Shown here: positions 1 through 22,354 of the stretch, one piece after another
Layout: every line of letters begins with the position of its first letter
How positions within the stretch are numbered: the first letter of the stretch is position 1
Assembly: GCA_965140935.1 (NCBI GenBank)
Contig: CBCSLL010001906.1
Location: 1-22,354 of the forward strand
Reading direction: 5' to 3'
Length of the DNA stretch: 22,354 nt
Origin: Rotaria magnacalcarata
Lineage: Eukaryota
Made by a program: the position numbers and the translations under genes
The notes under the pieces: generated by a model
What the model was told of the DNA's origin: nothing
Databases searched by the model: none
Seen by the model: the letters and a program-made list of their open reading frames with translations, nothing else

Positions 1-230
1 TGTGAAATAAGAACTGATACGCTTTTCGTTGAGATTCAGCGATATACAGATTATGTCTCTTGTACTCGACTCAATGATTCTTACGATCATGAGTAAGCCG
101 ATTTCCCTATTGAATGGAATGATCGGGAGTCTTTAGAATTCATCTATGTAATGATTCTATAATGTTCCTATTGATGTTACGACATTATAGTCGAGAAATA
201 CGGTGATATTCATGGTGATTCAAGAGCCGA

Positions 231-407
231 TGGAATCACACAGAATCAATGGAATCACACGGAATCACGTAGAATCAATGGAATCACGTAGAATCAATGG
301 AATCACGTAGAATCAATGGAATCAACAGAATCACATAGAATCAACAGAATCACATAGAATCAACAGAATCACATAGAATCAGTAGAATCACGGAATCACG
401 GAATCAG
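231..407. repeat. Satellite-like tandem array built on a GAATCA core: the 19-bp unit GGAATCACGTAGAATCAAT x3, then AGAATCACATAGAATCAAC x3, with degenerate copies at both ends.
   Basis: Direct reading shows GAATCA recurring every 8-10 bp and two 19-bp higher-order units, each in three tandem copies. Confidence 0.8.
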
Positions 408-514
408 CTTTTTCCCCCTTGGGATGAGGTCAGATTGAGAGGATATCACAGTCATCCGTCAAACTCAATTTGTTGCGAATATTTATTCTATCAATATAGA
501 GCTGCCGACACACG

Positions 515-522
515 TATAAATA
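515..522 (+). promoter_or_regulatory. Candidate TATA box (TATAAATA) about 125 bp upstream of the ATG at 647.
   Basis: TATAAATA motif lies in the 5' flank of the pentapeptide-repeat ORF; the call rests on position alone. Confidence 0.2.
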
Positions 523-646
523 ACTGGTTCTTCTTACATTTTTTGTATGTTCGAACGAATCACAACACAATATAGATTTTAGATATTATCACCCTTGAAT
601 TTATTTAATACGTGGCATTTTTCGTGCTCTCATCTTTCAACAAATT

Positions 647-1642
647 ATGGATGACAGTTCATTTGATTTCAAACGAGAAAATTCAATCGTGTCATCATCT
701 GTGGCACAAACGTCATCTGATGTGGTGACTCGTAAGAAATCAAAGCCAATTAAATGTATGAATATATTCAAGCTTGCACTCGCTGCATTGCCAACTATTG
801 TTTTTGGAGTGTTTACGATTGTCTCCACGTTACAACAGGATGCTGCGGCTAGGGCGGCACGTGACCAAGGTCAAGGACAAGCCGACGAAACGAATCGAAG
901 AATTCTTTTCAAAGAATATATGGATGATATGAGAGATCTTCTTTTGGATGAAAATTTTGAACAAAATATTAACAAGTCTCTTCTACAAATTCGCGTTCAA
1001 ACATTAACAGTTCTAAGAAATCTTGATCCTATCCGTAAACGTGACGTGTTTCTTTTTTTGTATGAAAGTCGTCTGATTCGACACGATATCACACCGAGAA
1101 TTGATATACGTGGGGCGGATTTTAGTGGAATAAAGCTTGTGCAATCATCGACACAAGTCTGCGATCTTCCCTTTCTTTATTTACCGGGAGTAATCGCAGA
1201 AAATGCCACATTCGATGGTTGTACTCTCACATTTGCAGTGTTTGAGAGTGCGTCAATGGTTGGTTCTAAATTTCTGTTGAACGATATTGCACTTACGAAT
1301 TTTCAGAATACCAATTTGAATAAAGCAACATTTCGTGACAACCAAATGTATGAAGCAAAGTTTACGGGCGCTGATCTTAGTCAATCATTCATTGGTGATG
1401 GAGTTTATCAGAATGTGGATTTCACAAATGTTGATTTGTATCAAAGCGTTATTGGAAATTCCTTATTGAATCCACCACCATTTATCGGCTTGAAGCCAGT
1501 AATTTTGCTCAATACTCGCTTACCGGATGGCACGTTCAGTATTATTGATTCACAGAATTTGCTTATGCATGGTCGAGCAGAGACAGAAGTTAGTTTTGTC
1601 AAATATCGCGTTTTGGAGTGTTTTTCATTTCGTTTTTTGTAG
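647..1642 (+). CDS. Intronless 331-aa protein with an N-terminal signal-anchor/TM helix (IFKLALAALPTIVFGVFTIVSTL) and a C-terminal pentapeptide-repeat domain.
   Basis: Uninterrupted ORF from ATG 647 to TAG 1642. Residues ~165-290 show a strict 5-residue periodicity with a central F/L (NATFD GCTLT FAVFE SASMV GSKFL LNDIA LTNFQ NTNLN KATFR ... GADLS QSFIG ... NVDFT NVDLY), typical of the A(D/N)LXX pentapeptide-repeat family. A hydrophobic stretch at aa 40-62 follows a basic RKKSKPIK motif. Confidence 0.55.
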   Translation: MDDSSFDFKRENSIVSSSVAQTSSDVVTRKKSKPIKCMNIFKLALAALPTIVFGVFTIVSTLQQDAAARAARDQGQGQADETNRRILFKEYMDDMRDLLLDENFEQNINKSLLQIRVQTLTVLRNLDPIRKRDVFLFLYESRLIRHDITPRIDIRGADFSGIKLVQSSTQVCDLPFLYLPGVIAENATFDGCTLTFAVFESASMVGSKFLLNDIALTNFQNTNLNKATFRDNQMYEAKFTGADLSQSFIGDGVYQNVDFTNVDLYQSVIGNSLLNPPPFIGLKPVILLNTRLPDGTFSIIDSQNLLMHGRAETEVSFVKYRVLECFSFRFL

Positions 1643-4600
1643 TGTCATCTCAATGTCACGCCATATTGGAAAGAAGTCGTCACTACTGAACCACTAAATA
1701 TTATTCATTTTCAAGCAAGCCTACCAGTGAATATGTCTAAAGTCGAAGACGATTGCTTTTTCAAAATAGATAAAGACATGACCTACTATCAATTTTTGTC
1801 TGTTCAAAACTTCTCTCATTTGATCGATTTAAAACTAGCTATGTTCAATTTACTGGGATGGTTCGGATTGAAAAATCCAAATGACAAAGATTCGTTAACG
1901 ACGACAGTACACTTTTCACAAAATAAAAATTCATTTAATTTTGGAAGTTCAGTATTTAGTAAGTCGTTGCTGGTAAATCTTTCATGATTCACTATTGTTA
2001 TTTTGCTTGTATTTTAAGTTCATGTGAAAAATTTGACATCGTCATTCCATCAACATTCATTGGTTAATATGATCCCACCAATGACAAGATTTATAGCAGT
2101 ATCACTGGGTTGTAATACAGTTGGTACCAACGACCAATTTTGTCTCTTTGATCAAATAACATTATCAGTTTTTAGAAAGATCTCGTAAAGATGATAAGGG
2201 ATTTTTTTGGTAAATACGCATTACGACGCGAATATGTCAATTTTATGTATAACATATTTTTTGAAAACAATAACAATTGAATTGTATCTGCAGAAAGGAG
2301 TTGTCTTTATCGAAATATGTAAACTCATCCTCACAATTTTTGAGAAAATGTTGACATTAACCGGAGAATATACATGCCATTCTCACTCATTAAATACTCA
2401 TTCGAATTATTTGATGTGTACCACCCTGAAAGTAGGTTGTAATCACATAAGGTTTGGCTTATGTTTAAAAGCAATCAGGAAAGAAACATTTAATTAAAGA
2501 GCCTGTTTTTAGCTTTTTCATATTAAGGAGAGAATAGTGCACTAGTTAACCAAAAAGCGGAACAACATAAGACAGAAGTCGAGCATTCGGATGAAGAGCA
2601 ATATTAGGCACCCATTTATCAACAACATATTTTCTTGTCCAGAAATAAATTTTTTCAATAAAGTTGTCAACCAATAAACTGAATAATATTATCGGTATAG
2701 TTTAAGTTTTCGAAATTCATTGTTGATATTGGTTGAGATCGATTGTGGGTGATATCTGATGGCGGTAGAGTTCCACGGGTTGACCGAGGGGTTATAACTC
2801 AGGATAGGAGTTGACCAGCTGTGGGCACTCATCTATTTGAAAGTATCGAGGTTTCTATAGTGTTCTTCTAGGTGCTGCTTCTAAGCACTCTCTAACGATT
2901 GATAGATAGCAGACGATAATCAGTAGGACGATAAAAATAGAAACCATATTGAAAATGTAAACCAATCTCGGAAAATCATCTATTGGCATCGGTAGAGTGG
3001 TCATTGCTATTTGTTCTCTTGGTGATGTAGCTTCGAAGAATATAGCACAATAGTAATTAGATAGTCACATTGATACACCAAGTAGAAAATTGAGGCATTG
3101 CTTTGAAAATAATGTCAATTTATTCACATGTGTATTATAACGTACATAGGTATATGATTATAGATTTATTTCCACATAGTCTAATGATAAAGAGTAATCA
3201 ACTCAATAGAGAATTGGCAAGCAGATAACTAAGAGGTGCTATCTTGTGTCAACTAAGAAATGTGACATTATATTACCTTTTTTGTTTTGATAATCCGATA
3301 AAAATAGGATGAAATCTCGATCTGTTTGCATAATATTTTCTATCGTATTTTAAATCACAAAGTCATATACTCAAGCCAAATATTATTCGTCTATCTTGTT
3401 TCGTTGACTTGTCTTTAAGTGCTACTCGTTCTTGGAACGATATGAAGTTTTTCAAAAGTATATTCTCTCGCCATTGTTATATAACAACGATAAACAACAT
3501 AAGAACAATTCACACTGATAGCCTCTTTTCAAGCTCAAGTGTGATTGAGAGACAGAGTTGATAGTGGAGATAAACATATTATTATTGTATTGTTTTCAAG
3601 GGACGAATGTGACAAGTCTTTGGTGAAATAGCATACTTAGAATTATACTCGCAATAGAGTTGATATTAATCAAATGGACTGTCGGGATTATTTGGTTTAA
3701 GTGTTTTATTAGTGCCAAACATCCACGCGTTAGTTTTGTTTTCACATACACTGATTTGTTGGTGCTCAGGATTAAATTATTTCGCTATGTCAAACTATAA
3801 GATGAATCCATAGCCTTGTATTGGATCTCCTGCTGGATTGGCACTAAACTCAACAAACAAGAATGTTACTACAGAAAGCTGAGAAACATTTTCTACATTC
3901 GTTGATAGCGAGTTTGACAGATATTCGTCGTCTTGAGTGTGTGGAAGTAATCAACATCGGCATGCACATCTTTCTATTGTGAATACGATTCCACAGAAGA
4001 CAAGATTTCTGTTGGATGCGCTTTCTGTAAAACATGAACTACTCTTATTCATAAAAGCAATCCTGTGATATAATCAATAAAACGAATAAAATTCTAATTT
4101 ATTTTCCACTTGCGACAAAAAAAGAAAGCTCTTTTAATAACTCTTGTGGATAAATTTGTTTTTTGTCGAATCGTTCATAATTCCTTCATACGTTGTTCAC
4201 CAATTTTTGACTTGGGTCGCTTTACACGATGTTTTATTCAGCTATTAATCTGAAAAATGACGTCATGAACAGTAATTGTTCCAGAAAATCTCATAAATCT
4301 GTCATCAGAATTTGTATGCAAAATTACATTACAACTTCGGTTTGTACATCGCCAAAATTTTAGTTTTCTTTCGATTAAAATTTAAAAATTGTAAATTATA
4401 ACCATTAACGATTAACACAAATTTTCCTTTATTCGAGTATGTTTTTGTAATAGTTAGTTTAGTTGGACTTGGTTGTCAAAATGAATTTTCAGGTGATTGA
4501 GATGGCGATAAACATTCAGTTTCATCAATAGCTGTCAACTTATTAGATCCCATCAAAAATGTCTTTTTACAATTACGGAAAAATATTACGCAAAACAACG

Positions 4601-4740
4601 AATGACATTTAAACGATATATTTTCTGGTCTTTATTGAATCATTGATACGGTAGTCGTGTCCTCTACAATAGGCAATAAAAATATGCACCGATATATTTC
4701 TTTCTTGAAGGGGTCATCTATATTTCACTAACACATAGTT

Positions 4741-4860
4741 CAACAACTAAAATTAAAGAATAAGGAACATTTTTTCAAGGACAAAATATCGGAGGAAATT
4801 TTTTCTGAGGACGAAAAACCAGGGACATTTCTGAAAGGACAATTTTTTGGGGACATTTTA
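4741..4860. repeat. Degenerate tandem repeat with a ~20-30 bp period; units have the form (A)GGAC(A/G)...TTTT.
   Basis: Repeated GGACAAAATATCGGAGGAAATTTTTTCTG / AGGACGAAAAACCAGGGACATTTCTGA / AAGGACAATTTTTTGGGGACATTTTAGACC. Confidence 0.5.
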
Positions 4861-5503
4861 GACCGTATTCGTGTGGCACTACGATTGATTTGAATTTTCA
4901 TTCAATATGATCAGAGTTACGTCAGTTTGAAATAATCTGTGATAAATTTTCCATGAATGACCTTTTTTTTCTTGTTTAAAAGAAAAAGTCCCATTTATCT
5001 TCCAGCAGTTTGCTTGCAATGCTCGGTTAAAAAAATGCTTTACAACACTACTGCCGTCTATTAAAAAAAACTTCCTACTCTATATTTTTCAGAATAACTT
5101 CTGGATTGATCTATGAAAGTAAAACCGATAAGTGTTTGTTTTTGTCGGTTGCATATTTGGTTGAAATTTTCTTCGTTTCTTATTTAGATGTAATTTTTAG
5201 ATAATTTATCGGAATGAGTAATTCTGAGGTTTCATTTTCAAACGCAATTCTATCCACTGCCGAATCAAACCTCCAAAATATTTGCCTATTGCTGCACTGC
5301 AAATAACCTTGAAAGCAAACAACTTAAAAAAATAAAAGCTTGTGCAAGAACACCAAGACGTAAGAGAGAGAGTGAAACATAGATTTTACCGCGATATTTG
5401 TTTTTCTTTTTTTCCTTTCTCTAACATGGGGCAAACTTGCACAATGCTTTGAAAAATACTTAATCATTCAACATGCAATACCATAGTCTTTATATTTTCA
5501 GTT

Positions 5504-5510
5504 TATAAAA
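5504..5510 (+). promoter_or_regulatory. Candidate TATA box (TATAAAA) about 70 bp upstream of the MVP1 ATG.
   Basis: GTTTATAAAAGAG motif in the 5' flank; the call rests on position alone. Confidence 0.2.
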
Positions 5511-5579
5511 GAGATTCAACGTTTTTTTCTTGCCTATAGATTGTTACTGACATACGAACATTCTACAAACACATACACA

Positions 5580-5767
5580 ATGAGTAAAGCAACAACTACG
5601 GATAAGAAAAGTGATTCCGGTCCACTTTATCGAATTCCTCCTTATTTTTATATTCATGTTTTGGATCAAAATACAAATGTTACGAGACTTGAAATTGGTC
5701 CCAAAACATTTATTAAACAAGACAATGAAACAGTCACCATCGGACCAGAAAAAATGATTACAGTACC
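5580..5767 (+). CDS. MVP: MVP1 exon 1 ([10 protein letters not shown]...EKMITVP, ends in phase 2).
   Basis: First ATG lies in frame with the ORF 5541..5804. Donor GTACGT is at 5768. The junction restores TVP|PRHYCV, identical to the human MVP motif. Confidence 0.65.
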
Positions 5768-8650
5768 GTACGTTGATAATTGTTATTCTAAGAAAAGACG
5801 ATGAAAGAAAGTAAAAATTTGGATGTTTTTTTAGGCCCCGTCATTACTGTGTTATTGAATCGCCTGTAGTACGCAATGATGCTGGCGAAGTTATTTTCGA
5901 TAAAAATGGACAAGCCAAACTTGTTCATGCTGACTTGGAAATTCGGCTTTCACAACCTGATCAATCACCTTTTCCTCTCTATCCCGGTGAAATTCTTCGT
6001 CAAGTATAAAGAAACATTCAAAATTTTCTATTGAGAATAAAATAAAACTACTTTTTATGTTTGTTCTATTTTAAAGCCTGTTACTCCATTAAAAGTTGTT
6101 CCTGCTAATTCAGCATTACGCTTAAAGGCTGTCCTAGATTTTCAAGATGAAGCAGCAGATGAACAACGTCGGGCTGGAGATGAATGGTTATATGAAGGAC
6201 CAGCTACTTATATTCCTCGTAAAGAAGTTAGCGTTGAAGAACAAATTCGTGCTACAGTTATCTCGTCTAATCAAGCTATAAGGCTTTGCGCAAAAAAGGA
6301 AATCGTTGATCGTACAGGCCAACGACGTGTTACTGGTGAAGAATGGTTAATTAAAAAGACCGGTGCATATTTACCACTTGCATATGTAAGTGCAAATCTC
6401 GTCGGTATGCGAAATACTAATCTTGTTATTTTTAGGAAACTGTGGTTTCAGTAGAAAATGCTTATGTATTAACCGATAAAAAGGCTCTTCATCTTTGTGC
6501 ATTAAAAACTTTTACAGATAATTTCGGTAAAGAACGTATGAACGGTGAAGAATGGCTTGTAACACTTGCTGACACTGAAACACATATTCTTAGTGTCTAT
6601 GAACAATTAGTTTCTGTTGTTAATGTAGTAACATTAACATCACGTCAATATTGTGTTATAATCGATCCAGTTGCTGACGGAAAACCACAATTAGGGAAAA
6701 AAGCAAGTTTTTATCTCAATGAAATCAGAGAGATTAATTATGTTGATTTCTTTCTTTCGTAGAAACTTGTTGTCGGTGAAAAATCATTCTTTCTTCAACC
6801 CGGTGAAAAACTTCAAAATGGTATTCAAGATGTTTTTATCTTAGGTGAAGATGAAGGTGTTATTCTAAAATGTATCGAAGCATTTAAAGATACACAAGCT
6901 AATGTTAATCGAAATCCCGGCGATCGTTGGATGATTCGTGGTCCAACGTAAGATATTTAATGTCTCTATGAAAGGTCTAAATTAATATTATTCTTGTAAA
7001 TTTTAGTGAATATATACCTCCAACACAAGTTGAAGTTGTGACACGTCGAAAAGCTTTGCCATTAGATGCCAATGAAGGTATCTATGTTCGTGATATCAAA
7101 ACTGGTTGTGTCCGTGCCGTCATTGGCGAAACTTATATGTTAACACAAGATGAAGAATTATGGCAAAAAGAATTGCCTAAGAAAGTTGAAGAATTATTAT
7201 CTCGTGATGCTTTAAGTGAACGAAATGTTCTCACGCGAAGTCAAACATCAGATAAAAATCAATCTCAACAACAAGCAGCAACAACAACAACAAGTTCAAA
7301 CGTAAATGTTGCCAAACGTGATAAATCAAAACTAGTTACCTATCGTGTACCACACAATGCCGCTGTACAAATTTATGATTATAAAGCTAAGAAAGCACGT
7401 ATTATATTCGGCCCTGAACTTGTTATGCTTGGACCCGATGAACATTTTACATTACTTTCATTGAGTGGTAGTGTACCAAAAAAACCAAATCAAATTCAAT
7501 CACTTTGCTTACTTCTTGGACCAGACTTTTTTACTGATGTCATTGTTATTGAAACAGCTGATCATGCTCGTCTTTCACTTCAACTTTCATACAATTGGCA
7601 TTTTGAAATATCAGATATTGAAGACGACAAAGAAGCATCCAAACTGTTTTCTGTACCAGATTTTGTTGGTGATGCAGCTAAAGCTATAGCGTCACGTGTT
7701 CGTGGTGCTGTTGCTGGTACACAATTTGATGATTTTCATAAGAATTCAGCTCAAATTATTCGTACGTCTGTATTTGGTCTTGATGCAAATCAAAAAATAC
7801 GAGAAAACTTTACTTTTCCACAAAACAATCTTGTCATTACATCGATTGATATTCAAAGTGTTGAACCTGTGGATCAACGAACACGAGATGCTCTTCAGAA
7901 GAGTGTTCAATTAGCTATTGAAGTAAGATAAAAGACTATCGATTGAATTGTGATGATTAATTTCCGTGTATGTCTACATTTTAGATTACAACAAATTCAC
8001 AAGAAGCTGCAGCTAAGCATGAAGCTTCGCGTCGAGAACAAGAAGCAAAAGGTTTACTAGAACGTCAACGTATTAAAGATGATGCTGAAGCTGAAGAGGT
8101 TCGAAAACAACTTCTCCTGTTACAAGCTGAATCATCGGCTGTTGAAGTCACAGGGCAAGCTAAAGCCGAAGCACAAAGTCGAGCTGAATCTGCTCTCATT
8201 GAAGGACGAGCATCTGTTGAACAAGGTATAAATATTTTATTTTTCCAATGGAATTCAATAAGTGAATTTTTCTTTTGTTTAGCTCGTCTCAGGGCTGACG
8301 CTGCACGAATTGAAGCCGAAGCTGAAATATCACGCCTACAATTGGCACGCGAAGCTGAAATTAACTATTTACGTGAACAGAATGAATTAGAAATTACTAA
8401 AAAGGCTGAAATGTCACGTATTGAAACCGACAAATTCAAATTACAAGTTGAATCAATCGGTGCATCAACAATACAAGCCATTGCAACTTCAGGTCCAGAT
8501 ACACAAGTTAAACTTTTACAAGCGCTCGGTCTTCAGTCCATGTTGGTTACTGATGGTCATTCACCTATCAATCTAATGGGCTTTGGACAAGGACTTTTAG
8601 GTGGTTTAAATGCAAATACAATTAGCAATGCGGGTGGAGCACCTAATTAA
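5580..8650 (+). CDS. MVP: Major vault protein gene, paralog 1 (gene span). Exon model: join(5580..5767,5835..6003,6077..6385,6436..6702,6763..6947,7007..7922,7985..8225,8283..8650), 2643 nt, 880 aa.
   Basis: The translation matches MVP hallmarks along its whole length. N-terminus: [37 protein letters not shown]. Vault repeats: [46 protein letters not shown]. Shoulder/cap: [84 protein letters not shown] coiled-coil tail follows. All splice junctions keep the frame. Introns are GT-AG except one probable GC-AG, and the gene ends at TAA 8648-8650. Confidence 0.85.
5835..6003 (+). CDS. MVP: MVP1 exon 2 ([56 protein letters not shown]).
   Basis: Acceptor tttttttag|G is at 5834/5835; donor GTATAA is at 6004. 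Confidence 0.6.
6077..6385 (+). CDS. MVP: MVP1 exon 3 (PVTPLKVV...[17 protein letters not shown]).
   Basis: Acceptor ttttaaag|C is at 6076/6077; donor GTAAGT is at 6386. Confidence 0.65.
6436..6702 (+). CDS. MVP: MVP1 exon 4 ([20 protein letters not shown]...[13 protein letters not shown]).
   Basis: Acceptor atttttag|G is at 6435/6436. The exon ends before GCAAGT at 6703. The ORF-track tail [19 protein letters not shown] is intron read-through. Confidence 0.55.
6763..6947 (+). CDS. MVP: MVP1 exon 5 ([30 protein letters not shown]...[13 protein letters not shown], ends in phase 2).
   Basis: Acceptor ttcgtag|A is at 6762/6763; donor GTAAGA is at 6948. The frame continues from exon 4 only if the 60-nt GC-AG intron is removed. 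Confidence 0.55.
7007..7922 (+). CDS. MVP: MVP1 exon 6 ([30 protein letters not shown] ... SVQLAIE), 916 nt.
   Basis: Acceptor aattttag|T is at 7006/7007; donor GTAAGA is at 7923. The ORF-track M at 7038 is a GTG artefact. The exon carries a Q/T-rich low-complexity insert ([24 protein letters not shown]). Confidence 0.7.
7985..8225 (+). CDS. MVP: MVP1 exon 7 ([80 protein letters not shown], ends in phase 1).
   Basis: Acceptor cattttag|A is at 7984/7985; donor GT is at 8226-8227. Confidence 0.65.
8283..8650 (+). CDS. MVP: MVP1 exon 8 ([103 protein letters not shown]...GAPN*).
   Basis: Acceptor tttgtttag|C is at 8282/8283; stop TAA is at 8648-8650. The exon overlaps ORF 8342..8650, whose M is a TTG artefact. 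Confidence 0.65.
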
Positions 8651-9395
8651 TGCATTGAAGAAAATTATTAGATAAAACTTTCTTTTTTGTTGAAGAAGAA
8701 CAATAATTTTTGTCCGTTCCTTCGTGTTTTCGTATGAATAATTTAACTATATAAGTGCACTCTACTTATTGTGTAGTTCATGTATGAATAATAGACTGTG
8801 ATGATCATCATAAGAAACAATTTTTTCACTACCTAGCTATTATCTACTTCCTAGCTCTTTTCAAAATGTATTGAAAAGTGCTTCAAAAATAGGCACCCCA
8901 TGGCGATGTATTTCTTCACTTCACCTTGACAATTCCGATGTTTTTATTTTATAGCTTGTCAATACCTCGAAAATTCAATGTGATAAGTGCATTTATTTTA
9001 AATTAAAGTTTAGTATTCCAGTTCGAAAAAACAACGTAAGAGTGTGAGAGCGACTTTCGTGATTTGTTGAGTCATCGGCAGAAACTAGATTGAAATCCCA
9101 TGTTTCAATTAATTTACAAATACTTCACTTGAAATAAAAATCCACTCAGAAAAGTTATCAATAGTTGGGAGACAATTTTTGGAGGCTCGTCGGAACTTTC
9201 CTTTTGTTAGAATATTCGTTGTATTGACTGAGTCACGCTTGAGAAGTCTCCCTCGTAAGATTTACTCTTCCCAAATGTGTTTTGTGTTGTTTAGCACATT
9301 TACAATGTCATTTGAATAGACGCTAAATTTGTTGAATACTAAATTAAATCGAATCAGATTCATAACTGAAATACGCGAAGCAGCAATCGAATGTA

Positions 9396-9403
9396 CTCTA
9401 GAA
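9396..9403. repeat. Left 8-bp target-site duplication (CTCTAGAA) of the hAT-like MITE.
   Basis: An identical octamer directly abuts both TIRs (9396-9403 and 10079-10086). Confidence 0.7.
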
Positions 9404-10078
9404 CAGAGATGCCAGATGTGAAAGTCGAAAATCCGGAAAATTCCGGAATTGTTTTTTCAGAATCCGGAAAAAATCCGGAAAGGTTTTCAAGGATCAATTT
9501 TAGTCACGTAAAGGACATCTTTCTCAGTTAAATTATAAATAGCTTTGTATATTTTCGCAAAATAAAACATACTGTAATTACACAAAAATAAAAATAAACA
9601 GCTAAATGTTGCCAATTTATAGAAAATAACTTAGAAATTACACAATTTGAAGTTAATTAGCACGTTGTTTTTTGGCACAATATTTTTCATTAGAATGAAT
9701 AGGTTTCAGCAGTTCCGGTTTTGATAAAAAAAATTATAAATTTCTGTACATGATAAAGATGAGTTAAAACGAATTTTAAATTCAGCTGCAACAAGTTTCA
9801 TTGACATACGATTTCGGTTATCATCGTATAGATGCTTCATGGCTGAAAAAACACTTTCAACAAATGCATTGCTACATGGAATAGAGATAAGGTCACCAAT
9901 AGAAGAAAATATTAAATCTCTACTGAATTATTCACAATTTAGAATGCTAAAACAAATGAAATAAAACTGAAATAAGAAATCGCTAAAATCCGGAAAAAAT
10001 CCGGAAGCCGAAAAGTATCCGGAAAAACTTCAAAAATCCGGAATTTTTCCGGATTTTCCGGATCATCTGGCATCTCTG
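9404..10078. mobile_element. Non-autonomous hAT-superfamily MITE, 675 bp. It has a perfect 15-bp TIR (CAGAGATGCCAGATG ... CATCTGGCATCTCTG), subterminal (A)ATCCGGAAAA repeats at both ends, no ORF, and an AT-rich interior.
   Basis: Both TIRs were read directly and are flanked by a perfect 8-bp direct repeat (CTCTAGAA). An 8-bp TSD and a CAGAG-type terminus are the hAT signature, and the TSD fits the nTnnnnAn preference. At least 5 ATCCGGAA(A) motifs lie within ~80 bp of each end. Confidence 0.75.
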
Positions 10079-10086
10079 CTCTAGAA
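10079..10086. repeat. Right 8-bp target-site duplication (CTCTAGAA) of the hAT-like MITE.
   Basis: See the left TSD. Confidence 0.7.
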
Positions 10087-10442
10087 TCAATCGAGGCTTT
10101 GCGTTTGTGTTTGCTTTGAAAATGATTTCATTTCAGGTAGAATAACATTTTCTCTTTTTTTTTATGTATCATACTCAACTTTCTCAATTACTTCAATAAA
10201 ATTAACATATATACGTATATCAAATTTTATTAAATTATTTTATTTTTCGAATGGAAAAAGCTATTTTCTGAGGTCACGCACATATATTAAAAATAATAAG
10301 TATAAAACAATGTTCTGTCCTTCTTACAAAGAAACATGTGTTTTTATTTTAAGAATCTGACTAATGTCTTGTGTCTAAACTGGACATAGAAATTCAAATT
10401 TTATGAGTTTTGTTTTTTCTTGATCGATTTGTTCTCAATCGT

Positions 10443-10448
10443 TTTATT
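10443..10448 (-). promoter_or_regulatory. AATAAA polyadenylation signal overlapping the MVP2 stop codon (cAATAAAa). A second AATAAA lies about 100 nt downstream at ~10338-10343 (-).
   Basis: The minus-strand sequence reads ...CCACAAAGACAATAAAACGATTG. Confidence 0.3.
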
Positions 10449-10557
10449 GTCTTTGTGGTGTACCAACTAAATCAACGGCAGTATTGAAAAGATTAATTGG
10501 ACTGCGTCCATCAGTAATCAAAGTTGATTTAATACCAAGAGCTTGAAGAAGTTTAAC
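10444..10557 (-). CDS. MVP: MVP2 exon 14 ([37 protein letters not shown]).
   Basis: Acceptor tttag|G (ag = 10559,10558); stop TAA at 10446-10444. Confidence 0.6.
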
Positions 10558-13500
10558 CTAAATAATGAGAGAGGAAAAAACAAGCAGTTAGTAAAGTGTA
10601 GCACGAATTCTTATTAAGATAAAATCTTACTTGATTATCGGGTCCGCTAGTAGCAATAGCTTGAATAGTTTTTGGACCGATAGCAGCAACATGCTCTTTG
10701 AATTCTGAAATTTCAATATCGGCTAATCGTTTTGCTTTTTCTATTTCTAAATTAGCTGTCGACGTTGAATAATGTAATTCAAGTTGGCGTGCTTGCGTTA
10801 AACGTATAAGTTCAGCATCAGATTCAATCTTTGAAGCTTGTGCACGAAGTGTAGCTGAAAAAGAGAAAAGAGAACATATAATATATATATATATCGATAC
10901 AGATGTTCAATATGCGACATACCTTGATCAACAGCAGCTGCACCTTCGATTTTAGCTGCTTCTGCTCTTGATTGAGCTTCAGCGCGTGATTGACCGGTGG
11001 TTTCAACAGCAGATGACAGTGCTTGAAGTTCTAATAATTTTCGTCGTTCCTTTTCAGCTATAAAAATGAAAAGGTTTACGATTCCAATTTCACATAGAAT
11101 AAAATTCTACCTTCTGCTTCATCAGCAATTTTCTGTCGTTCTAAATGACCCTTTGCTTCTTGTTCTGTGCGTGAAGCTAAATGTCTATAGGAAAAACGAA
11201 GCAAATAAAAATTTGAAGTTCATTTTTTGTTAAACATACTTCGCTTGGGCTTCTTGTGAATTTGTTGTTATCTAAAATGGAGACATGCACGGAAATTAAT
11301 CATCACAATTCGATCGATAATCTTTTATCTTACTTCAATAGCTAATTGAACACTCTTCTGAAGAGCATCTCGTGTTCGTTGATCCACTGGTTCAACACTT
11401 TGAATATCAATCGATGTCAGAACCAAACTATTTTGCGGGAATACTAGTCTTTTTTTCACATGTTTATTTTCATCAAGACCGAATACTGAGCTTCGAATGA
11501 TTTTCGCAGAGTTCTTATGGAAATCATCGAATGAAATACCAGCAACAGTACCACGAATTTTAGCTGCTACAGCTTTACAAAAATCACCAATAAAATCTGG
11601 TACTGAAAAAAGTTTTGTAACTTCTTTTTGATCATTGGAATCATTAACCTAAAATAATAAAAAAAAAACAAAGATTTGCTTTCTTTTCTTTGTAAACTCT
11701 TATAATTCTTACCTCAAAATGCCAGTTATATGAAAGTCTGAGTGAAAGACGAGCATGATCACTTGATTCGATTGTTACAATATCACTTGAAAATTCGGGT
11801 CCCATTAGAAGACAAATAGCTCGAATCTTATTTGGTACTTTGGGTTTTTCACCGGATAAATTCAATATTGTGAATTGCTCATCTGGTCCGAGCATAACAA
11901 GTTCAGGGCCAAATACAATGCGTGCTTTTTTAGATTTGAAGTCATAAATTTGTACACAAGCATTGTGTGGAACTCGATAGGCAACTACTTTCGATTTATC
12001 TCTTGGTGGTATAGCTGTTTTTTGTGCTGATTTATCATCAAAACATCGAGCATCTTGATTGAGAAGTAGTTCAACTTGGGCAGGTAATTCTTTCTCCCAA
12101 AGTTCTTCATTTTCAGTCAATAAATATGTAGTGCCAATGACTGATCGAACTTTACCAGTTTTAACATCTCGAACATAAATACCTTCATTGACATCTAATG
12201 GTGTAGCTCTACGTCGGAGTACTACTTCCGATTCGACAGCTGGAATATAGTCTTTAGGTCCTCGGATCATCCAACGATCACCAGGATTACGTAGGACCGT
12301 CTATAAAAACAATCAATCGGATACAATTGATAAATAAAAATTTCACAAAACCTATTAACTTACTCCATCTTCTTTAAACGATTCAGTACAACGAAGAATG
12401 AGTCCTTCATCGTCTTCAAGAACATAGACATCCTGAATACCTTTAGCTAATTTTTCACCGGGTTGAAGAAAGAATGTTGTTTCTCCCTTTAGAAAATCGA
12501 AAGATTTAAAATTTAAAATTCATATGATTCTAATTTATCATACTTTAACAAGCTTTTTCTTTCCAAGTTGCGGTTTACCATCTGAACCAACAGGATCAAT
12601 AATAACAGCGTATTGACGAGAATTTAATACAGTTACTGCTACAACACCAACAACCTAAATATTTTATTCATTATTTTTCATCTACGAAATAAACATATTT
12701 AATTATATCTACCTCTTCAAAAACATCTGGAATATATGTTTCAGCATCACGGGCATATACAAGCCATTCTTCTCCATTGAGACGTTTATGTTTGAATGAA
12801 TCAATAAATGTGCCCAATGCTCGTAAATGAAGAGCTTTCTGGAAGAAGAAAAAAGGGCAATAAAATAAATATATCATGAAAAAAGACGACTGATTCCTAA
12901 GAACACATACTTTGTCAGTTAGTACATAGGCTTTAACTGTTGAAACAACTTCTTCGTAAGCTAATGGTAAGTATGAGCCAATAGTACGATTAAGCCATTC
13001 TTCGCCTGTTTCGCGTGCAATTCCATCGCGGTCAACCATCTCTTTTTTCGCACGTAAACGAACAGCTTCGTTTGGTTTAAGAATAACAGCTTTTATTTGT
13101 TCTTCAACGCTAACTTCTTTACGTGGAAGATAAGTTCCTAGAAATAAATTTATTCGAAAATGTTTACTATTAAAAAATTTAGAATATTTTTGTTTTGCTA
13201 TTTTACCTGGTCCACAGAAGAGAAATTCATCTCCAGCACGTATCTGTTGATCATTCTCATCGGTAAAATCCAAAACCGCACGAAGGCGTAATGCACAGTT
13301 AGGCTCAATAACTTTCAATGGTGTTACATTCTGTTTGAGTATTTCACCAGGATAGAGTGGAAATGGTTCTTGAGCAAATCGAATATCAACATCCGAATGT
13401 AACAACTTAACTTGACCATTAGAATCAATAACAACTTTCGCATTTTTATCACGAACAGCTGGATTTTCAACAACGCAATAATGACGAGGACTAGATAATT

Positions 13501-13790
13501 AGTTATACATAGAATTTTTTAATGAAATCAAAGAAAGAAAAACAACTTCAACATACGGAATTATTATCATGCGTTCTGGTCCAACGAGGACTTTTTCATG
13601 ATCTTGTTTAACAAATGTAAGTGGGCCAACTTCAAGTCGGCTTACATTTTTATTTTGATCGAGCACATGTAGATAGTAGAAAGGAGGAACTCGGTAAACT
13701 AAAATTCAACGAAGAAAAAACAACGAGCATTGAATCTTAATGCAAAAGAATTAAAATATTCATACCACCGGTAACTTTTGAATCAGCCAT
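10444..13790 (-). CDS. MVP: Major vault protein gene, paralog 2 (gene span, minus strand). Exon model: complement(join(10444..10557,10631..10854,10923..11057,11111..11184,11240..11271,11334..11648,11713..12300,12364..12486,12544..12654,12713..12838,12911..13137,13207..13490,13557..13698,13766..13790)), 2520 nt, 839 aa.
   Basis: The spliced translation is [35 protein letters not shown] ... [11 protein letters not shown] ... [18 protein letters not shown] ... [11 protein letters not shown] ... ETGEEWL ... [19 protein letters not shown] ... [16 protein letters not shown] ... [20 protein letters not shown] ... [14 protein letters not shown] ... [12 protein letters not shown] ... [19 protein letters not shown] ... 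[30 protein letters not shown] ... [24 protein letters not shown] ... *. It is collinear with paralog 1 and with vertebrate MVP. All 13 introns are GT-AG of 53-73 nt, all junctions preserve the frame, and the total length is divisible by 3. Confidence 0.85.
10631..10854 (-). CDS. MVP: MVP2 exon 13 ([75 protein letters not shown]).
   Basis: Acceptor ttttcag (ag = 10856,10855); donor GTAAGA at 10630. Confidence 0.6.
10876..10894. repeat. (TA)n microsatellite inside an MVP2 intron.
   Basis: ATATAATATATATATATAT read directly. Confidence 0.7.
10923..11057 (-). CDS. MVP: MVP2 exon 12 ([45 protein letters not shown]).
   Basis: Acceptor tttatag (ag = 11059,11058); donor GTATGT at 10922. The intron contains a (TA)n microsatellite. 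Confidence 0.6.
11111..11184 (-). CDS. MVP: MVP2 exon 11 ([25 protein letters not shown]).
   Basis: Acceptor cctatag (ag = 11186,11185); donor GTAGAA at 11110. Confidence 0.55.
11240..11271 (-). CDS. MVP: MVP2 exon 10, a 32-nt micro-exon ([10 protein letters not shown] + first 2 nt of K).
   Basis: Acceptor cattttag (ag = 11273,11272); donor GTATGT at 11239. Its 5' portion lies in the block that is near-identical to MVP1. Confidence 0.55.
11334..11648 (-). CDS. MVP: MVP2 exon 9 ([105 protein letters not shown]).
   Basis: Acceptor tattttag (ag = 11650,11649); donor GTAAGA at 11333. Confidence 0.65.
11713..12300 (-). CDS. MVP: MVP2 exon 8 ([45 protein letters not shown] ... SYNWHFE), 588 nt.
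   Basis: The exon lies within ORF 11644..12270(-), whose tail [10 protein letters not shown]... is intron read-through. Acceptor ttttatag (ag = 12302,12301); donor GTAAGA at 11712. Confidence 0.7.
12364..12486 (-). CDS. MVP: MVP2 exon 7 ([41 protein letters not shown]).
   Basis: Acceptor ttctaaag (ag = 12488,12487); donor GTAAGT at 12363. Confidence 0.6.
12544..12654 (-). CDS. MVP: MVP2 exon 6 ([37 protein letters not shown]).
   Basis: Acceptor atatttag (ag = 12656,12655); donor GTATGA at 12543. Confidence 0.6.
12713..12838 (-). CDS. MVP: MVP2 exon 5 ([42 protein letters not shown]).
   Basis: Acceptor tcttccag (ag = 12840,12839); donor GTAGAT at 12712. Confidence 0.6.
12911..13137 (-). CDS. 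MVP: MVP2 exon 4 ([76 protein letters not shown]).
   Basis: Acceptor tttctag (ag = 13139,13138); donor GTATGT at 12910. Confidence 0.6.
13207..13490 (-). CDS. MVP: MVP2 exon 3 ([95 protein letters not shown]).
   Basis: Acceptor ttatctag (ag = 13492,13491); donor GTAAAA at 13206. The exon overlaps ORF 12671..13405(-). Confidence 0.6.
13557..13698 (-). CDS. MVP: MVP2 exon 2 ([48 protein letters not shown]).
   Basis: Acceptor gaattttag (ag = 13700,13699); donor GTATGT at 13556. Confidence 0.6.
13766..13790 (-). CDS. MVP: MVP2 exon 1 (MADSKVTG + 1 nt).
   Basis: ATG at 13790-13788; donor GTATGA at 13765. An alternative donor 3 nt upstream would give the same phase. Confidence 0.45.
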
Positions 13791-14963
13791 TTTTATTCTT
13801 TACTAGTAATGTGAATCTGAAACAGAATGACGGCAGTAGAAGAAGTCCTTTTTATGTATAGGTGAGAATGTCAACACAATCAGGGAATATTGTGTATGTG
13901 AAATAGAAAGAGAAGGGTTGTGTAGAGGGACTGACAAGTTTTCACCAACGTTATGAAATGACTGCAGATAAGATTGCAAGACTAAATAGCAATAACAACT
14001 AATGCATTGGCATATAACGAGGTTGATTTATTCTGCGTATAGAAAAAAAAGTAAGAGAAAATAGAGGGTTGAAAAACAGATTCTGCAGAGAGTGAATTGG
14101 AGAAGAACGCAAGAGCCCTTCATTTGACACTGAATATCTTTGCCTAGAAGAAAGAAATAAAATTTTATTTTCAATGCAACATGAAATTTTCTATATGAAT
14201 AATATGGATGTCACAAATATTCACAATAGAATGTATTGATGATGCAAATGCTCCAGTAGCTTGTAATAACCTTATTACTGTTTGACGATAAAACAGGTGT
14301 TAGAACGCTAACTTCGATAAAATACATGATAAAAATAGATCAAATTAATTGAAAGTAGTATTGAGAATTATTTTCTAAAAATATTCAACAAAGCAATGAA
14401 TTTGTGCTATACAATACAATTGAATGTTATAGTAAATAGAAATGACTTGCCTTCCATGTTAGAGTTAGCATCTTTTTTTAGTCAAAAATCACTATTCATT
14501 TTTATATTTGACCTCGAAAATATGAAACACGTTAGAGAAATAATACTCCTCAATAATTTGATTCGTTGTAAAAATGCACTAAAGAAACTAGAATAACAAG
14601 TTTATAGTATATAAATTGGTACCAACATTTTTCGTGTTGACTATTGTTTCAATACATCATTTATCTTCTGAATGACTTCTAATAGTAATGCCACATATTG
14701 TTTTCTTTTACAAACGCTTAAATAGTATTTTATTGAAAACATGATTTATTTATTTATTATCATTATTTTTCAATATCGTTGTGATTTAACAAATAGATTC
14801 ACGTAAATTCGCATAAAGTCGATTACAAATGTCAAACAAAAAACGTTCAATACGAACATAATAAATATATATTCTATTGTGTATGATAATATTCATTGTG
14901 ATGATGCATTAATTTGTCGATTAGAATACTATCACATTAAACTCGTATTTTTTTTTCGTCGGC

Positions 14964-15165
14964 TTAAACATATCGCCATGTAATCATAGTCGGACTATCA
15001 ACATTTACGATTCTAGGTTTTTTCTTTACATCTCTTCCTTCGTTGTATAGAATCACACCAAACATAACAATAAATGTTCCTGCACCACTTAAGAATGTCA
15101 CCGGATTATGAAATATAATAATTGATATCCATATCATTAATGCACGCTTTATAGTATTCGCAACA
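14964..15165 (-). CDS. SLC35-like exon 5 (S VANTIKRALMIWISIIIFHNPVTFLSGAGTFIVMFGVILYNEGRDVKKKPRIVNVDSPTMITWRYV*).
   Basis: The exon matches ORF 14964..15197(-). Acceptor ctactag (ag = 15167,15166). Confidence 0.65.
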
Positions 15166-16645
15166 CTAGTAGAAAAAAAAACGAAAATTGTGAGCAATAC
15201 GACGAGTCATCGTTTTTGTTTTACCTGTGTGTTATCGGCGATATGTAAGCCATGATAGCAAAGGCAGCAACGGCTTGTATATGATAAAAAAATCCATTGA
15301 AAATATATAAAAGAGCTAATGTTTTCGAAGTTAATGATAATGCTAACGGAATATCAACATAATAAAGAAGTAAAGGTAATTGAAAAATACATGCTAAAAG
15401 ACTAGCCCAAAATTGTAATTCAATAGCTGTATAACGATAATGTTCACCGCTTATTAATAATTTAGAATAAACATTTTGTAAACTGAAATAAGAAGAAAAT
15501 TCGAAACGTGGAAAAAATCAGTGAAATTTCATAGCTGTTCGATTTATCAGATTAAGTTAAATCAATATTACTCTCGTGATTAATGATTTAGATAACTAGA
15601 AACTTGCAATGTTTCGTCTGTCACGATTTGAGATATGCGAGACCGGAATTAAACAGTATAGTTAATTATTCTATGGTTCAAATCGAATTGTATTAATCAG
15701 AGTATAACCCAAGGGAGACAAACGGTCGCATGCTAAATATGGAAAACTCTAGAAATGATGAGCTTTGCTTTTAACCTTTACTACAAATTAATGATGGAAC
15801 CAGACAAAAAAATCTATTGTGACCTAAGCTTTCACTTGAAGAATTATCTTCGCTTATAGTCTAAGTTCTGAAGCAGGCTCCATCGCTGGTACTATTTCTA
15901 CCAAATAACAGTATAATCATCTTACCAATCAAATATATTTGTCCCTAATGCACACAAAAATCCGCTCAAATTAAAGCTTAATTCAAATGAGCTACATAGA
16001 CATAAGCCAAGTGTTATTGGTATCATTGAAAATTTAGTCCAATGAGCTAAAATACAAGAGAATAGTTATTCTTAAAAACATATTTAAAAAAAATGCTTCT
16101 TACTTGTTCTTTCTCCAAGTATAATTCGACTAATAATAACCGTAAATAACGGAGAAGAAGATTTTATTGTTGCTACAAATGATACAGCTATATATTTCAA
16201 AGCAATTAAACCTAAAACAATAGTCACAGAACGAAATGCGCCGATTAATATCATATCACGATATACGTTTTTCATCACCGTTGGATTTCTATTTAATGGA
16301 CTATAAAATTTATTTATAAATAGTAAATGTATATAACCACTAATTATGGAAATAACAAGTTGAATTGTGCCTTAAATTGCAAAAAGAAATTCGAAATTTT
16401 AGTTGAAAACGGAACATAGTGGATGTTTCTATTTCAATACCTAATGAAAAAGTATCGCCATCCAAATGACTTAATATGTATTTATTTGAAAATAATGTTG
16501 CAGCCGATGAAATATACCATACAATAAGGATTATTATTGCCATTGAATGATATAAACCTCGGTGAACATCAAGACCAAATTTGTCCGTTGAATGTAAAAC
16601 ATCGGTTCGATCTGGAGCAACGTCAGATAAACTTGTTAACGGCAT
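14964..16645 (-). CDS. SLC35/TPT-family (SLC35E-like) nucleotide-sugar/triose-phosphate transporter-type membrane protein, gene span. Exon model: complement(join(14964..15165,15225..15482,15926..16046,16104..16370,16441..16645)), 1053 nt, 350 aa.
   Basis: The spliced translation is MPLTSLSDVAPDRTD...AIIILIVWYISSAATLFSNKYILSHLDGDTFSL|GTIQLVISIISGY...VATIKSSSPLFTVIISRIILGERTS|THWTKFSMIPITLGLCLCSSFELSFNLSGFLCALGTNIFD|C LQNVYSKLLISGEHYRYTAIELQFWASLLACIFQLPLL...AFAIMAYISPITHS|VANTIKRALMIWISIIIFHNPVTFLSGAGTFIVMFGVILYN...*. It carries the family motifs: NKYIL in TM1, IKSSxPxFTVI, LQNVYSKLL, ELQFW, SPxTHSVANTxKR, and a C-terminal NPVT...G...LY. Ten hydrophobic helices are predicted. The gene has 4 GT-AG introns. 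Confidence 0.7.
15225..15482 (-). CDS. SLC35-like exon 4 (C LQNVYSKLLISGEHYRYTAIELQFWASLLACIFQLPLLLYYVDIPLALSLTSKTLALLYIFNGFFYHIQAVAAFAIMAYISPITH).
   Basis: Acceptor tatttcag (ag = 15484,15483); donor GTAAAA at 15224. Confidence 0.6.
15926..16046 (-). CDS. SLC35-like exon 3 (T HWTKFSMIPITLGLCLCSSFELSFNLSGFLCALGTNIFD).
   Basis: Acceptor tattttag (ag = 16048,16047); donor GTAAGA at 15925. Confidence 0.6.
16104..16370 (-). CDS. SLC35-like exon 2 (G TIQLVISIISGYIHLLFINKFYSPLNRNPTVMKNVYRDMILIGAFRSVTIVLGLIALKYIAVSFVATIKSSSPLFTVIISRIILGERT).
   Basis: The exon contains ORF 16084..16278(-). Acceptor aatttaag (ag = 16372,16371); donor GTAAGA at 16103. Confidence 0.6.
16441..16645 (-). CDS. SLC35-like exon 1 (MPLTSLSDVAPDRTDVLHSTDKFGLDVHRGLYHSMAIIILIVWYISSAATLFSNKYILSHLDGDTFSL).
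   Basis: The exon matches the start of ORF 16340..16645(-). Donor GTATTG at 16440. Confidence 0.6.
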
Positions 16646-18113
16646 GATTAACGATAGATTTATAGAGAAATTTTATTCATATTTCACGAATTCTTAAGGT
16701 AAATTGAAAATTTGTGACCATAGATTATTCAATAGCAAGAACTTCGAATAAAAGTTAAACGTATTATTAATATTTTTCTTTCGTATTCTGTAGATCGTTT
16801 ATTAGAGATATAGATAGTTAGTTTGTTTTGTTTCTTTCAGCGACTCGTACAATTATTTATTTGTTAAACGATCACCAATCAGATTCATGCCGCTAGTATC
16901 TGCGATTCTCAGCATCGTTAGTTTAGATGAGCTTTCAAAATAAGAGAAATGTCCACTTGACGAAGAAAAAAACTTCTTAACGATCGAATAAATAAATATA
17001 CTAACTATATTTTTAATTCAAGAACTAAACTAGATAACCTATAGATATATTTATATGACAAAATTCCTTAAAAATACGAGGGAAAAGTCACCTATTGGCT
17101 CTTCCAATAATAGCATCGTCCCGTTTATTGGTGACAGATGCGAATTAACACAACACGAGTATCCATGAAAATAATTGTGTTTTTCTGGGACACTCGTGAC
17201 ATAAAATCTTGACCTCCCATCTGTTGCCATTGCATTTATTCTTTCGTTACGATGGATTTTGTTTTTGAATTCATGCAGCACTATTAAAAATAGAAACATA
17301 TGACTCAATAAATAAAACAACAGGATTCTATTATGAAAAACAATTCAAATGTATTCATATCCTAAATAAATTAACGTCCAATAAACTCAATGAGAGTTTA
17401 TCTAACTGACCTACATCACTTTTTTGAATGACTTTGGTCAATGAAAGCAGTGAGTAGAACAAAAGGATTAAATACTATTTTTTCTCCAGACTATGATTTG
17501 AATCTACGATAACATTGAAGATAAGAAAATAAGCACACTTCTCAATTCATAATGATATGTTCATGAGCCAACACATTTTGTTTTTCTTTTGTGATAAGTG
17601 TGCCTATTCTGTAAACCTTCGTTGTCTTGTAATGTATCACATTATCGTTACAATCGGGTACTAATGCCGAATGGATCGAAATTACATCGATGAACCTTTA
17701 TGTGTTTTTCCTGCTTATCAACGCACCATTATTCATCACCATGCGATATGCCGAAAGTAAGCCTGACTTTCATCTACACGATTTTGAAAGGATTGCTTTT
17801 TATGACTCAAGCTATATGTTTGCCTATAAGAGTAGATCACTCGTATATTCATTAACAATTCTATGTTTTATCGTGAACTGAATTTCAATAAATCAGAAAA
17901 ATGATACGTAATGCATCACTTATCAACGAATGTTGCTTTTTCTCTTGACAGTAAACTGAAAAATCGATTAGCATAATTGTCACACAGGTACGCGACTTCT
18001 ACCAATAATTGATTTTGATAGAAGTAACGAAAATAATTTTTGATTAACTTTCACGATAGCTGCTTAGAGAAGATTACTAGTCTTCGCAATATTAATCAAT
18101 AGATAGACAGTAT

Positions 18114-18139
18114 TATATATATATAGAGAGAGAGAGAGA
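18114..18139. repeat. Compound microsatellite (TA)6(GA)7.
   Basis: TATATATATATAGAGAGAGAGAGAGA read directly. Confidence 0.8.
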
Positions 18140-19438
18140 TTTCAGAACAATGCTACCAACAAGTCAGGATTAAACTAAGAGTTTATCACCACTTGACTTG
18201 ACTTGGAAGCGAAGTTGACCGAAATCGACAATTACGAATACATATCTTTAATACTGATGAAGATCACAAAAGCAACTCAACAGTCTGAACTGTGATACAA
18301 TCCTAAAAACGTCAAAACCGACACCGATTTCAATGCGTATAAAAAAATTGAAATTGTATTCTTAACTTTCTGACGGAGGAAACAGTGAACCTTTTCTAAT
18401 ATAACCTATTTTAGATGAAATTCTCATTAATTTTAGAACATGTTTTCTCGTATTATTATGGAAATAATACTCCTGAAATCTTTAATGAGGGATGATATTG
18501 TTTGATGTCCTTCACATAGAATATTAACTGTTTAGTAGCCTAGTAGGAAGAGAAATGAATTAAATCCCTGTGGTTAATTTTTATTAAAACAAGACGACAA
18601 CAACAATGTTTATTTTCATTTAGATTACGTTCAATGTTGATATTTGTTAAAGTCACACGTTAACCACTAATCTATTCGTTTACAGCTCATTTAAAAAGAA
18701 TAAAATGTTCAATTGTCATTGTCCTCTACGAATATGTTGATAAACTTGGATAGAGTTTTTGCAGCAATGCATTTTATTAAAGCTACCTTAGGAATTATAC
18801 TACGACGATTCGAATCGCGCTTCGTACTGAACTATGGTAAACTATTGCATACGAAGTCTAAGCGTTTTATCAAGCATATGATTATGTTTACATACGAGAA
18901 TAATTGATGTCGTAAATTTTTCTTCGAGGTAGAGATTTTTAAACGCTTATTTGAATTGTTCTCATATATACCAGATTGTTCACATAATCGAGCTCAGATT
19001 AAAGATAGCAAGTCATTATTATTGTTTTTTCAATCACCGAGTTTCTAATTTTCTATTGATAAGTTGCATGGTGAACTAAGCATATTACTAATCTATACTG
19101 CTTTCGATTCATAATGAAGGACGTCAATGGGAAAAGATTATCATTATTCTATTCTTCAATGTCATGGTGTTTTATTTATTACAAACACATACAATTTTCA
19201 ATTGTAGTTGAATGAAAAATTTAGGATGAGGCAATCATTAAGAGAAATGAATTCTTAGGTATAAAAATCTGATACTCTTATTTGTTTTGACATCAAAAAT
19301 CAAGATACCCATGTCCATTTAAATTAATTTTTCATTGCTGCGATAGAGGAAAGATTTCTCTATCCGCTTAGGTTTGACCAAAAGTGCTGCAATTAAAAAA
19401 ACAAATTAAAGAAAAAGAGAAAGTTCGAGTATATATAT

Positions 19439-19912
19439 CAAGTTGAATTCTTTCTAACAATTTGTTGAGAGTTTTTTAGCTCTTCTTCGAAAAAACTTTC
19501 AGGTACCTTGGATGCCACATGAACTAATCATATTTCATTTATTCAATTAGTTAAAATACGTTCACTGGAATTGGTTAGCCAAAAATGACATAGTATCAGG
19601 CCTGGCGAATATGACGGATAAAACACTAAACAAAGTTTTCGTTAAAATCTGTCTTTATGAACAATAGTCGTTGGCGATTCATCTTCAATAAGCCAGCTAG
19701 CATCAGATGACACATGATTAGCCTATCTAAAATAAATCCATATCCCATCGCTAGTAGTGCTAGAACGCAACTGCCATGATCAAACGAAATTTCACTAAAT
19801 TTTTAAACCAATGAAATATGATTGGTCCATGTGGTATCCAAGGTGCCTAAAAGTTTTTTCGAAGAAGAGCTCAAACAACCGTTTAGCAAATTGTTAGAAA
19901 GGATTCAACTTG
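19439..19912. mobile_element. MITE-like element of 474 bp with ~100-bp terminal inverted repeats at ~88% identity (CAAGTTGAATTCTTTCTAACAATTTG... / ...CAAATTGTTAGAAAGGATTCAACTTG). It has no coding capacity and is flanked on both sides by (TA)n, so a TA target-site duplication is plausible, consistent with a Tc1/mariner-derived origin.
   Basis: The reverse complement of 19811-19912 aligns with 19439-19540 at ~88 of 101 positions. The termini are exact (CAAGTTGAAT). The flanks read TATATATAT|CAAG and CTTG|ATATATAT. Confidence 0.55.
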
Positions 19913-19946
19913 ATATATATGTTGAAGGGAAAATTAAAATTTTAAT

Positions 19947-20114
19947 CTCTCCTAGAGAAATTTGAAATCTTCCTCTTTCCTCTATATTTCCTATGAAGAA
20001 GCGAGCATTCTAACTTCACCTAGAGGAGATTACAATTTTTCTCTTTCCTGTGAATTTTATACGAAGAAGCGAGCGTTTTAATTTTCTCTATAGGGGAATT
20101 TTAAATTCTCCTAG
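19947..20114. repeat. Tandem repeat of a 67-bp unit, 2.5 copies at ~75% identity between copies: CTCTCCTAGAGAAATTTGAAATCTTCCTCTTTCCTCTATATTTCCTATGAAGAAGCGAGCATTCTAA / CTTCACCTAGAGGAGATTACAATTTTTCTCTTTCCTGTGAATTTTATACGAAGAAGCGAGCGTTTTAA / partial.
   Basis: Direct reading. The partial third copy ends in GGGGAATTTTAAATTCTCCTAG, which is also the left arm of an inverted repeat. Confidence 0.55.
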
Positions 20115-20418
20115 CAAACGATAAATGTATAATCTTTTACATGTTTGTTGTATTTCCTTGAAAACTATTGTATTATCTATCAAAATAATATAAAACACTT
20201 TCAACAATGTATAGTTTACATAAAAAACATTAGAAACAACTTAAAGACAACTGCAAAAATTATTCGATATTTTCACAGGCATGTTTTTTTTTTTGGTGAT
20301 TTTTCTCTCCATTTCAGTCAGTAGAGAGCGCGCGGTCACGTCGCTATTTAATTTTAATTTGGTAAGATACAGAAGAAGATTATACATTTATTGCTTACTA
20401 GGAGAATTTAAAATTCCC
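20094..20418. repeat. Perfect 21-bp inverted repeat (GGGAATTTTAAATTCTCCTAG ... CTAGGAGAATTTAAAATTCCC) bracketing 283 bp; possibly a second small MITE. The interior contains a T11 run and a GC-rich core (GAGAGCGCGCGGTCACGTCGC).
   Basis: The reverse complement of 20398-20418 equals 20094-20114 exactly. Confidence 0.4.
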
Positions 20419-22354
20419 TTCCAACATATAAAATCATGGCAACTATCATCAACATTAATAAAATAAAACTTTCTCTTTCTCTTTATTTGTTTTTTTTAAA
20501 TTGCAGAACTTTTGGTCAGACCTAAGTATGTGTAGGGCCTCTTGATCATGGAATTTGTTTTTATGTGTTGACTTGAAATAGGTAACATGAGGAGGTATAT
20601 ATACAAATGGAGTCACATCTTTCAGTATTAGCAGAAAGTAACCAAATATTATTTAAGTAGATTCTAGATTCCGTTCTGTAAATATCTGAATGTGAGTTAC
20701 CAAGTATTTTGCTAATATTACATTTTAGATCCCATTAACAAATAATTTGATATAAATTCTGTATCTAGAGATGGTAATTTTTACTTTTAAAGTTAAGGCT
20801 ATACTACCACTTCTATCCGAATATTGAGTGAGCAGATGAAATTAAAGACATGATGAATAGTGAGCAAGAAAAGCTCGGTTTGGAATCTCTTATCGGGAAT
20901 TCTTCTGTTTCTAATTACAATCTTTCTTGGATTAAGTTGAACCTGAAATCAAGTACATTATGAGTGGAAGAGCAGGGTGTTATCGCTAAACAGATTTATA
21001 CATACAAATGACCAGCCATGAATGGCGCCTCGGACTAGTATCGACGAGCGCTTTAGGTTGAGGTGACCAACAAGAAAACTTGCTGTGATGTAGATCTATT
21101 GAAAGTTCAGAAAGTGAACAGAACTCTGGAAAAACCAACAAAGATTATTGAGCAAACTCTGCGATCAGTTATTCTACAATCGTAGCAATATCACTTAGAA
21201 TTTAGATTCGACCAAATTAAAAGTAGATTTACATGAAATAAAATTTGCTTTTCTCTCGGTATGTGACTTTACCGGTTCACAATTGTAAACCGGTAGAAGT
21301 ATTTGGCTATATTCAGCTAAACTATCTAATTCCATGGTCATTTTACGTGGGAATGTAATTCATAGCTAAGGAGCGAATCGGAAGCCTCAGCATCTTTTAT
21401 TGGGTACTTCGAATTGATTATAGACTTGGAATGAGATTTATTAGCATTAGAATTGAATATTCAATAATTCCAGTCGTAGTAATATCTGATCTCAAAAATA
21501 ACCATATTGTTAATATGTAATGGAACGGAGTATACTATCAGAAATGCATCCAAGAACTTTAAATAGCAAAACGATTTTGTGATTTCTATCAATTTTGTAT
21601 GAAAATTAGAAAAAAACCCTTCATTGTCGATAATGACACGAGGGTTAAGATCATATCACTCAATTTGTTAACTAATATGATTTGTGGAGTTTAAGTTTAG
21701 ACGAACAGGATGTTTTCGTAACCACGTTTCTTAGAGAAAAGGTGTTTGAATTTGATATTTGACAACGATCGACACAAAATACCCTTTTTTATACATATTT
21801 GGACAATACTCAGTTTGTTGTTAGTTACTCATCGGAAATCTTTTAATTATAAATGAGTTACGTTTGTGAAATAGTCGAAAAATGAATCGATTGCATTGAT
21901 TGTAGTCTACGAGAATTTTATTGATGAAGTATTACAAAAAAAAACACGGGTCTACTAGAAAAATTCTGCGATTATTAATCTAACATTTATATTTGAATTA
22001 ATGGCGTCAATCTGCTAGTTTTTTTTAACGGAGAGATGTATTCGAATTGAATCAAGTAAGTGTTAGGTTTCTTTATCTATTTAAACATACACACTTGCAT
22101 GCATATATTTGCATCAGAGAACGAGAACGAACCGTACCAACTTAAACAAAATGTAGATAAACCGAACGGAGCTCGAATTAGAAAAACACAGTTCGATTTT
22201 TATGTGTAATCTATGAGTGCGTGTAGGCTAGTTTGAGTTTTAGGTTCACAGCTCTCATGGGTGACTGTTTTTCTTCGTTTTATATCGAGCTTATTGAAAT
22301 TTTTTCTGGACGTTGTTCATGCTTCATTATTTGGGATTGCTTGGGGATACTTGC

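Follow-up and report, generated by a model that had tools for sequence, protein, structure and literature searches.

The gene described here is probably a three-exon nuclear bdelloid gene for a membrane protein, an old, domesticated and expanded chimera of bacterial derivation whose product would act as a lectin-like type II surface protein. It was found in a window of Rotaria magnacalcarata DNA, which here means the whole 22,354-nt stretch that was analysed. Its product is a 475-aa single-pass membrane protein with one predicted transmembrane (TM) helix, in which a short basic N-terminal tail is followed by a signal-anchor helix, a helical stalk that is continuous with the membrane helix, and a pentapeptide-repeat (PRP) beta-helix. 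Beyond the PRP, a flexible linker of ~40 residues leads to a disulfide-type beta-sandwich head with the galactose-binding-domain / CBM / FBA fold. Bare foreign ancestry in a bdelloid is not news; genes of bacterial origin have been amply documented in these rotifers (PMC4632278; PMC7943196). Unlike the single transferred enzyme gene of bdelloid horizontal transfer, this rotifer gene is chimeric and combines two modules, each of them separately bacterial-like.

Gene model and domain organisation

The ATG..TAG open reading frame (ORF) of 996 bp (331 aa) at 647..1642 on the plus strand was verified. It is not the intronless gene that the initial annotation had taken it for, but consists of exon 1 and the read-through into intron 1 (54 nt), and it stops at 1642 because translation enters this intron, the acceptor TAG of which serves as the stop codon. 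The gene itself spans 647..2188 on the plus strand, with three exons (647..1588 / 1643..1958 / 2019..2188), introns of 54 and 60 nt, and a product of 475 aa. Its parts are as follows:

647..757, plus strand: exon 1, residues 1-37, predicted cytoplasmic N-terminal tail, S/T-rich, with the basic cluster RKKSKPIK at its end
758..832, plus strand: exon 1, residues 38-62, TM signal-anchor helix NIFKLALAALPTIVFGVFTIVSTL, the sole TM helix
833..1096, plus strand: exon 1, residues 63-150, non-repeat helical stalk and cap with the motif ..Y.DDM..LLL...IRVQTLTVLRNLDP.RK.DV..FLYE..LI.
1097..1546, plus strand: exon 1, residues 151-300, PRP right-handed beta-helix of 30 pentads, with the conserved Cys pair C172/C192 and the C-terminal cap NTRLPDG
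1547..1588, plus strand: last part of exon 1, residues 301-314, where the flexible linker begins (..SQNLLMHGRAETE) in the gene model; pLDDT falls past residue 300
1589..1642, plus strand: intron 1, 54 nt, GT..AG, phase 0, its final TAG being the stop of the ORF
1643..1958, plus strand: exon 2, residues 315 to ~419, linker with the conserved sequon C-x-x-N-x-T and first half of the beta-sandwich (CFF..YQ...FS.LID...A.FN..)
1959..2018, plus strand: intron 2, 60 nt, GT..AG, phase 1, from the gene model
2019..2188, plus strand: exon 3, residues 420-475 followed by the stop codon (2186..2188), remaining half of the beta-sandwich (..IPP.TR.I.VSLGC.....QFCLFDQ..LSV)

The best match to the ORF is P0001, an annotated protein of R. 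magnacalcarata (475 aa) that extends beyond the end of the ORF; the spliced model differs from it by 4 mismatches (99% identity) and is identical to the partial protein P0002 across the length of the latter. Among the canonical splice combinations, only the GT..AG model at 1589..1642 / 1959..2018 reproduces P0001 and P0002. Both intron positions and their phases are shared with the orthologues of A. vaga (L030) and A. steineri (L031), and intron 1 is 83% identical to the corresponding intron of a paralogue from the same species (L029). In a second R. magnacalcarata assembly the same locus again spans 1542 bp, at an identity of 99.5%. As such, the main argument that had been made for horizontal transfer, an intronless gene amid intron-rich neighbours, was based on a mis-read gene model, while the accompanying caveat that the ORF tail ...VLECFSFRFL is non-repeat and possibly spliced was correct, the tail being read-through of intron 1. 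Prokaryote-style gene callers cut such genes off at intron 1, as is the case in many metagenome entries. Within the window, no Rfam or tRNA features and no second paralogue were found.

The PRP is a rigid right-handed quadrilateral beta-helix of about 7 turns. Residues 151-300 keep to a single unbroken 5-residue register, with a hydrophobic centre in 25 of the 30 pentads, where the remaining four registers reach 6-10 of 30, and with F or L at 17 of the centres as read by eye from the register layout. The three Pentapeptide models of Pfam that were tested at their gathering scores (PF00805, PF13599 and PF13576) all exceeded the curated cut-offs, with 55 bits for Pentapeptide_4 (cut-off 38), 46.5 for Pentapeptide (20.2) and 30.7 for Pentapeptide_3 (27). 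The initial annotation was therefore right about an array of about 25 units, and misplaced it in the C-terminal half; the repeats make up the middle third of the 475-aa protein. Its N-terminal signal-anchor helix is borne out as well, since one hydrophobic helix follows RKKSKPIK and Kyte-Doolittle 19-residue windows reach 1.6-2.1 only at residues ~38-62. What had been described as a 'charged linker', however, is part of the conserved helical stalk. In the AF2 model of P0001, which was used for structure prediction and differs from the spliced window protein at 4 residues, residues 1-35 have a pLDDT <50, and helices at 38-99, 108-123 and 128-140 are predicted at pLDDT >90.

Bacterial relatives of exon 1

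Exon 1 (TM helix, stalk, PRP and LPDG cap) is shown to be homologous to, and collinear with, an uncharacterised bacterial family found mostly in Chloroflexota. BLASTP against the bacterial relatives is collinear over residues 43-296, with E-values down to 1e-23, and hhalign on the bdelloid and bacterial stalks alone gives 99.4% (E 6.8e-22, 35% identity). Invariant in the rotifer-bacterial alignment are Y91, R116, T119, L120, L123, F137, L138, E140 and L143. A contig profile search with a 5-sequence stalk alignment returned 24 loci from genomes of bacteria, most of them Chloroflexota; Ktedonobacter racemifer and complete chromosomes of 4.8 Mb are among these genomes, and a prokaryotic gene context was seen for one bacterial relative. 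With the exon 1 module as profile, at least 923 clusters were found at E <= 1e-3; these are taken to be bacterial, judging from the ~100-225 aa lengths of the 120 listed, which are like those of the shorter bacterial-type members.

The bacterial membrane PRPs of this family, present in K. racemifer DSM 44963 and in many Chloroflexia, Ktedonobacteraceae and Anaerolineae MAGs, consist of two TM helices, a helical stalk, a PRP that is probably located in the cytoplasm, and an MPDGS.HP terminus. They have in common with the rotifer protein, in the same order, a TM helix with a Pro, the stalk motifs (Y.D.MS.LL, R..TL.VLR.LD..RK and FLYE..LI), the PRP and an (L/M)PDG cap, with 25-31% identity over ~250 residues and 35-48% in the stalk. 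Unlike the rotifer protein, they carry an extra N-terminal TM helix with a W.WTGF loop, as well as canonical A(D/N)LS.A repeats; the single rotifer helix aligns to the second of the bacterial TM helices (WDWLQLL.IPVVLA...), conserved Pro included. The bacterial proteins also have no cysteines, introns or C-terminal head, and end ~5 residues past the PDG, whereas the rotifer protein, the LPDG of which aligns with the bacterial cap (P293, G295), runs on for 180 residues further. The homology to this family spans an entire membrane-protein architecture, the non-repeat stalk of which has no model in Pfam (where a scan gave no family covering it), NCBIfam or PADLOC, and searches of NCBIfam and PADLOC yielded no named family for the bacterial relatives.

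Could the gene instead be an ancient metazoan or rotifer gene of vertical descent, for instance from an SV2-type luminal PRP, with the bacterial similarity due to low-complexity repeats only? SV2 is a 12-TM transporter-like protein. The luminal domain of SV2A/B/C in animals and the thylakoid-lumen TL15 and Rfr32 are extracytoplasmic PRP domains, as that of the rotifer protein would be; they are without its stalk module and lectin-like head. Vertical descent has in our estimate only the slightest chance of being correct, as the similarity to bacteria peaks in the non-repeat stalk, and the collinearity with them runs from the TM helix to the C-cap. LD_SV2 stays under its cut-off and scores lower than the generic PRP models, the SV2 luminal PRP domain (PF23894) reaching 16.4 bits with the ORF protein and 13.6 with P0001 against a cut-off of 29. 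A derivation from SV2 was rejected since the homology of the stalk is bacterial only, and no non-bdelloid eukaryote was named in any of the general protein searches that return source names.

The lectin-like head

The head is modelled at pLDDT 90, and its predicted structure has an FBA beta-sandwich fold that matches structures of FBXO2/6 and CBMs, at a sequence identity of at most 14% to every solved structure. The likeness to the FBA sugar-binding domain of FBXO2 (Fbs1) and FBXO6 (Fbs2), and to the bacterial CBM16, CBM61, CBM4, CBM22 and T9SS porphyran-binding CBM, is one of fold: identity is 8-14%, the rotifer protein has neither a Pfam FBA or CBM match nor an F-box, and its head, unlike these domains, has four conserved Cys. 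No Pfam family was found for the 161-aa head at E <= 5, and no match to PDB sequences at E <= 1. A word-index homologue search with the same 161 residues gave a single match, an R. socialis protein, and an exhaustive profile search gave only 95 relatives among 1.84 billion representative proteins.

Among bacteria, secreted proteins contain a domain to which the head is homologous (hhalign 98%, E 2.3e-13 over 111 columns), and the matches are significant at the scale of the 1.84 billion proteins searched. This is a repeated domain of ~115 aa that shares YQ.vDv..YS.LID.G, IP..TR.i.i.l and yFD..l with the core of the rotifer head, and its carriers are proteins with Por_Secre_tail or CHU_C sorting domains, among them Pseudoalteromonas WP_105169850.1. 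The bacterial copies lack both the Cys pairs and the N-terminal extension (~45 residues) of the rotifer head, and occur alongside phosphatase or nuclease domains, never with a PRP. Further matches of the head to P0127 (zf-PARP repeats) and P0139 (SprB repeats) were dismissed as spurious, being short, repeated, Cys-rich partial alignments. Judged by the relatives recovered, the closest non-bdelloid kin of both modules would be bacterial, and no metazoan was found in the general searches made; the head could derive from an unsampled eukaryotic source. What suggests glycan binding by the head is its fold alone, and the same fold class is also used for protein binding, in MAM domains, ephrin receptors and toxin receptor-binding domains. 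This third domain had been missed in the initial annotation; with it, the product would more likely function as a lectin-like protein of the surface than as a generic PRP.

Topology and putative function

The product is probably a type II surface lectin-like receptor, with its N-terminus inside and its C-terminus outside. The predicted topology follows from the positive-inside rule: five K/R are counted in the 15 residues preceding the TM helix, and the net charge following it is 0. Conserved Cys occur as a pair in the PRP and as four in the head, and an N-x-S/T is conserved after the first head Cys across the family. As a guess, disulfides would pair Cys172 with Cys192, Cys315 with Cys352 and Cys451 with Cys461.

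In a reversed orientation, or on an internal membrane, the PRP and the FBA-like head would be cytosolic, as the PRP of the bacterial relatives probably is and as mammalian FBXO2 is, and they could bind cytosol-exposed glycans or mimic nucleic acid or protein like Qnr/MfpA and HalA. The FBA domain, which is the best fold match, is cytosolic in mammals, and therefore the fold leaves the orientation unfixed. We nevertheless consider a cytosolic head unlikely, given that the basic cluster precedes the sole TM helix, that conserved Cys pairs and an N-glycosylation sequon C-terminal to this helix suggest an oxidising compartment, and that the bacterial homologues of the head are themselves secreted proteins. 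As for a cytosolic mimic, models of Qnr, MfpA and HalA reach 14-26 bits, where their cut-offs are 240-500, and a PADLOC scan was blank. Qnr and MfpA are soluble proteins of ~200 aa without a TM helix. An identity as such a topoisomerase-protecting PRP was rejected on these scores and on the presence of a TM anchor and extra domains in the rotifer protein; that of HalA, the Hailong anti-phage membrane PRP effector, was rejected with no match to NF051894 or the PADLOC model.

With the type II orientation that we favour, the beta-helix would form a stiff spacer that keeps the glycan-binding head off the membrane. The protein may then serve as a lectin-like receptor or adhesin at the cell surface or in the secretory pathway, for which microbial or environmental glycans are plausible ligands. 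The predicted architecture, in which a type II anchor bears a beta-helix rod with a lectin-like head, was not found outside bdelloids, and has diversified in all sampled bdelloid genera. If the head does bind glycans, the family would be a candidate for a recognition system, specific to bdelloids, that is directed at microbes or surfaces.

Origin and spread within bdelloids

All named proteins with this fusion are from bdelloids: Adineta (3 species), Rotaria (4 species) and Didymodactylos, the last representing the deepest known bdelloid divergence (PMC7943196). In a neighbour-joining tree of 121 columns, which is short and unrooted, monophyly of the 28 bdelloid sequences is recovered in 98 of 100 bootstraps; the tree being unrooted, the direction of transfer is inferred from the distribution and not from the tree. 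The gene shares its contig with major-vault-protein (MVP) genes in two assemblies, the A. vaga orthologue is located on a 20-Mb chromosome, and three tandem paralogues lie on a eukaryotic 179-kb contig. Bacterial contamination was rejected on the grounds of the introns, the linkage to animal genes and the occurrence in several assemblies. The base composition is host-like (CDS GC 0.366, GC3 0.31, window GC 0.327), as had been proposed; a comparison of codons and GC3 with the neighbours gave nothing definite, the GC3 of 0.31 being above the 0.15-0.21 of the neighbouring MVP exon ORFs. The gene shares several features with other horizontally acquired genes of bdelloids (PMC4632278; PMC7943196): its affinity is bacterial and its composition host-like, it has gained short introns, it is physically linked to genes of metazoan type, and it occurs across the genera of bdelloids. 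The literature that was searched, including one supplement, held no description of this gene family.

The suggestion of a horizontal acquisition in the initial annotation is thus upheld by the bacterial ancestry, which includes the non-repeat TM-plus-stalk region, and fails in the argument from missing introns. That annotation had also reasoned that top matches only to related eukaryotes with the same architecture would speak against a foreign gene. The top 36 matches are indeed of bdelloid type (the named ones all bdelloid, the remainder with bdelloid-type sequence), which excludes a transfer that is recent or private, while an ancient transfer is compatible with it. As was surmised, the transfer is an old one, with the family present in Rotaria, Adineta and Didymodactylos, a host-like composition and conserved spliceosomal introns. 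The alternative of a lineage-specific family, given in the same annotation, holds true as well: the family is specific to bdelloids, has expanded and is of bacterial origin, and the lineage-specific and foreign readings are compatible.

A bacterial membrane PRP gene may have been acquired in the stem lineage of bdelloids, ahead of their deepest known split, and of its two TM helices the first would then have been lost. Intron 1 is located at the boundary of the bacterial-type module and the added head domain, and it is across this present phase-0 intron that the PRP module would have been joined to a second domain related to bacterial domains. With two bacterial-like modules meeting at a conserved phase-0 intron, the gene would be a clear case of transferred pieces recombining after arrival. 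The chimeric gene presumably gained its short introns and then expanded by duplication, in tandem in at least one genome. One may go further and see in the family a new class of animal surface receptor, built from two independently acquired bacterial modules: a Chloroflexota-type PRP that was flipped to the outside by TM loss, and a CBM-like domain of bacterial secreted proteins, expanded as a fast-evolving, partly tandem, bdelloid-wide repertoire for lectin-like non-self recognition or adhesion. This reading is offered tentatively, and we hold it to be rather doubtful as a whole.

Integrity of the window copy

The same-species paralogue L029 has an in-frame stop within the PRP, and the annotation splices around it, so that the premature stop appears to be hidden behind an invented intron; therefore, family members do decay. 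The window copy could likewise be an unexpressed or decaying member, a pseudo-ORF in an otherwise functional family, and in line with this it is without the FNLS sequon of the family (it reads FNLL), and the copies of the two assemblies differ at 6 sites, 4 non-synonymous and 2 synonymous, which is too close for a selection test. We consider such decay highly improbable, for the window copy has three open exons with canonical sites at both introns, and its seven Cys and the stalk motifs are all intact. Judging from its sequence, the gene is under purifying selection and functional: compared to a 64%-identical paralogue, which may itself be decaying, dN/dS is 0.30 overall. By part, it is 0.44 for residues 1-62 and 0.09 for the stalk, the most constrained part of the gene.

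Gene structure

The ATG-to-TAG open reading frame (ORF) of 331 codons at 647..1642 on the + strand was initially read as an intronless gene, a claim that proved wrong. Its top database match, at 99% identity, is P0001, a protein of 475 aa annotated in the bdelloid rotifer R. magnacalcarata. The two agree through ...GRAETE, after which P0001 continues with CHLNVTPYW..., where the ORF reads VSFVKYRVLECFSFRFL and stops. The sole canonical splice model that reproduces P0001 has three exons and two GT..AG introns:

Exon 1: 647..1588, + strand
Intron 1: 1589..1642, + strand, GT..AG, 54 nt, phase 0
Exon 2: 1643..1958, + strand
Intron 2: 1959..2018, + strand, GT..AG, 60 nt, phase 1
Exon 3: 2019..2188, + strand, stop included

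The spliced product differs from P0001 by 4 mismatches and is identical to a partial annotated protein, P0002, over the latter's length. The stop codon of the 331-codon ORF is the TAG that closes intron 1, and since both intron lengths are multiples of 3, the entire gene keeps one frame. The same locus in a second R. magnacalcarata assembly (GCA_905273325.1) is 99.5% identical, with an equal span of 1542 bp, and the orthologues of Adineta vaga and A. steineri carry introns of 56-60 nt at homologous positions with phases unchanged. Many metagenome-derived relatives (~290-370 aa; e.g. P0005 and P0011) end a few residues past the equivalent of AETE, which is the same truncation as that of the ORF, and stems from prokaryote-style gene calling.

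Between this gene and a same-species paralogue (L029), intron 1 is 83% identical (45/54) and large stretches of intron 2 match too, as against only ~57% identity at synonymous sites (pS 0.43). These very short introns thus seem to be under more constraint than silent sites, or to have been subject to local gene conversion.

Protein architecture and the overlooked head domain

The pentapeptide-repeat (PRP) array and the N-terminal signal anchor described in the initial annotation are both real, while the C-terminal domain had been overlooked. Each of the three Pfam pentapeptide models scores the ORF product above its curated cut-off, and residues 151-300 form a single continuous five-residue register with a hydrophobic centre in 25/30 pentads (17 of these 25 being F or L, as read off the register layout), versus 6-10/30 in the other four registers. 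A single hydrophobic helix at ~residues 38-62 is preceded by the basic stretch RKKSKPIK. An AlphaFold2 model of the full protein, built from a 43-sequence alignment (mean pLDDT 81), places a disordered tail at residues 1-35, a long helix at 38-99 in which the membrane segment continues into what had been called a charged linker, additional helices at 108-123 and 128-140, a beta-helix at ~150-300 (pLDDT 95-99), and a low-confidence linker at 309-352 followed by an all-beta C-terminal domain. By sequence and by predicted fold, this is a true PRP. Membership of the Qnr/MfpA, HalA and SV2-type groups was rejected, because scores were far under the cut-offs.

For the C-terminal 161 residues, neither Pfam nor the PDB gave a sequence match. 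Modelled alone with 36 relatives, this head reaches pLDDT 90 and pTM 0.84, and its best structural match, the FBA domain of FBXO2/FBXO6, is followed by CBM16, CBM61, CBM4, CBM22, a T9SS porphyran-binding CBM, phage tailspike and toxin receptor-binding domains, and MAM domains. Foldseek was concordant (TM-scores 0.55-0.68), and the head is therefore predicted to be a galactose-binding-domain-like or CBM-like beta-sandwich, the FBA/CBM likeness being one of modelled fold only.

Bacterial relatives and origin of the fusion

Weaker matches in the first search were proteins of ~300-380 aa with canonical ADLSGA repeats, which share with the rotifer protein the membrane helix with its Pro, the terminal (L/M)PDG cap, and a non-repeat stalk, ..Y.D.MS.LL...R..TL.VLR.LD..RK..V..FLYE..LI.., that is covered by no Pfam, NCBIfam or PADLOC model. 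When the stalk alignment was scanned against bacterial and archaeal genomes, one for each species, it yielded 24 loci, nearly all in Chloroflexota: Chloroflexia MAGs (including complete 4.8-Mb chromosomes), Ktedonobacteraceae including the cultured Ktedonobacter racemifer, Anaerolineae, Roseiflexaceae and Kouleothrix. The others lie in a few Cyanobacteria and Actinomycetota and one Beijerinckiaceae. In BLASTP, the exon-1 protein aligns collinearly with these bacterial relatives across residues 43-296, at E values as low as 1e-23. The stalk on its own, compared profile to profile between bdelloids and bacteria, gives 99.4% probability (E 6.8e-22, 35% identity), and the relationship is therefore independent of the repeats. 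A profile of the TM-stalk-PRP module matched at least 923 clusters at E <= 1e-3, the matches being ~100-225 aa long among the 120 listed. The gene of one ADLSGA-type relative has IS200/IS605 TnpA and TnpB genes and another PRP gene as neighbours.

Among 1.84 billion representatives, a head profile built from bdelloid sequences alone matched only 95 proteins, most of them exon-sized fragments or PRP fusions. In the remainder are bacterial proteins that carry a purple acid phosphatase domain, a nuclease/phosphatase-type domain, or a sorting domain of the Por_Secre_tail or CHU_C type, one of these proteins being from Pseudoalteromonas; hhalign of bdelloid against bacterial head copies gave 98% (E 2.3e-13, 111 columns). 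PRP was absent from all bacterial head proteins found, and the head from all bacterial PRP proteins found, so that, on these sequences, the two were apparently joined within the rotifer lineage, or else in a donor missing from the sampling. The junction between the two modules coincides exactly with intron 1.

All named proteins with the fused architecture are bdelloid (R. magnacalcarata, R. socialis, R. sp. Silwood1, A. vaga, A. steineri, A. ricciae and Didymodactylos carnosus), the last representing the deepest known divergence within the class (PMC7943196). In an unrooted NJ tree of 121 TM and stalk columns, the 28 bdelloid sequences cluster as a single clade in 98/100 bootstraps, with divergence among them as large as the distance to bacteria. 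Against the 64%-identical L029 paralogue, dN/dS is 0.30 overall (stalk 0.09, PRP 0.39, head 0.32). The window holds one PRP-head copy. Contamination can be excluded, given the linkage to major-vault-protein (MVP) genes in two assemblies and an orthologue on a 20-Mb A. vaga chromosome. GC is host-like (CDS 0.366, window 0.327), with GC3 at 0.31 for the PRP gene (647-2185) versus 0.15-0.21 in MVP exon ORFs (e.g. 7038-7931 and 11644-12270), a gap for which expression-linked codon bias of the MVP genes and a remnant of foreign composition in the PRP gene are both candidate causes.

The initial annotation had offered horizontal acquisition and a lineage-specific family as alternatives. Its interpretation is supported in part: the gene is probably both, with a bacterial origin by ancient transfer, although the argument from missing introns was invalid. 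Horizontal transfer into bdelloids is already well known (PMC4632278); our literature search found no description of a bdelloid TM-stalk-PRP-head family. Overall, we regard the description given by the gene model, the chimeric bacterial ancestry and a functional, bdelloid-wide family as probably correct.

Topology and possible function

The basic residues N-terminal to the sole TM helix, a PRP Cys pair conserved between Rotaria and Adineta, four head Cys conserved family-wide, an N-x-S/T sequon that in most members follows the first Cys of the head, and the secreted nature of the bacterial head homologues together argue for a type II orientation. In that case the beta-helix would be a rigid spacer, and the lectin-like head, flexibly tethered, would face the cell exterior or the secretory lumen. 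The bacterial TM-stalk-PRP relatives instead have two TM helices, the second of which aligns with the rotifer helix. For such two-TM ancestors, the positive-inside rule suggests a cytoplasmic PRP, and if so, the PRP would have changed sides of the membrane when TM1 was lost. Folds of the head's class most often bind carbohydrates, and recognise proteins too; we would rate the binding of glycans at the cell surface in particular as slightly less likely than not. At residues 385-388 (1855-1866), the window copy reads FNLL, where other aligned members with this Asn have N-x-S/T (FNLS or FNFS), and a putative glycosylation site is thus lost.

Paralogues and neighbourhood

A eukaryotic contig of 179 kb with GPCR, NHL and EF-hand genes (ENA contig ctg354193) also has a tandem cluster of three PRP paralogues that fits within 6 kb (L032:10001-15919). 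Short ORFs that the prokaryotic gene caller treated as separate genes come after each of the first two paralogues, and are likely head-domain exons. The paralogue at L029:6263-7801 (proteins P0003/P0004) has an in-frame stop within the PRP (..GSKFI*SDLIH..), which the deposited annotation splices out by an extra 'intron', while swapping the intact exon 3 for unrelated downstream sequence; a pseudogene or mis-annotation is the probable explanation. Immediately downstream of this paralogue is a gene for a LINE-like RT/endonuclease.

In the window, a tandem array of GAATCA(C/A)-type units occupies 230-399, ~250 bp upstream of the PRP start codon (TRF periods 19, 28 and 66; up to 8.4 copies; 79-90% matches); it may be a promoter-proximal satellite. 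Segments 7641-8007 and 11249-11627 are inverted and 83-84% identical, and belong to two MVP genes on opposite strands, one with Vault domains in the second assembly (L028); they represent a diverged inverted duplication of MVP beside the PRP gene.

Follow-up and report, generated by a model that had tools for sequence, protein, structure and literature searches.

Tail-to-tail major vault protein genes in the rotifer Rotaria magnacalcarata: an ancient pair with unequal retention of ancestral introns and a probable gene-conversion island

Two genes for the major vault protein (MVP) face each other tail to tail in a 22,354-nt stretch of Rotaria magnacalcarata DNA (contig CBCSLL010001906.1; the whole stretch is called the window here), and the intron sets of the two copies are strikingly different. 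How can two neighbouring paralogues come to differ so much in their exon structures? A first-pass annotation, made from the sequence alone, had described an old pair with almost completely reshuffled introns. To answer the question, the gene models, the age of the duplication, the history of each intron position and the similarity between the paralogous introns have to be considered together. Both gene models were built by hand from splice sites and were then recovered independently by a purpose-written spliced protein-to-genome aligner:

5580..8650, plus strand: MVP1 gene; 8 exons, 7 introns, 880 aa; the intron-poor paralogue
5580-5767, 5835-6003, 6077-6385, 6436-6702, 6763-6947, 7007-7922, 7985-8225, 8283-8650, plus strand: MVP1 exons
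13790..10444, minus strand: MVP2 gene; 14 exons, 13 introns, 839 aa; the intron-rich paralogue
13790-13766, 13698-13557, 13490-13207, 13137-12911, 12838-12713, 12654-12544, 12486-12364, minus strand: MVP2 exons 1-7
12300-11713, 11648-11334, 11271-11240, 11184-11111, 11057-10923, 10854-10631, 10557-10444, minus strand: MVP2 exons 8-14
8651..10443, no strand: intergenic spacer, 1793 nt between the two stop codons

These models confirmed the intron counts (7 and 13), the 1.8-kb spacer and the two full-length convergent genes of the first-pass annotation. Both reading frames are intact over their 8 and 14 exons, and both proteins match all five Pfam families, Vault, Vault_2, Vault_3, Vault_4 and MVP_shoulder (PF01505, PF17794, PF17795, PF17796, then the shoulder PF11978; E-values 1e-17 to 1e-65 for both proteins). 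Residues 16-865 of MVP1 align with human MVP 7-850 (1100 bits), and residues 8-835 of MVP2 with rat and human MVP 6-851 (about 1110 bits). The MVP1 model, whose introns have, in order, phases 2, 0, 0, 0, 2, 0 and 1, matches the deposited R. magnacalcarata protein P0001 at 100% identity. The two proteins share 64% identity over 851 columns (BLASTP); they are clear paralogues, as had been proposed, and the measured value falls just under the 65-75% given at that time. The coding GC content is 37.7% and 37.9% in the two genes, and their intron style is alike. In our best overall explanation, which we hold to be very probable, both genes of the pair are functional and code for the protein that forms the shell of the vault particle, and both products are predicted to build vaults.

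The splice junctions are backed by several observations. Retention of 17 of the 20 introns would break the frame or bring in a stop codon, and for the remaining three (MVP1 intron 7 and MVP2 introns 3 and 4) the lengths in the orthologues are not multiples of three. An intronless, MVP2-type environmental transcript contig (L013), whose source is a related bdelloid and not R. magnacalcarata, encodes a protein (P0121) that is 87% identical to MVP2 and gapless across 13 of 13 MVP2 junctions. One MVP1 junction has an unusual donor, which had gone unnoticed in the first pass (here and below, the bar in a peptide marks the intron):

6703..6762, plus strand: MVP1 intron 4 (LGKK|KLVV), a GC-AG intron with donor GCAAGT

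At this site R. socialis locus A likewise carries GC, and R. socialis locus B, Adineta vaga and P0028 carry GT. Three deposited models, P0002, P0003 and P0004, splice from GT donors further upstream and lack 11-25 conserved residues; several deposited MVP1 models are therefore mis-annotated, because the GC-AG intron was mis-spliced. Note that the deposited A. vaga MVP2 model is truncated.

A Q/T-rich insertion present in MVP1 and not in MVP2 had also been claimed, and it was found where expected:

7239..7310, plus strand: S/T/Q-rich low-complexity insertion, MVP1 residues 451-474, which expands a variable loop

In the alignment with human MVP, the insertion falls in a gapped loop (about residues 431-455). 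It is kept in Rotaria and Adineta MVP1 and is missing from Didymodactylos carnosus MVP1, from MVP2 and from the outgroups. A 60-nt 'intron' at 7216-7275, placed in the insertion by the MVP2-guided spliced aligner, was rejected, since this sequence is coding in all the deposited models and in the Rotaria and Adineta orthologues.

Next, the age of the pair. The convergent MVP1/MVP2 arrangement is present in R. socialis loci A and B, on a chromosome of A. vaga and in D. carnosus. In both R. socialis loci and in A. vaga the pair is flanked by a SUN-domain (Sad1_UNC) gene and a TPT transporter gene; on the D. carnosus contig the flanking genes were not called. Nucleotide identity between the window and the colinear R. 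socialis locus A is 90-95%. Loci A and B, which come from different assemblies, are probably ohnologues of the bdelloid tetraploidy, since they have the flanking genes in common and a dS of about 0.8-1.0. In a neighbour-joining tree of animal MVPs (unrooted bipartition support), the rotifer sequences form a clade of their own, separate from every other MVP sampled (bootstrap 100%), and the MVP1 and MVP2 clades each include D. carnosus copies, again with 100% bootstrap. Thus, the phylogeny of the copies bears out the old duplication suspected in the first pass and puts an ancient split inside Rotifera. Since the convergent pair and its intron patterns are common to R. socialis and A. vaga, and the arrangement is also found in Didymodactylos, the pair predates the bdelloid radiation. 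It arose by inverted (tail-to-tail) local duplication in the rotifer lineage, before the living bdelloids diverged. Further MVP1-type genes (P0028 and P0035) lie elsewhere in the genome. Both members of the pair are under purifying selection (dN/dS, R. magnacalcarata vs R. socialis, 0.091 in MVP1 and 0.060 in MVP2), in agreement with the proposed retention of both copies. The synonymous difference between the paralogues, about 0.58, equals the cross-species cross-paralogue values and is therefore saturated.

Two other readings of the pair have to be weighed here. The duplication could be older than the bdelloid-monogonont split, with one copy later lost in the monogononts; this differs from our reading in the timing only, and we regard it as a real contender, if not the favoured one. 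Bdelloid monophyly had a bootstrap of just 53%, a clade of MVP2 plus the monogononts appeared in 44%, and each copy is 65-70% identical to the mollusc and annelid MVPs and 64% to the other copy. However, there was no second MVP type among the monogonont-like matches. Note that the Brachionus MVP gene has a single private intron, so the intron data are uninformative on the timing of the duplication. The other reading, that one copy is a pseudogene, a contaminant or a horizontal acquisition, or that the pair is a palindrome made by the assembly, is refuted. Palindromic artefacts were reported in older bdelloid assemblies, and the exact MVP2 protein is absent from the protein database. Yet the copies are only 64% identical, with intact frames over many exons and low dN/dS; the arrangement is seen in four species, including the chromosome-level assembly of A. 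vaga; and the coding GC and the intron style are alike. The tree places both copies inside the rotifer clade, so the horizontal acquisition or contamination that the first pass had considered finds no place in it. An ancient duplication inside Rotifera, with both copies retained, thus remains our reading of the pair.

With the age of the pair in hand, the intron positions can be compared. Exactly three are common to MVP1 and MVP2, in agreement with the positions and phases first claimed: TVP|PRHYC (phase 2), LAIE|ITTN (phase 0) and VEQ|A (phase 1). The private positions that had been listed were all correct as well, and one, MVP2 intron 1 (codon 9, phase 1, TG|VY), had been left out. Two of the shared introns are these:

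5768..5834, plus strand: MVP1 intron 1 (TVP|PRHYC, phase 2), same position as MVP2 intron 2 (13556-13491); rotifer-specific, not in the D. carnosus copies
8226..8282, plus strand: MVP1 intron 7 (VEQ|A, phase 1), same position as MVP2 intron 12 (10922-10855); rotifer-specific, not in the D. carnosus copies

We mapped the intron positions in 16 genes, including those of four outgroups (Lottia, Lingula, Saccoglossus and Nematostella). Ancestral animal introns account for 8 of the 14 private positions, seven of the ten in MVP2 and one of the four in MVP1. The MVP2 introns FCGPG|TY, LTDK|KAL, FEE|VVG, KLVK|GE, KEDG|TVL, EAQAK|HL and PDNQ|VKLL each occur in two to four of the outgroups, and the MVP1 intron ILRQ|PVT occurs also in Lottia, Lingula and both D. 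carnosus copies. MVP2, which keeps 7 of the 14 ancestral animal intron positions, is the paralogue retaining the ancestral gene structure; MVP1 retains ILRQ|PVT alone, the 5'-most ancestral intron kept in any bdelloid copy. Novel private positions number three in each gene, and the three positions common to both paralogues were found in none of the four outgroups. Since most of the private MVP2 introns are ancestral and the novel positions are so few, the contrast between MVP1 and MVP2 is mainly one of 3'-biased intron loss in MVP1, and the 'almost completely reshuffled' introns of the first-pass annotation did not hold up.

The third shared position, LAIE|ITTN, lies within a tract of raised similarity between the paralogues, which the first pass had missed:

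7839..8007, plus strand: putative conversion island, MVP1 side; 84 nt of exon 6, intron 6 (7923-7984) and ~23 nt of exon 7
11249..11417, minus strand: putative conversion island, MVP2 side, including intron 9 (11333-11272); the likely recipient in the R. magnacalcarata lineage

The two sides form an inverted repeat (I1) of 207 nt at 90%, with a 67-nt exact run across the exon 6/intron 6 junction; identity elsewhere is about 60-75%. The LAIE|ITTN introns are identical at 58 of 62 positions (94%), in the stretch from -140 to +20 relative to the acceptor 154 of 160 positions agree, and no paralogue-specific sites occur inside the tract. No other intron pair in the window exceeds the shuffled null; this one scores 42, against a null maximum of 17. 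At the other two shared introns there was no sign of conversion, their identity being at the shuffled level (57% vs a shuffled mean of 57% for TVP|PRHYC, and 56% for VEQ|A). Four-taxon site patterns gave ~20 sites at which R. magnacalcarata MVP2 equals both MVP1 genes and R. socialis MVP2 differs, 17 of them within or at the edges of the LAIE|ITTN intron. These patterns indicate that MVP1 was the donor and MVP2 the recipient in R. magnacalcarata, in an event younger than the separation from R. socialis. In A. vaga the paralogous LAIE|ITTN introns are 100% identical, with a 132-nt exact run; this species had its own, very recent conversion event, and traces of older ones are seen in D. carnosus and at both loci of R. 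socialis. Within the island, lineage-specific synonymous states are common to both paralogues. At one serine codon, for example, Rotaria and Adineta have AGT in both copies, D. carnosus has TCT in both, and the four outgroups outside Rotifera have TCN; in Brachionus the residue is Ala (GCT).

Thus, two signs of conversion were found, namely a tract of raised identity that includes non-coding sequence, set against a saturated background, and phylogenetic incongruence inside this tract. They indicate that an island of ~170 nt has been repeatedly homogenised between MVP1 and MVP2 by ectopic gene conversion. As in other cases of interlocus gene conversion between inverted repeats, a short tract with non-coding sequence is homogenised, here between inverted paralogues about 3 kb apart; the difference is that in our case the mechanism is read from the pattern. 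In the first pass all three shared positions had been treated as simply retained; since LAIE|ITTN lies in a recurrent conversion island, its presence in both copies cannot be taken as a clear sign of common ancestry. Whole-gene concerted evolution was rejected for R. magnacalcarata, in which the synonymous difference between the paralogues is the same as that across species and paralogues. In A. vaga this difference is somewhat lower, and extra tracts are present. The island covers the most conserved MVP peptide (ending ...|ITTNSQEA) plus the intron within it, and part of its exonic identity could reflect codon constraint on an invariant peptide and not conversion.

Could the near-identical LAIE|ITTN intron and its flanks owe their similarity to a conserved function instead, for example as an intronic RNA or a splicing regulator? 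We consider this very improbable. The flanking exon does encode 36 residues that do not vary between cnidarians and rotifers, and its nucleotide identity is already 88-95% across species and paralogues among Rotaria and Adineta. The introns, however, are identical within one locus and unrelated between genera (A. vaga vs Rotaria, 14-20% in the multiple alignment and about 60% pairwise, the shuffled level). Moreover, the R. magnacalcarata MVP2 intron is 89-94% identical to the MVP1 introns and only 58-69% to its own orthologue, and no Rfam family, vault RNA included, was matched anywhere in the window; a linked vault RNA gene was not expected. Continuing, rampant gain and loss of introns in a fast-evolving compact genome, the other process invoked for this locus, is improbable too and largely refuted. 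It could draw on the 6 of 20 introns that lie in one paralogue only at positions without an outgroup match, on further private positions in the D. carnosus copies, and on several novel positions 4-15 codons from lost ancestral ones (LGKK|KLVV vs KLVK|GE, for example). Against this stand the ancestral introns among the private positions, kept in one copy, and the stability of the patterns. Both recur unchanged at R. socialis loci A and B and in A. vaga, bar one extra intron, which is found in the MVP1 of R. socialis locus B and also in the separate MVP1-type gene P0028. The MVP2 orthologues of R. socialis locus A and A. vaga have 839 aa and the same 13 introns, and that of locus B has 841 aa, again with the same 13. 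Synonymous divergence among the R. magnacalcarata, R. socialis A/B and A. vaga genes is 0.7-1.0, yet there has been essentially no turnover. Since the patterns are the same, the positions have been frozen since the Rotaria-Adineta split. Differential retention of ancestral introns, with a converted LAIE|ITTN tract, is thus what we retain. Intron sliding was considered for the near-miss positions and is unlikely, because the four codons (12 nt) that separate LGKK|KLVV from KLVK|GE are conserved, on opposite sides of the intron. No introner-like similarity was detected among all 20 introns beyond the converted LAIE|ITTN pair.

The three shared positions, which have no match in the outgroups, may have been gained in one paralogue and copied to the other by conversion, a tentative idea that we think somewhat unlikely. 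In Rotaria and Adineta both paralogues have the TVP|PRHYC and VEQ|A introns; in D. carnosus neither has them. Under orthology, this distribution calls for four independent losses, or else for two gains and two transfers. If true, this would document the spread of an intron from one paralogue to another.

How did MVP1 lose its introns? Seven 3' ancestral positions (LTDK|KAL to PDNQ|VKLL) are missing from all the MVP1 genes, in which ILRQ|PVT is kept; D. carnosus MVP1 also keeps the next ancestral intron, FEGP|G. For the gene before the duplication we infer nine ancestral introns, and D. carnosus MVP1 has the two 5'-most of them, with a chance of 1 in 36. There are no gaps in the protein alignment at the lost intron sites, so the loss was precise. 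In the MVP1 stem, recombination with a 5'-truncated cDNA (reverse-transcriptase-mediated intron loss) could have removed the consecutive 3' ancestral introns, and a few later intron gains would have followed. This origin of the 3'-biased loss is suggested by a single spatial pattern. MVP1 resembles known cases of this process in that a run of consecutive introns was precisely lost and the 5'-most one retained; it differs in that its 3' half holds introns needing later gain or transfer, and in that the mechanism is deduced from the pattern. Note that the cDNA mechanism leaves LAIE|ITTN and VEQ|A in the 3' half of MVP1 unexplained, unless they were gained later or copied by conversion.

The pair can also be compared with other vault systems. 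Like metazoan MVP (human and rat; PDB 4V60, 4HL8 and 11DR), both proteins are colinear over about 845 residues, with the repeats, shoulder, cap-helix and cap-ring and the same Pfam architecture, and MVP2 has seven intron positions found in other animals. Unlike most animals, which are reported to have one MVP gene (PMC11219742), the rotifer has two linked, divergent copies plus further MVP1-type genes, and MVP1 differs from metazoan MVP by a loop expansion of roughly 20 S/T/Q-rich residues and a different C-terminal tail. Several divergent full-length paralogues per genome are likewise known from protists (Trypanosoma brucei MVP1-3 and Dictyostelium MVP alpha/beta), and in R. magnacalcarata at least two such paralogues under selection are present in one genome (64% identity; dN/dS 0.06-0.09). 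In T. brucei, one vault shell takes in all three MVPs (PMC12547018), so hetero-oligomeric vaults have a precedent. However, the rotifer split is not orthologous to the protist ones: the rotifer MVPs form one clade within animals (in the tree of animal sequences), and given the 100% bootstrap for rotifer monophyly, the duplication is rotifer-specific and took place independently of those in protists. We did not find the tight convergent linkage or the conversion island of the rotifer pair described for the protist genes. An alpha/beta type of division between MVP1 and MVP2, raised in the first-pass annotation, is possible by analogy.

[quoted passage not shown] LsMvp2 and LsMvp3 are recent, highly similar duplicates with three exons each (PMC11219742), whereas the rotifer pair is ancient, with saturated synonymous divergence and very different exon structures. 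In A. vaga, which belongs to the sister genus and has its orthologues of the pair on chromosome CP075497, five genes of the same family are reported as over-expressed after irradiation or rehydration (PMC10809525); that study deals with expression, and in the passages searched no description of gene arrangement, intron structure or conversion was found. Animal lineages with several MVP types are rare and the function of vaults is still unclear, and an ancient, tightly linked and selectively maintained pair in an animal that tolerates stress is a candidate source of heteromeric or specialised vaults. For intron evolution, too, the locus serves as a compact example, combining differential ancestral retention, 3'-biased loss, few gains and an apparent intron-carrying conversion island. 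As gene-family evolution, it is a fairly ordinary case.

Finally, the spacer between the two genes contains an insertion, also missed in the first pass:

9364..10080, no strand: spacer insertion of ~0.7 kb; 22-nt terminal inverted repeats at 9397-9418 and 10064-10085; internal AATCCGGAAAA-type repeats

Its repeats include the inverted repeat I16 and the direct repeats D2 and D4. Its terminal repeat was not found in any other fetched locus, and a target-site duplication could not be defined. From its structure, the element is a candidate non-autonomous DNA transposon. It is missing from the otherwise colinear R. socialis spacer and is specific to R. magnacalcarata. In R. socialis and A. vaga the orthologous spacers span about 0.8-1.1 kb; that of D. 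carnosus is about 4 kb long.

Two complete, convergent major vault protein (MVP) genes were built from splice sites in the window, with stop codons facing each other across 1793 nt:

5580-8650, + strand: MVP1, 8 exons, 7 introns, 880 aa
13790-10444, - strand: MVP2, 14 exons, 13 introns, 839 aa

The source is the bdelloid rotifer R. magnacalcarata: the assembled MVP1 protein matches one deposited for this species at 100% identity along all 880 residues. Both products have the complete Pfam vault architecture and align end to end with the solved human and rat MVPs. They are 64% identical to each other; by region identity is 64-81%, save in the N-terminal tail, a variable S/T/Q-rich loop and the C-terminal tail, where it is 12-19%. 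The S/T/Q-rich insert of MVP1 (7239-7310), which enlarges this loop and is gapped against human MVP, is coding and conserved in Rotaria and Adineta MVP1.

The gene models were supported in several ways. Our own spliced protein-to-genome aligner, guided only by the MVP2 protein, independently recovered all seven MVP1 introns. If retained, 17 of the 20 introns disrupt the frame or bring in a stop codon, and the orthologues of the other three have lengths that are not multiples of three. Moreover, an environmental contig that has no introns and is evidently a transcript codes for an MVP2-type protein (87% identical) that is gapless over all 13 MVP2 junctions. These checks confirm what the first-pass annotation had observed, namely two full-length MVP genes with 7 and 13 introns, including the phases, peptide contexts and coordinates that it gave. 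Its list of MVP2 introns holds in every entry but lacks one, at codon 9, and it did not note the GC donor of MVP1 intron 4 (6703-6762). This GC-AG intron has a GC donor also in R. socialis locus A, one of two divergent loci of the gene pair in that species, and a GT donor in R. socialis locus B, A. vaga and P0028, a separate MVP1-type gene of R. magnacalcarata. Note that three deposited proteins, P0002, P0003 and P0004 (two from R. magnacalcarata, one from R. socialis), splice at upstream GT donors, avoiding the GC donor, and thereby lose 11-25 residues conserved in all MVPs.

The convergent MVP1/MVP2 arrangement is also present at both R. socialis loci, on an A. vaga chromosome and in Didymodactylos carnosus. 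In R. socialis and A. vaga the pair sits between a SUN-domain gene, beyond MVP1, and a TPT transporter gene, beyond MVP2; gene calls for the D. carnosus contig include no neighbours of the pair. R. socialis locus A and the window are colinear, with 90-95% nucleotide identity. A neighbour-joining tree (44 MVPs, 839 alignment columns, 300 bootstrap replicates) gave 100% bootstrap each to the MVP1 clade, the MVP2 clade and the grouping of all rotifer MVPs, with D. carnosus copies in both paralogue clades. The shared arrangement and these clades indicate that the duplication is rotifer-specific and older than the bdelloid radiation. Given the flanking genes that loci A and B have in common and a dS of ~0.8-1.0 between them, we infer a date before the bdelloid genome duplication as well. 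Bdelloid monophyly received 53% and a grouping of MVP2 with monogononts 44%; the duplication may fall before or after the monogonont split. Strong purifying selection acts on both genes (dN/dS of 0.091 for MVP1 and 0.060 for MVP2, R. magnacalcarata against R. socialis). The synonymous difference between MVP1 and MVP2 (~0.58) is saturated, since it equals that of cross-species, cross-paralogue comparisons. Beyond this pair, bdelloids have further MVP1-type subclades, represented in R. magnacalcarata by P0028 and P0035. The P0028 locus has an adjacent MACPF gene and no adjacent MVP2. Another linked pair is suggested in Rotaria sp. Silwood1, where a divergent gene of MVP1 type and a long-branch one of MVP2 type (P0034 and P0125, both listed with a longest contig of 630,847 nt) appear to lie on one contig.

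The intron positions of 16 genes (11 bdelloid genes, Brachionus, Lottia, Lingula, Saccoglossus and Nematostella) were placed on one alignment, and a position found in at least two outgroups was taken as ancestral. MVP2 retains seven of the 14 ancestral positions (FCGPG|TY, LTDK|KAL, FEE|VVG, KLVK|GE, KEDG|TVL, EAQAK|HL and PDNQ|VKLL; the bar marks the intron) and MVP1 only one, ILRQ|PVT. Three positions are unique to MVP1 (LPLAY|ETV, LGKK|KLVV and IRGPT|EYIP), three to MVP2 (TG|VY, NWHFE|VND and EAE|AEK), and three, found in no outgroup, are common to both (TVP|PRHYC, LAIE|ITTN and VEQ|A). Thus, the 7 versus 13 introns reflect mostly differential retention. The 13-intron pattern is the same in both R. 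socialis loci and A. vaga, and the 7-intron pattern in R. socialis locus A and A. vaga; R. socialis B MVP1 and P0028 each have one intron more. Since these patterns are identical across synonymous divergences of 0.7-1.0, there has been essentially no intron turnover. The proposal of ancient paralogues with reshuffled introns is therefore only partly supported: the paralogues are ancient, but their introns were differentially lost and have long been static.

In all MVP1 genes the ancestral introns are missing without exception from LTDK|KAL to the 3' end. Such a consecutive, 3'-biased loss is what recombination with a 5'-truncated cDNA classically leaves behind. D. carnosus MVP1 retains only the two 5'-most ancestral introns kept by any bdelloid copy (chance 1 in 36). 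We infer that such a recombination in the MVP1 stem would have removed the 3' ancestral introns. Across all loci, introns crowd into alignment columns 592-597 (LSY|N|WHFE|), where six codons hold four distinct positions or phases: the W codon is split in phase 2 in all four outgroups, the N codon is split in phase 2 in both D. carnosus genes and in phase 1 in R. socialis B MVP1 and P0028, and MVP2 has a phase 0 intron after E. Other near-misses are LGKK|K with KLVK|G and KEDG|T with IRGP|T. Such positions may reflect either sliding or loss followed by nearby regain.

One shared position may have another history. A repeat search revealed a 207-nt inverted match of 90% identity (7815-8021 and 11235-11441; background 60-75%), which covers the whole LAIE|ITTN intron and marks a gene-conversion island that the first-pass annotation missed. 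Because it lies inside this island, the position should not be read as plain retention. In the window the two introns agree at 58 of 62 positions, and in A. vaga at 57 of 57, within a 132-nt exact run; they are 76% identical in R. socialis B, just above the shuffled range, and 72% in R. socialis A, at its top. Between genera they are unrelated. Four-taxon site patterns gave zero paralogue-specific sites at ~7839-8007, and ~20 sites at which R. magnacalcarata MVP2 has the state of both MVP1 genes and not that of its R. socialis orthologue; 17 of these lie inside the intron or at its borders. Hence MVP1 sequence replaced that of MVP2, at a time after R. magnacalcarata and R. socialis had diverged. 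In the 84 exonic nt upstream of the intron, both paralogues have lineage-specific synonymous states in common; one serine codon is AGT in both Rotaria and Adineta paralogues, whereas D. carnosus uses TCT in its two copies, the four outgroups from outside Rotifera use TCN, and Brachionus encodes Ala (GCT) at this site. As judged from these states, conversion has evidently recurred here. The 36-residue peptide encoded by the island is invariant from cnidarians to rotifers.

The PPRHY (TVP|PRHYC) and VEQ|A introns showed paralogue identity only at the shuffled level, and no similar intron pair besides LAIE|ITTN was found elsewhere in the window. Rotaria and Adineta have these two introns in MVP1 and MVP2 alike, D. 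carnosus in neither gene; conversion may have carried them between paralogues, as it may have LAIE|ITTN. Separately, a 41-nt exonic patch (6206-6246 and 13095-13135; 95% identical between paralogues), which adjoins MVP2 intron 3 and encodes 14 residues, has raised synonymous-site identity in R. socialis and A. vaga too, and may mark another small tract of conversion or reflect nucleotide-level constraint. The A. vaga locus (L006) has a second exact paralogue match of 75 nt outside the island (MVP1 ~1784-1858, MVP2 ~1805-1879), and raised synonymous identity also in alignment columns 50-124 and 500-549, which suggests additional recent conversion tracts.

Most eukaryotes are reported with one MVP gene, Dictyostelium with at least two and the salmon louse with three (PMC11219742), and three divergent kinetoplastid paralogues co-assemble in one shell (PMC12547018). 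Five A. vaga MVP genes are reported to be induced by radiation or rehydration (PMC10809525); rotifers do not figure in a survey of MVP evolution from 2013 (PMC3762200). The rotifer pair thus adds an independent case to a kind of gene-family history that is already known. The databases hold its proteins, unnamed or as 'major vault protein' entries; no description of the linked arrangement, intron history or conversion island was found in the literature searched. Two MVP2 genes were recovered in full from comparison loci:

L006 10001-13271 (chromosome CP075497): A. vaga MVP2, complete 839-aa gene
L009 14173-17512: R. socialis locus A MVP2, 839 aa

The deposited A. vaga model P0127 (648 aa) is a truncated version of this 13-intron gene. 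The R. socialis protein, 99% identical to MVP2 of the window, had no recorded Pfam hit and was absent from the protein search results.

Finally, an insertion makes the spacer between MVP1 and MVP2 0.7 kb longer than its R. socialis counterpart:

9364-10080: spacer insertion, ~0.7 kb, 22-nt terminal inverted repeats (9397-9418, 10064-10085); missing in the colinear spacer of R. socialis

With subterminal, AATCCGGAAAA-like repeat arrays, it looks like a candidate non-autonomous DNA transposon. A target-site duplication was not definable, no further copy was found in the window or the other fetched loci, and nothing in the window matched an Rfam family. Upstream of MVP1 lies a pentapeptide-repeat protein gene (647 to ~2190, + strand). 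R. socialis carries, a few kb upstream of its copy, a paralogous stretch of 79% identity (L009 2235-3801 and 5797-8959), suggesting a local tandem duplication of this gene.

Follow-up and report, generated by a model that had tools for sequence, protein, structure and literature searches.

Two convergent vault protein genes share a segment of unexpected identity

The stretch of Rotaria magnacalcarata DNA analyzed here (contig CBCSLL010001906.1, 22,354 nucleotides; hereafter the window) carries two convergent (tail-to-tail) major vault protein genes, MVP1 on the forward and MVP2 on the reverse strand (Table 1), and raises the question of why two otherwise strongly diverged paralogs should be nearly identical over a single short segment that includes a complete intron. 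An earlier sequence-only reading had proposed one recent non-allelic gene conversion between the inverted paralogs, with a constrained intronic element as the alternative.

The MVP1 gene model was obtained via a splice-junction search against rotifer MVP proteins, and its product is 86–90% identical to the MVP1-type proteins of Rotaria. The MVP2 product is nearest to MVP2-type proteins (90% identity in Rotaria sp. Silwood-1, 86% in R. socialis, and 85% in Adineta vaga), and its gene contains an exon 10 of just 32 nt. L005, a contig of a publicly available R. magnacalcarata assembly, matched window positions 6412–11020 at 99.7% identity. Over the full aligned coding sequence, MVP1 and MVP2 are identical at 68% of the nucleotides and 65.8% of the amino acids, and the blastn blocks other than the segment in question reach 66–83% identity. 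MVP1 has 7 introns and MVP2 has 13, with three positions in common (aa 62 in phase 2, aa 678 in phase 0, and aa 758 in phase 1). The earlier description of the intron positions as different therefore had to be revised. At the two shared positions outside the segment, intron identity is at chance level.

Table 1. Positions of the MVP genes, their exons, and the shared segment in the window
Feature	Positions	Strand	Description
MVP1 gene (major vault protein paralog 1)	5580..8650	+	8 exons, product 880 aa
MVP1 exons 1-8	5580-5767, 5835-6003, 6077-6385, 6436-6702, 6763-6947, 7007-7922, 7985-8225, 8283-8650	+	
MVP2 gene (major vault protein paralog 2)	10444..13790	-	14 exons, product 839 aa
MVP2 exons 1-7	13790-13766, 13698-13557, 13490-13207, 13137-12911, 12838-12713, 12654-12544, 12486-12364	-	
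MVP2 exons 8-14	12300-11713, 11648-11334, 11271-11240, 11184-11111, 11057-10923, 10854-10631, 10557-10444	-	
Putative conversion tract, MVP1 copy	7839..8007	+	last 84 nt of exon 6, all of intron 6, first 23 nt of exon 7
Putative conversion tract, MVP2 copy	11249..11417	-	last 84 nt of exon 9, all of intron 9, first 23 nt of exon 10
MVP1 intron 6	7923..7984	+	62 nt, phase 0, after aa 678, inside tract
MVP2 intron 9	11272..11333	-	62 nt, phase 0, position homologous to MVP1 intron 6
MVP2-specific intron 10	11185..11239	-	absent from MVP1; starts 9 nt past tract end

A recount of the segment, referred to below as the tract, reproduced the earlier figures of 163 identical positions out of 169 (96.4%, ungapped, on the diagonal p <-> 19256-p) for the whole and 58 out of 62 for the intron. 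For the tract intron, shuffling gave 40.2 matches on average (sd 2.4), well short of the observed value, whereas the introns at the two other shared positions showed identities of 38/67 and 38/68 with shuffle means of 38.7 and 39.5. The maximal-scoring segment extends from –84 to +84 around the splice donor. Four of the six differences between the copies are intronic (7936, 7944, 7969, and 7976) and two are synonymous (7868 and 7987). The predicted island of low synonymous divergence was likewise found, as the proportion of synonymous differences (pS) between the paralogs was 0.083 in the tract (2/24 synonymous sites) and 0.60 elsewhere (dS of ~1.2, i.e., saturated), with a binomial probability of 1.9e-7 for the synonymous count in the tract. 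The tract was also said to be recent, which holds in a relative sense only, given a difference of ~7% at its neutral sites (6/~86). Two details at its edges differ from the initial description: the peptide in the 5′ flank, given as the same N-N-L-V-I/L-T in both genes, is QNNLVIT in MVP1 and QNSLVLT in MVP2, and the extra MVP2 intron, placed ~24 nt downstream of the tract, begins closer to it, at 11239.

A 41-nt block at 6206–6246 and 13095–13135 (95% identical) was considered as a second conversion tract and rejected. Both paralogs carry it in conserved form in all species, so that nothing ties the block to the R. magnacalcarata genome in particular.

An assembly artefact, in which reads of the two copies were merged or swapped into a false island of identity, might be suspected since two short-read assemblies break inside the segment (L010 within the tract intron, L006 within the tract exon), and since the MVP2 copy of R. 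magnacalcarata is covered by one assembly only (L005 ends at window position 11020). Nevertheless, contig breaks at this location are what a true repeat is expected to cause, and the two copies differ at six sites and were thus not simply collapsed. L005 moreover agrees with the MVP1 copy at every base of 7780–8060 (100% identity), albeit possibly not independently of the window's assembly, and the same pattern recurs in assemblies of five other species, including the chromosome-level assembly of A. vaga. Judged from these assemblies, such an artefact is very unlikely.

The same segment is near-identical within other bdelloid genomes

The convergent MVP1/MVP2 layout was also found in R. socialis, R. 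sordida, Rotaria sp. Silwood-1 and Silwood-2, A. vaga, and Didymodactylos carnosus, with both paralogs present in every species examined and a gap of 0.9–1.9 kb between the genes. An apparent loss of MVP2 at one Silwood-1 locus (L012) turned out to be a scaffold gap (a run of N). Because the convergent pair occurs across these bdelloids, the MVP duplication must be old.

Within single genomes, the MVP1 and MVP2 copies of the tract were identical at 158 of 159 positions in A. vaga, 155 of 157 in Silwood-1, 161 of 163 in one R. sordida assembly (L016), and 182 of 192 in Silwood-2. The paralogous introns matched completely in A. vaga (57/57) and Silwood-1 (56/56), and in R. sordida L016 a single mismatch over 54 nt left them ~98% identical. 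In R. socialis, the exon part of the tract showed 4 differences in 88 nt, and the intron was only 79% identical. Rather than the single recent event initially envisaged, at least six lineages have each homogenized the same segment on their own.

The conversion signature was absent at two loci of the same layout, i.e., an ohnolog-like locus of Silwood-1 (L001) and the D. carnosus locus (L021), and tract conversion is therefore not universal. Diverged tract introns occur at these two loci, in R. socialis, and in a second R. sordida assembly (L014). Between the two R. sordida assemblies, MVP1 shows 16 differences packed into 53 nt of the intron, as compared with 4 in the ~3.1 kb outside the tract, and at the clustered intron sites the L016 version of MVP1 matches MVP2. 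R. sordida is thus polymorphic for the conversion, with a converted MVP1 intron in one assembly and an unconverted one in the other. A metagenome scan with the exon–intron junction yielded seven short contigs, which carried one copy each and could not be paired by species.

The ends of the tract, measured from the splice donor, ranged from –78 to –110 on the 5′ side and from +76 to +84 on the 3′ side, and thus fell within ~30 nt of one another in all lineages, which random conversion endpoints would not predict. The boundaries therefore vary little between lineages, against the initial expectation for a conversion. All species examined have the MVP2-only intron 3′ of the tract.

The tract groups by genome and evolves neutrally between species

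Neighbor-joining trees with 200 bootstraps were compared for the upstream (flanking) exon and the tract. The upstream exon separated MVP1 from MVP2 in 200/200 replicates and paired the copies of one genome in 0/200. In the tract tree, by contrast, the MVP1/MVP2 split was recovered in 0/200 replicates, and same-genome pairs were recovered in 200/200 for R. magnacalcarata, R. socialis, Silwood-1, and A. vaga, and in 168/200 for Silwood-2.

Between species, orthologous tract introns were 0.45–0.60 identical, within the range of the other 18 introns. The tract introns of Adineta and Rotaria were unrelated, those of A. vaga aligning to their Rotaria counterparts at ~49–66%, as unrelated AT-rich introns do. 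Orthologous pS was 0.17–0.50 in the tract exons and 0.31–0.54 in the remainder of the gene. The tract thus evolves at an ordinary neutral rate between species, and purifying selection does not explain the identity of the paralogs.

These data bear directly on the possibility that a constrained element in the intron and exon ends (e.g., a small RNA, mirtron, or splicing enhancer) is kept alike by purifying selection, with no exchange between the genes. The identity does cover the branch region and the pyrimidine tract, and the adjoining exon sequence is very similar across all the species. Nevertheless, the intron diverges between species like any other, to the point of being unrelated between Adineta and Rotaria, orthologs accumulate synonymous changes in the tract exons at a normal rate, and the tract tree groups by genome. 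Moreover, a scan of window positions 5000–14500 against Rfam (E <= 1) found nothing in the tract, and the folding of four versions of the tract intron was no better than that of shuffled sequences (z = 0.33 to 1.04). A constrained element of this kind, which had been offered as the alternative to conversion, can hence hardly be credited. The only Rfam hit in the scanned region was a sub-threshold palindrome at 9984–10058.

The comparison between species had been proposed in the earlier reading as a test, and it decides for conversion because the intron is identical or almost identical within genomes and diverged between species. In that respect the proposal of non-allelic gene conversion between the inverted MVP paralogs was upheld. 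Taken together, recurrent non-allelic (interlocus) gene conversion between MVP1 and MVP2, confined to a short homology island of ~160–190 bp, is very probably the origin of the tract, as judged from these sequence comparisons.

A proposed course of recurrent conversion

The part of the protein that is encoded by the tract exons (28 residues / ITTNSQEA) is its most conserved. The similarity of these exon parts would thus remain high enough for homologous repair to act on them, with the intron between them being carried along, and every conversion would restore identity and so make the next one possible. The molecular route may be double-strand-break repair with the inverted neighbor (on the same chromatid, the sister, or the homologue) as template, in which the density of mismatches would set the tract ends; a hairpin or intrachromatid mechanism, as named in the earlier reading, would be plausible. 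On the 5′ side, the limit would be formed by dense paralog-specific differences, including an Ile/Leu codon, and on the 3′ side by an Ala/Gln codon together with the MVP2-only intron. We infer that the near-constant tract ends are set by these fixed paralog-specific differences, i.e., flanking heterology, and by the MVP2-only intron.

Two other forms of conversion were considered and rejected. Allelic conversion between collinear homologous chromosomes does not apply, as the copies belong to two genes on one contig, inverted, with unequal intron numbers (7 vs. 13) and a dS of ~1.2. GC-biased conversion is not reflected in base composition, with a GC3 of 0.11 in the tract versus 0.17–0.18 elsewhere and an intron GC of 0.29–0.32 that lies within the range of the other introns.

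The constancy of the ends also invites a reading in which selection keeps the inverted tract for an inverted-repeat function, such as small RNAs regulating both MVP genes. A read-through RNA would then fold back on itself at the two tracts, MVP1 against antisense MVP2, to form a 169-bp stem closed by a 3.2-kb loop, and gene conversion would merely maintain this complementarity. Such a function would fit the close spacing of the convergent genes and the fact that six or more lineages have homogenized this one segment between almost constant ends. However, the common ends are explained more simply by the fixed flanking differences and the MVP2-only intron, the loci with diverged tract introns listed above tolerate this divergence, and the segment has no match in Rfam, which together make selection for such a function very unlikely. 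The broader idea that the tract goes beyond a by-product of repair and is a maintained feature of the convergent pair, either as the stem of a read-through hairpin RNA for small-RNA regulation of both genes or as a preferred break or cruciform site at which repair would reset the two genes time and again, is likewise very unlikely. If true, it would account for the resetting of one ~160-bp segment, between almost unchanged ends, in lineages as far apart as Adineta and Rotaria.

Significance for bdelloid genomes

Recurrent conversion, as preferred here, would make the MVP pair a compact example of concerted evolution, in which an island of 160–190 bp is reset repeatedly, from Adineta to Rotaria, between genes that are otherwise saturated at silent sites. 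Gene conversion is central to the debate on genome maintenance in the apparently asexual bdelloids, and the MVP case would extend homology-directed exchange beyond homologous chromosomes to adjacent paralogs. Such islands can break short-read assemblies and lead to erroneous gene trees and wrongly assigned paralogs. A crossover within the island would exchange the C-terminal exons of MVP1 and MVP2; no such swap was seen among the eight loci classified.

R. magnacalcarata and R. socialis are classified as non-desiccating species (PMC7943196), and tract conversion was present in both non-desiccating and desiccating bdelloids. Among the desiccating ones, the copies differed at 1/159, 2/157, and 2/163 positions in three species and at 10/192 in Silwood-2, and one R. 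sordida haplotype was unconverted; the non-desiccating R. magnacalcarata showed 6/169 differences, next to the values for R. socialis given above. This mixed pattern supports no conclusion on a link between the freshness of the tract and desiccation tolerance.

Comparison with known cases of gene conversion

The MVP case adds another example to a well-known process rather than a new kind of element. Interlocus conversion is familiar from the human fetal globin genes HBG1 and HBG2, which are direct repeats of a much younger duplication that share a kilobase-sized block. As in MVP, the globin paralogs lie on the same chromosome and share a sharply bounded block with an identity far above that of its flanks, including intron sequence on which selection for the protein has no hold. 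The MVP genes, in contrast, are inverted and saturated at silent sites, and their block measures only ~170 bp.

In orientation, the closer parallel is offered by the blood-group genes RHD and RHCE, a tail-to-tail pair between which segments of exon size are exchanged in cis. Like the MVP genes, they are close together in opposite orientation and undergo short segmental conversions without rearrangement of the locus. The RH exchanges, however, appear within a single species as polymorphic hybrid alleles that alter the protein, whereas the MVP tract encodes an invariant peptide and recurs across genera.

Concerted evolution of inverted copies, which then group by species, is also known from the palindromes of the Y chromosome, with their arm-to-arm conversion, and from the inverted Hsp70 pairs of Drosophila. 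Both resemble the MVP pair in that intrachromosomal conversion between inverted repeats keeps the copies alike over long periods. Nevertheless, they homogenize whole arms or genes, while in MVP only a small island is affected in genes that otherwise evolve independently.

Finally, gene conversion between homologous (collinear) chromosome pairs has already been described in bdelloids, with homology-directed repair being invoked (PMC3464624, PMC7943196). These cases concern the same organisms and likewise consist of tracts of identity in otherwise diverged copies. They involve homologous copies of the same locus, however, whereas the MVP tract joins two neighboring, inverted genes whose duplication predates the split of the sampled lineages.

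A convergent gene pair with one near-identical segment

A translated exon from the window matched major vault proteins, the nearest being those of bdelloid rotifers with Rotaria magnacalcarata on top. To obtain gene models, GT/GC-AG junctions were enumerated and judged by comparison with rotifer MVP proteins. The two resulting paralogs, MVP1 and MVP2, are convergent (1.8 kb from stop codon to stop codon) and share 65.8% identity at the protein level and 68% in aligned coding sequence. Three intron positions are common to both (aa 62 phase 2, aa 678 phase 0 and aa 758 phase 1), which corrects the sequence-only reading, according to which their introns differed in position. Intron 4 of MVP1 (6703-6762) is apparently of the GC-AG type (GCAAGT ... 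TTTCGTAG); the public R. magnacalcarata protein model P0001 has other junctions here, and also removes, as an intron, the low-complexity Q/T-rich insert of MVP1 exon 6 (about 7220-7300).

Coordinates of the MVP gene models
Gene	Position	Strand	Structure	Basis
MVP1	5580-8650	+	8 exons, 880 aa	junction enumeration against rotifer MVP proteins
MVP2	13790-10444	-	14 exons, 839 aa	junction enumeration against rotifer MVP proteins

A direct recount of the tract, i.e., 7839-8007 against the reverse complement of 11249-11417, gave 163 identical positions out of 169 without gaps, with 58 out of 62 in the intron it contains (7923-7984 against the reverse complement of 11272-11333; the shared-position intron at aa 678), and identity was lost within a few bases at both ends, all as the sequence-only reading had stated. 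An inverted-repeat search gave a longer match, of 207 nt, with 90% identity. The remainder of the two genes could be aligned in exon blocks only (66-83% identity). Shuffling yielded a mean of 40.2 +/- 2.4 matches for the tract intron, while the other two shared-position introns were at chance level (38/67 and 38/68, shuffle means of 38.7 and 39.5).

A comparison of synonymous divergence, proposed along with that reading, set the tract apart as well. Nei-Gojobori counting found two synonymous differences over 24 synonymous sites (proportion of synonymous differences, pS, of 0.083) and no replacement differences in the 35 tract codons, versus a pS of 0.60 (dS about 1.2) and a proportion of replacement differences of 0.25 in the 801 other codons (binomial probability of the low synonymous count in the tract, 1.9e-7). 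The exon parts of the tract encode 28 residues (not shown) and, beyond the intron, ITTNSQEA, and this peptide is near-invariant as far as molluscs and cnidarians, which accounts for the absence of replacement differences but leaves the identity at silent and intronic sites unexplained.

Between the paralogs, a 41-nt block elsewhere in the genes (6206-6246 / 13095-13135), encoding TY(I/L) and 11 further residues (not shown), reaches 95% identity. This block was rejected as a genome-specific conversion tract, being almost invariant in both paralogs in 7/7 genomes compared; its silent sites are very stable.

Homogenisation within genomes and divergence between species

Corresponding loci were fetched from R. 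socialis (L007-9), Rotaria sp. Silwood-1 (L010-13 and the more distant L001), R. sordida (L014-16), A. vaga (L017, from a chromosome-level assembly), Silwood-2 (L018-20) and D. carnosus (L021). All these species carry the convergent MVP1/MVP2 pair, so the duplication occurred before these lineages separated. In R. socialis, Silwood-1, R. sordida, A. vaga and Silwood-2, the loci that cover the flanks show the pair bordered by annotated Sad1/UNC and TPT-transporter genes; for the window, the TPT side only was seen, by similarity. Within each genome, the paralogs were aligned around the 5′ splice site (donor) of the tract intron and the maximal-identity segment was delimited.

Maximal-identity segments between MVP1 and MVP2 within genomes
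Genome or locus	Position relative to donor	Identity	Remark
R. magnacalcarata	-84..+84	163/169	
Silwood-1	-78..+78	155/157	
Silwood-2	-110..+80	182/192	
R. sordida L016	-86..+76	161/163	
A. vaga	-78..+80	158/159	
R. socialis	exon part only	84/88	intron 79%
R. sordida L014	exon part only	88/89	intron 83%
Silwood-1 L001	none		
D. carnosus	none		exon 86%, introns unalignable

A. vaga and Silwood-1 each have identical tract introns in MVP1 and MVP2, and R. sordida L016 has a single difference, yet across species this intron is quite different, and unrelated between Adineta and Rotaria. Orthologs matched the R. magnacalcarata tract intron at an identity of 0.45-0.60 (within the 0.34-0.79 range of the other 18 MVP introns), and ortholog pS was 0.17-0.50 in the tract exons versus 0.31-0.54 over the remainder of the gene. 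The tract thus evolves at an ordinary rate between species, yet is homogenised within genomes. The constrained intronic element offered earlier as the alternative to conversion fails on this lack of cross-species conservation, and both an Rfam search of the tract and a folding test of the intron were negative.

Identity matrices and neighbour-joining trees (200 bootstraps) were discordant between the tract and the exon upstream of it (-300 to -111). The upstream exon split MVP1 from MVP2 in 200/200 bootstraps, with 0 same-genome pairs. In the tract tree, that split appeared in 0 of 200, and same-genome pairs were recovered in 200/200 for R. magnacalcarata, R. socialis, Silwood-1 and A. vaga and in 168/200 for Silwood-2, indicating that at least six lineages underwent their own homogenisation. 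Within-genome identity, between-species divergence and tree discordance therefore support the gene conversion put forward in the sequence-only reading, albeit as recurrent, lineage-by-lineage homogenisation and not as one event.

Selection for an inverted repeat as such, e.g., for a hairpin RNA formed by read-through of the convergent genes, is an unlikely reading. It would suit the similar tract ends, but several loci tolerate diverged introns.

The L001 locus holds a second convergent MVP1-like/MVP2-like pair of the Silwood-1 genome, without the tract and with about 68% protein identity to the window genes. It is probably the other member of the bdelloid whole-genome duplicate pair, in which case the MVP1/MVP2 duplication would be older than that event. 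Metagenome contigs L002-L004 (8804-11566) carry a bdelloid-like MVP1-type gene with two introns only, lacking the aa-678 intron and having no MVP2 neighbour within 10 kb; this gene may represent a distinct MVP copy that is poor in introns.

An assembly artefact as an unlikely alternative

An assembly chimera is unlikely to have created the identity island, even though the R. magnacalcarata MVP2 tract copy is known from one assembly. The two tract copies differ at six sites, and L005, a 4.7-kb contig from an R. magnacalcarata assembly, possibly that of the window itself (99.7% identical to window 6412-11020), is 100% identical over 7780-8060 and thus reproduces the MVP1 copy. Moreover, five other species, one with a chromosome-level assembly, show a matching pattern. 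Short-read contigs also end within the segment, as expected of a genuine repeat: L010 (Silwood-1) stops about 50 nt inside the tract intron and L006 (A. steineri MVP1) within the tract exon, at ...QRTRDAL, which fits short-read assembly being interrupted by the inverted repeat. In A. vaga, the MVP2 protein P0133 is annotated as partial and terminates exactly at the tract exon end.

A polymorphic conversion, and the proposed mechanism and the age of exchange

Outside the tract, MVP1 of the two R. sordida assemblies differs at 4 sites in about 3.1 kb, against 16 sites in a 53-nt stretch of the MVP1 intron (L014 and L016, 11343-11395). In L016, this intron is the same as the MVP2 intron in both assemblies, and L014 has kept an older form close in sequence to the Silwood-1 intron. 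This is a short MVP2-to-MVP1 conversion, polymorphic within R. sordida. Stretches of ~160-190 bp have been copied repeatedly between the inverted genes, in principle in either direction.

With a crossover inside the tract, the C-terminal exons would be exchanged and the intervening 3.2 kb inverted. No fixed crossover was found among the 8 loci classified, the 5′ type agreeing with the 3′ signature of each gene in 8/8.

Mechanistically, the neighbouring paralog might serve as template in break repair, with the invariant protein at the exon ends keeping identity sufficient to seed exchange, and every exchange would renew the identity that the next one requires. The tract ends may be set by mismatch-dense flanks, which comprise an Ile/Leu codon with adjacent differences 5′ of the tract and, 3′ of it, an Ala/Gln codon together with the MVP2-only intron (11239-11185). 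Exchange seems to have ceased where identity decayed (78% in the exon part of L001, 86% in D. carnosus).

In R. magnacalcarata, about 7% of neutral tract sites differ (4/62 intronic, 2/24 synonymous), so the last homogenisation was not very recent. The earlier description of the conversion as recent is to be taken as relative; this homogenisation postdates the divergence from the group of Silwood and R. sordida (ortholog pS about 0.32).

Other repeats in the window

The MVP1-MVP2 spacer contains a ~680-bp element (9404-10081) with terminal inverted repeats (CAGAGATGCCAGATG ... CATCTGGCATCTCTG), subterminal TCCGGAAAA repeats and no ORF of at least 50 aa, which looks like a non-autonomous DNA transposon. 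It may account for the 1.8-kb spacer here versus about 0.9 kb in R. socialis. Its palindromic end (9984-10058) hit Rfam MIR8008 on both strands below threshold (35 bits vs. a gathering score of 66). Further out, at least 8 tandem copies of a unit of about 19 nt (AGAATCAATGGAATCACGT and variants) occupy 223-400, and nested inverted repeats (I7, I9, I10, I13 and I18; arms of 27-80 nt, 74-93% complementarity) at 19328-20499 occur with a 68-nt tandem duplication (19939-20074); this nest may be a degraded mobile element.

Relation to known systems

Gene conversion in bdelloids is known between homologous collinear chromosome pairs (PMC3464624, PMC7943196), and the A. vaga MVP genes have been reported as radiation-induced (PMC10809525). 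Our literature search found no report of the MVP tract. Classical interlocus gene conversion and concerted evolution are exemplified by the fetal globin genes, RHD/RHCE, Y-chromosome palindromes and the Drosophila Hsp70 pairs. The MVP tract belongs with these cases, and is distinctive in that its island is small and persistent, lying inside otherwise saturated paralogs across genera.

Follow-up and report, generated by a model that had tools for sequence, protein, structure and literature searches.

Genes and features of the locus

The window, that is, the whole stretch of 22,354 nucleotides that was analysed, is eukaryotic in character with about 33% G+C and short introns, and its protein matches place it in the bdelloid rotifers, close to Rotaria. 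Two genes identified as MVP genes by Pfam converge in it. The plus-strand gene ends at 8650 and the minus-strand gene at 10444, leaving a spacer of 1.8 kb. Their best database matches are 84-88% identical and belong to clusters made up of metagenome entries and one Adineta steineri fragment. The other genes in the window recognised by Pfam are a pentapeptide-repeat ORF (647-1642, plus strand, 331 aa), a gene type that is common in bdelloid rotifers, and a TPT-family transporter gene. An exact look-up of the 331-aa product in the assembly collection gave no record.

In exon DNA, the two convergent MVP genes share about 73-75% identity as paralogs. A tract of about 170 nt (7839-8007 on the plus strand and 11268-11417 on the minus strand) is about 96% identical between them, with a perfect run of 67 nt and a whole intron of about 60 nt, and looks like a gene-conversion tract between the inverted paralogs. 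Nested inverted repeats are found at 19367-20526 with outer arms of 35 nt matching at 91%. They enclose 19431-19920, with arms of about 125 nt at 85%, and 20094-20418, with 43-nt arms at 93%, and may represent other foldback or MITE-like elements.

The first-pass annotation had reported an insertion between the two converging MVP genes, and the element does lie within their shared 3' spacer, 746 bp past the plus-strand and 358 bp past the minus-strand MVP stop. It is AT-rich and 675 bp long (9404-10078), and its transposase sense is the minus strand. The features are listed here in window coordinates; L006 is the autonomous-type relative described below.

9396-9403, no strand: target-site duplication, left copy CTCTAGAA (sequence; 8/8 flanking repeat)
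9404-9418, minus: TIR, element 3' end in transposase sense, CAGAGATGCCAGATG read inward (perfect match)
9419-9652, minus: 3' untranslated and subterminal region with four TCCGGA at 9432-9479, aligning with the 3' end of the L006 element
9653-9891, minus: relic, last 79 codons of a hAT transposase plus stop, corresponding to aa 640-718 of the L006 protein (Pfam, tblastn)
9885-9890, minus: internal-deletion junction, L006 element position 191 joined to 2480, with about 3 nt of TTA microhomology
9888-10063, minus: 5' leader and subterminal region with six TCCGGA at 9989-10062 and a local hairpin at 9985-10057
10064-10078, minus: TIR, element 5' end in transposase sense (perfect match)
10079-10086, no strand: target-site duplication, right copy CTCTAGAA (sequence)

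Element ends and target-site duplication

The 15-bp perfect TIR and the 8-bp perfect duplication that had been claimed were both read at these positions, the TIR at 10064-10078 being the exact reverse complement of that at 9404-9418 and the two copies of CTCTAGAA agreeing at 8/8 positions. No further perfect match to the TIR occurs in the 22-kb window. A TIR-like match with three mismatches at 12724-12738, inside an MVP exon, was dismissed as chance. When perfect inverted repeats of at least 12 nt lying 100-5000 bp apart were compared over the whole window, an 8/8 flanking direct repeat was present only at the pair of the element; the probability of such a repeat is about 4e-5 per given inverted pair at the base composition of the window. 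A 15-mer inverted pair by itself is not rare and arose in 71 of 200 Markov simulations. Hence, the significance of the structure rests on the adjacent duplication and above all on independent copies elsewhere.

The core of the duplication, TCTAGA, is palindromic and stretches the apparent inverted repeat to 22 nt, as might be expected if the region were a structural palindrome or an artefact of assembly with no link to transposition. However, the same ends occur with different flanks at other loci, the TIR of the window element being conserved at five of them (L001, L002, L005, L006 and L008), L005 possesses a perfect 8-bp duplication of its own, and the interior is not self-complementary. The copies with different flanks contradict the idea that the TIR and duplication merely form part of a larger simple palindrome, and we assign a palindrome or artefact next to no probability. 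Because the flanks differ in the other copies, the boundary of the element is placed at CAGAG.

Subterminal motifs and self-complementarity

The clustering of palindromic subterminal motifs noted in the first-pass annotation was confirmed. TCCGGA occurs ten times in the window (1.67 expected) and ATCCGGAA nine times (0.5 expected), each occurrence falling within 9431-9480 or 9988-10063, the two ends of the element. At the 5' end, the TCCGGA motifs are offset from the tip by 17, 26, 37, 56, 74 and 85, exactly as in the intact L006 element, and at the 3' end the window copy has four compared with three in L006. Several of the motifs have been lost from L001 and L005. By analogy with other hAT elements, TCCGGA is the presumed transposase binding site.

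The interior had also been described as a long imperfect palindrome, and this did not hold up. Self-complementarity is confined to element positions 1-78 versus 582-675, i.e. to the subterminal repeat arrays in the terminal 80-95 bp or so, and to the local hairpin at 9985-10057. Between element positions of about 80 and 580, self-complementary 8-11-mers occur at chance level only, and this 500-bp interior shows no self-pairing. For the subterminal hairpin the z-score of folding was -3.2. A search of Rfam returned a sub-threshold match to MIR8008, a plant microRNA precursor family, at 9984-10058 on both strands (34.9 bits versus a gathering score of 66). It was rejected as a chance similarity to a low-complexity palindrome, stemming from the TCCGGA-rich subterminal hairpin.

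A transposase relic inside the element

The minus strand of 9653-9891 translates to ...LISIPCSNAFVESVFSAMKHLYDDNRNRMSMKLVAAEFKIRFNSS... and contains the hAT dimerisation-domain motif SIPCSNAFVESVFS. This relic scored 28.6 bits against Pfam PF05699 (Dimer_Tnp_hAT; cut-off 21.4), and tblastn with aa 640-718 of the L006 transposase matched it in two frames with 94.5% and 92.3% identity. A single 1-nt frameshift is located in a T-run at about 9727-9733; relatives read on as ...NFFLSKPELLKPIHSNEKYCAKKQRxN-stop, and the window copy gets to that tail only past the frameshift. Given the match to Dimer_Tnp_hAT and the tail regained after the frameshift, we conclude that the interior consists of a transposase C-terminal relic and a 3' untranslated region. 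The closest database protein to the relic is P0001 from Rotaria magnacalcarata (94% identical). P0150, nominally in one cluster with a relic peptide, is actually an unrelated bacterial protein and was discarded.

With this frameshift and a longest ATG ORF of only 44 aa in the element, the window copy makes no transposase. The copy had been taken for 675 bp of non-coding, non-autonomous DNA; it is non-autonomous, but non-coding is too simple a description of an interior that carries a frameshifted transposase C-terminus.

Autonomous-type relatives

A candidate for the autonomous partner with matching TIRs that the first-pass annotation proposed to look for was found in L006, a 3.1-kb JGI metagenome contig. 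It holds a 2,952-bp element at 52-3003 with identical, perfect 15-bp TIRs and an uninterrupted hAT transposase gene. The exons lie at 357-1020, 1077-1271, 1402-1568 and 1636-2766 and are separated by GT-AG introns of 56, 130 and 67 nt; joined by conceptual splicing rather than from an observed mRNA, they yield an uninterrupted product of 718 aa. This product scored 32.2 bits against Dimer_Tnp_hAT (cut-off 21.4). Reading of its sequence furthermore gave candidate hAT-like motifs, namely a Cys/His region, SYDASN, GADNTN, CYNHILHN, KLRWLTL and FVESVFS, and the N-terminal Cys/His region has a sub-threshold match to Pfam zf-C2H2_12 (18.2 bits versus 27.3). The flanks of the L006 element show no duplication (CTACTTTT versus ACAATAAC), and the contig may be a chimeric metagenome assembly. 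A second relative, L005, is a pseudogenised full-length copy of 3,176 bp that has the gene structure of L006, although with stop codons and an enlarged intron, and is flanked by the perfect 8-bp duplication CCTGTAAT.

Searches of the PDB with the transposase, either by phmmer or with a profile, gave no match to Hermes and no sequence or profile match for the RNase H-like DDE catalytic core of hAT transposases, which is characterised by an inserted domain, a CxxH motif and a conserved Trp. The model that AlphaFold built for the C-terminal half from an alignment of 12 sequences was poor (pLDDT 44). An exhaustive HMMER search with P0013, a relative of the C-terminal half, returned 1,015 related cluster representatives, many of them 600-700 aa long at about 30% identity, and in five of the eight that were scanned against Pfam the hAT dimerisation domain scored.

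The deletion junction and other short copies

The window element aligns to positions 1-191 and 2480-2952 of the L006 element with 92.1% identity, 2,288 bp being missing in between. As it is collinear with L006 but for this one gap, we consider the window copy a Ds-like internal-deletion derivative. Its small size of 675 bp, its AT-richness and the lack of a long ORF would also suit a MITE of independent origin that, like maize Ds1, resembles a hAT element in the TIRs alone and encloses unrelated non-coding sequence. Such an origin is extremely improbable, since the whole length is collinear with L006 and L005 apart from one deletion and the interior translates to the transposase C-terminus.

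Further copies with these TIRs, another check proposed in the first-pass annotation, are present at the unrelated loci L001, L005, L006 and L008. Among these, L001, between tetraspanin and cadherin genes in the R. magnacalcarata assembly GCA_965120345.2, and L008, on an ENA metagenome contig, are short copies with perfect or near-perfect TIRs, and their identity to the window copy is 95.8% for L001 and 96.8% for L008. The duplication matches at 6/8 positions at L001, and the flanks at L008 match at 4/8. All three short copies, those of the window, L001 and L008, have exactly the same junction string, TATTGGTGACCTTATCTCTATTCCATG. The occurrence of the same junction at three unrelated sites argues that the deleted form has spread and, as read from these sequences, that one deletion event gave the short element, which has since inserted at at least three unrelated sites. 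The three same-junction copies come from three data sources. A 26-mer of the element 3' end found no match among JGI metagenome contigs; it was too strict a probe, as the 3' subterminal sequence of L006 differs. In the first-pass annotation the insertion was regarded as recent and perhaps mobilisable. The intact duplication, TIRs and motifs agree with this, while recency has to be taken as relative, the copy being 3-4% diverged from its nearest sister copies and 8% from L006.

At L001, NCBI and UniProt give positions 5001-5845 as the gene of a 120-aa protein named "HAT C-terminal dimerisation domain-containing protein" (P0001, P0148, P0149). The model in fact joins a transposon relic, by splicing, to the sequence beside it. 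It bears on the possibility that the dimerisation-domain fragment yields a short peptide able to poison transposase multimers, a repressor comparable to KP of the P family: besides this annotated protein in the R. magnacalcarata copy, all three short copies retain exactly the dimerisation-domain end of the ORF. Nevertheless, the window copy is frameshifted, its 44-aa ATG ORF begins past the conserved SIPCSNAFVESVFS, and the fragment has neither a promoter nor a start codon. Retention of the 3' end is, moreover, already predicted by the cis-requirements for transposition, and we regard a repressor function as highly improbable.

Two further observations concern related sequences. L003 (5452-5560), L004, L009 (940-1719) and L010 (39-818) form a second short hAT subfamily with the TIR CAGAGTTGCCAGATC, in which TTCTGGA stands in place of nearly all subterminal TTCCGGA. 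Either the presumed binding site has changed in concert, or the difference is due to CpG decay. At L002, an ORF at 3518-4333 with a weak DDE_Tnp_4 match and a CxC...CxH motif lies upstream of a degenerate hAT copy, whose 5' TIR was not found within 6.5 kb; the ORF is probably another transposon nested in or beside the hAT copy.

For the conserved MVP exon of the window, the best database match reaches 88% identity at the protein level, in a database that includes R. magnacalcarata proteins. The element copies, on the other hand, are 96-97% identical across data sources, and this discrepancy raises the question of horizontal spread, although it could also reflect simply missing database entries. 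If the window stems from a different bdelloid lineage, the element may have moved horizontally between species or its hAT family may still be active there, a scenario that we consider unlikely.

Relation of the insertion to the MVP genes

The first-pass annotation suggested that the element might supply terminators or polyadenylation signals to the MVP genes. Both genes, however, have canonical signals ahead of it. On the plus strand, ATTAAA/AATAAA are found at 9002, 9133 and 9343, which is 352, 483 and 693 nt past the MVP stop, and the minus-strand gene has AATAAA 96, 200 and 213 nt past its stop. Within the element, the plus strand contains several AATAAA and the minus strand none. Two bdelloid-like contigs, L011 (8463-17483) and L012 (6668-17243), keep the order MVP(+)/MVP(-)/TPT of window positions 5541-16645, with genes that share 73-82% DNA identity with those of the window, and this conservation indicates that the convergent MVP pair is old. 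In L012 an O-fucosyltransferase gene lies between the two MVP genes. In both contigs the MVP spacer is free of the TIR and of any TCCGGA cluster, so that these syntenic loci manage without the element and the insertion appears to be lineage-specific, with no sign of being needed. The L011 and L012 spacers are too diverged to align with the window and document absence of the element only, rather than a base-exact empty site; the predicted empty-site 22-mer AATGTACTCTAGAATCAATCGA had no match among JGI metagenome contigs.

These data also speak to co-option of the element at the 3' ends of the MVP genes, be it as a terminator or poly(A) site, as an insulator between the convergent transcripts or as the source of a small-RNA hairpin. 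The site between two convergent genes would suit such a role, the ends of the element would pair strongly if transcribed (z = -4.6), the subterminal hairpin has its sub-threshold microRNA-like Rfam match and AATAAA occurs several times on the plus strand of the element. Against this, the poly(A) signals of both MVP genes all precede the element, its minus strand lacks AATAAA, L011 and L012 keep the convergent pair without it and the sister copies reside in unrelated contexts. Co-option is very unlikely, and the insertion is most likely neutral for the MVP genes.

Affiliation with the hAT superfamily and comparison with known systems

The hAT superfamily is defined by an 8-bp target-site duplication (PMC3517528). 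Such a duplication is matched at 8/8 positions in the window, at 8/8 in L005 and at 6/8 in L001. Typical hAT TIRs are short (5-27 bp) and usually begin with CAG, as does the 15-bp perfect TIR of this element; the C-terminal dimerisation region was detected in the window relic (28.6 bits) and in the L006 protein (32.2 bits), and with 2,952 and 3,176 bp L006 and L005 stay below the roughly 4 kb of autonomous hAT forms. Collinearity with L006 from end to end, save one internal gap, is the structure of a Ds-del-type element. By size and coding content the copy also agrees with a strict definition of a MITE, having 675 bp, TIRs and a duplication with only a frameshifted 79-codon relic. That definition also asks for a high copy number in the host genome; the copies with this junction number three, across three data sources. 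Judged from its sequence, the element is nonetheless better called a hAT element that has undergone internal deletion, keeps a transposase relic and has an autonomous-type partner than a MITE of unrelated interior.

The duplication consensus of the Ac family is reportedly nTnnnnAn. For the Buster family it is nnnTAnnn (PMC3517528). CTCTAGAA fits both patterns, the flanks of L001 and L008 fit nTnnnnAn and CCTGTAAT of L005 fits neither fully, which has to be read with the small number of sites in mind.

Among known systems, the Ds-del elements of maize Ac/Ds are similar in being internal deletions of an autonomous hAT element that keep TIRs and subterminal repeats and are flanked by an 8-bp duplication, and they are mobilised in trans (PMC3260210). 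The rotifer element differs in host kingdom and in its unrelated TIR sequence. Its subterminal motif is TCCGGA, whereas the subterminal repeats of Ac are of the AAACGG type. A parallel from animals is provided by the Mar MITEs of Drosophila willistoni, which are short hAT derivatives with CAG-initial TIRs and an 8-bp duplication, a family that arose by internal deletion and then amplified (PMC3517528). Mar was assigned to the Buster family by phylogeny and by the consensus nnnTAnnn, and about 90 of its copies are characterised (PMC3517528), compared with three found for the rotifer element. With Hermes, the element shares TIRs and multiple subterminal repeats, the 8-bp duplication and the C-terminal hAT dimerisation region; the Hermes repeats are bound by an N-terminal zinc-finger (BED) domain of the transposase (PMC10368747). 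In the PDB searches, the rotifer transposase showed no detectable sequence similarity to Hermes.

Proposed origin and mobility

Taken together, copies at unrelated loci and the transposase partner L006 uphold the first-pass reading of a hAT-type non-autonomous element with intact ends and target-site duplication. It is an ordinary, real and cis-intact transposon, and we are highly confident that it is a non-autonomous DNA transposon of the hAT superfamily, derived by internal deletion, in a bdelloid rotifer genome. According to the model that we propose, the ancestor would have been an autonomous element of about 2.95 kb with 15-bp TIRs, TCCGGA subterminal repeats and a four-exon gene for a 718-aa transposase. 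A single internal deletion of about 2.3 kb would have reduced it to 191 bp from the 5' end and, with the last 79 codons, 473 bp from the 3' end. The deleted form would then have spread through transposition, and one copy would have entered a CTCTAGAA target in the 1.8-kb MVP spacer, duplicating those 8 bp.

If the element behaves like Hermes and Ac, transposase provided in trans would bind the subterminal TCCGGA repeats via its N-terminal zinc-finger region, pair both ends, cut at the tips of the TIRs and reinsert the element through a cut staggered by 8 bp. For transposition, hAT elements depend on about 100-200 bp at each end (PMC10368747). The window copy has kept every cis feature of the intact element, and its ends of 191 and 473 bp satisfy this need, so that it would plausibly be mobilisable in trans, provided that its genome expresses a functional transposase.

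Implications

For annotation, the region is best masked as a deletion derivative of a hAT element, and gene models at sister copies that bear the name "HAT C-terminal dimerisation domain-containing protein" should be treated as transposon relics and not as host genes. hAT-like elements have reportedly been seen in bdelloids. Class II elements account for about 2.5% of bdelloid genomes, with recent activity seen in many of them (Nowell et al. 2021, PMC7943196), a picture of bdelloid DNA transposons into which this hAT family fits. The apparently intact autonomous L006 element and the cis-intact short copies form a matched pair for testing cut-and-paste activity in bdelloids. Presence or absence of the insertion among haplotypes or strains is a marker that could inform on recombination or gene conversion, and wherever horizontal spread should prove true, the transfer would have taken place within an anciently asexual group.

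Follow-up and report, generated by a model that had tools for sequence, protein, structure and literature searches.

Probable Interlocus Gene Conversion Between Two Ancient, Tail-to-Tail MVP Genes in Rotaria magnacalcarata

Two MVP Genes on One Contig

The window considered here, a 22-kb stretch of R. magnacalcarata DNA (22,354 nt at its full length, denoted W in the following), has the base composition of an AT-rich eukaryotic sequence (~33% G+C) and contains many short introns of 50–73 nt. It holds two convergent, i.e., tail-to-tail, major vault protein (MVP) genes on a single contig, which are referred to as MVP1 and MVP2 and whose features are collected in Table 1; loci with L numbers are the orthologous contigs and genomes that have been used for comparison. 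The gene models of both copies have been obtained with a protein-guided spliced aligner, and the spliced products, 838 and 839 aa long, can be aligned over their full length with annotated MVPs (65–86% identity). Both genes encode the Vault repeats, the shoulder and the cap-helix of an MVP and agree with the expected protein length of about 840–890 aa; in the orthologous loci the Pfam families Vault, Vault_3/4 and MVP_shoulder (PF01505, PF17794-6, PF11978) have been recognized, and the long open reading frame at 7038–7928 matches solved MVP structures in the PDB with E = 2e-115 over residues 376–664. W is bdelloid DNA by its nearest named proteins, which are those of Adineta steineri (89%, a fragment), Rotaria socialis (86%, with MVP2 likewise at 86% amino-acid identity to the R. 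socialis MVP), A. vaga (84%) and Didymodactylos carnosus (76–77%). No database protein at least 90% identical to the W MVP proteins has been found, and the coding nucleotides of all bdelloids sampled are at least 15% different from those of W.

Table 1. Positions and strands of the annotated features in W, counted from its first nucleotide.
Feature	Position	Strand	Remarks
MVP1 gene, ATG to stop	5580..8650	+	8–9 coding exons; copy nearer to the single Brachionus MVP
MVP1 partner copy of the putative conversion tract	7839..8007	+	from inverted-repeat search and global alignment
MVP1 intron homologous to MVP2 intron 9	7923..7984	+	from spliced model and intron comparison
MVP1 exon	7985..8225	+	reads through the position equivalent to MVP2 intron 10, no intron
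MVP2 gene, ATG to stop	10444..13790	-	ATG at 13790, stop at 10444; 14 coding exons; divergent paralog
MVP2 exon 11	11111..11184	-	from spliced gene model
MVP2-specific intron 10	11185..11239	-	55 nt, phase 2, GTATGT...CTATAG; absent from every MVP1
MVP2 exon 10, micro-exon	11240..11271	-	32 nt; [10 protein letters not shown] and the first two bases of a Lys codon
MVP2 copy of the putative conversion tract	11249..11417	-	last 84 nt of exon 9, 62-nt intron, first 23 nt of exon 10
MVP2 intron 9	11272..11333	-	62 nt, phase 0, GTAAGA..TTTTAG; 58/62 identical to the MVP1 intron at 7923-7984, same position
MVP2 exon 9	11334..11648	-	315 nt; homogenised in its last 84 nt only
TPT transporter gene	about 15009-16645	-	upstream of MVP2; synteny with other bdelloids kept

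Two details of the MVP1 model require comment. A GC-AG intron at 6703–6762 is needed, as the reading frame otherwise meets an in-frame stop, and a 60-nt "intron" called at 7216–7275 has been set aside as probably coding, being in frame; the MVP1 mRNA contig L006 retains the variable stretch equivalent to 7216–7275, and the aligner has called a 72-nt "intron" there too. Around the gene pair, the Sad1_UNC neighbour that is present beside the locus in other species has not been detected in W 1–5500. An intergenic inverted similarity between 9336–9463 and 10017–10143, considered as a relic of the duplication, has been rejected as such; it more closely resembles terminal inverted repeats belonging to a small inserted element.

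The Micro-Exon of MVP2

The original prediction had postulated a 32-nt micro-exon in MVP2, and the spliced gene model has led to the same exon 10, which is preceded by AG and followed by GT and is flanked by a phase-0 and a phase-2 intron that together keep the reading frame. The micro-exon with its flanking GT-AG introns has been found in the same phase and at the same position in five other bdelloid loci, namely those of A. vaga, R. socialis, D. carnosus, L001 and L021, and all MVP2 copies examined have the specific intron downstream of it, which all MVP1 copies lack. Further evidence comes from mRNA of a related species: the metatranscriptome contigs L086/L087 are intron-free, have 86% amino-acid identity to W MVP2 and contain an open reading frame of 841 codons without interruption, and in both contigs the sequence over the two junctions (in L086, ...LAIE / [11 protein letters not shown] / HLASR...) equals the predicted splice product of W, codon for codon. 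The annotated R. socialis and D. carnosus proteins contain the micro-exon as well. The GenBank model of A. vaga, designated as "partial", breaks off at ...SVQLAIE, precisely where exon 9 ends, a truncation which we attribute to the conserved 32-nt exon that follows. Inclusion of the micro-exon in the mRNA of R. magnacalcarata itself is predicted, with good indirect support from these orthologs.

A 169-nt Segment of Near-Identity

In a global alignment, the two genes show a genomic identity of ~60% with one spike of near-identity, in which MVP1 and MVP2, read in the sense orientation, agree at 163/169 positions without any gap. The six mismatches (MVP1/MVP2) are T/A at 7868 (11388 in MVP2), C/T at 7936, T/C at 7944, T/C at 7969, A/C at 7976 and T/A at 7987. 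Four of them are intronic and two are synonymous, 7868 as CCT/CCA (Pro) and 7987 as ATT/ATA (Ile), so that the base-level alignment matches exactly the six differences predicted beforehand, all of which had been described as synonymous or intronic. The spliced models have likewise reproduced the exon structure that had been claimed for the MVP2 copy, and the intron that follows exon 10 is indeed absent from MVP1, whose exon runs straight through. Directly upstream of the tract 25/60 nt are mismatched and directly downstream 4/9 nt; ~33% of the coding sites differ between the two genes (789/2460 aligned positions), and their other introns fail to align. Identity is not spread uniformly along the whole of exon 9 but collapses 84 nt before its end.

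Chance is excluded as the cause of this near-identity. When the 789 differences have been permuted over the 2460 coding positions, the run has never been reproduced in 20000 trials (P < 5e-5), the longest run with at most two mismatches being 107 nt in the observed sequences vs. a maximum of 57 nt in the permutations. Codons that specify the same amino acid in both copies differ in 3/36 cases inside the tract vs. 207/506 outside (Fisher P = 5e-5), and the runs of identical synonymous codons give P = 6e-4. The strongest single fact in favour of conversion is provided by the embedded intron: among 96 MVP1 × MVP2 intron pairs, the tract pair stands at an identity of 0.94, with a median of 0.59 and a second-best value of 0.68. 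A 41-nt match of 95% between 6206–6246 and 13095–13135 follows the ordinary paralog grouping in the site-pattern scan and has been ascribed to a conserved peptide.

The tract is located in the most conserved MVP segment, at the junction of shoulder and cap-helix ([36 protein letters not shown]). Its 3′ edge is sharp: base 11249 is the last one in common, and the donor site at 11240/11239 follows 9 nt further on. Between the two lies the first paralog-diagnostic codon; in the Adineta/Rotaria-like lineages, all MVP1 copies have Ala there and all MVP2 copies Gln. The expectation that the boundary sits near a paralog-specific splice site has therefore been right in substance, with the nuance that the edge itself lies at the first diagnostic codon, 9 nt away from that site. 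W, A. vaga, R. socialis and L001 all have their 3′ edge at one and the same codon. The 5′ edge shifts by a few to ~35 nt between lineages and adjoins a stretch with a paralog difference of ~40%. As far as the sequences suggest, the 3′ barrier could be formed by the heterology of the 55-nt intron, by selection on the paralog-specific residues, or by both.

Comparison Across Bdelloid Genomes

For the comparison we have used L001, a 3.3-Mb metagenomic contig, L002, its probable ohnolog, L003, L007 and other metagenomic contigs, together with the genomes of R. socialis (L083/L084), A. vaga at chromosome level (L085) and D. carnosus (L088), which branches early; the locus of Brachionus calyciflorus (L089), a monogonont, has been included as well. 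The tail-to-tail MVP1/MVP2 pair, with the TPT transporter gene upstream of MVP2, has been found in all bdelloid genomes compared, and the duplication is therefore older than the bdelloid crown group. The Brachionus genome has one MVP gene only, which is MVP1-like and almost intron-free.

A codon alignment of all copies has revealed that only in the tract window are the paralogs within a genome closer to each other than the orthologs between genomes. Parsimony-informative sites from six bdelloid genomes group by species in the tract (usually 3–8 vs. 0–2), and those of the flanks group by paralog on both sides of it (about 320 vs. 40). For W paired with L001, L007, R. socialis and A. vaga, the ratio of species to paralog sites in the tract is 6:0, 7:0, 4:0 and 5:0, respectively, compared with flanks in which the ratio of paralog to species sites is about 330:40 (Fisher P = 3.6e-5 to 3e-6). 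The other species pairs yield P = 2e-7 to 3e-3 for tract vs. flank; these P ranges exclude three non-significant comparisons of the L003 pseudogene, with W, R. socialis and A. vaga. In a sliding scan, species-to-paralog ratios of 27:2 and 29:2 are reached at codons ~650–680, and the opposite holds almost everywhere else.

The intron of the tract behaves in the same manner, as its best match is the paralog of its own genome in W (0.94), L001 (0.79), R. socialis (0.76) and A. vaga (1.00); comparisons of the intron between lineages give 0.62 as the median and 0.77 as the highest identity. In A. vaga a perfect paralog run of 132 nt extends over exon, intron and exon. The intron has been lost in both paralogs of L007, in the MVP2 of L003, and in L005, L008 and L015. 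In the exonic part of the tract, the divergence between paralogs is reduced in all lineages (0.03–0.19), and species differ from each other at 4–18 positions per 108 nt. Among these 108 exonic sites the two copies of W show 3 differences, vs. 4 between W MVP1 and R. socialis MVP1, and the bootstrap value for the own paralog as nearest neighbour is 0.56; the exonic sites of W are thus too few when taken alone, and the W case therefore leans heavily on the 62-nt intron. The metatranscriptome contigs L006 (MVP1) and L086 (MVP2), which derive from one sample, differ at 2/108 tract sites vs. ~30% in the flanks.

The D. carnosus pair, in contrast, has not been homogenised: it shows 11/84 and 8/23 exonic mismatches and an intron identity of 0.63, which equals the background. 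As D. carnosus possesses the same gene pair and the same intron and yet remains unhomogenised, the tract sequence is therefore not intrinsically constrained. Regarding the direction of transfer, comparison of the W tract with MVP1 and MVP2 orthologs and their introns has yielded no diagnostic sites in the one haplotype at hand.

Interlocus Gene Conversion and Competing Explanations

Taken together, we consider it highly probable (about 0.9) that W carries an ancient tail-to-tail MVP pair in which a short interlocus gene-conversion tract of fairly recent date has its MVP2 side at 11249–11417. The two copies are paralogs of the same genome with an excess of identity at neutral sites, their grouping is incongruent with that of the surrounding gene, and constraint across species does not explain the pattern. 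The original prediction of a conversion tract has accordingly held up, since neutral sites, i.e., synonymous positions and the whole intron, are homogenised only here and the grouping flips from paralog to species. With the A. vaga intron pair at 100% and that of D. carnosus at background, conversion has recurred independently in different lineages. Judged from the sequences compared, this repeated homogenisation at different times in different lineages is best described as concerted evolution by gene conversion, and a conserved functional element appears to be ruled out.

Purifying selection on an element that spans the exon end and the intron, be it a splicing regulator for the micro-exon, a small RNA or mirtron, or an RNA structure, has to be weighed in view of the exonic part, which encodes the most conserved MVP peptide and whose nucleotides are fairly conserved between species, and of the 62-nt intron, which is of mirtron-like size. 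Between species, however, this intron is found at the background identity given above; it has been lost outright in several lineages, D. carnosus keeps both copies of it at background similarity, and MVP1 has the same intron although it is without a micro-exon to regulate. Folding of both intron copies on both strands has disclosed no hairpin or mirtron (MFE -5.1 and -6.5 kcal/mol, z = +1.0 and +0.3 vs. shuffles), no excess of RNA structure is seen over the whole 169 nt (z = -0.3 to -0.8), and no Rfam family matches at the gathering threshold anywhere in W. Selection on a functional element as the cause of the near-identity is thus already largely refuted, and we regard it as highly improbable.

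Very little weight can also be given to the view that the segment was homogenised once, long ago, or mutates locally at an unusually low rate, in place of recent, lineage-specific conversion. The reduced exonic divergence of the paralogs in all lineages and the position of the 3′ edge, which is the same everywhere, could be understood in this way, but the tract paralogs within a genome are closer than the orthologs between genomes, the informative tract sites group by species, and the lineage-specific introns common to the paralogs of one genome are of very different ages (100%, 94%, 79%, 76%, and background).

A reciprocal exchange, either as a double crossover between the inverted copies or as successive inversions, would be mechanistically possible, as the copies form inverted repeats on one chromosome. 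A crossover within the tract would leave the 3.2-kb interval inverted and the two genes with exchanged 3′ ends; in 6/6 genomes with both copies, however, the N-terminal part of type 1 is joined to the C-terminal part of type 1 and the gene order is unchanged, and no single-crossover (inversion) product has been seen in these six genomes. A double crossover confined to the 169 nt would give the same sequence outcome as conversion and is less parsimonious, so that exchange instead of non-crossover conversion is considered very unlikely. The last alternative, an assembly or consensus artefact in which the reads of one paralog have been polished into the other over their most similar segment, is negligible despite a tract of about one short-read length in the most similar part of the paralogs, as six differences remain between the copies, independent assemblies (L085; L083, L084; L001) show this pattern too, with other sequences, and the mRNA contigs L006 and L086 combine a nearly uniform tract with strongly divergent flanks.

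Relation to Known Systems

Interlocus (non-allelic, ectopic) conversion between linked paralogs has been surveyed in yeast, Caenorhabditis, Drosophila and mammals (PMC3924818; for Caenorhabditis, PMC3966223). The MVP tract resembles the surveyed cases in being short (~170 nt), non-reciprocal in appearance and sharply bounded, in lying between nearby paralogs of the same chromosome, in homogenising synonymous sites together with an intron, in producing a local conflict between gene tree and species tree, and in its dependence on local identity. It departs from them in that the MVP paralogs are older than the bdelloid crown group and, with ~33% coding difference, well below the usual ~80% identity, and in that the island has been re-converted independently in several lineages, always up to the same 3′ codon. 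The tract is thus a new instance of a well-known process, unsurprising to the specialist, and no new kind of system; what distinguishes it is that the paralogs are so old and divergent, that conversion has recurred at one small island in several genera, and that one edge is fixed beside a paralog-specific intron.

The palindromes of the human Y chromosome undergo arm-to-arm conversion over tens of kilobases, with an identity of over 99.9%. As in these palindromes, the presumed template at the MVP locus is an inverted duplicate on the same chromosome, and conversion without crossover keeps the gene order; unlike in them, the homogenised part amounts to 169 nt only of a 3-kb gene pair.

For bdelloid genomes, allelic or homologous gene conversion has been described (PMC3464624 for background, PMC7749112 for population data). 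It concerns the same organisms, in which patchy identity presumably arises through the same break-repair machinery, but the described conversion takes place between collinear homologous chromosome copies, unlike that between the old, tandem-inverted MVP paralogs of one chromosome. Several radiation-induced MVP genes are known from A. vaga (PMC10809525); like other MVP duplicates, both copies treated here are full-length, with Vault repeats, shoulder and cap-helix, and both are expressed in a related bdelloid, as indicated by the mRNA contigs L006 and L086. In the literature we have found no report of conversion between MVP paralogs, nor of the 32-nt exon.

The locus offers a clean and well-bounded case of ectopic conversion between very old bdelloid paralogs; how conversion and break repair act in the genome of such ancient asexuals is a matter of current debate. 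The recurrence at a 170-nt island in several genera with one fixed edge amounts to a small natural experiment on where conversion starts and stops. In practical terms, it is a warning for MVP gene trees, for the dating of the duplication, and for paralog-specific primers or probes placed in the tract region.

A Probable Mechanism and a Recurrent Site

We infer how the tract may have arisen, what may set its boundaries, and how the process may reinforce itself. Probably, a break or gap in one copy has been repaired by homologous recombination, for which the inverted paralog, situated on the same chromosome at a distance of about 3.2 kb, served as template, whereby ~170 nt were copied without a crossover. 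In the experiments reviewed in PMC3924818, conversion falls steeply below ~80% identity; it is governed by the local identity and by how long the perfectly identical runs are. With paralogs that are ~67% identical, the tract island would be one of only two places with a nucleotide identity sufficient for strand invasion. Each event would also homogenise the embedded intron, which would lengthen the identical stretch and make the next event easier, and the site could thus act as a self-renewing hot spot. Extension towards the 5′ side would be stopped by the paralog-specific, highly diverged coding stretch, and extension towards the 3′ side by the paralog-diagnostic codons and then, 9 nt on, by the 55-nt intron that only MVP2 possesses. 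The blocking itself may be due to heterology, i.e., the 55-nt intron and the diverged codons, or to selection against swapped paralog-specific residues.

A more far-reaching proposal, which we put forward tentatively and regard as rather unlikely, is that the site has been a long-lived, self-renewing hot spot of ectopic recombination since before the split of Adineta and Rotaria, with a hard 3′ stop imposed by the MVP2-specific intron or by selection on cap-helix residues. If this were true, ectopic repair in ancient asexuals would have a natural, clock-like reporter in the MVP pair, and the series of intron identities from 100% in A. vaga down to the background in D. carnosus would measure the use of non-allelic templates in desiccation-tolerant lineages. 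In a stronger version, co-assembly of MVP1 and MVP2 into a single vault shell would be what favours homogenisation.

A second island has been noticed at codons ~470–510 (7320–7454 and 11866–12000 in W). In W it lies at the baseline, with a distance of 0.158, and in A. vaga it has been converted, with a distance of 0.05 and a perfect run of 75 nt, which fits the same identity rule. In the unconverted D. carnosus pair, the region of the main tract holds the second-longest perfect paralog run, with a length of 23 nt.

Conversion Between the MVP Paralogs Beyond the Shared Tract

The 169-nt gene-conversion tract is accompanied by a second conserved island of the two major vault protein paralogs (see table), which in the A. 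vaga locus L085 has been taken as about codon columns 489-513 of the alignment. The paralogs of the window are 84% identical across this island, which is their baseline, and those of A. vaga differ by only 5% and have a 75-nt perfect run in common. On the evidence of this low divergence and uninterrupted run in the sequence, the similarity in A. vaga is a separate, lineage-specific conversion tract.

Conversion may also have to be considered for two loci that each carry a lone gene, of the MVP1 type in L008 and of the MVP2 type in L015, with no partner MVP found within about 7 kb downstream of either. The two genes have several otherwise rare tract variants in common and differ at only 6 of the 108 exonic tract sites, compared with about 30% in the flanks. 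If both loci derive from one species, conversion would link copies that are no longer adjacent.

Gene Models and Locus Architecture

The A. vaga GenBank protein I4U23_029823 (CP075497.1, L085 8001-10405) is recorded as "partial", with 648 aa, and its last residues, SVQLAIE, coincide with the exact end of exon 9. As the remaining exons are intact in the A. vaga DNA beyond this point, including the 32-nt exon at L085 10463-10494, the micro-exon seems to be the point where the annotation failed. For MVP1 of the window, spliced models restricted to GT donors have an in-frame stop forced into them; the GC-AG intron of this gene is listed in the table.

A Sad1_UNC gene flanks MVP1 in A. vaga, in R. 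socialis and in the metagenomic loci L001, L002 and L003. It has not been detected by tblastx upstream of MVP1 within window positions 1-5500, which suggests a local rearrangement or insertion. L002, obtained from the same sample as L001, contains Sad1_UNC, an MVP1-type gene and the transporter gene TPT and lacks MVP2; it is probably an ohnologous (homoeologous) copy of the MVP locus that has lost the second paralog or never had it. In L003 an O-FucT gene lies between the two MVP copies, and the MVP2 copy (12384-15453, minus strand) has lost the shared intron and yields a best spliced model with seven in-frame stops. Judged from this model, it appears to be a pseudogene in a related species.

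Candidate Acquired Gene and Repeats

Pentapeptide-repeat domains are mostly bacterial, and horizontally acquired genes are common in bdelloids. The ORF near the start of the window matches PF13599 with E = 9e-15, and PF00805 as well; its domain, its lack of introns and its otherwise intron-rich animal surroundings make it a candidate for horizontal acquisition.

The intergenic inverted repeat reaches an alignment score of 48, against 11.5 ± 2.2 in shuffles, and contains TCCGGAAAA sub-repeats. It resembles terminal inverted repeats from a MITE or foldback-type insertion of ~0.8 kb, rather than a relic of the duplication. The inverted-repeat cluster further downstream may be another foldback-type mobile element, and the tandem array comprises at least eight overlapping copies.

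Features of the window outside the conversion tract
Feature	Position	Strand	Details
Tandem array	223-400		Period ~19 nt, units such as AGAATCAATGGAATCACGT; repeat family D1
Intronless ORF	647-1642	+	331 aa; pentapeptide repeats (Pfam PF13599, PF00805)
MVP1 GC-AG intron	6703-6762	+	Donor GCAAGT
Second conserved MVP1/MVP2 island	7320-7454; 11866-12000	+; -	Two conserved peptides
Inverted repeat	9336-9463; 10017-10143		~135 nt, ~70% identity; between MVP1 and MVP2 3' ends
Inverted-repeat cluster	19393-20499		I7, I9, I10, I13; around 68-nt tandem duplication
68-nt tandem duplication	19939-20074		Inside inverted-repeat cluster
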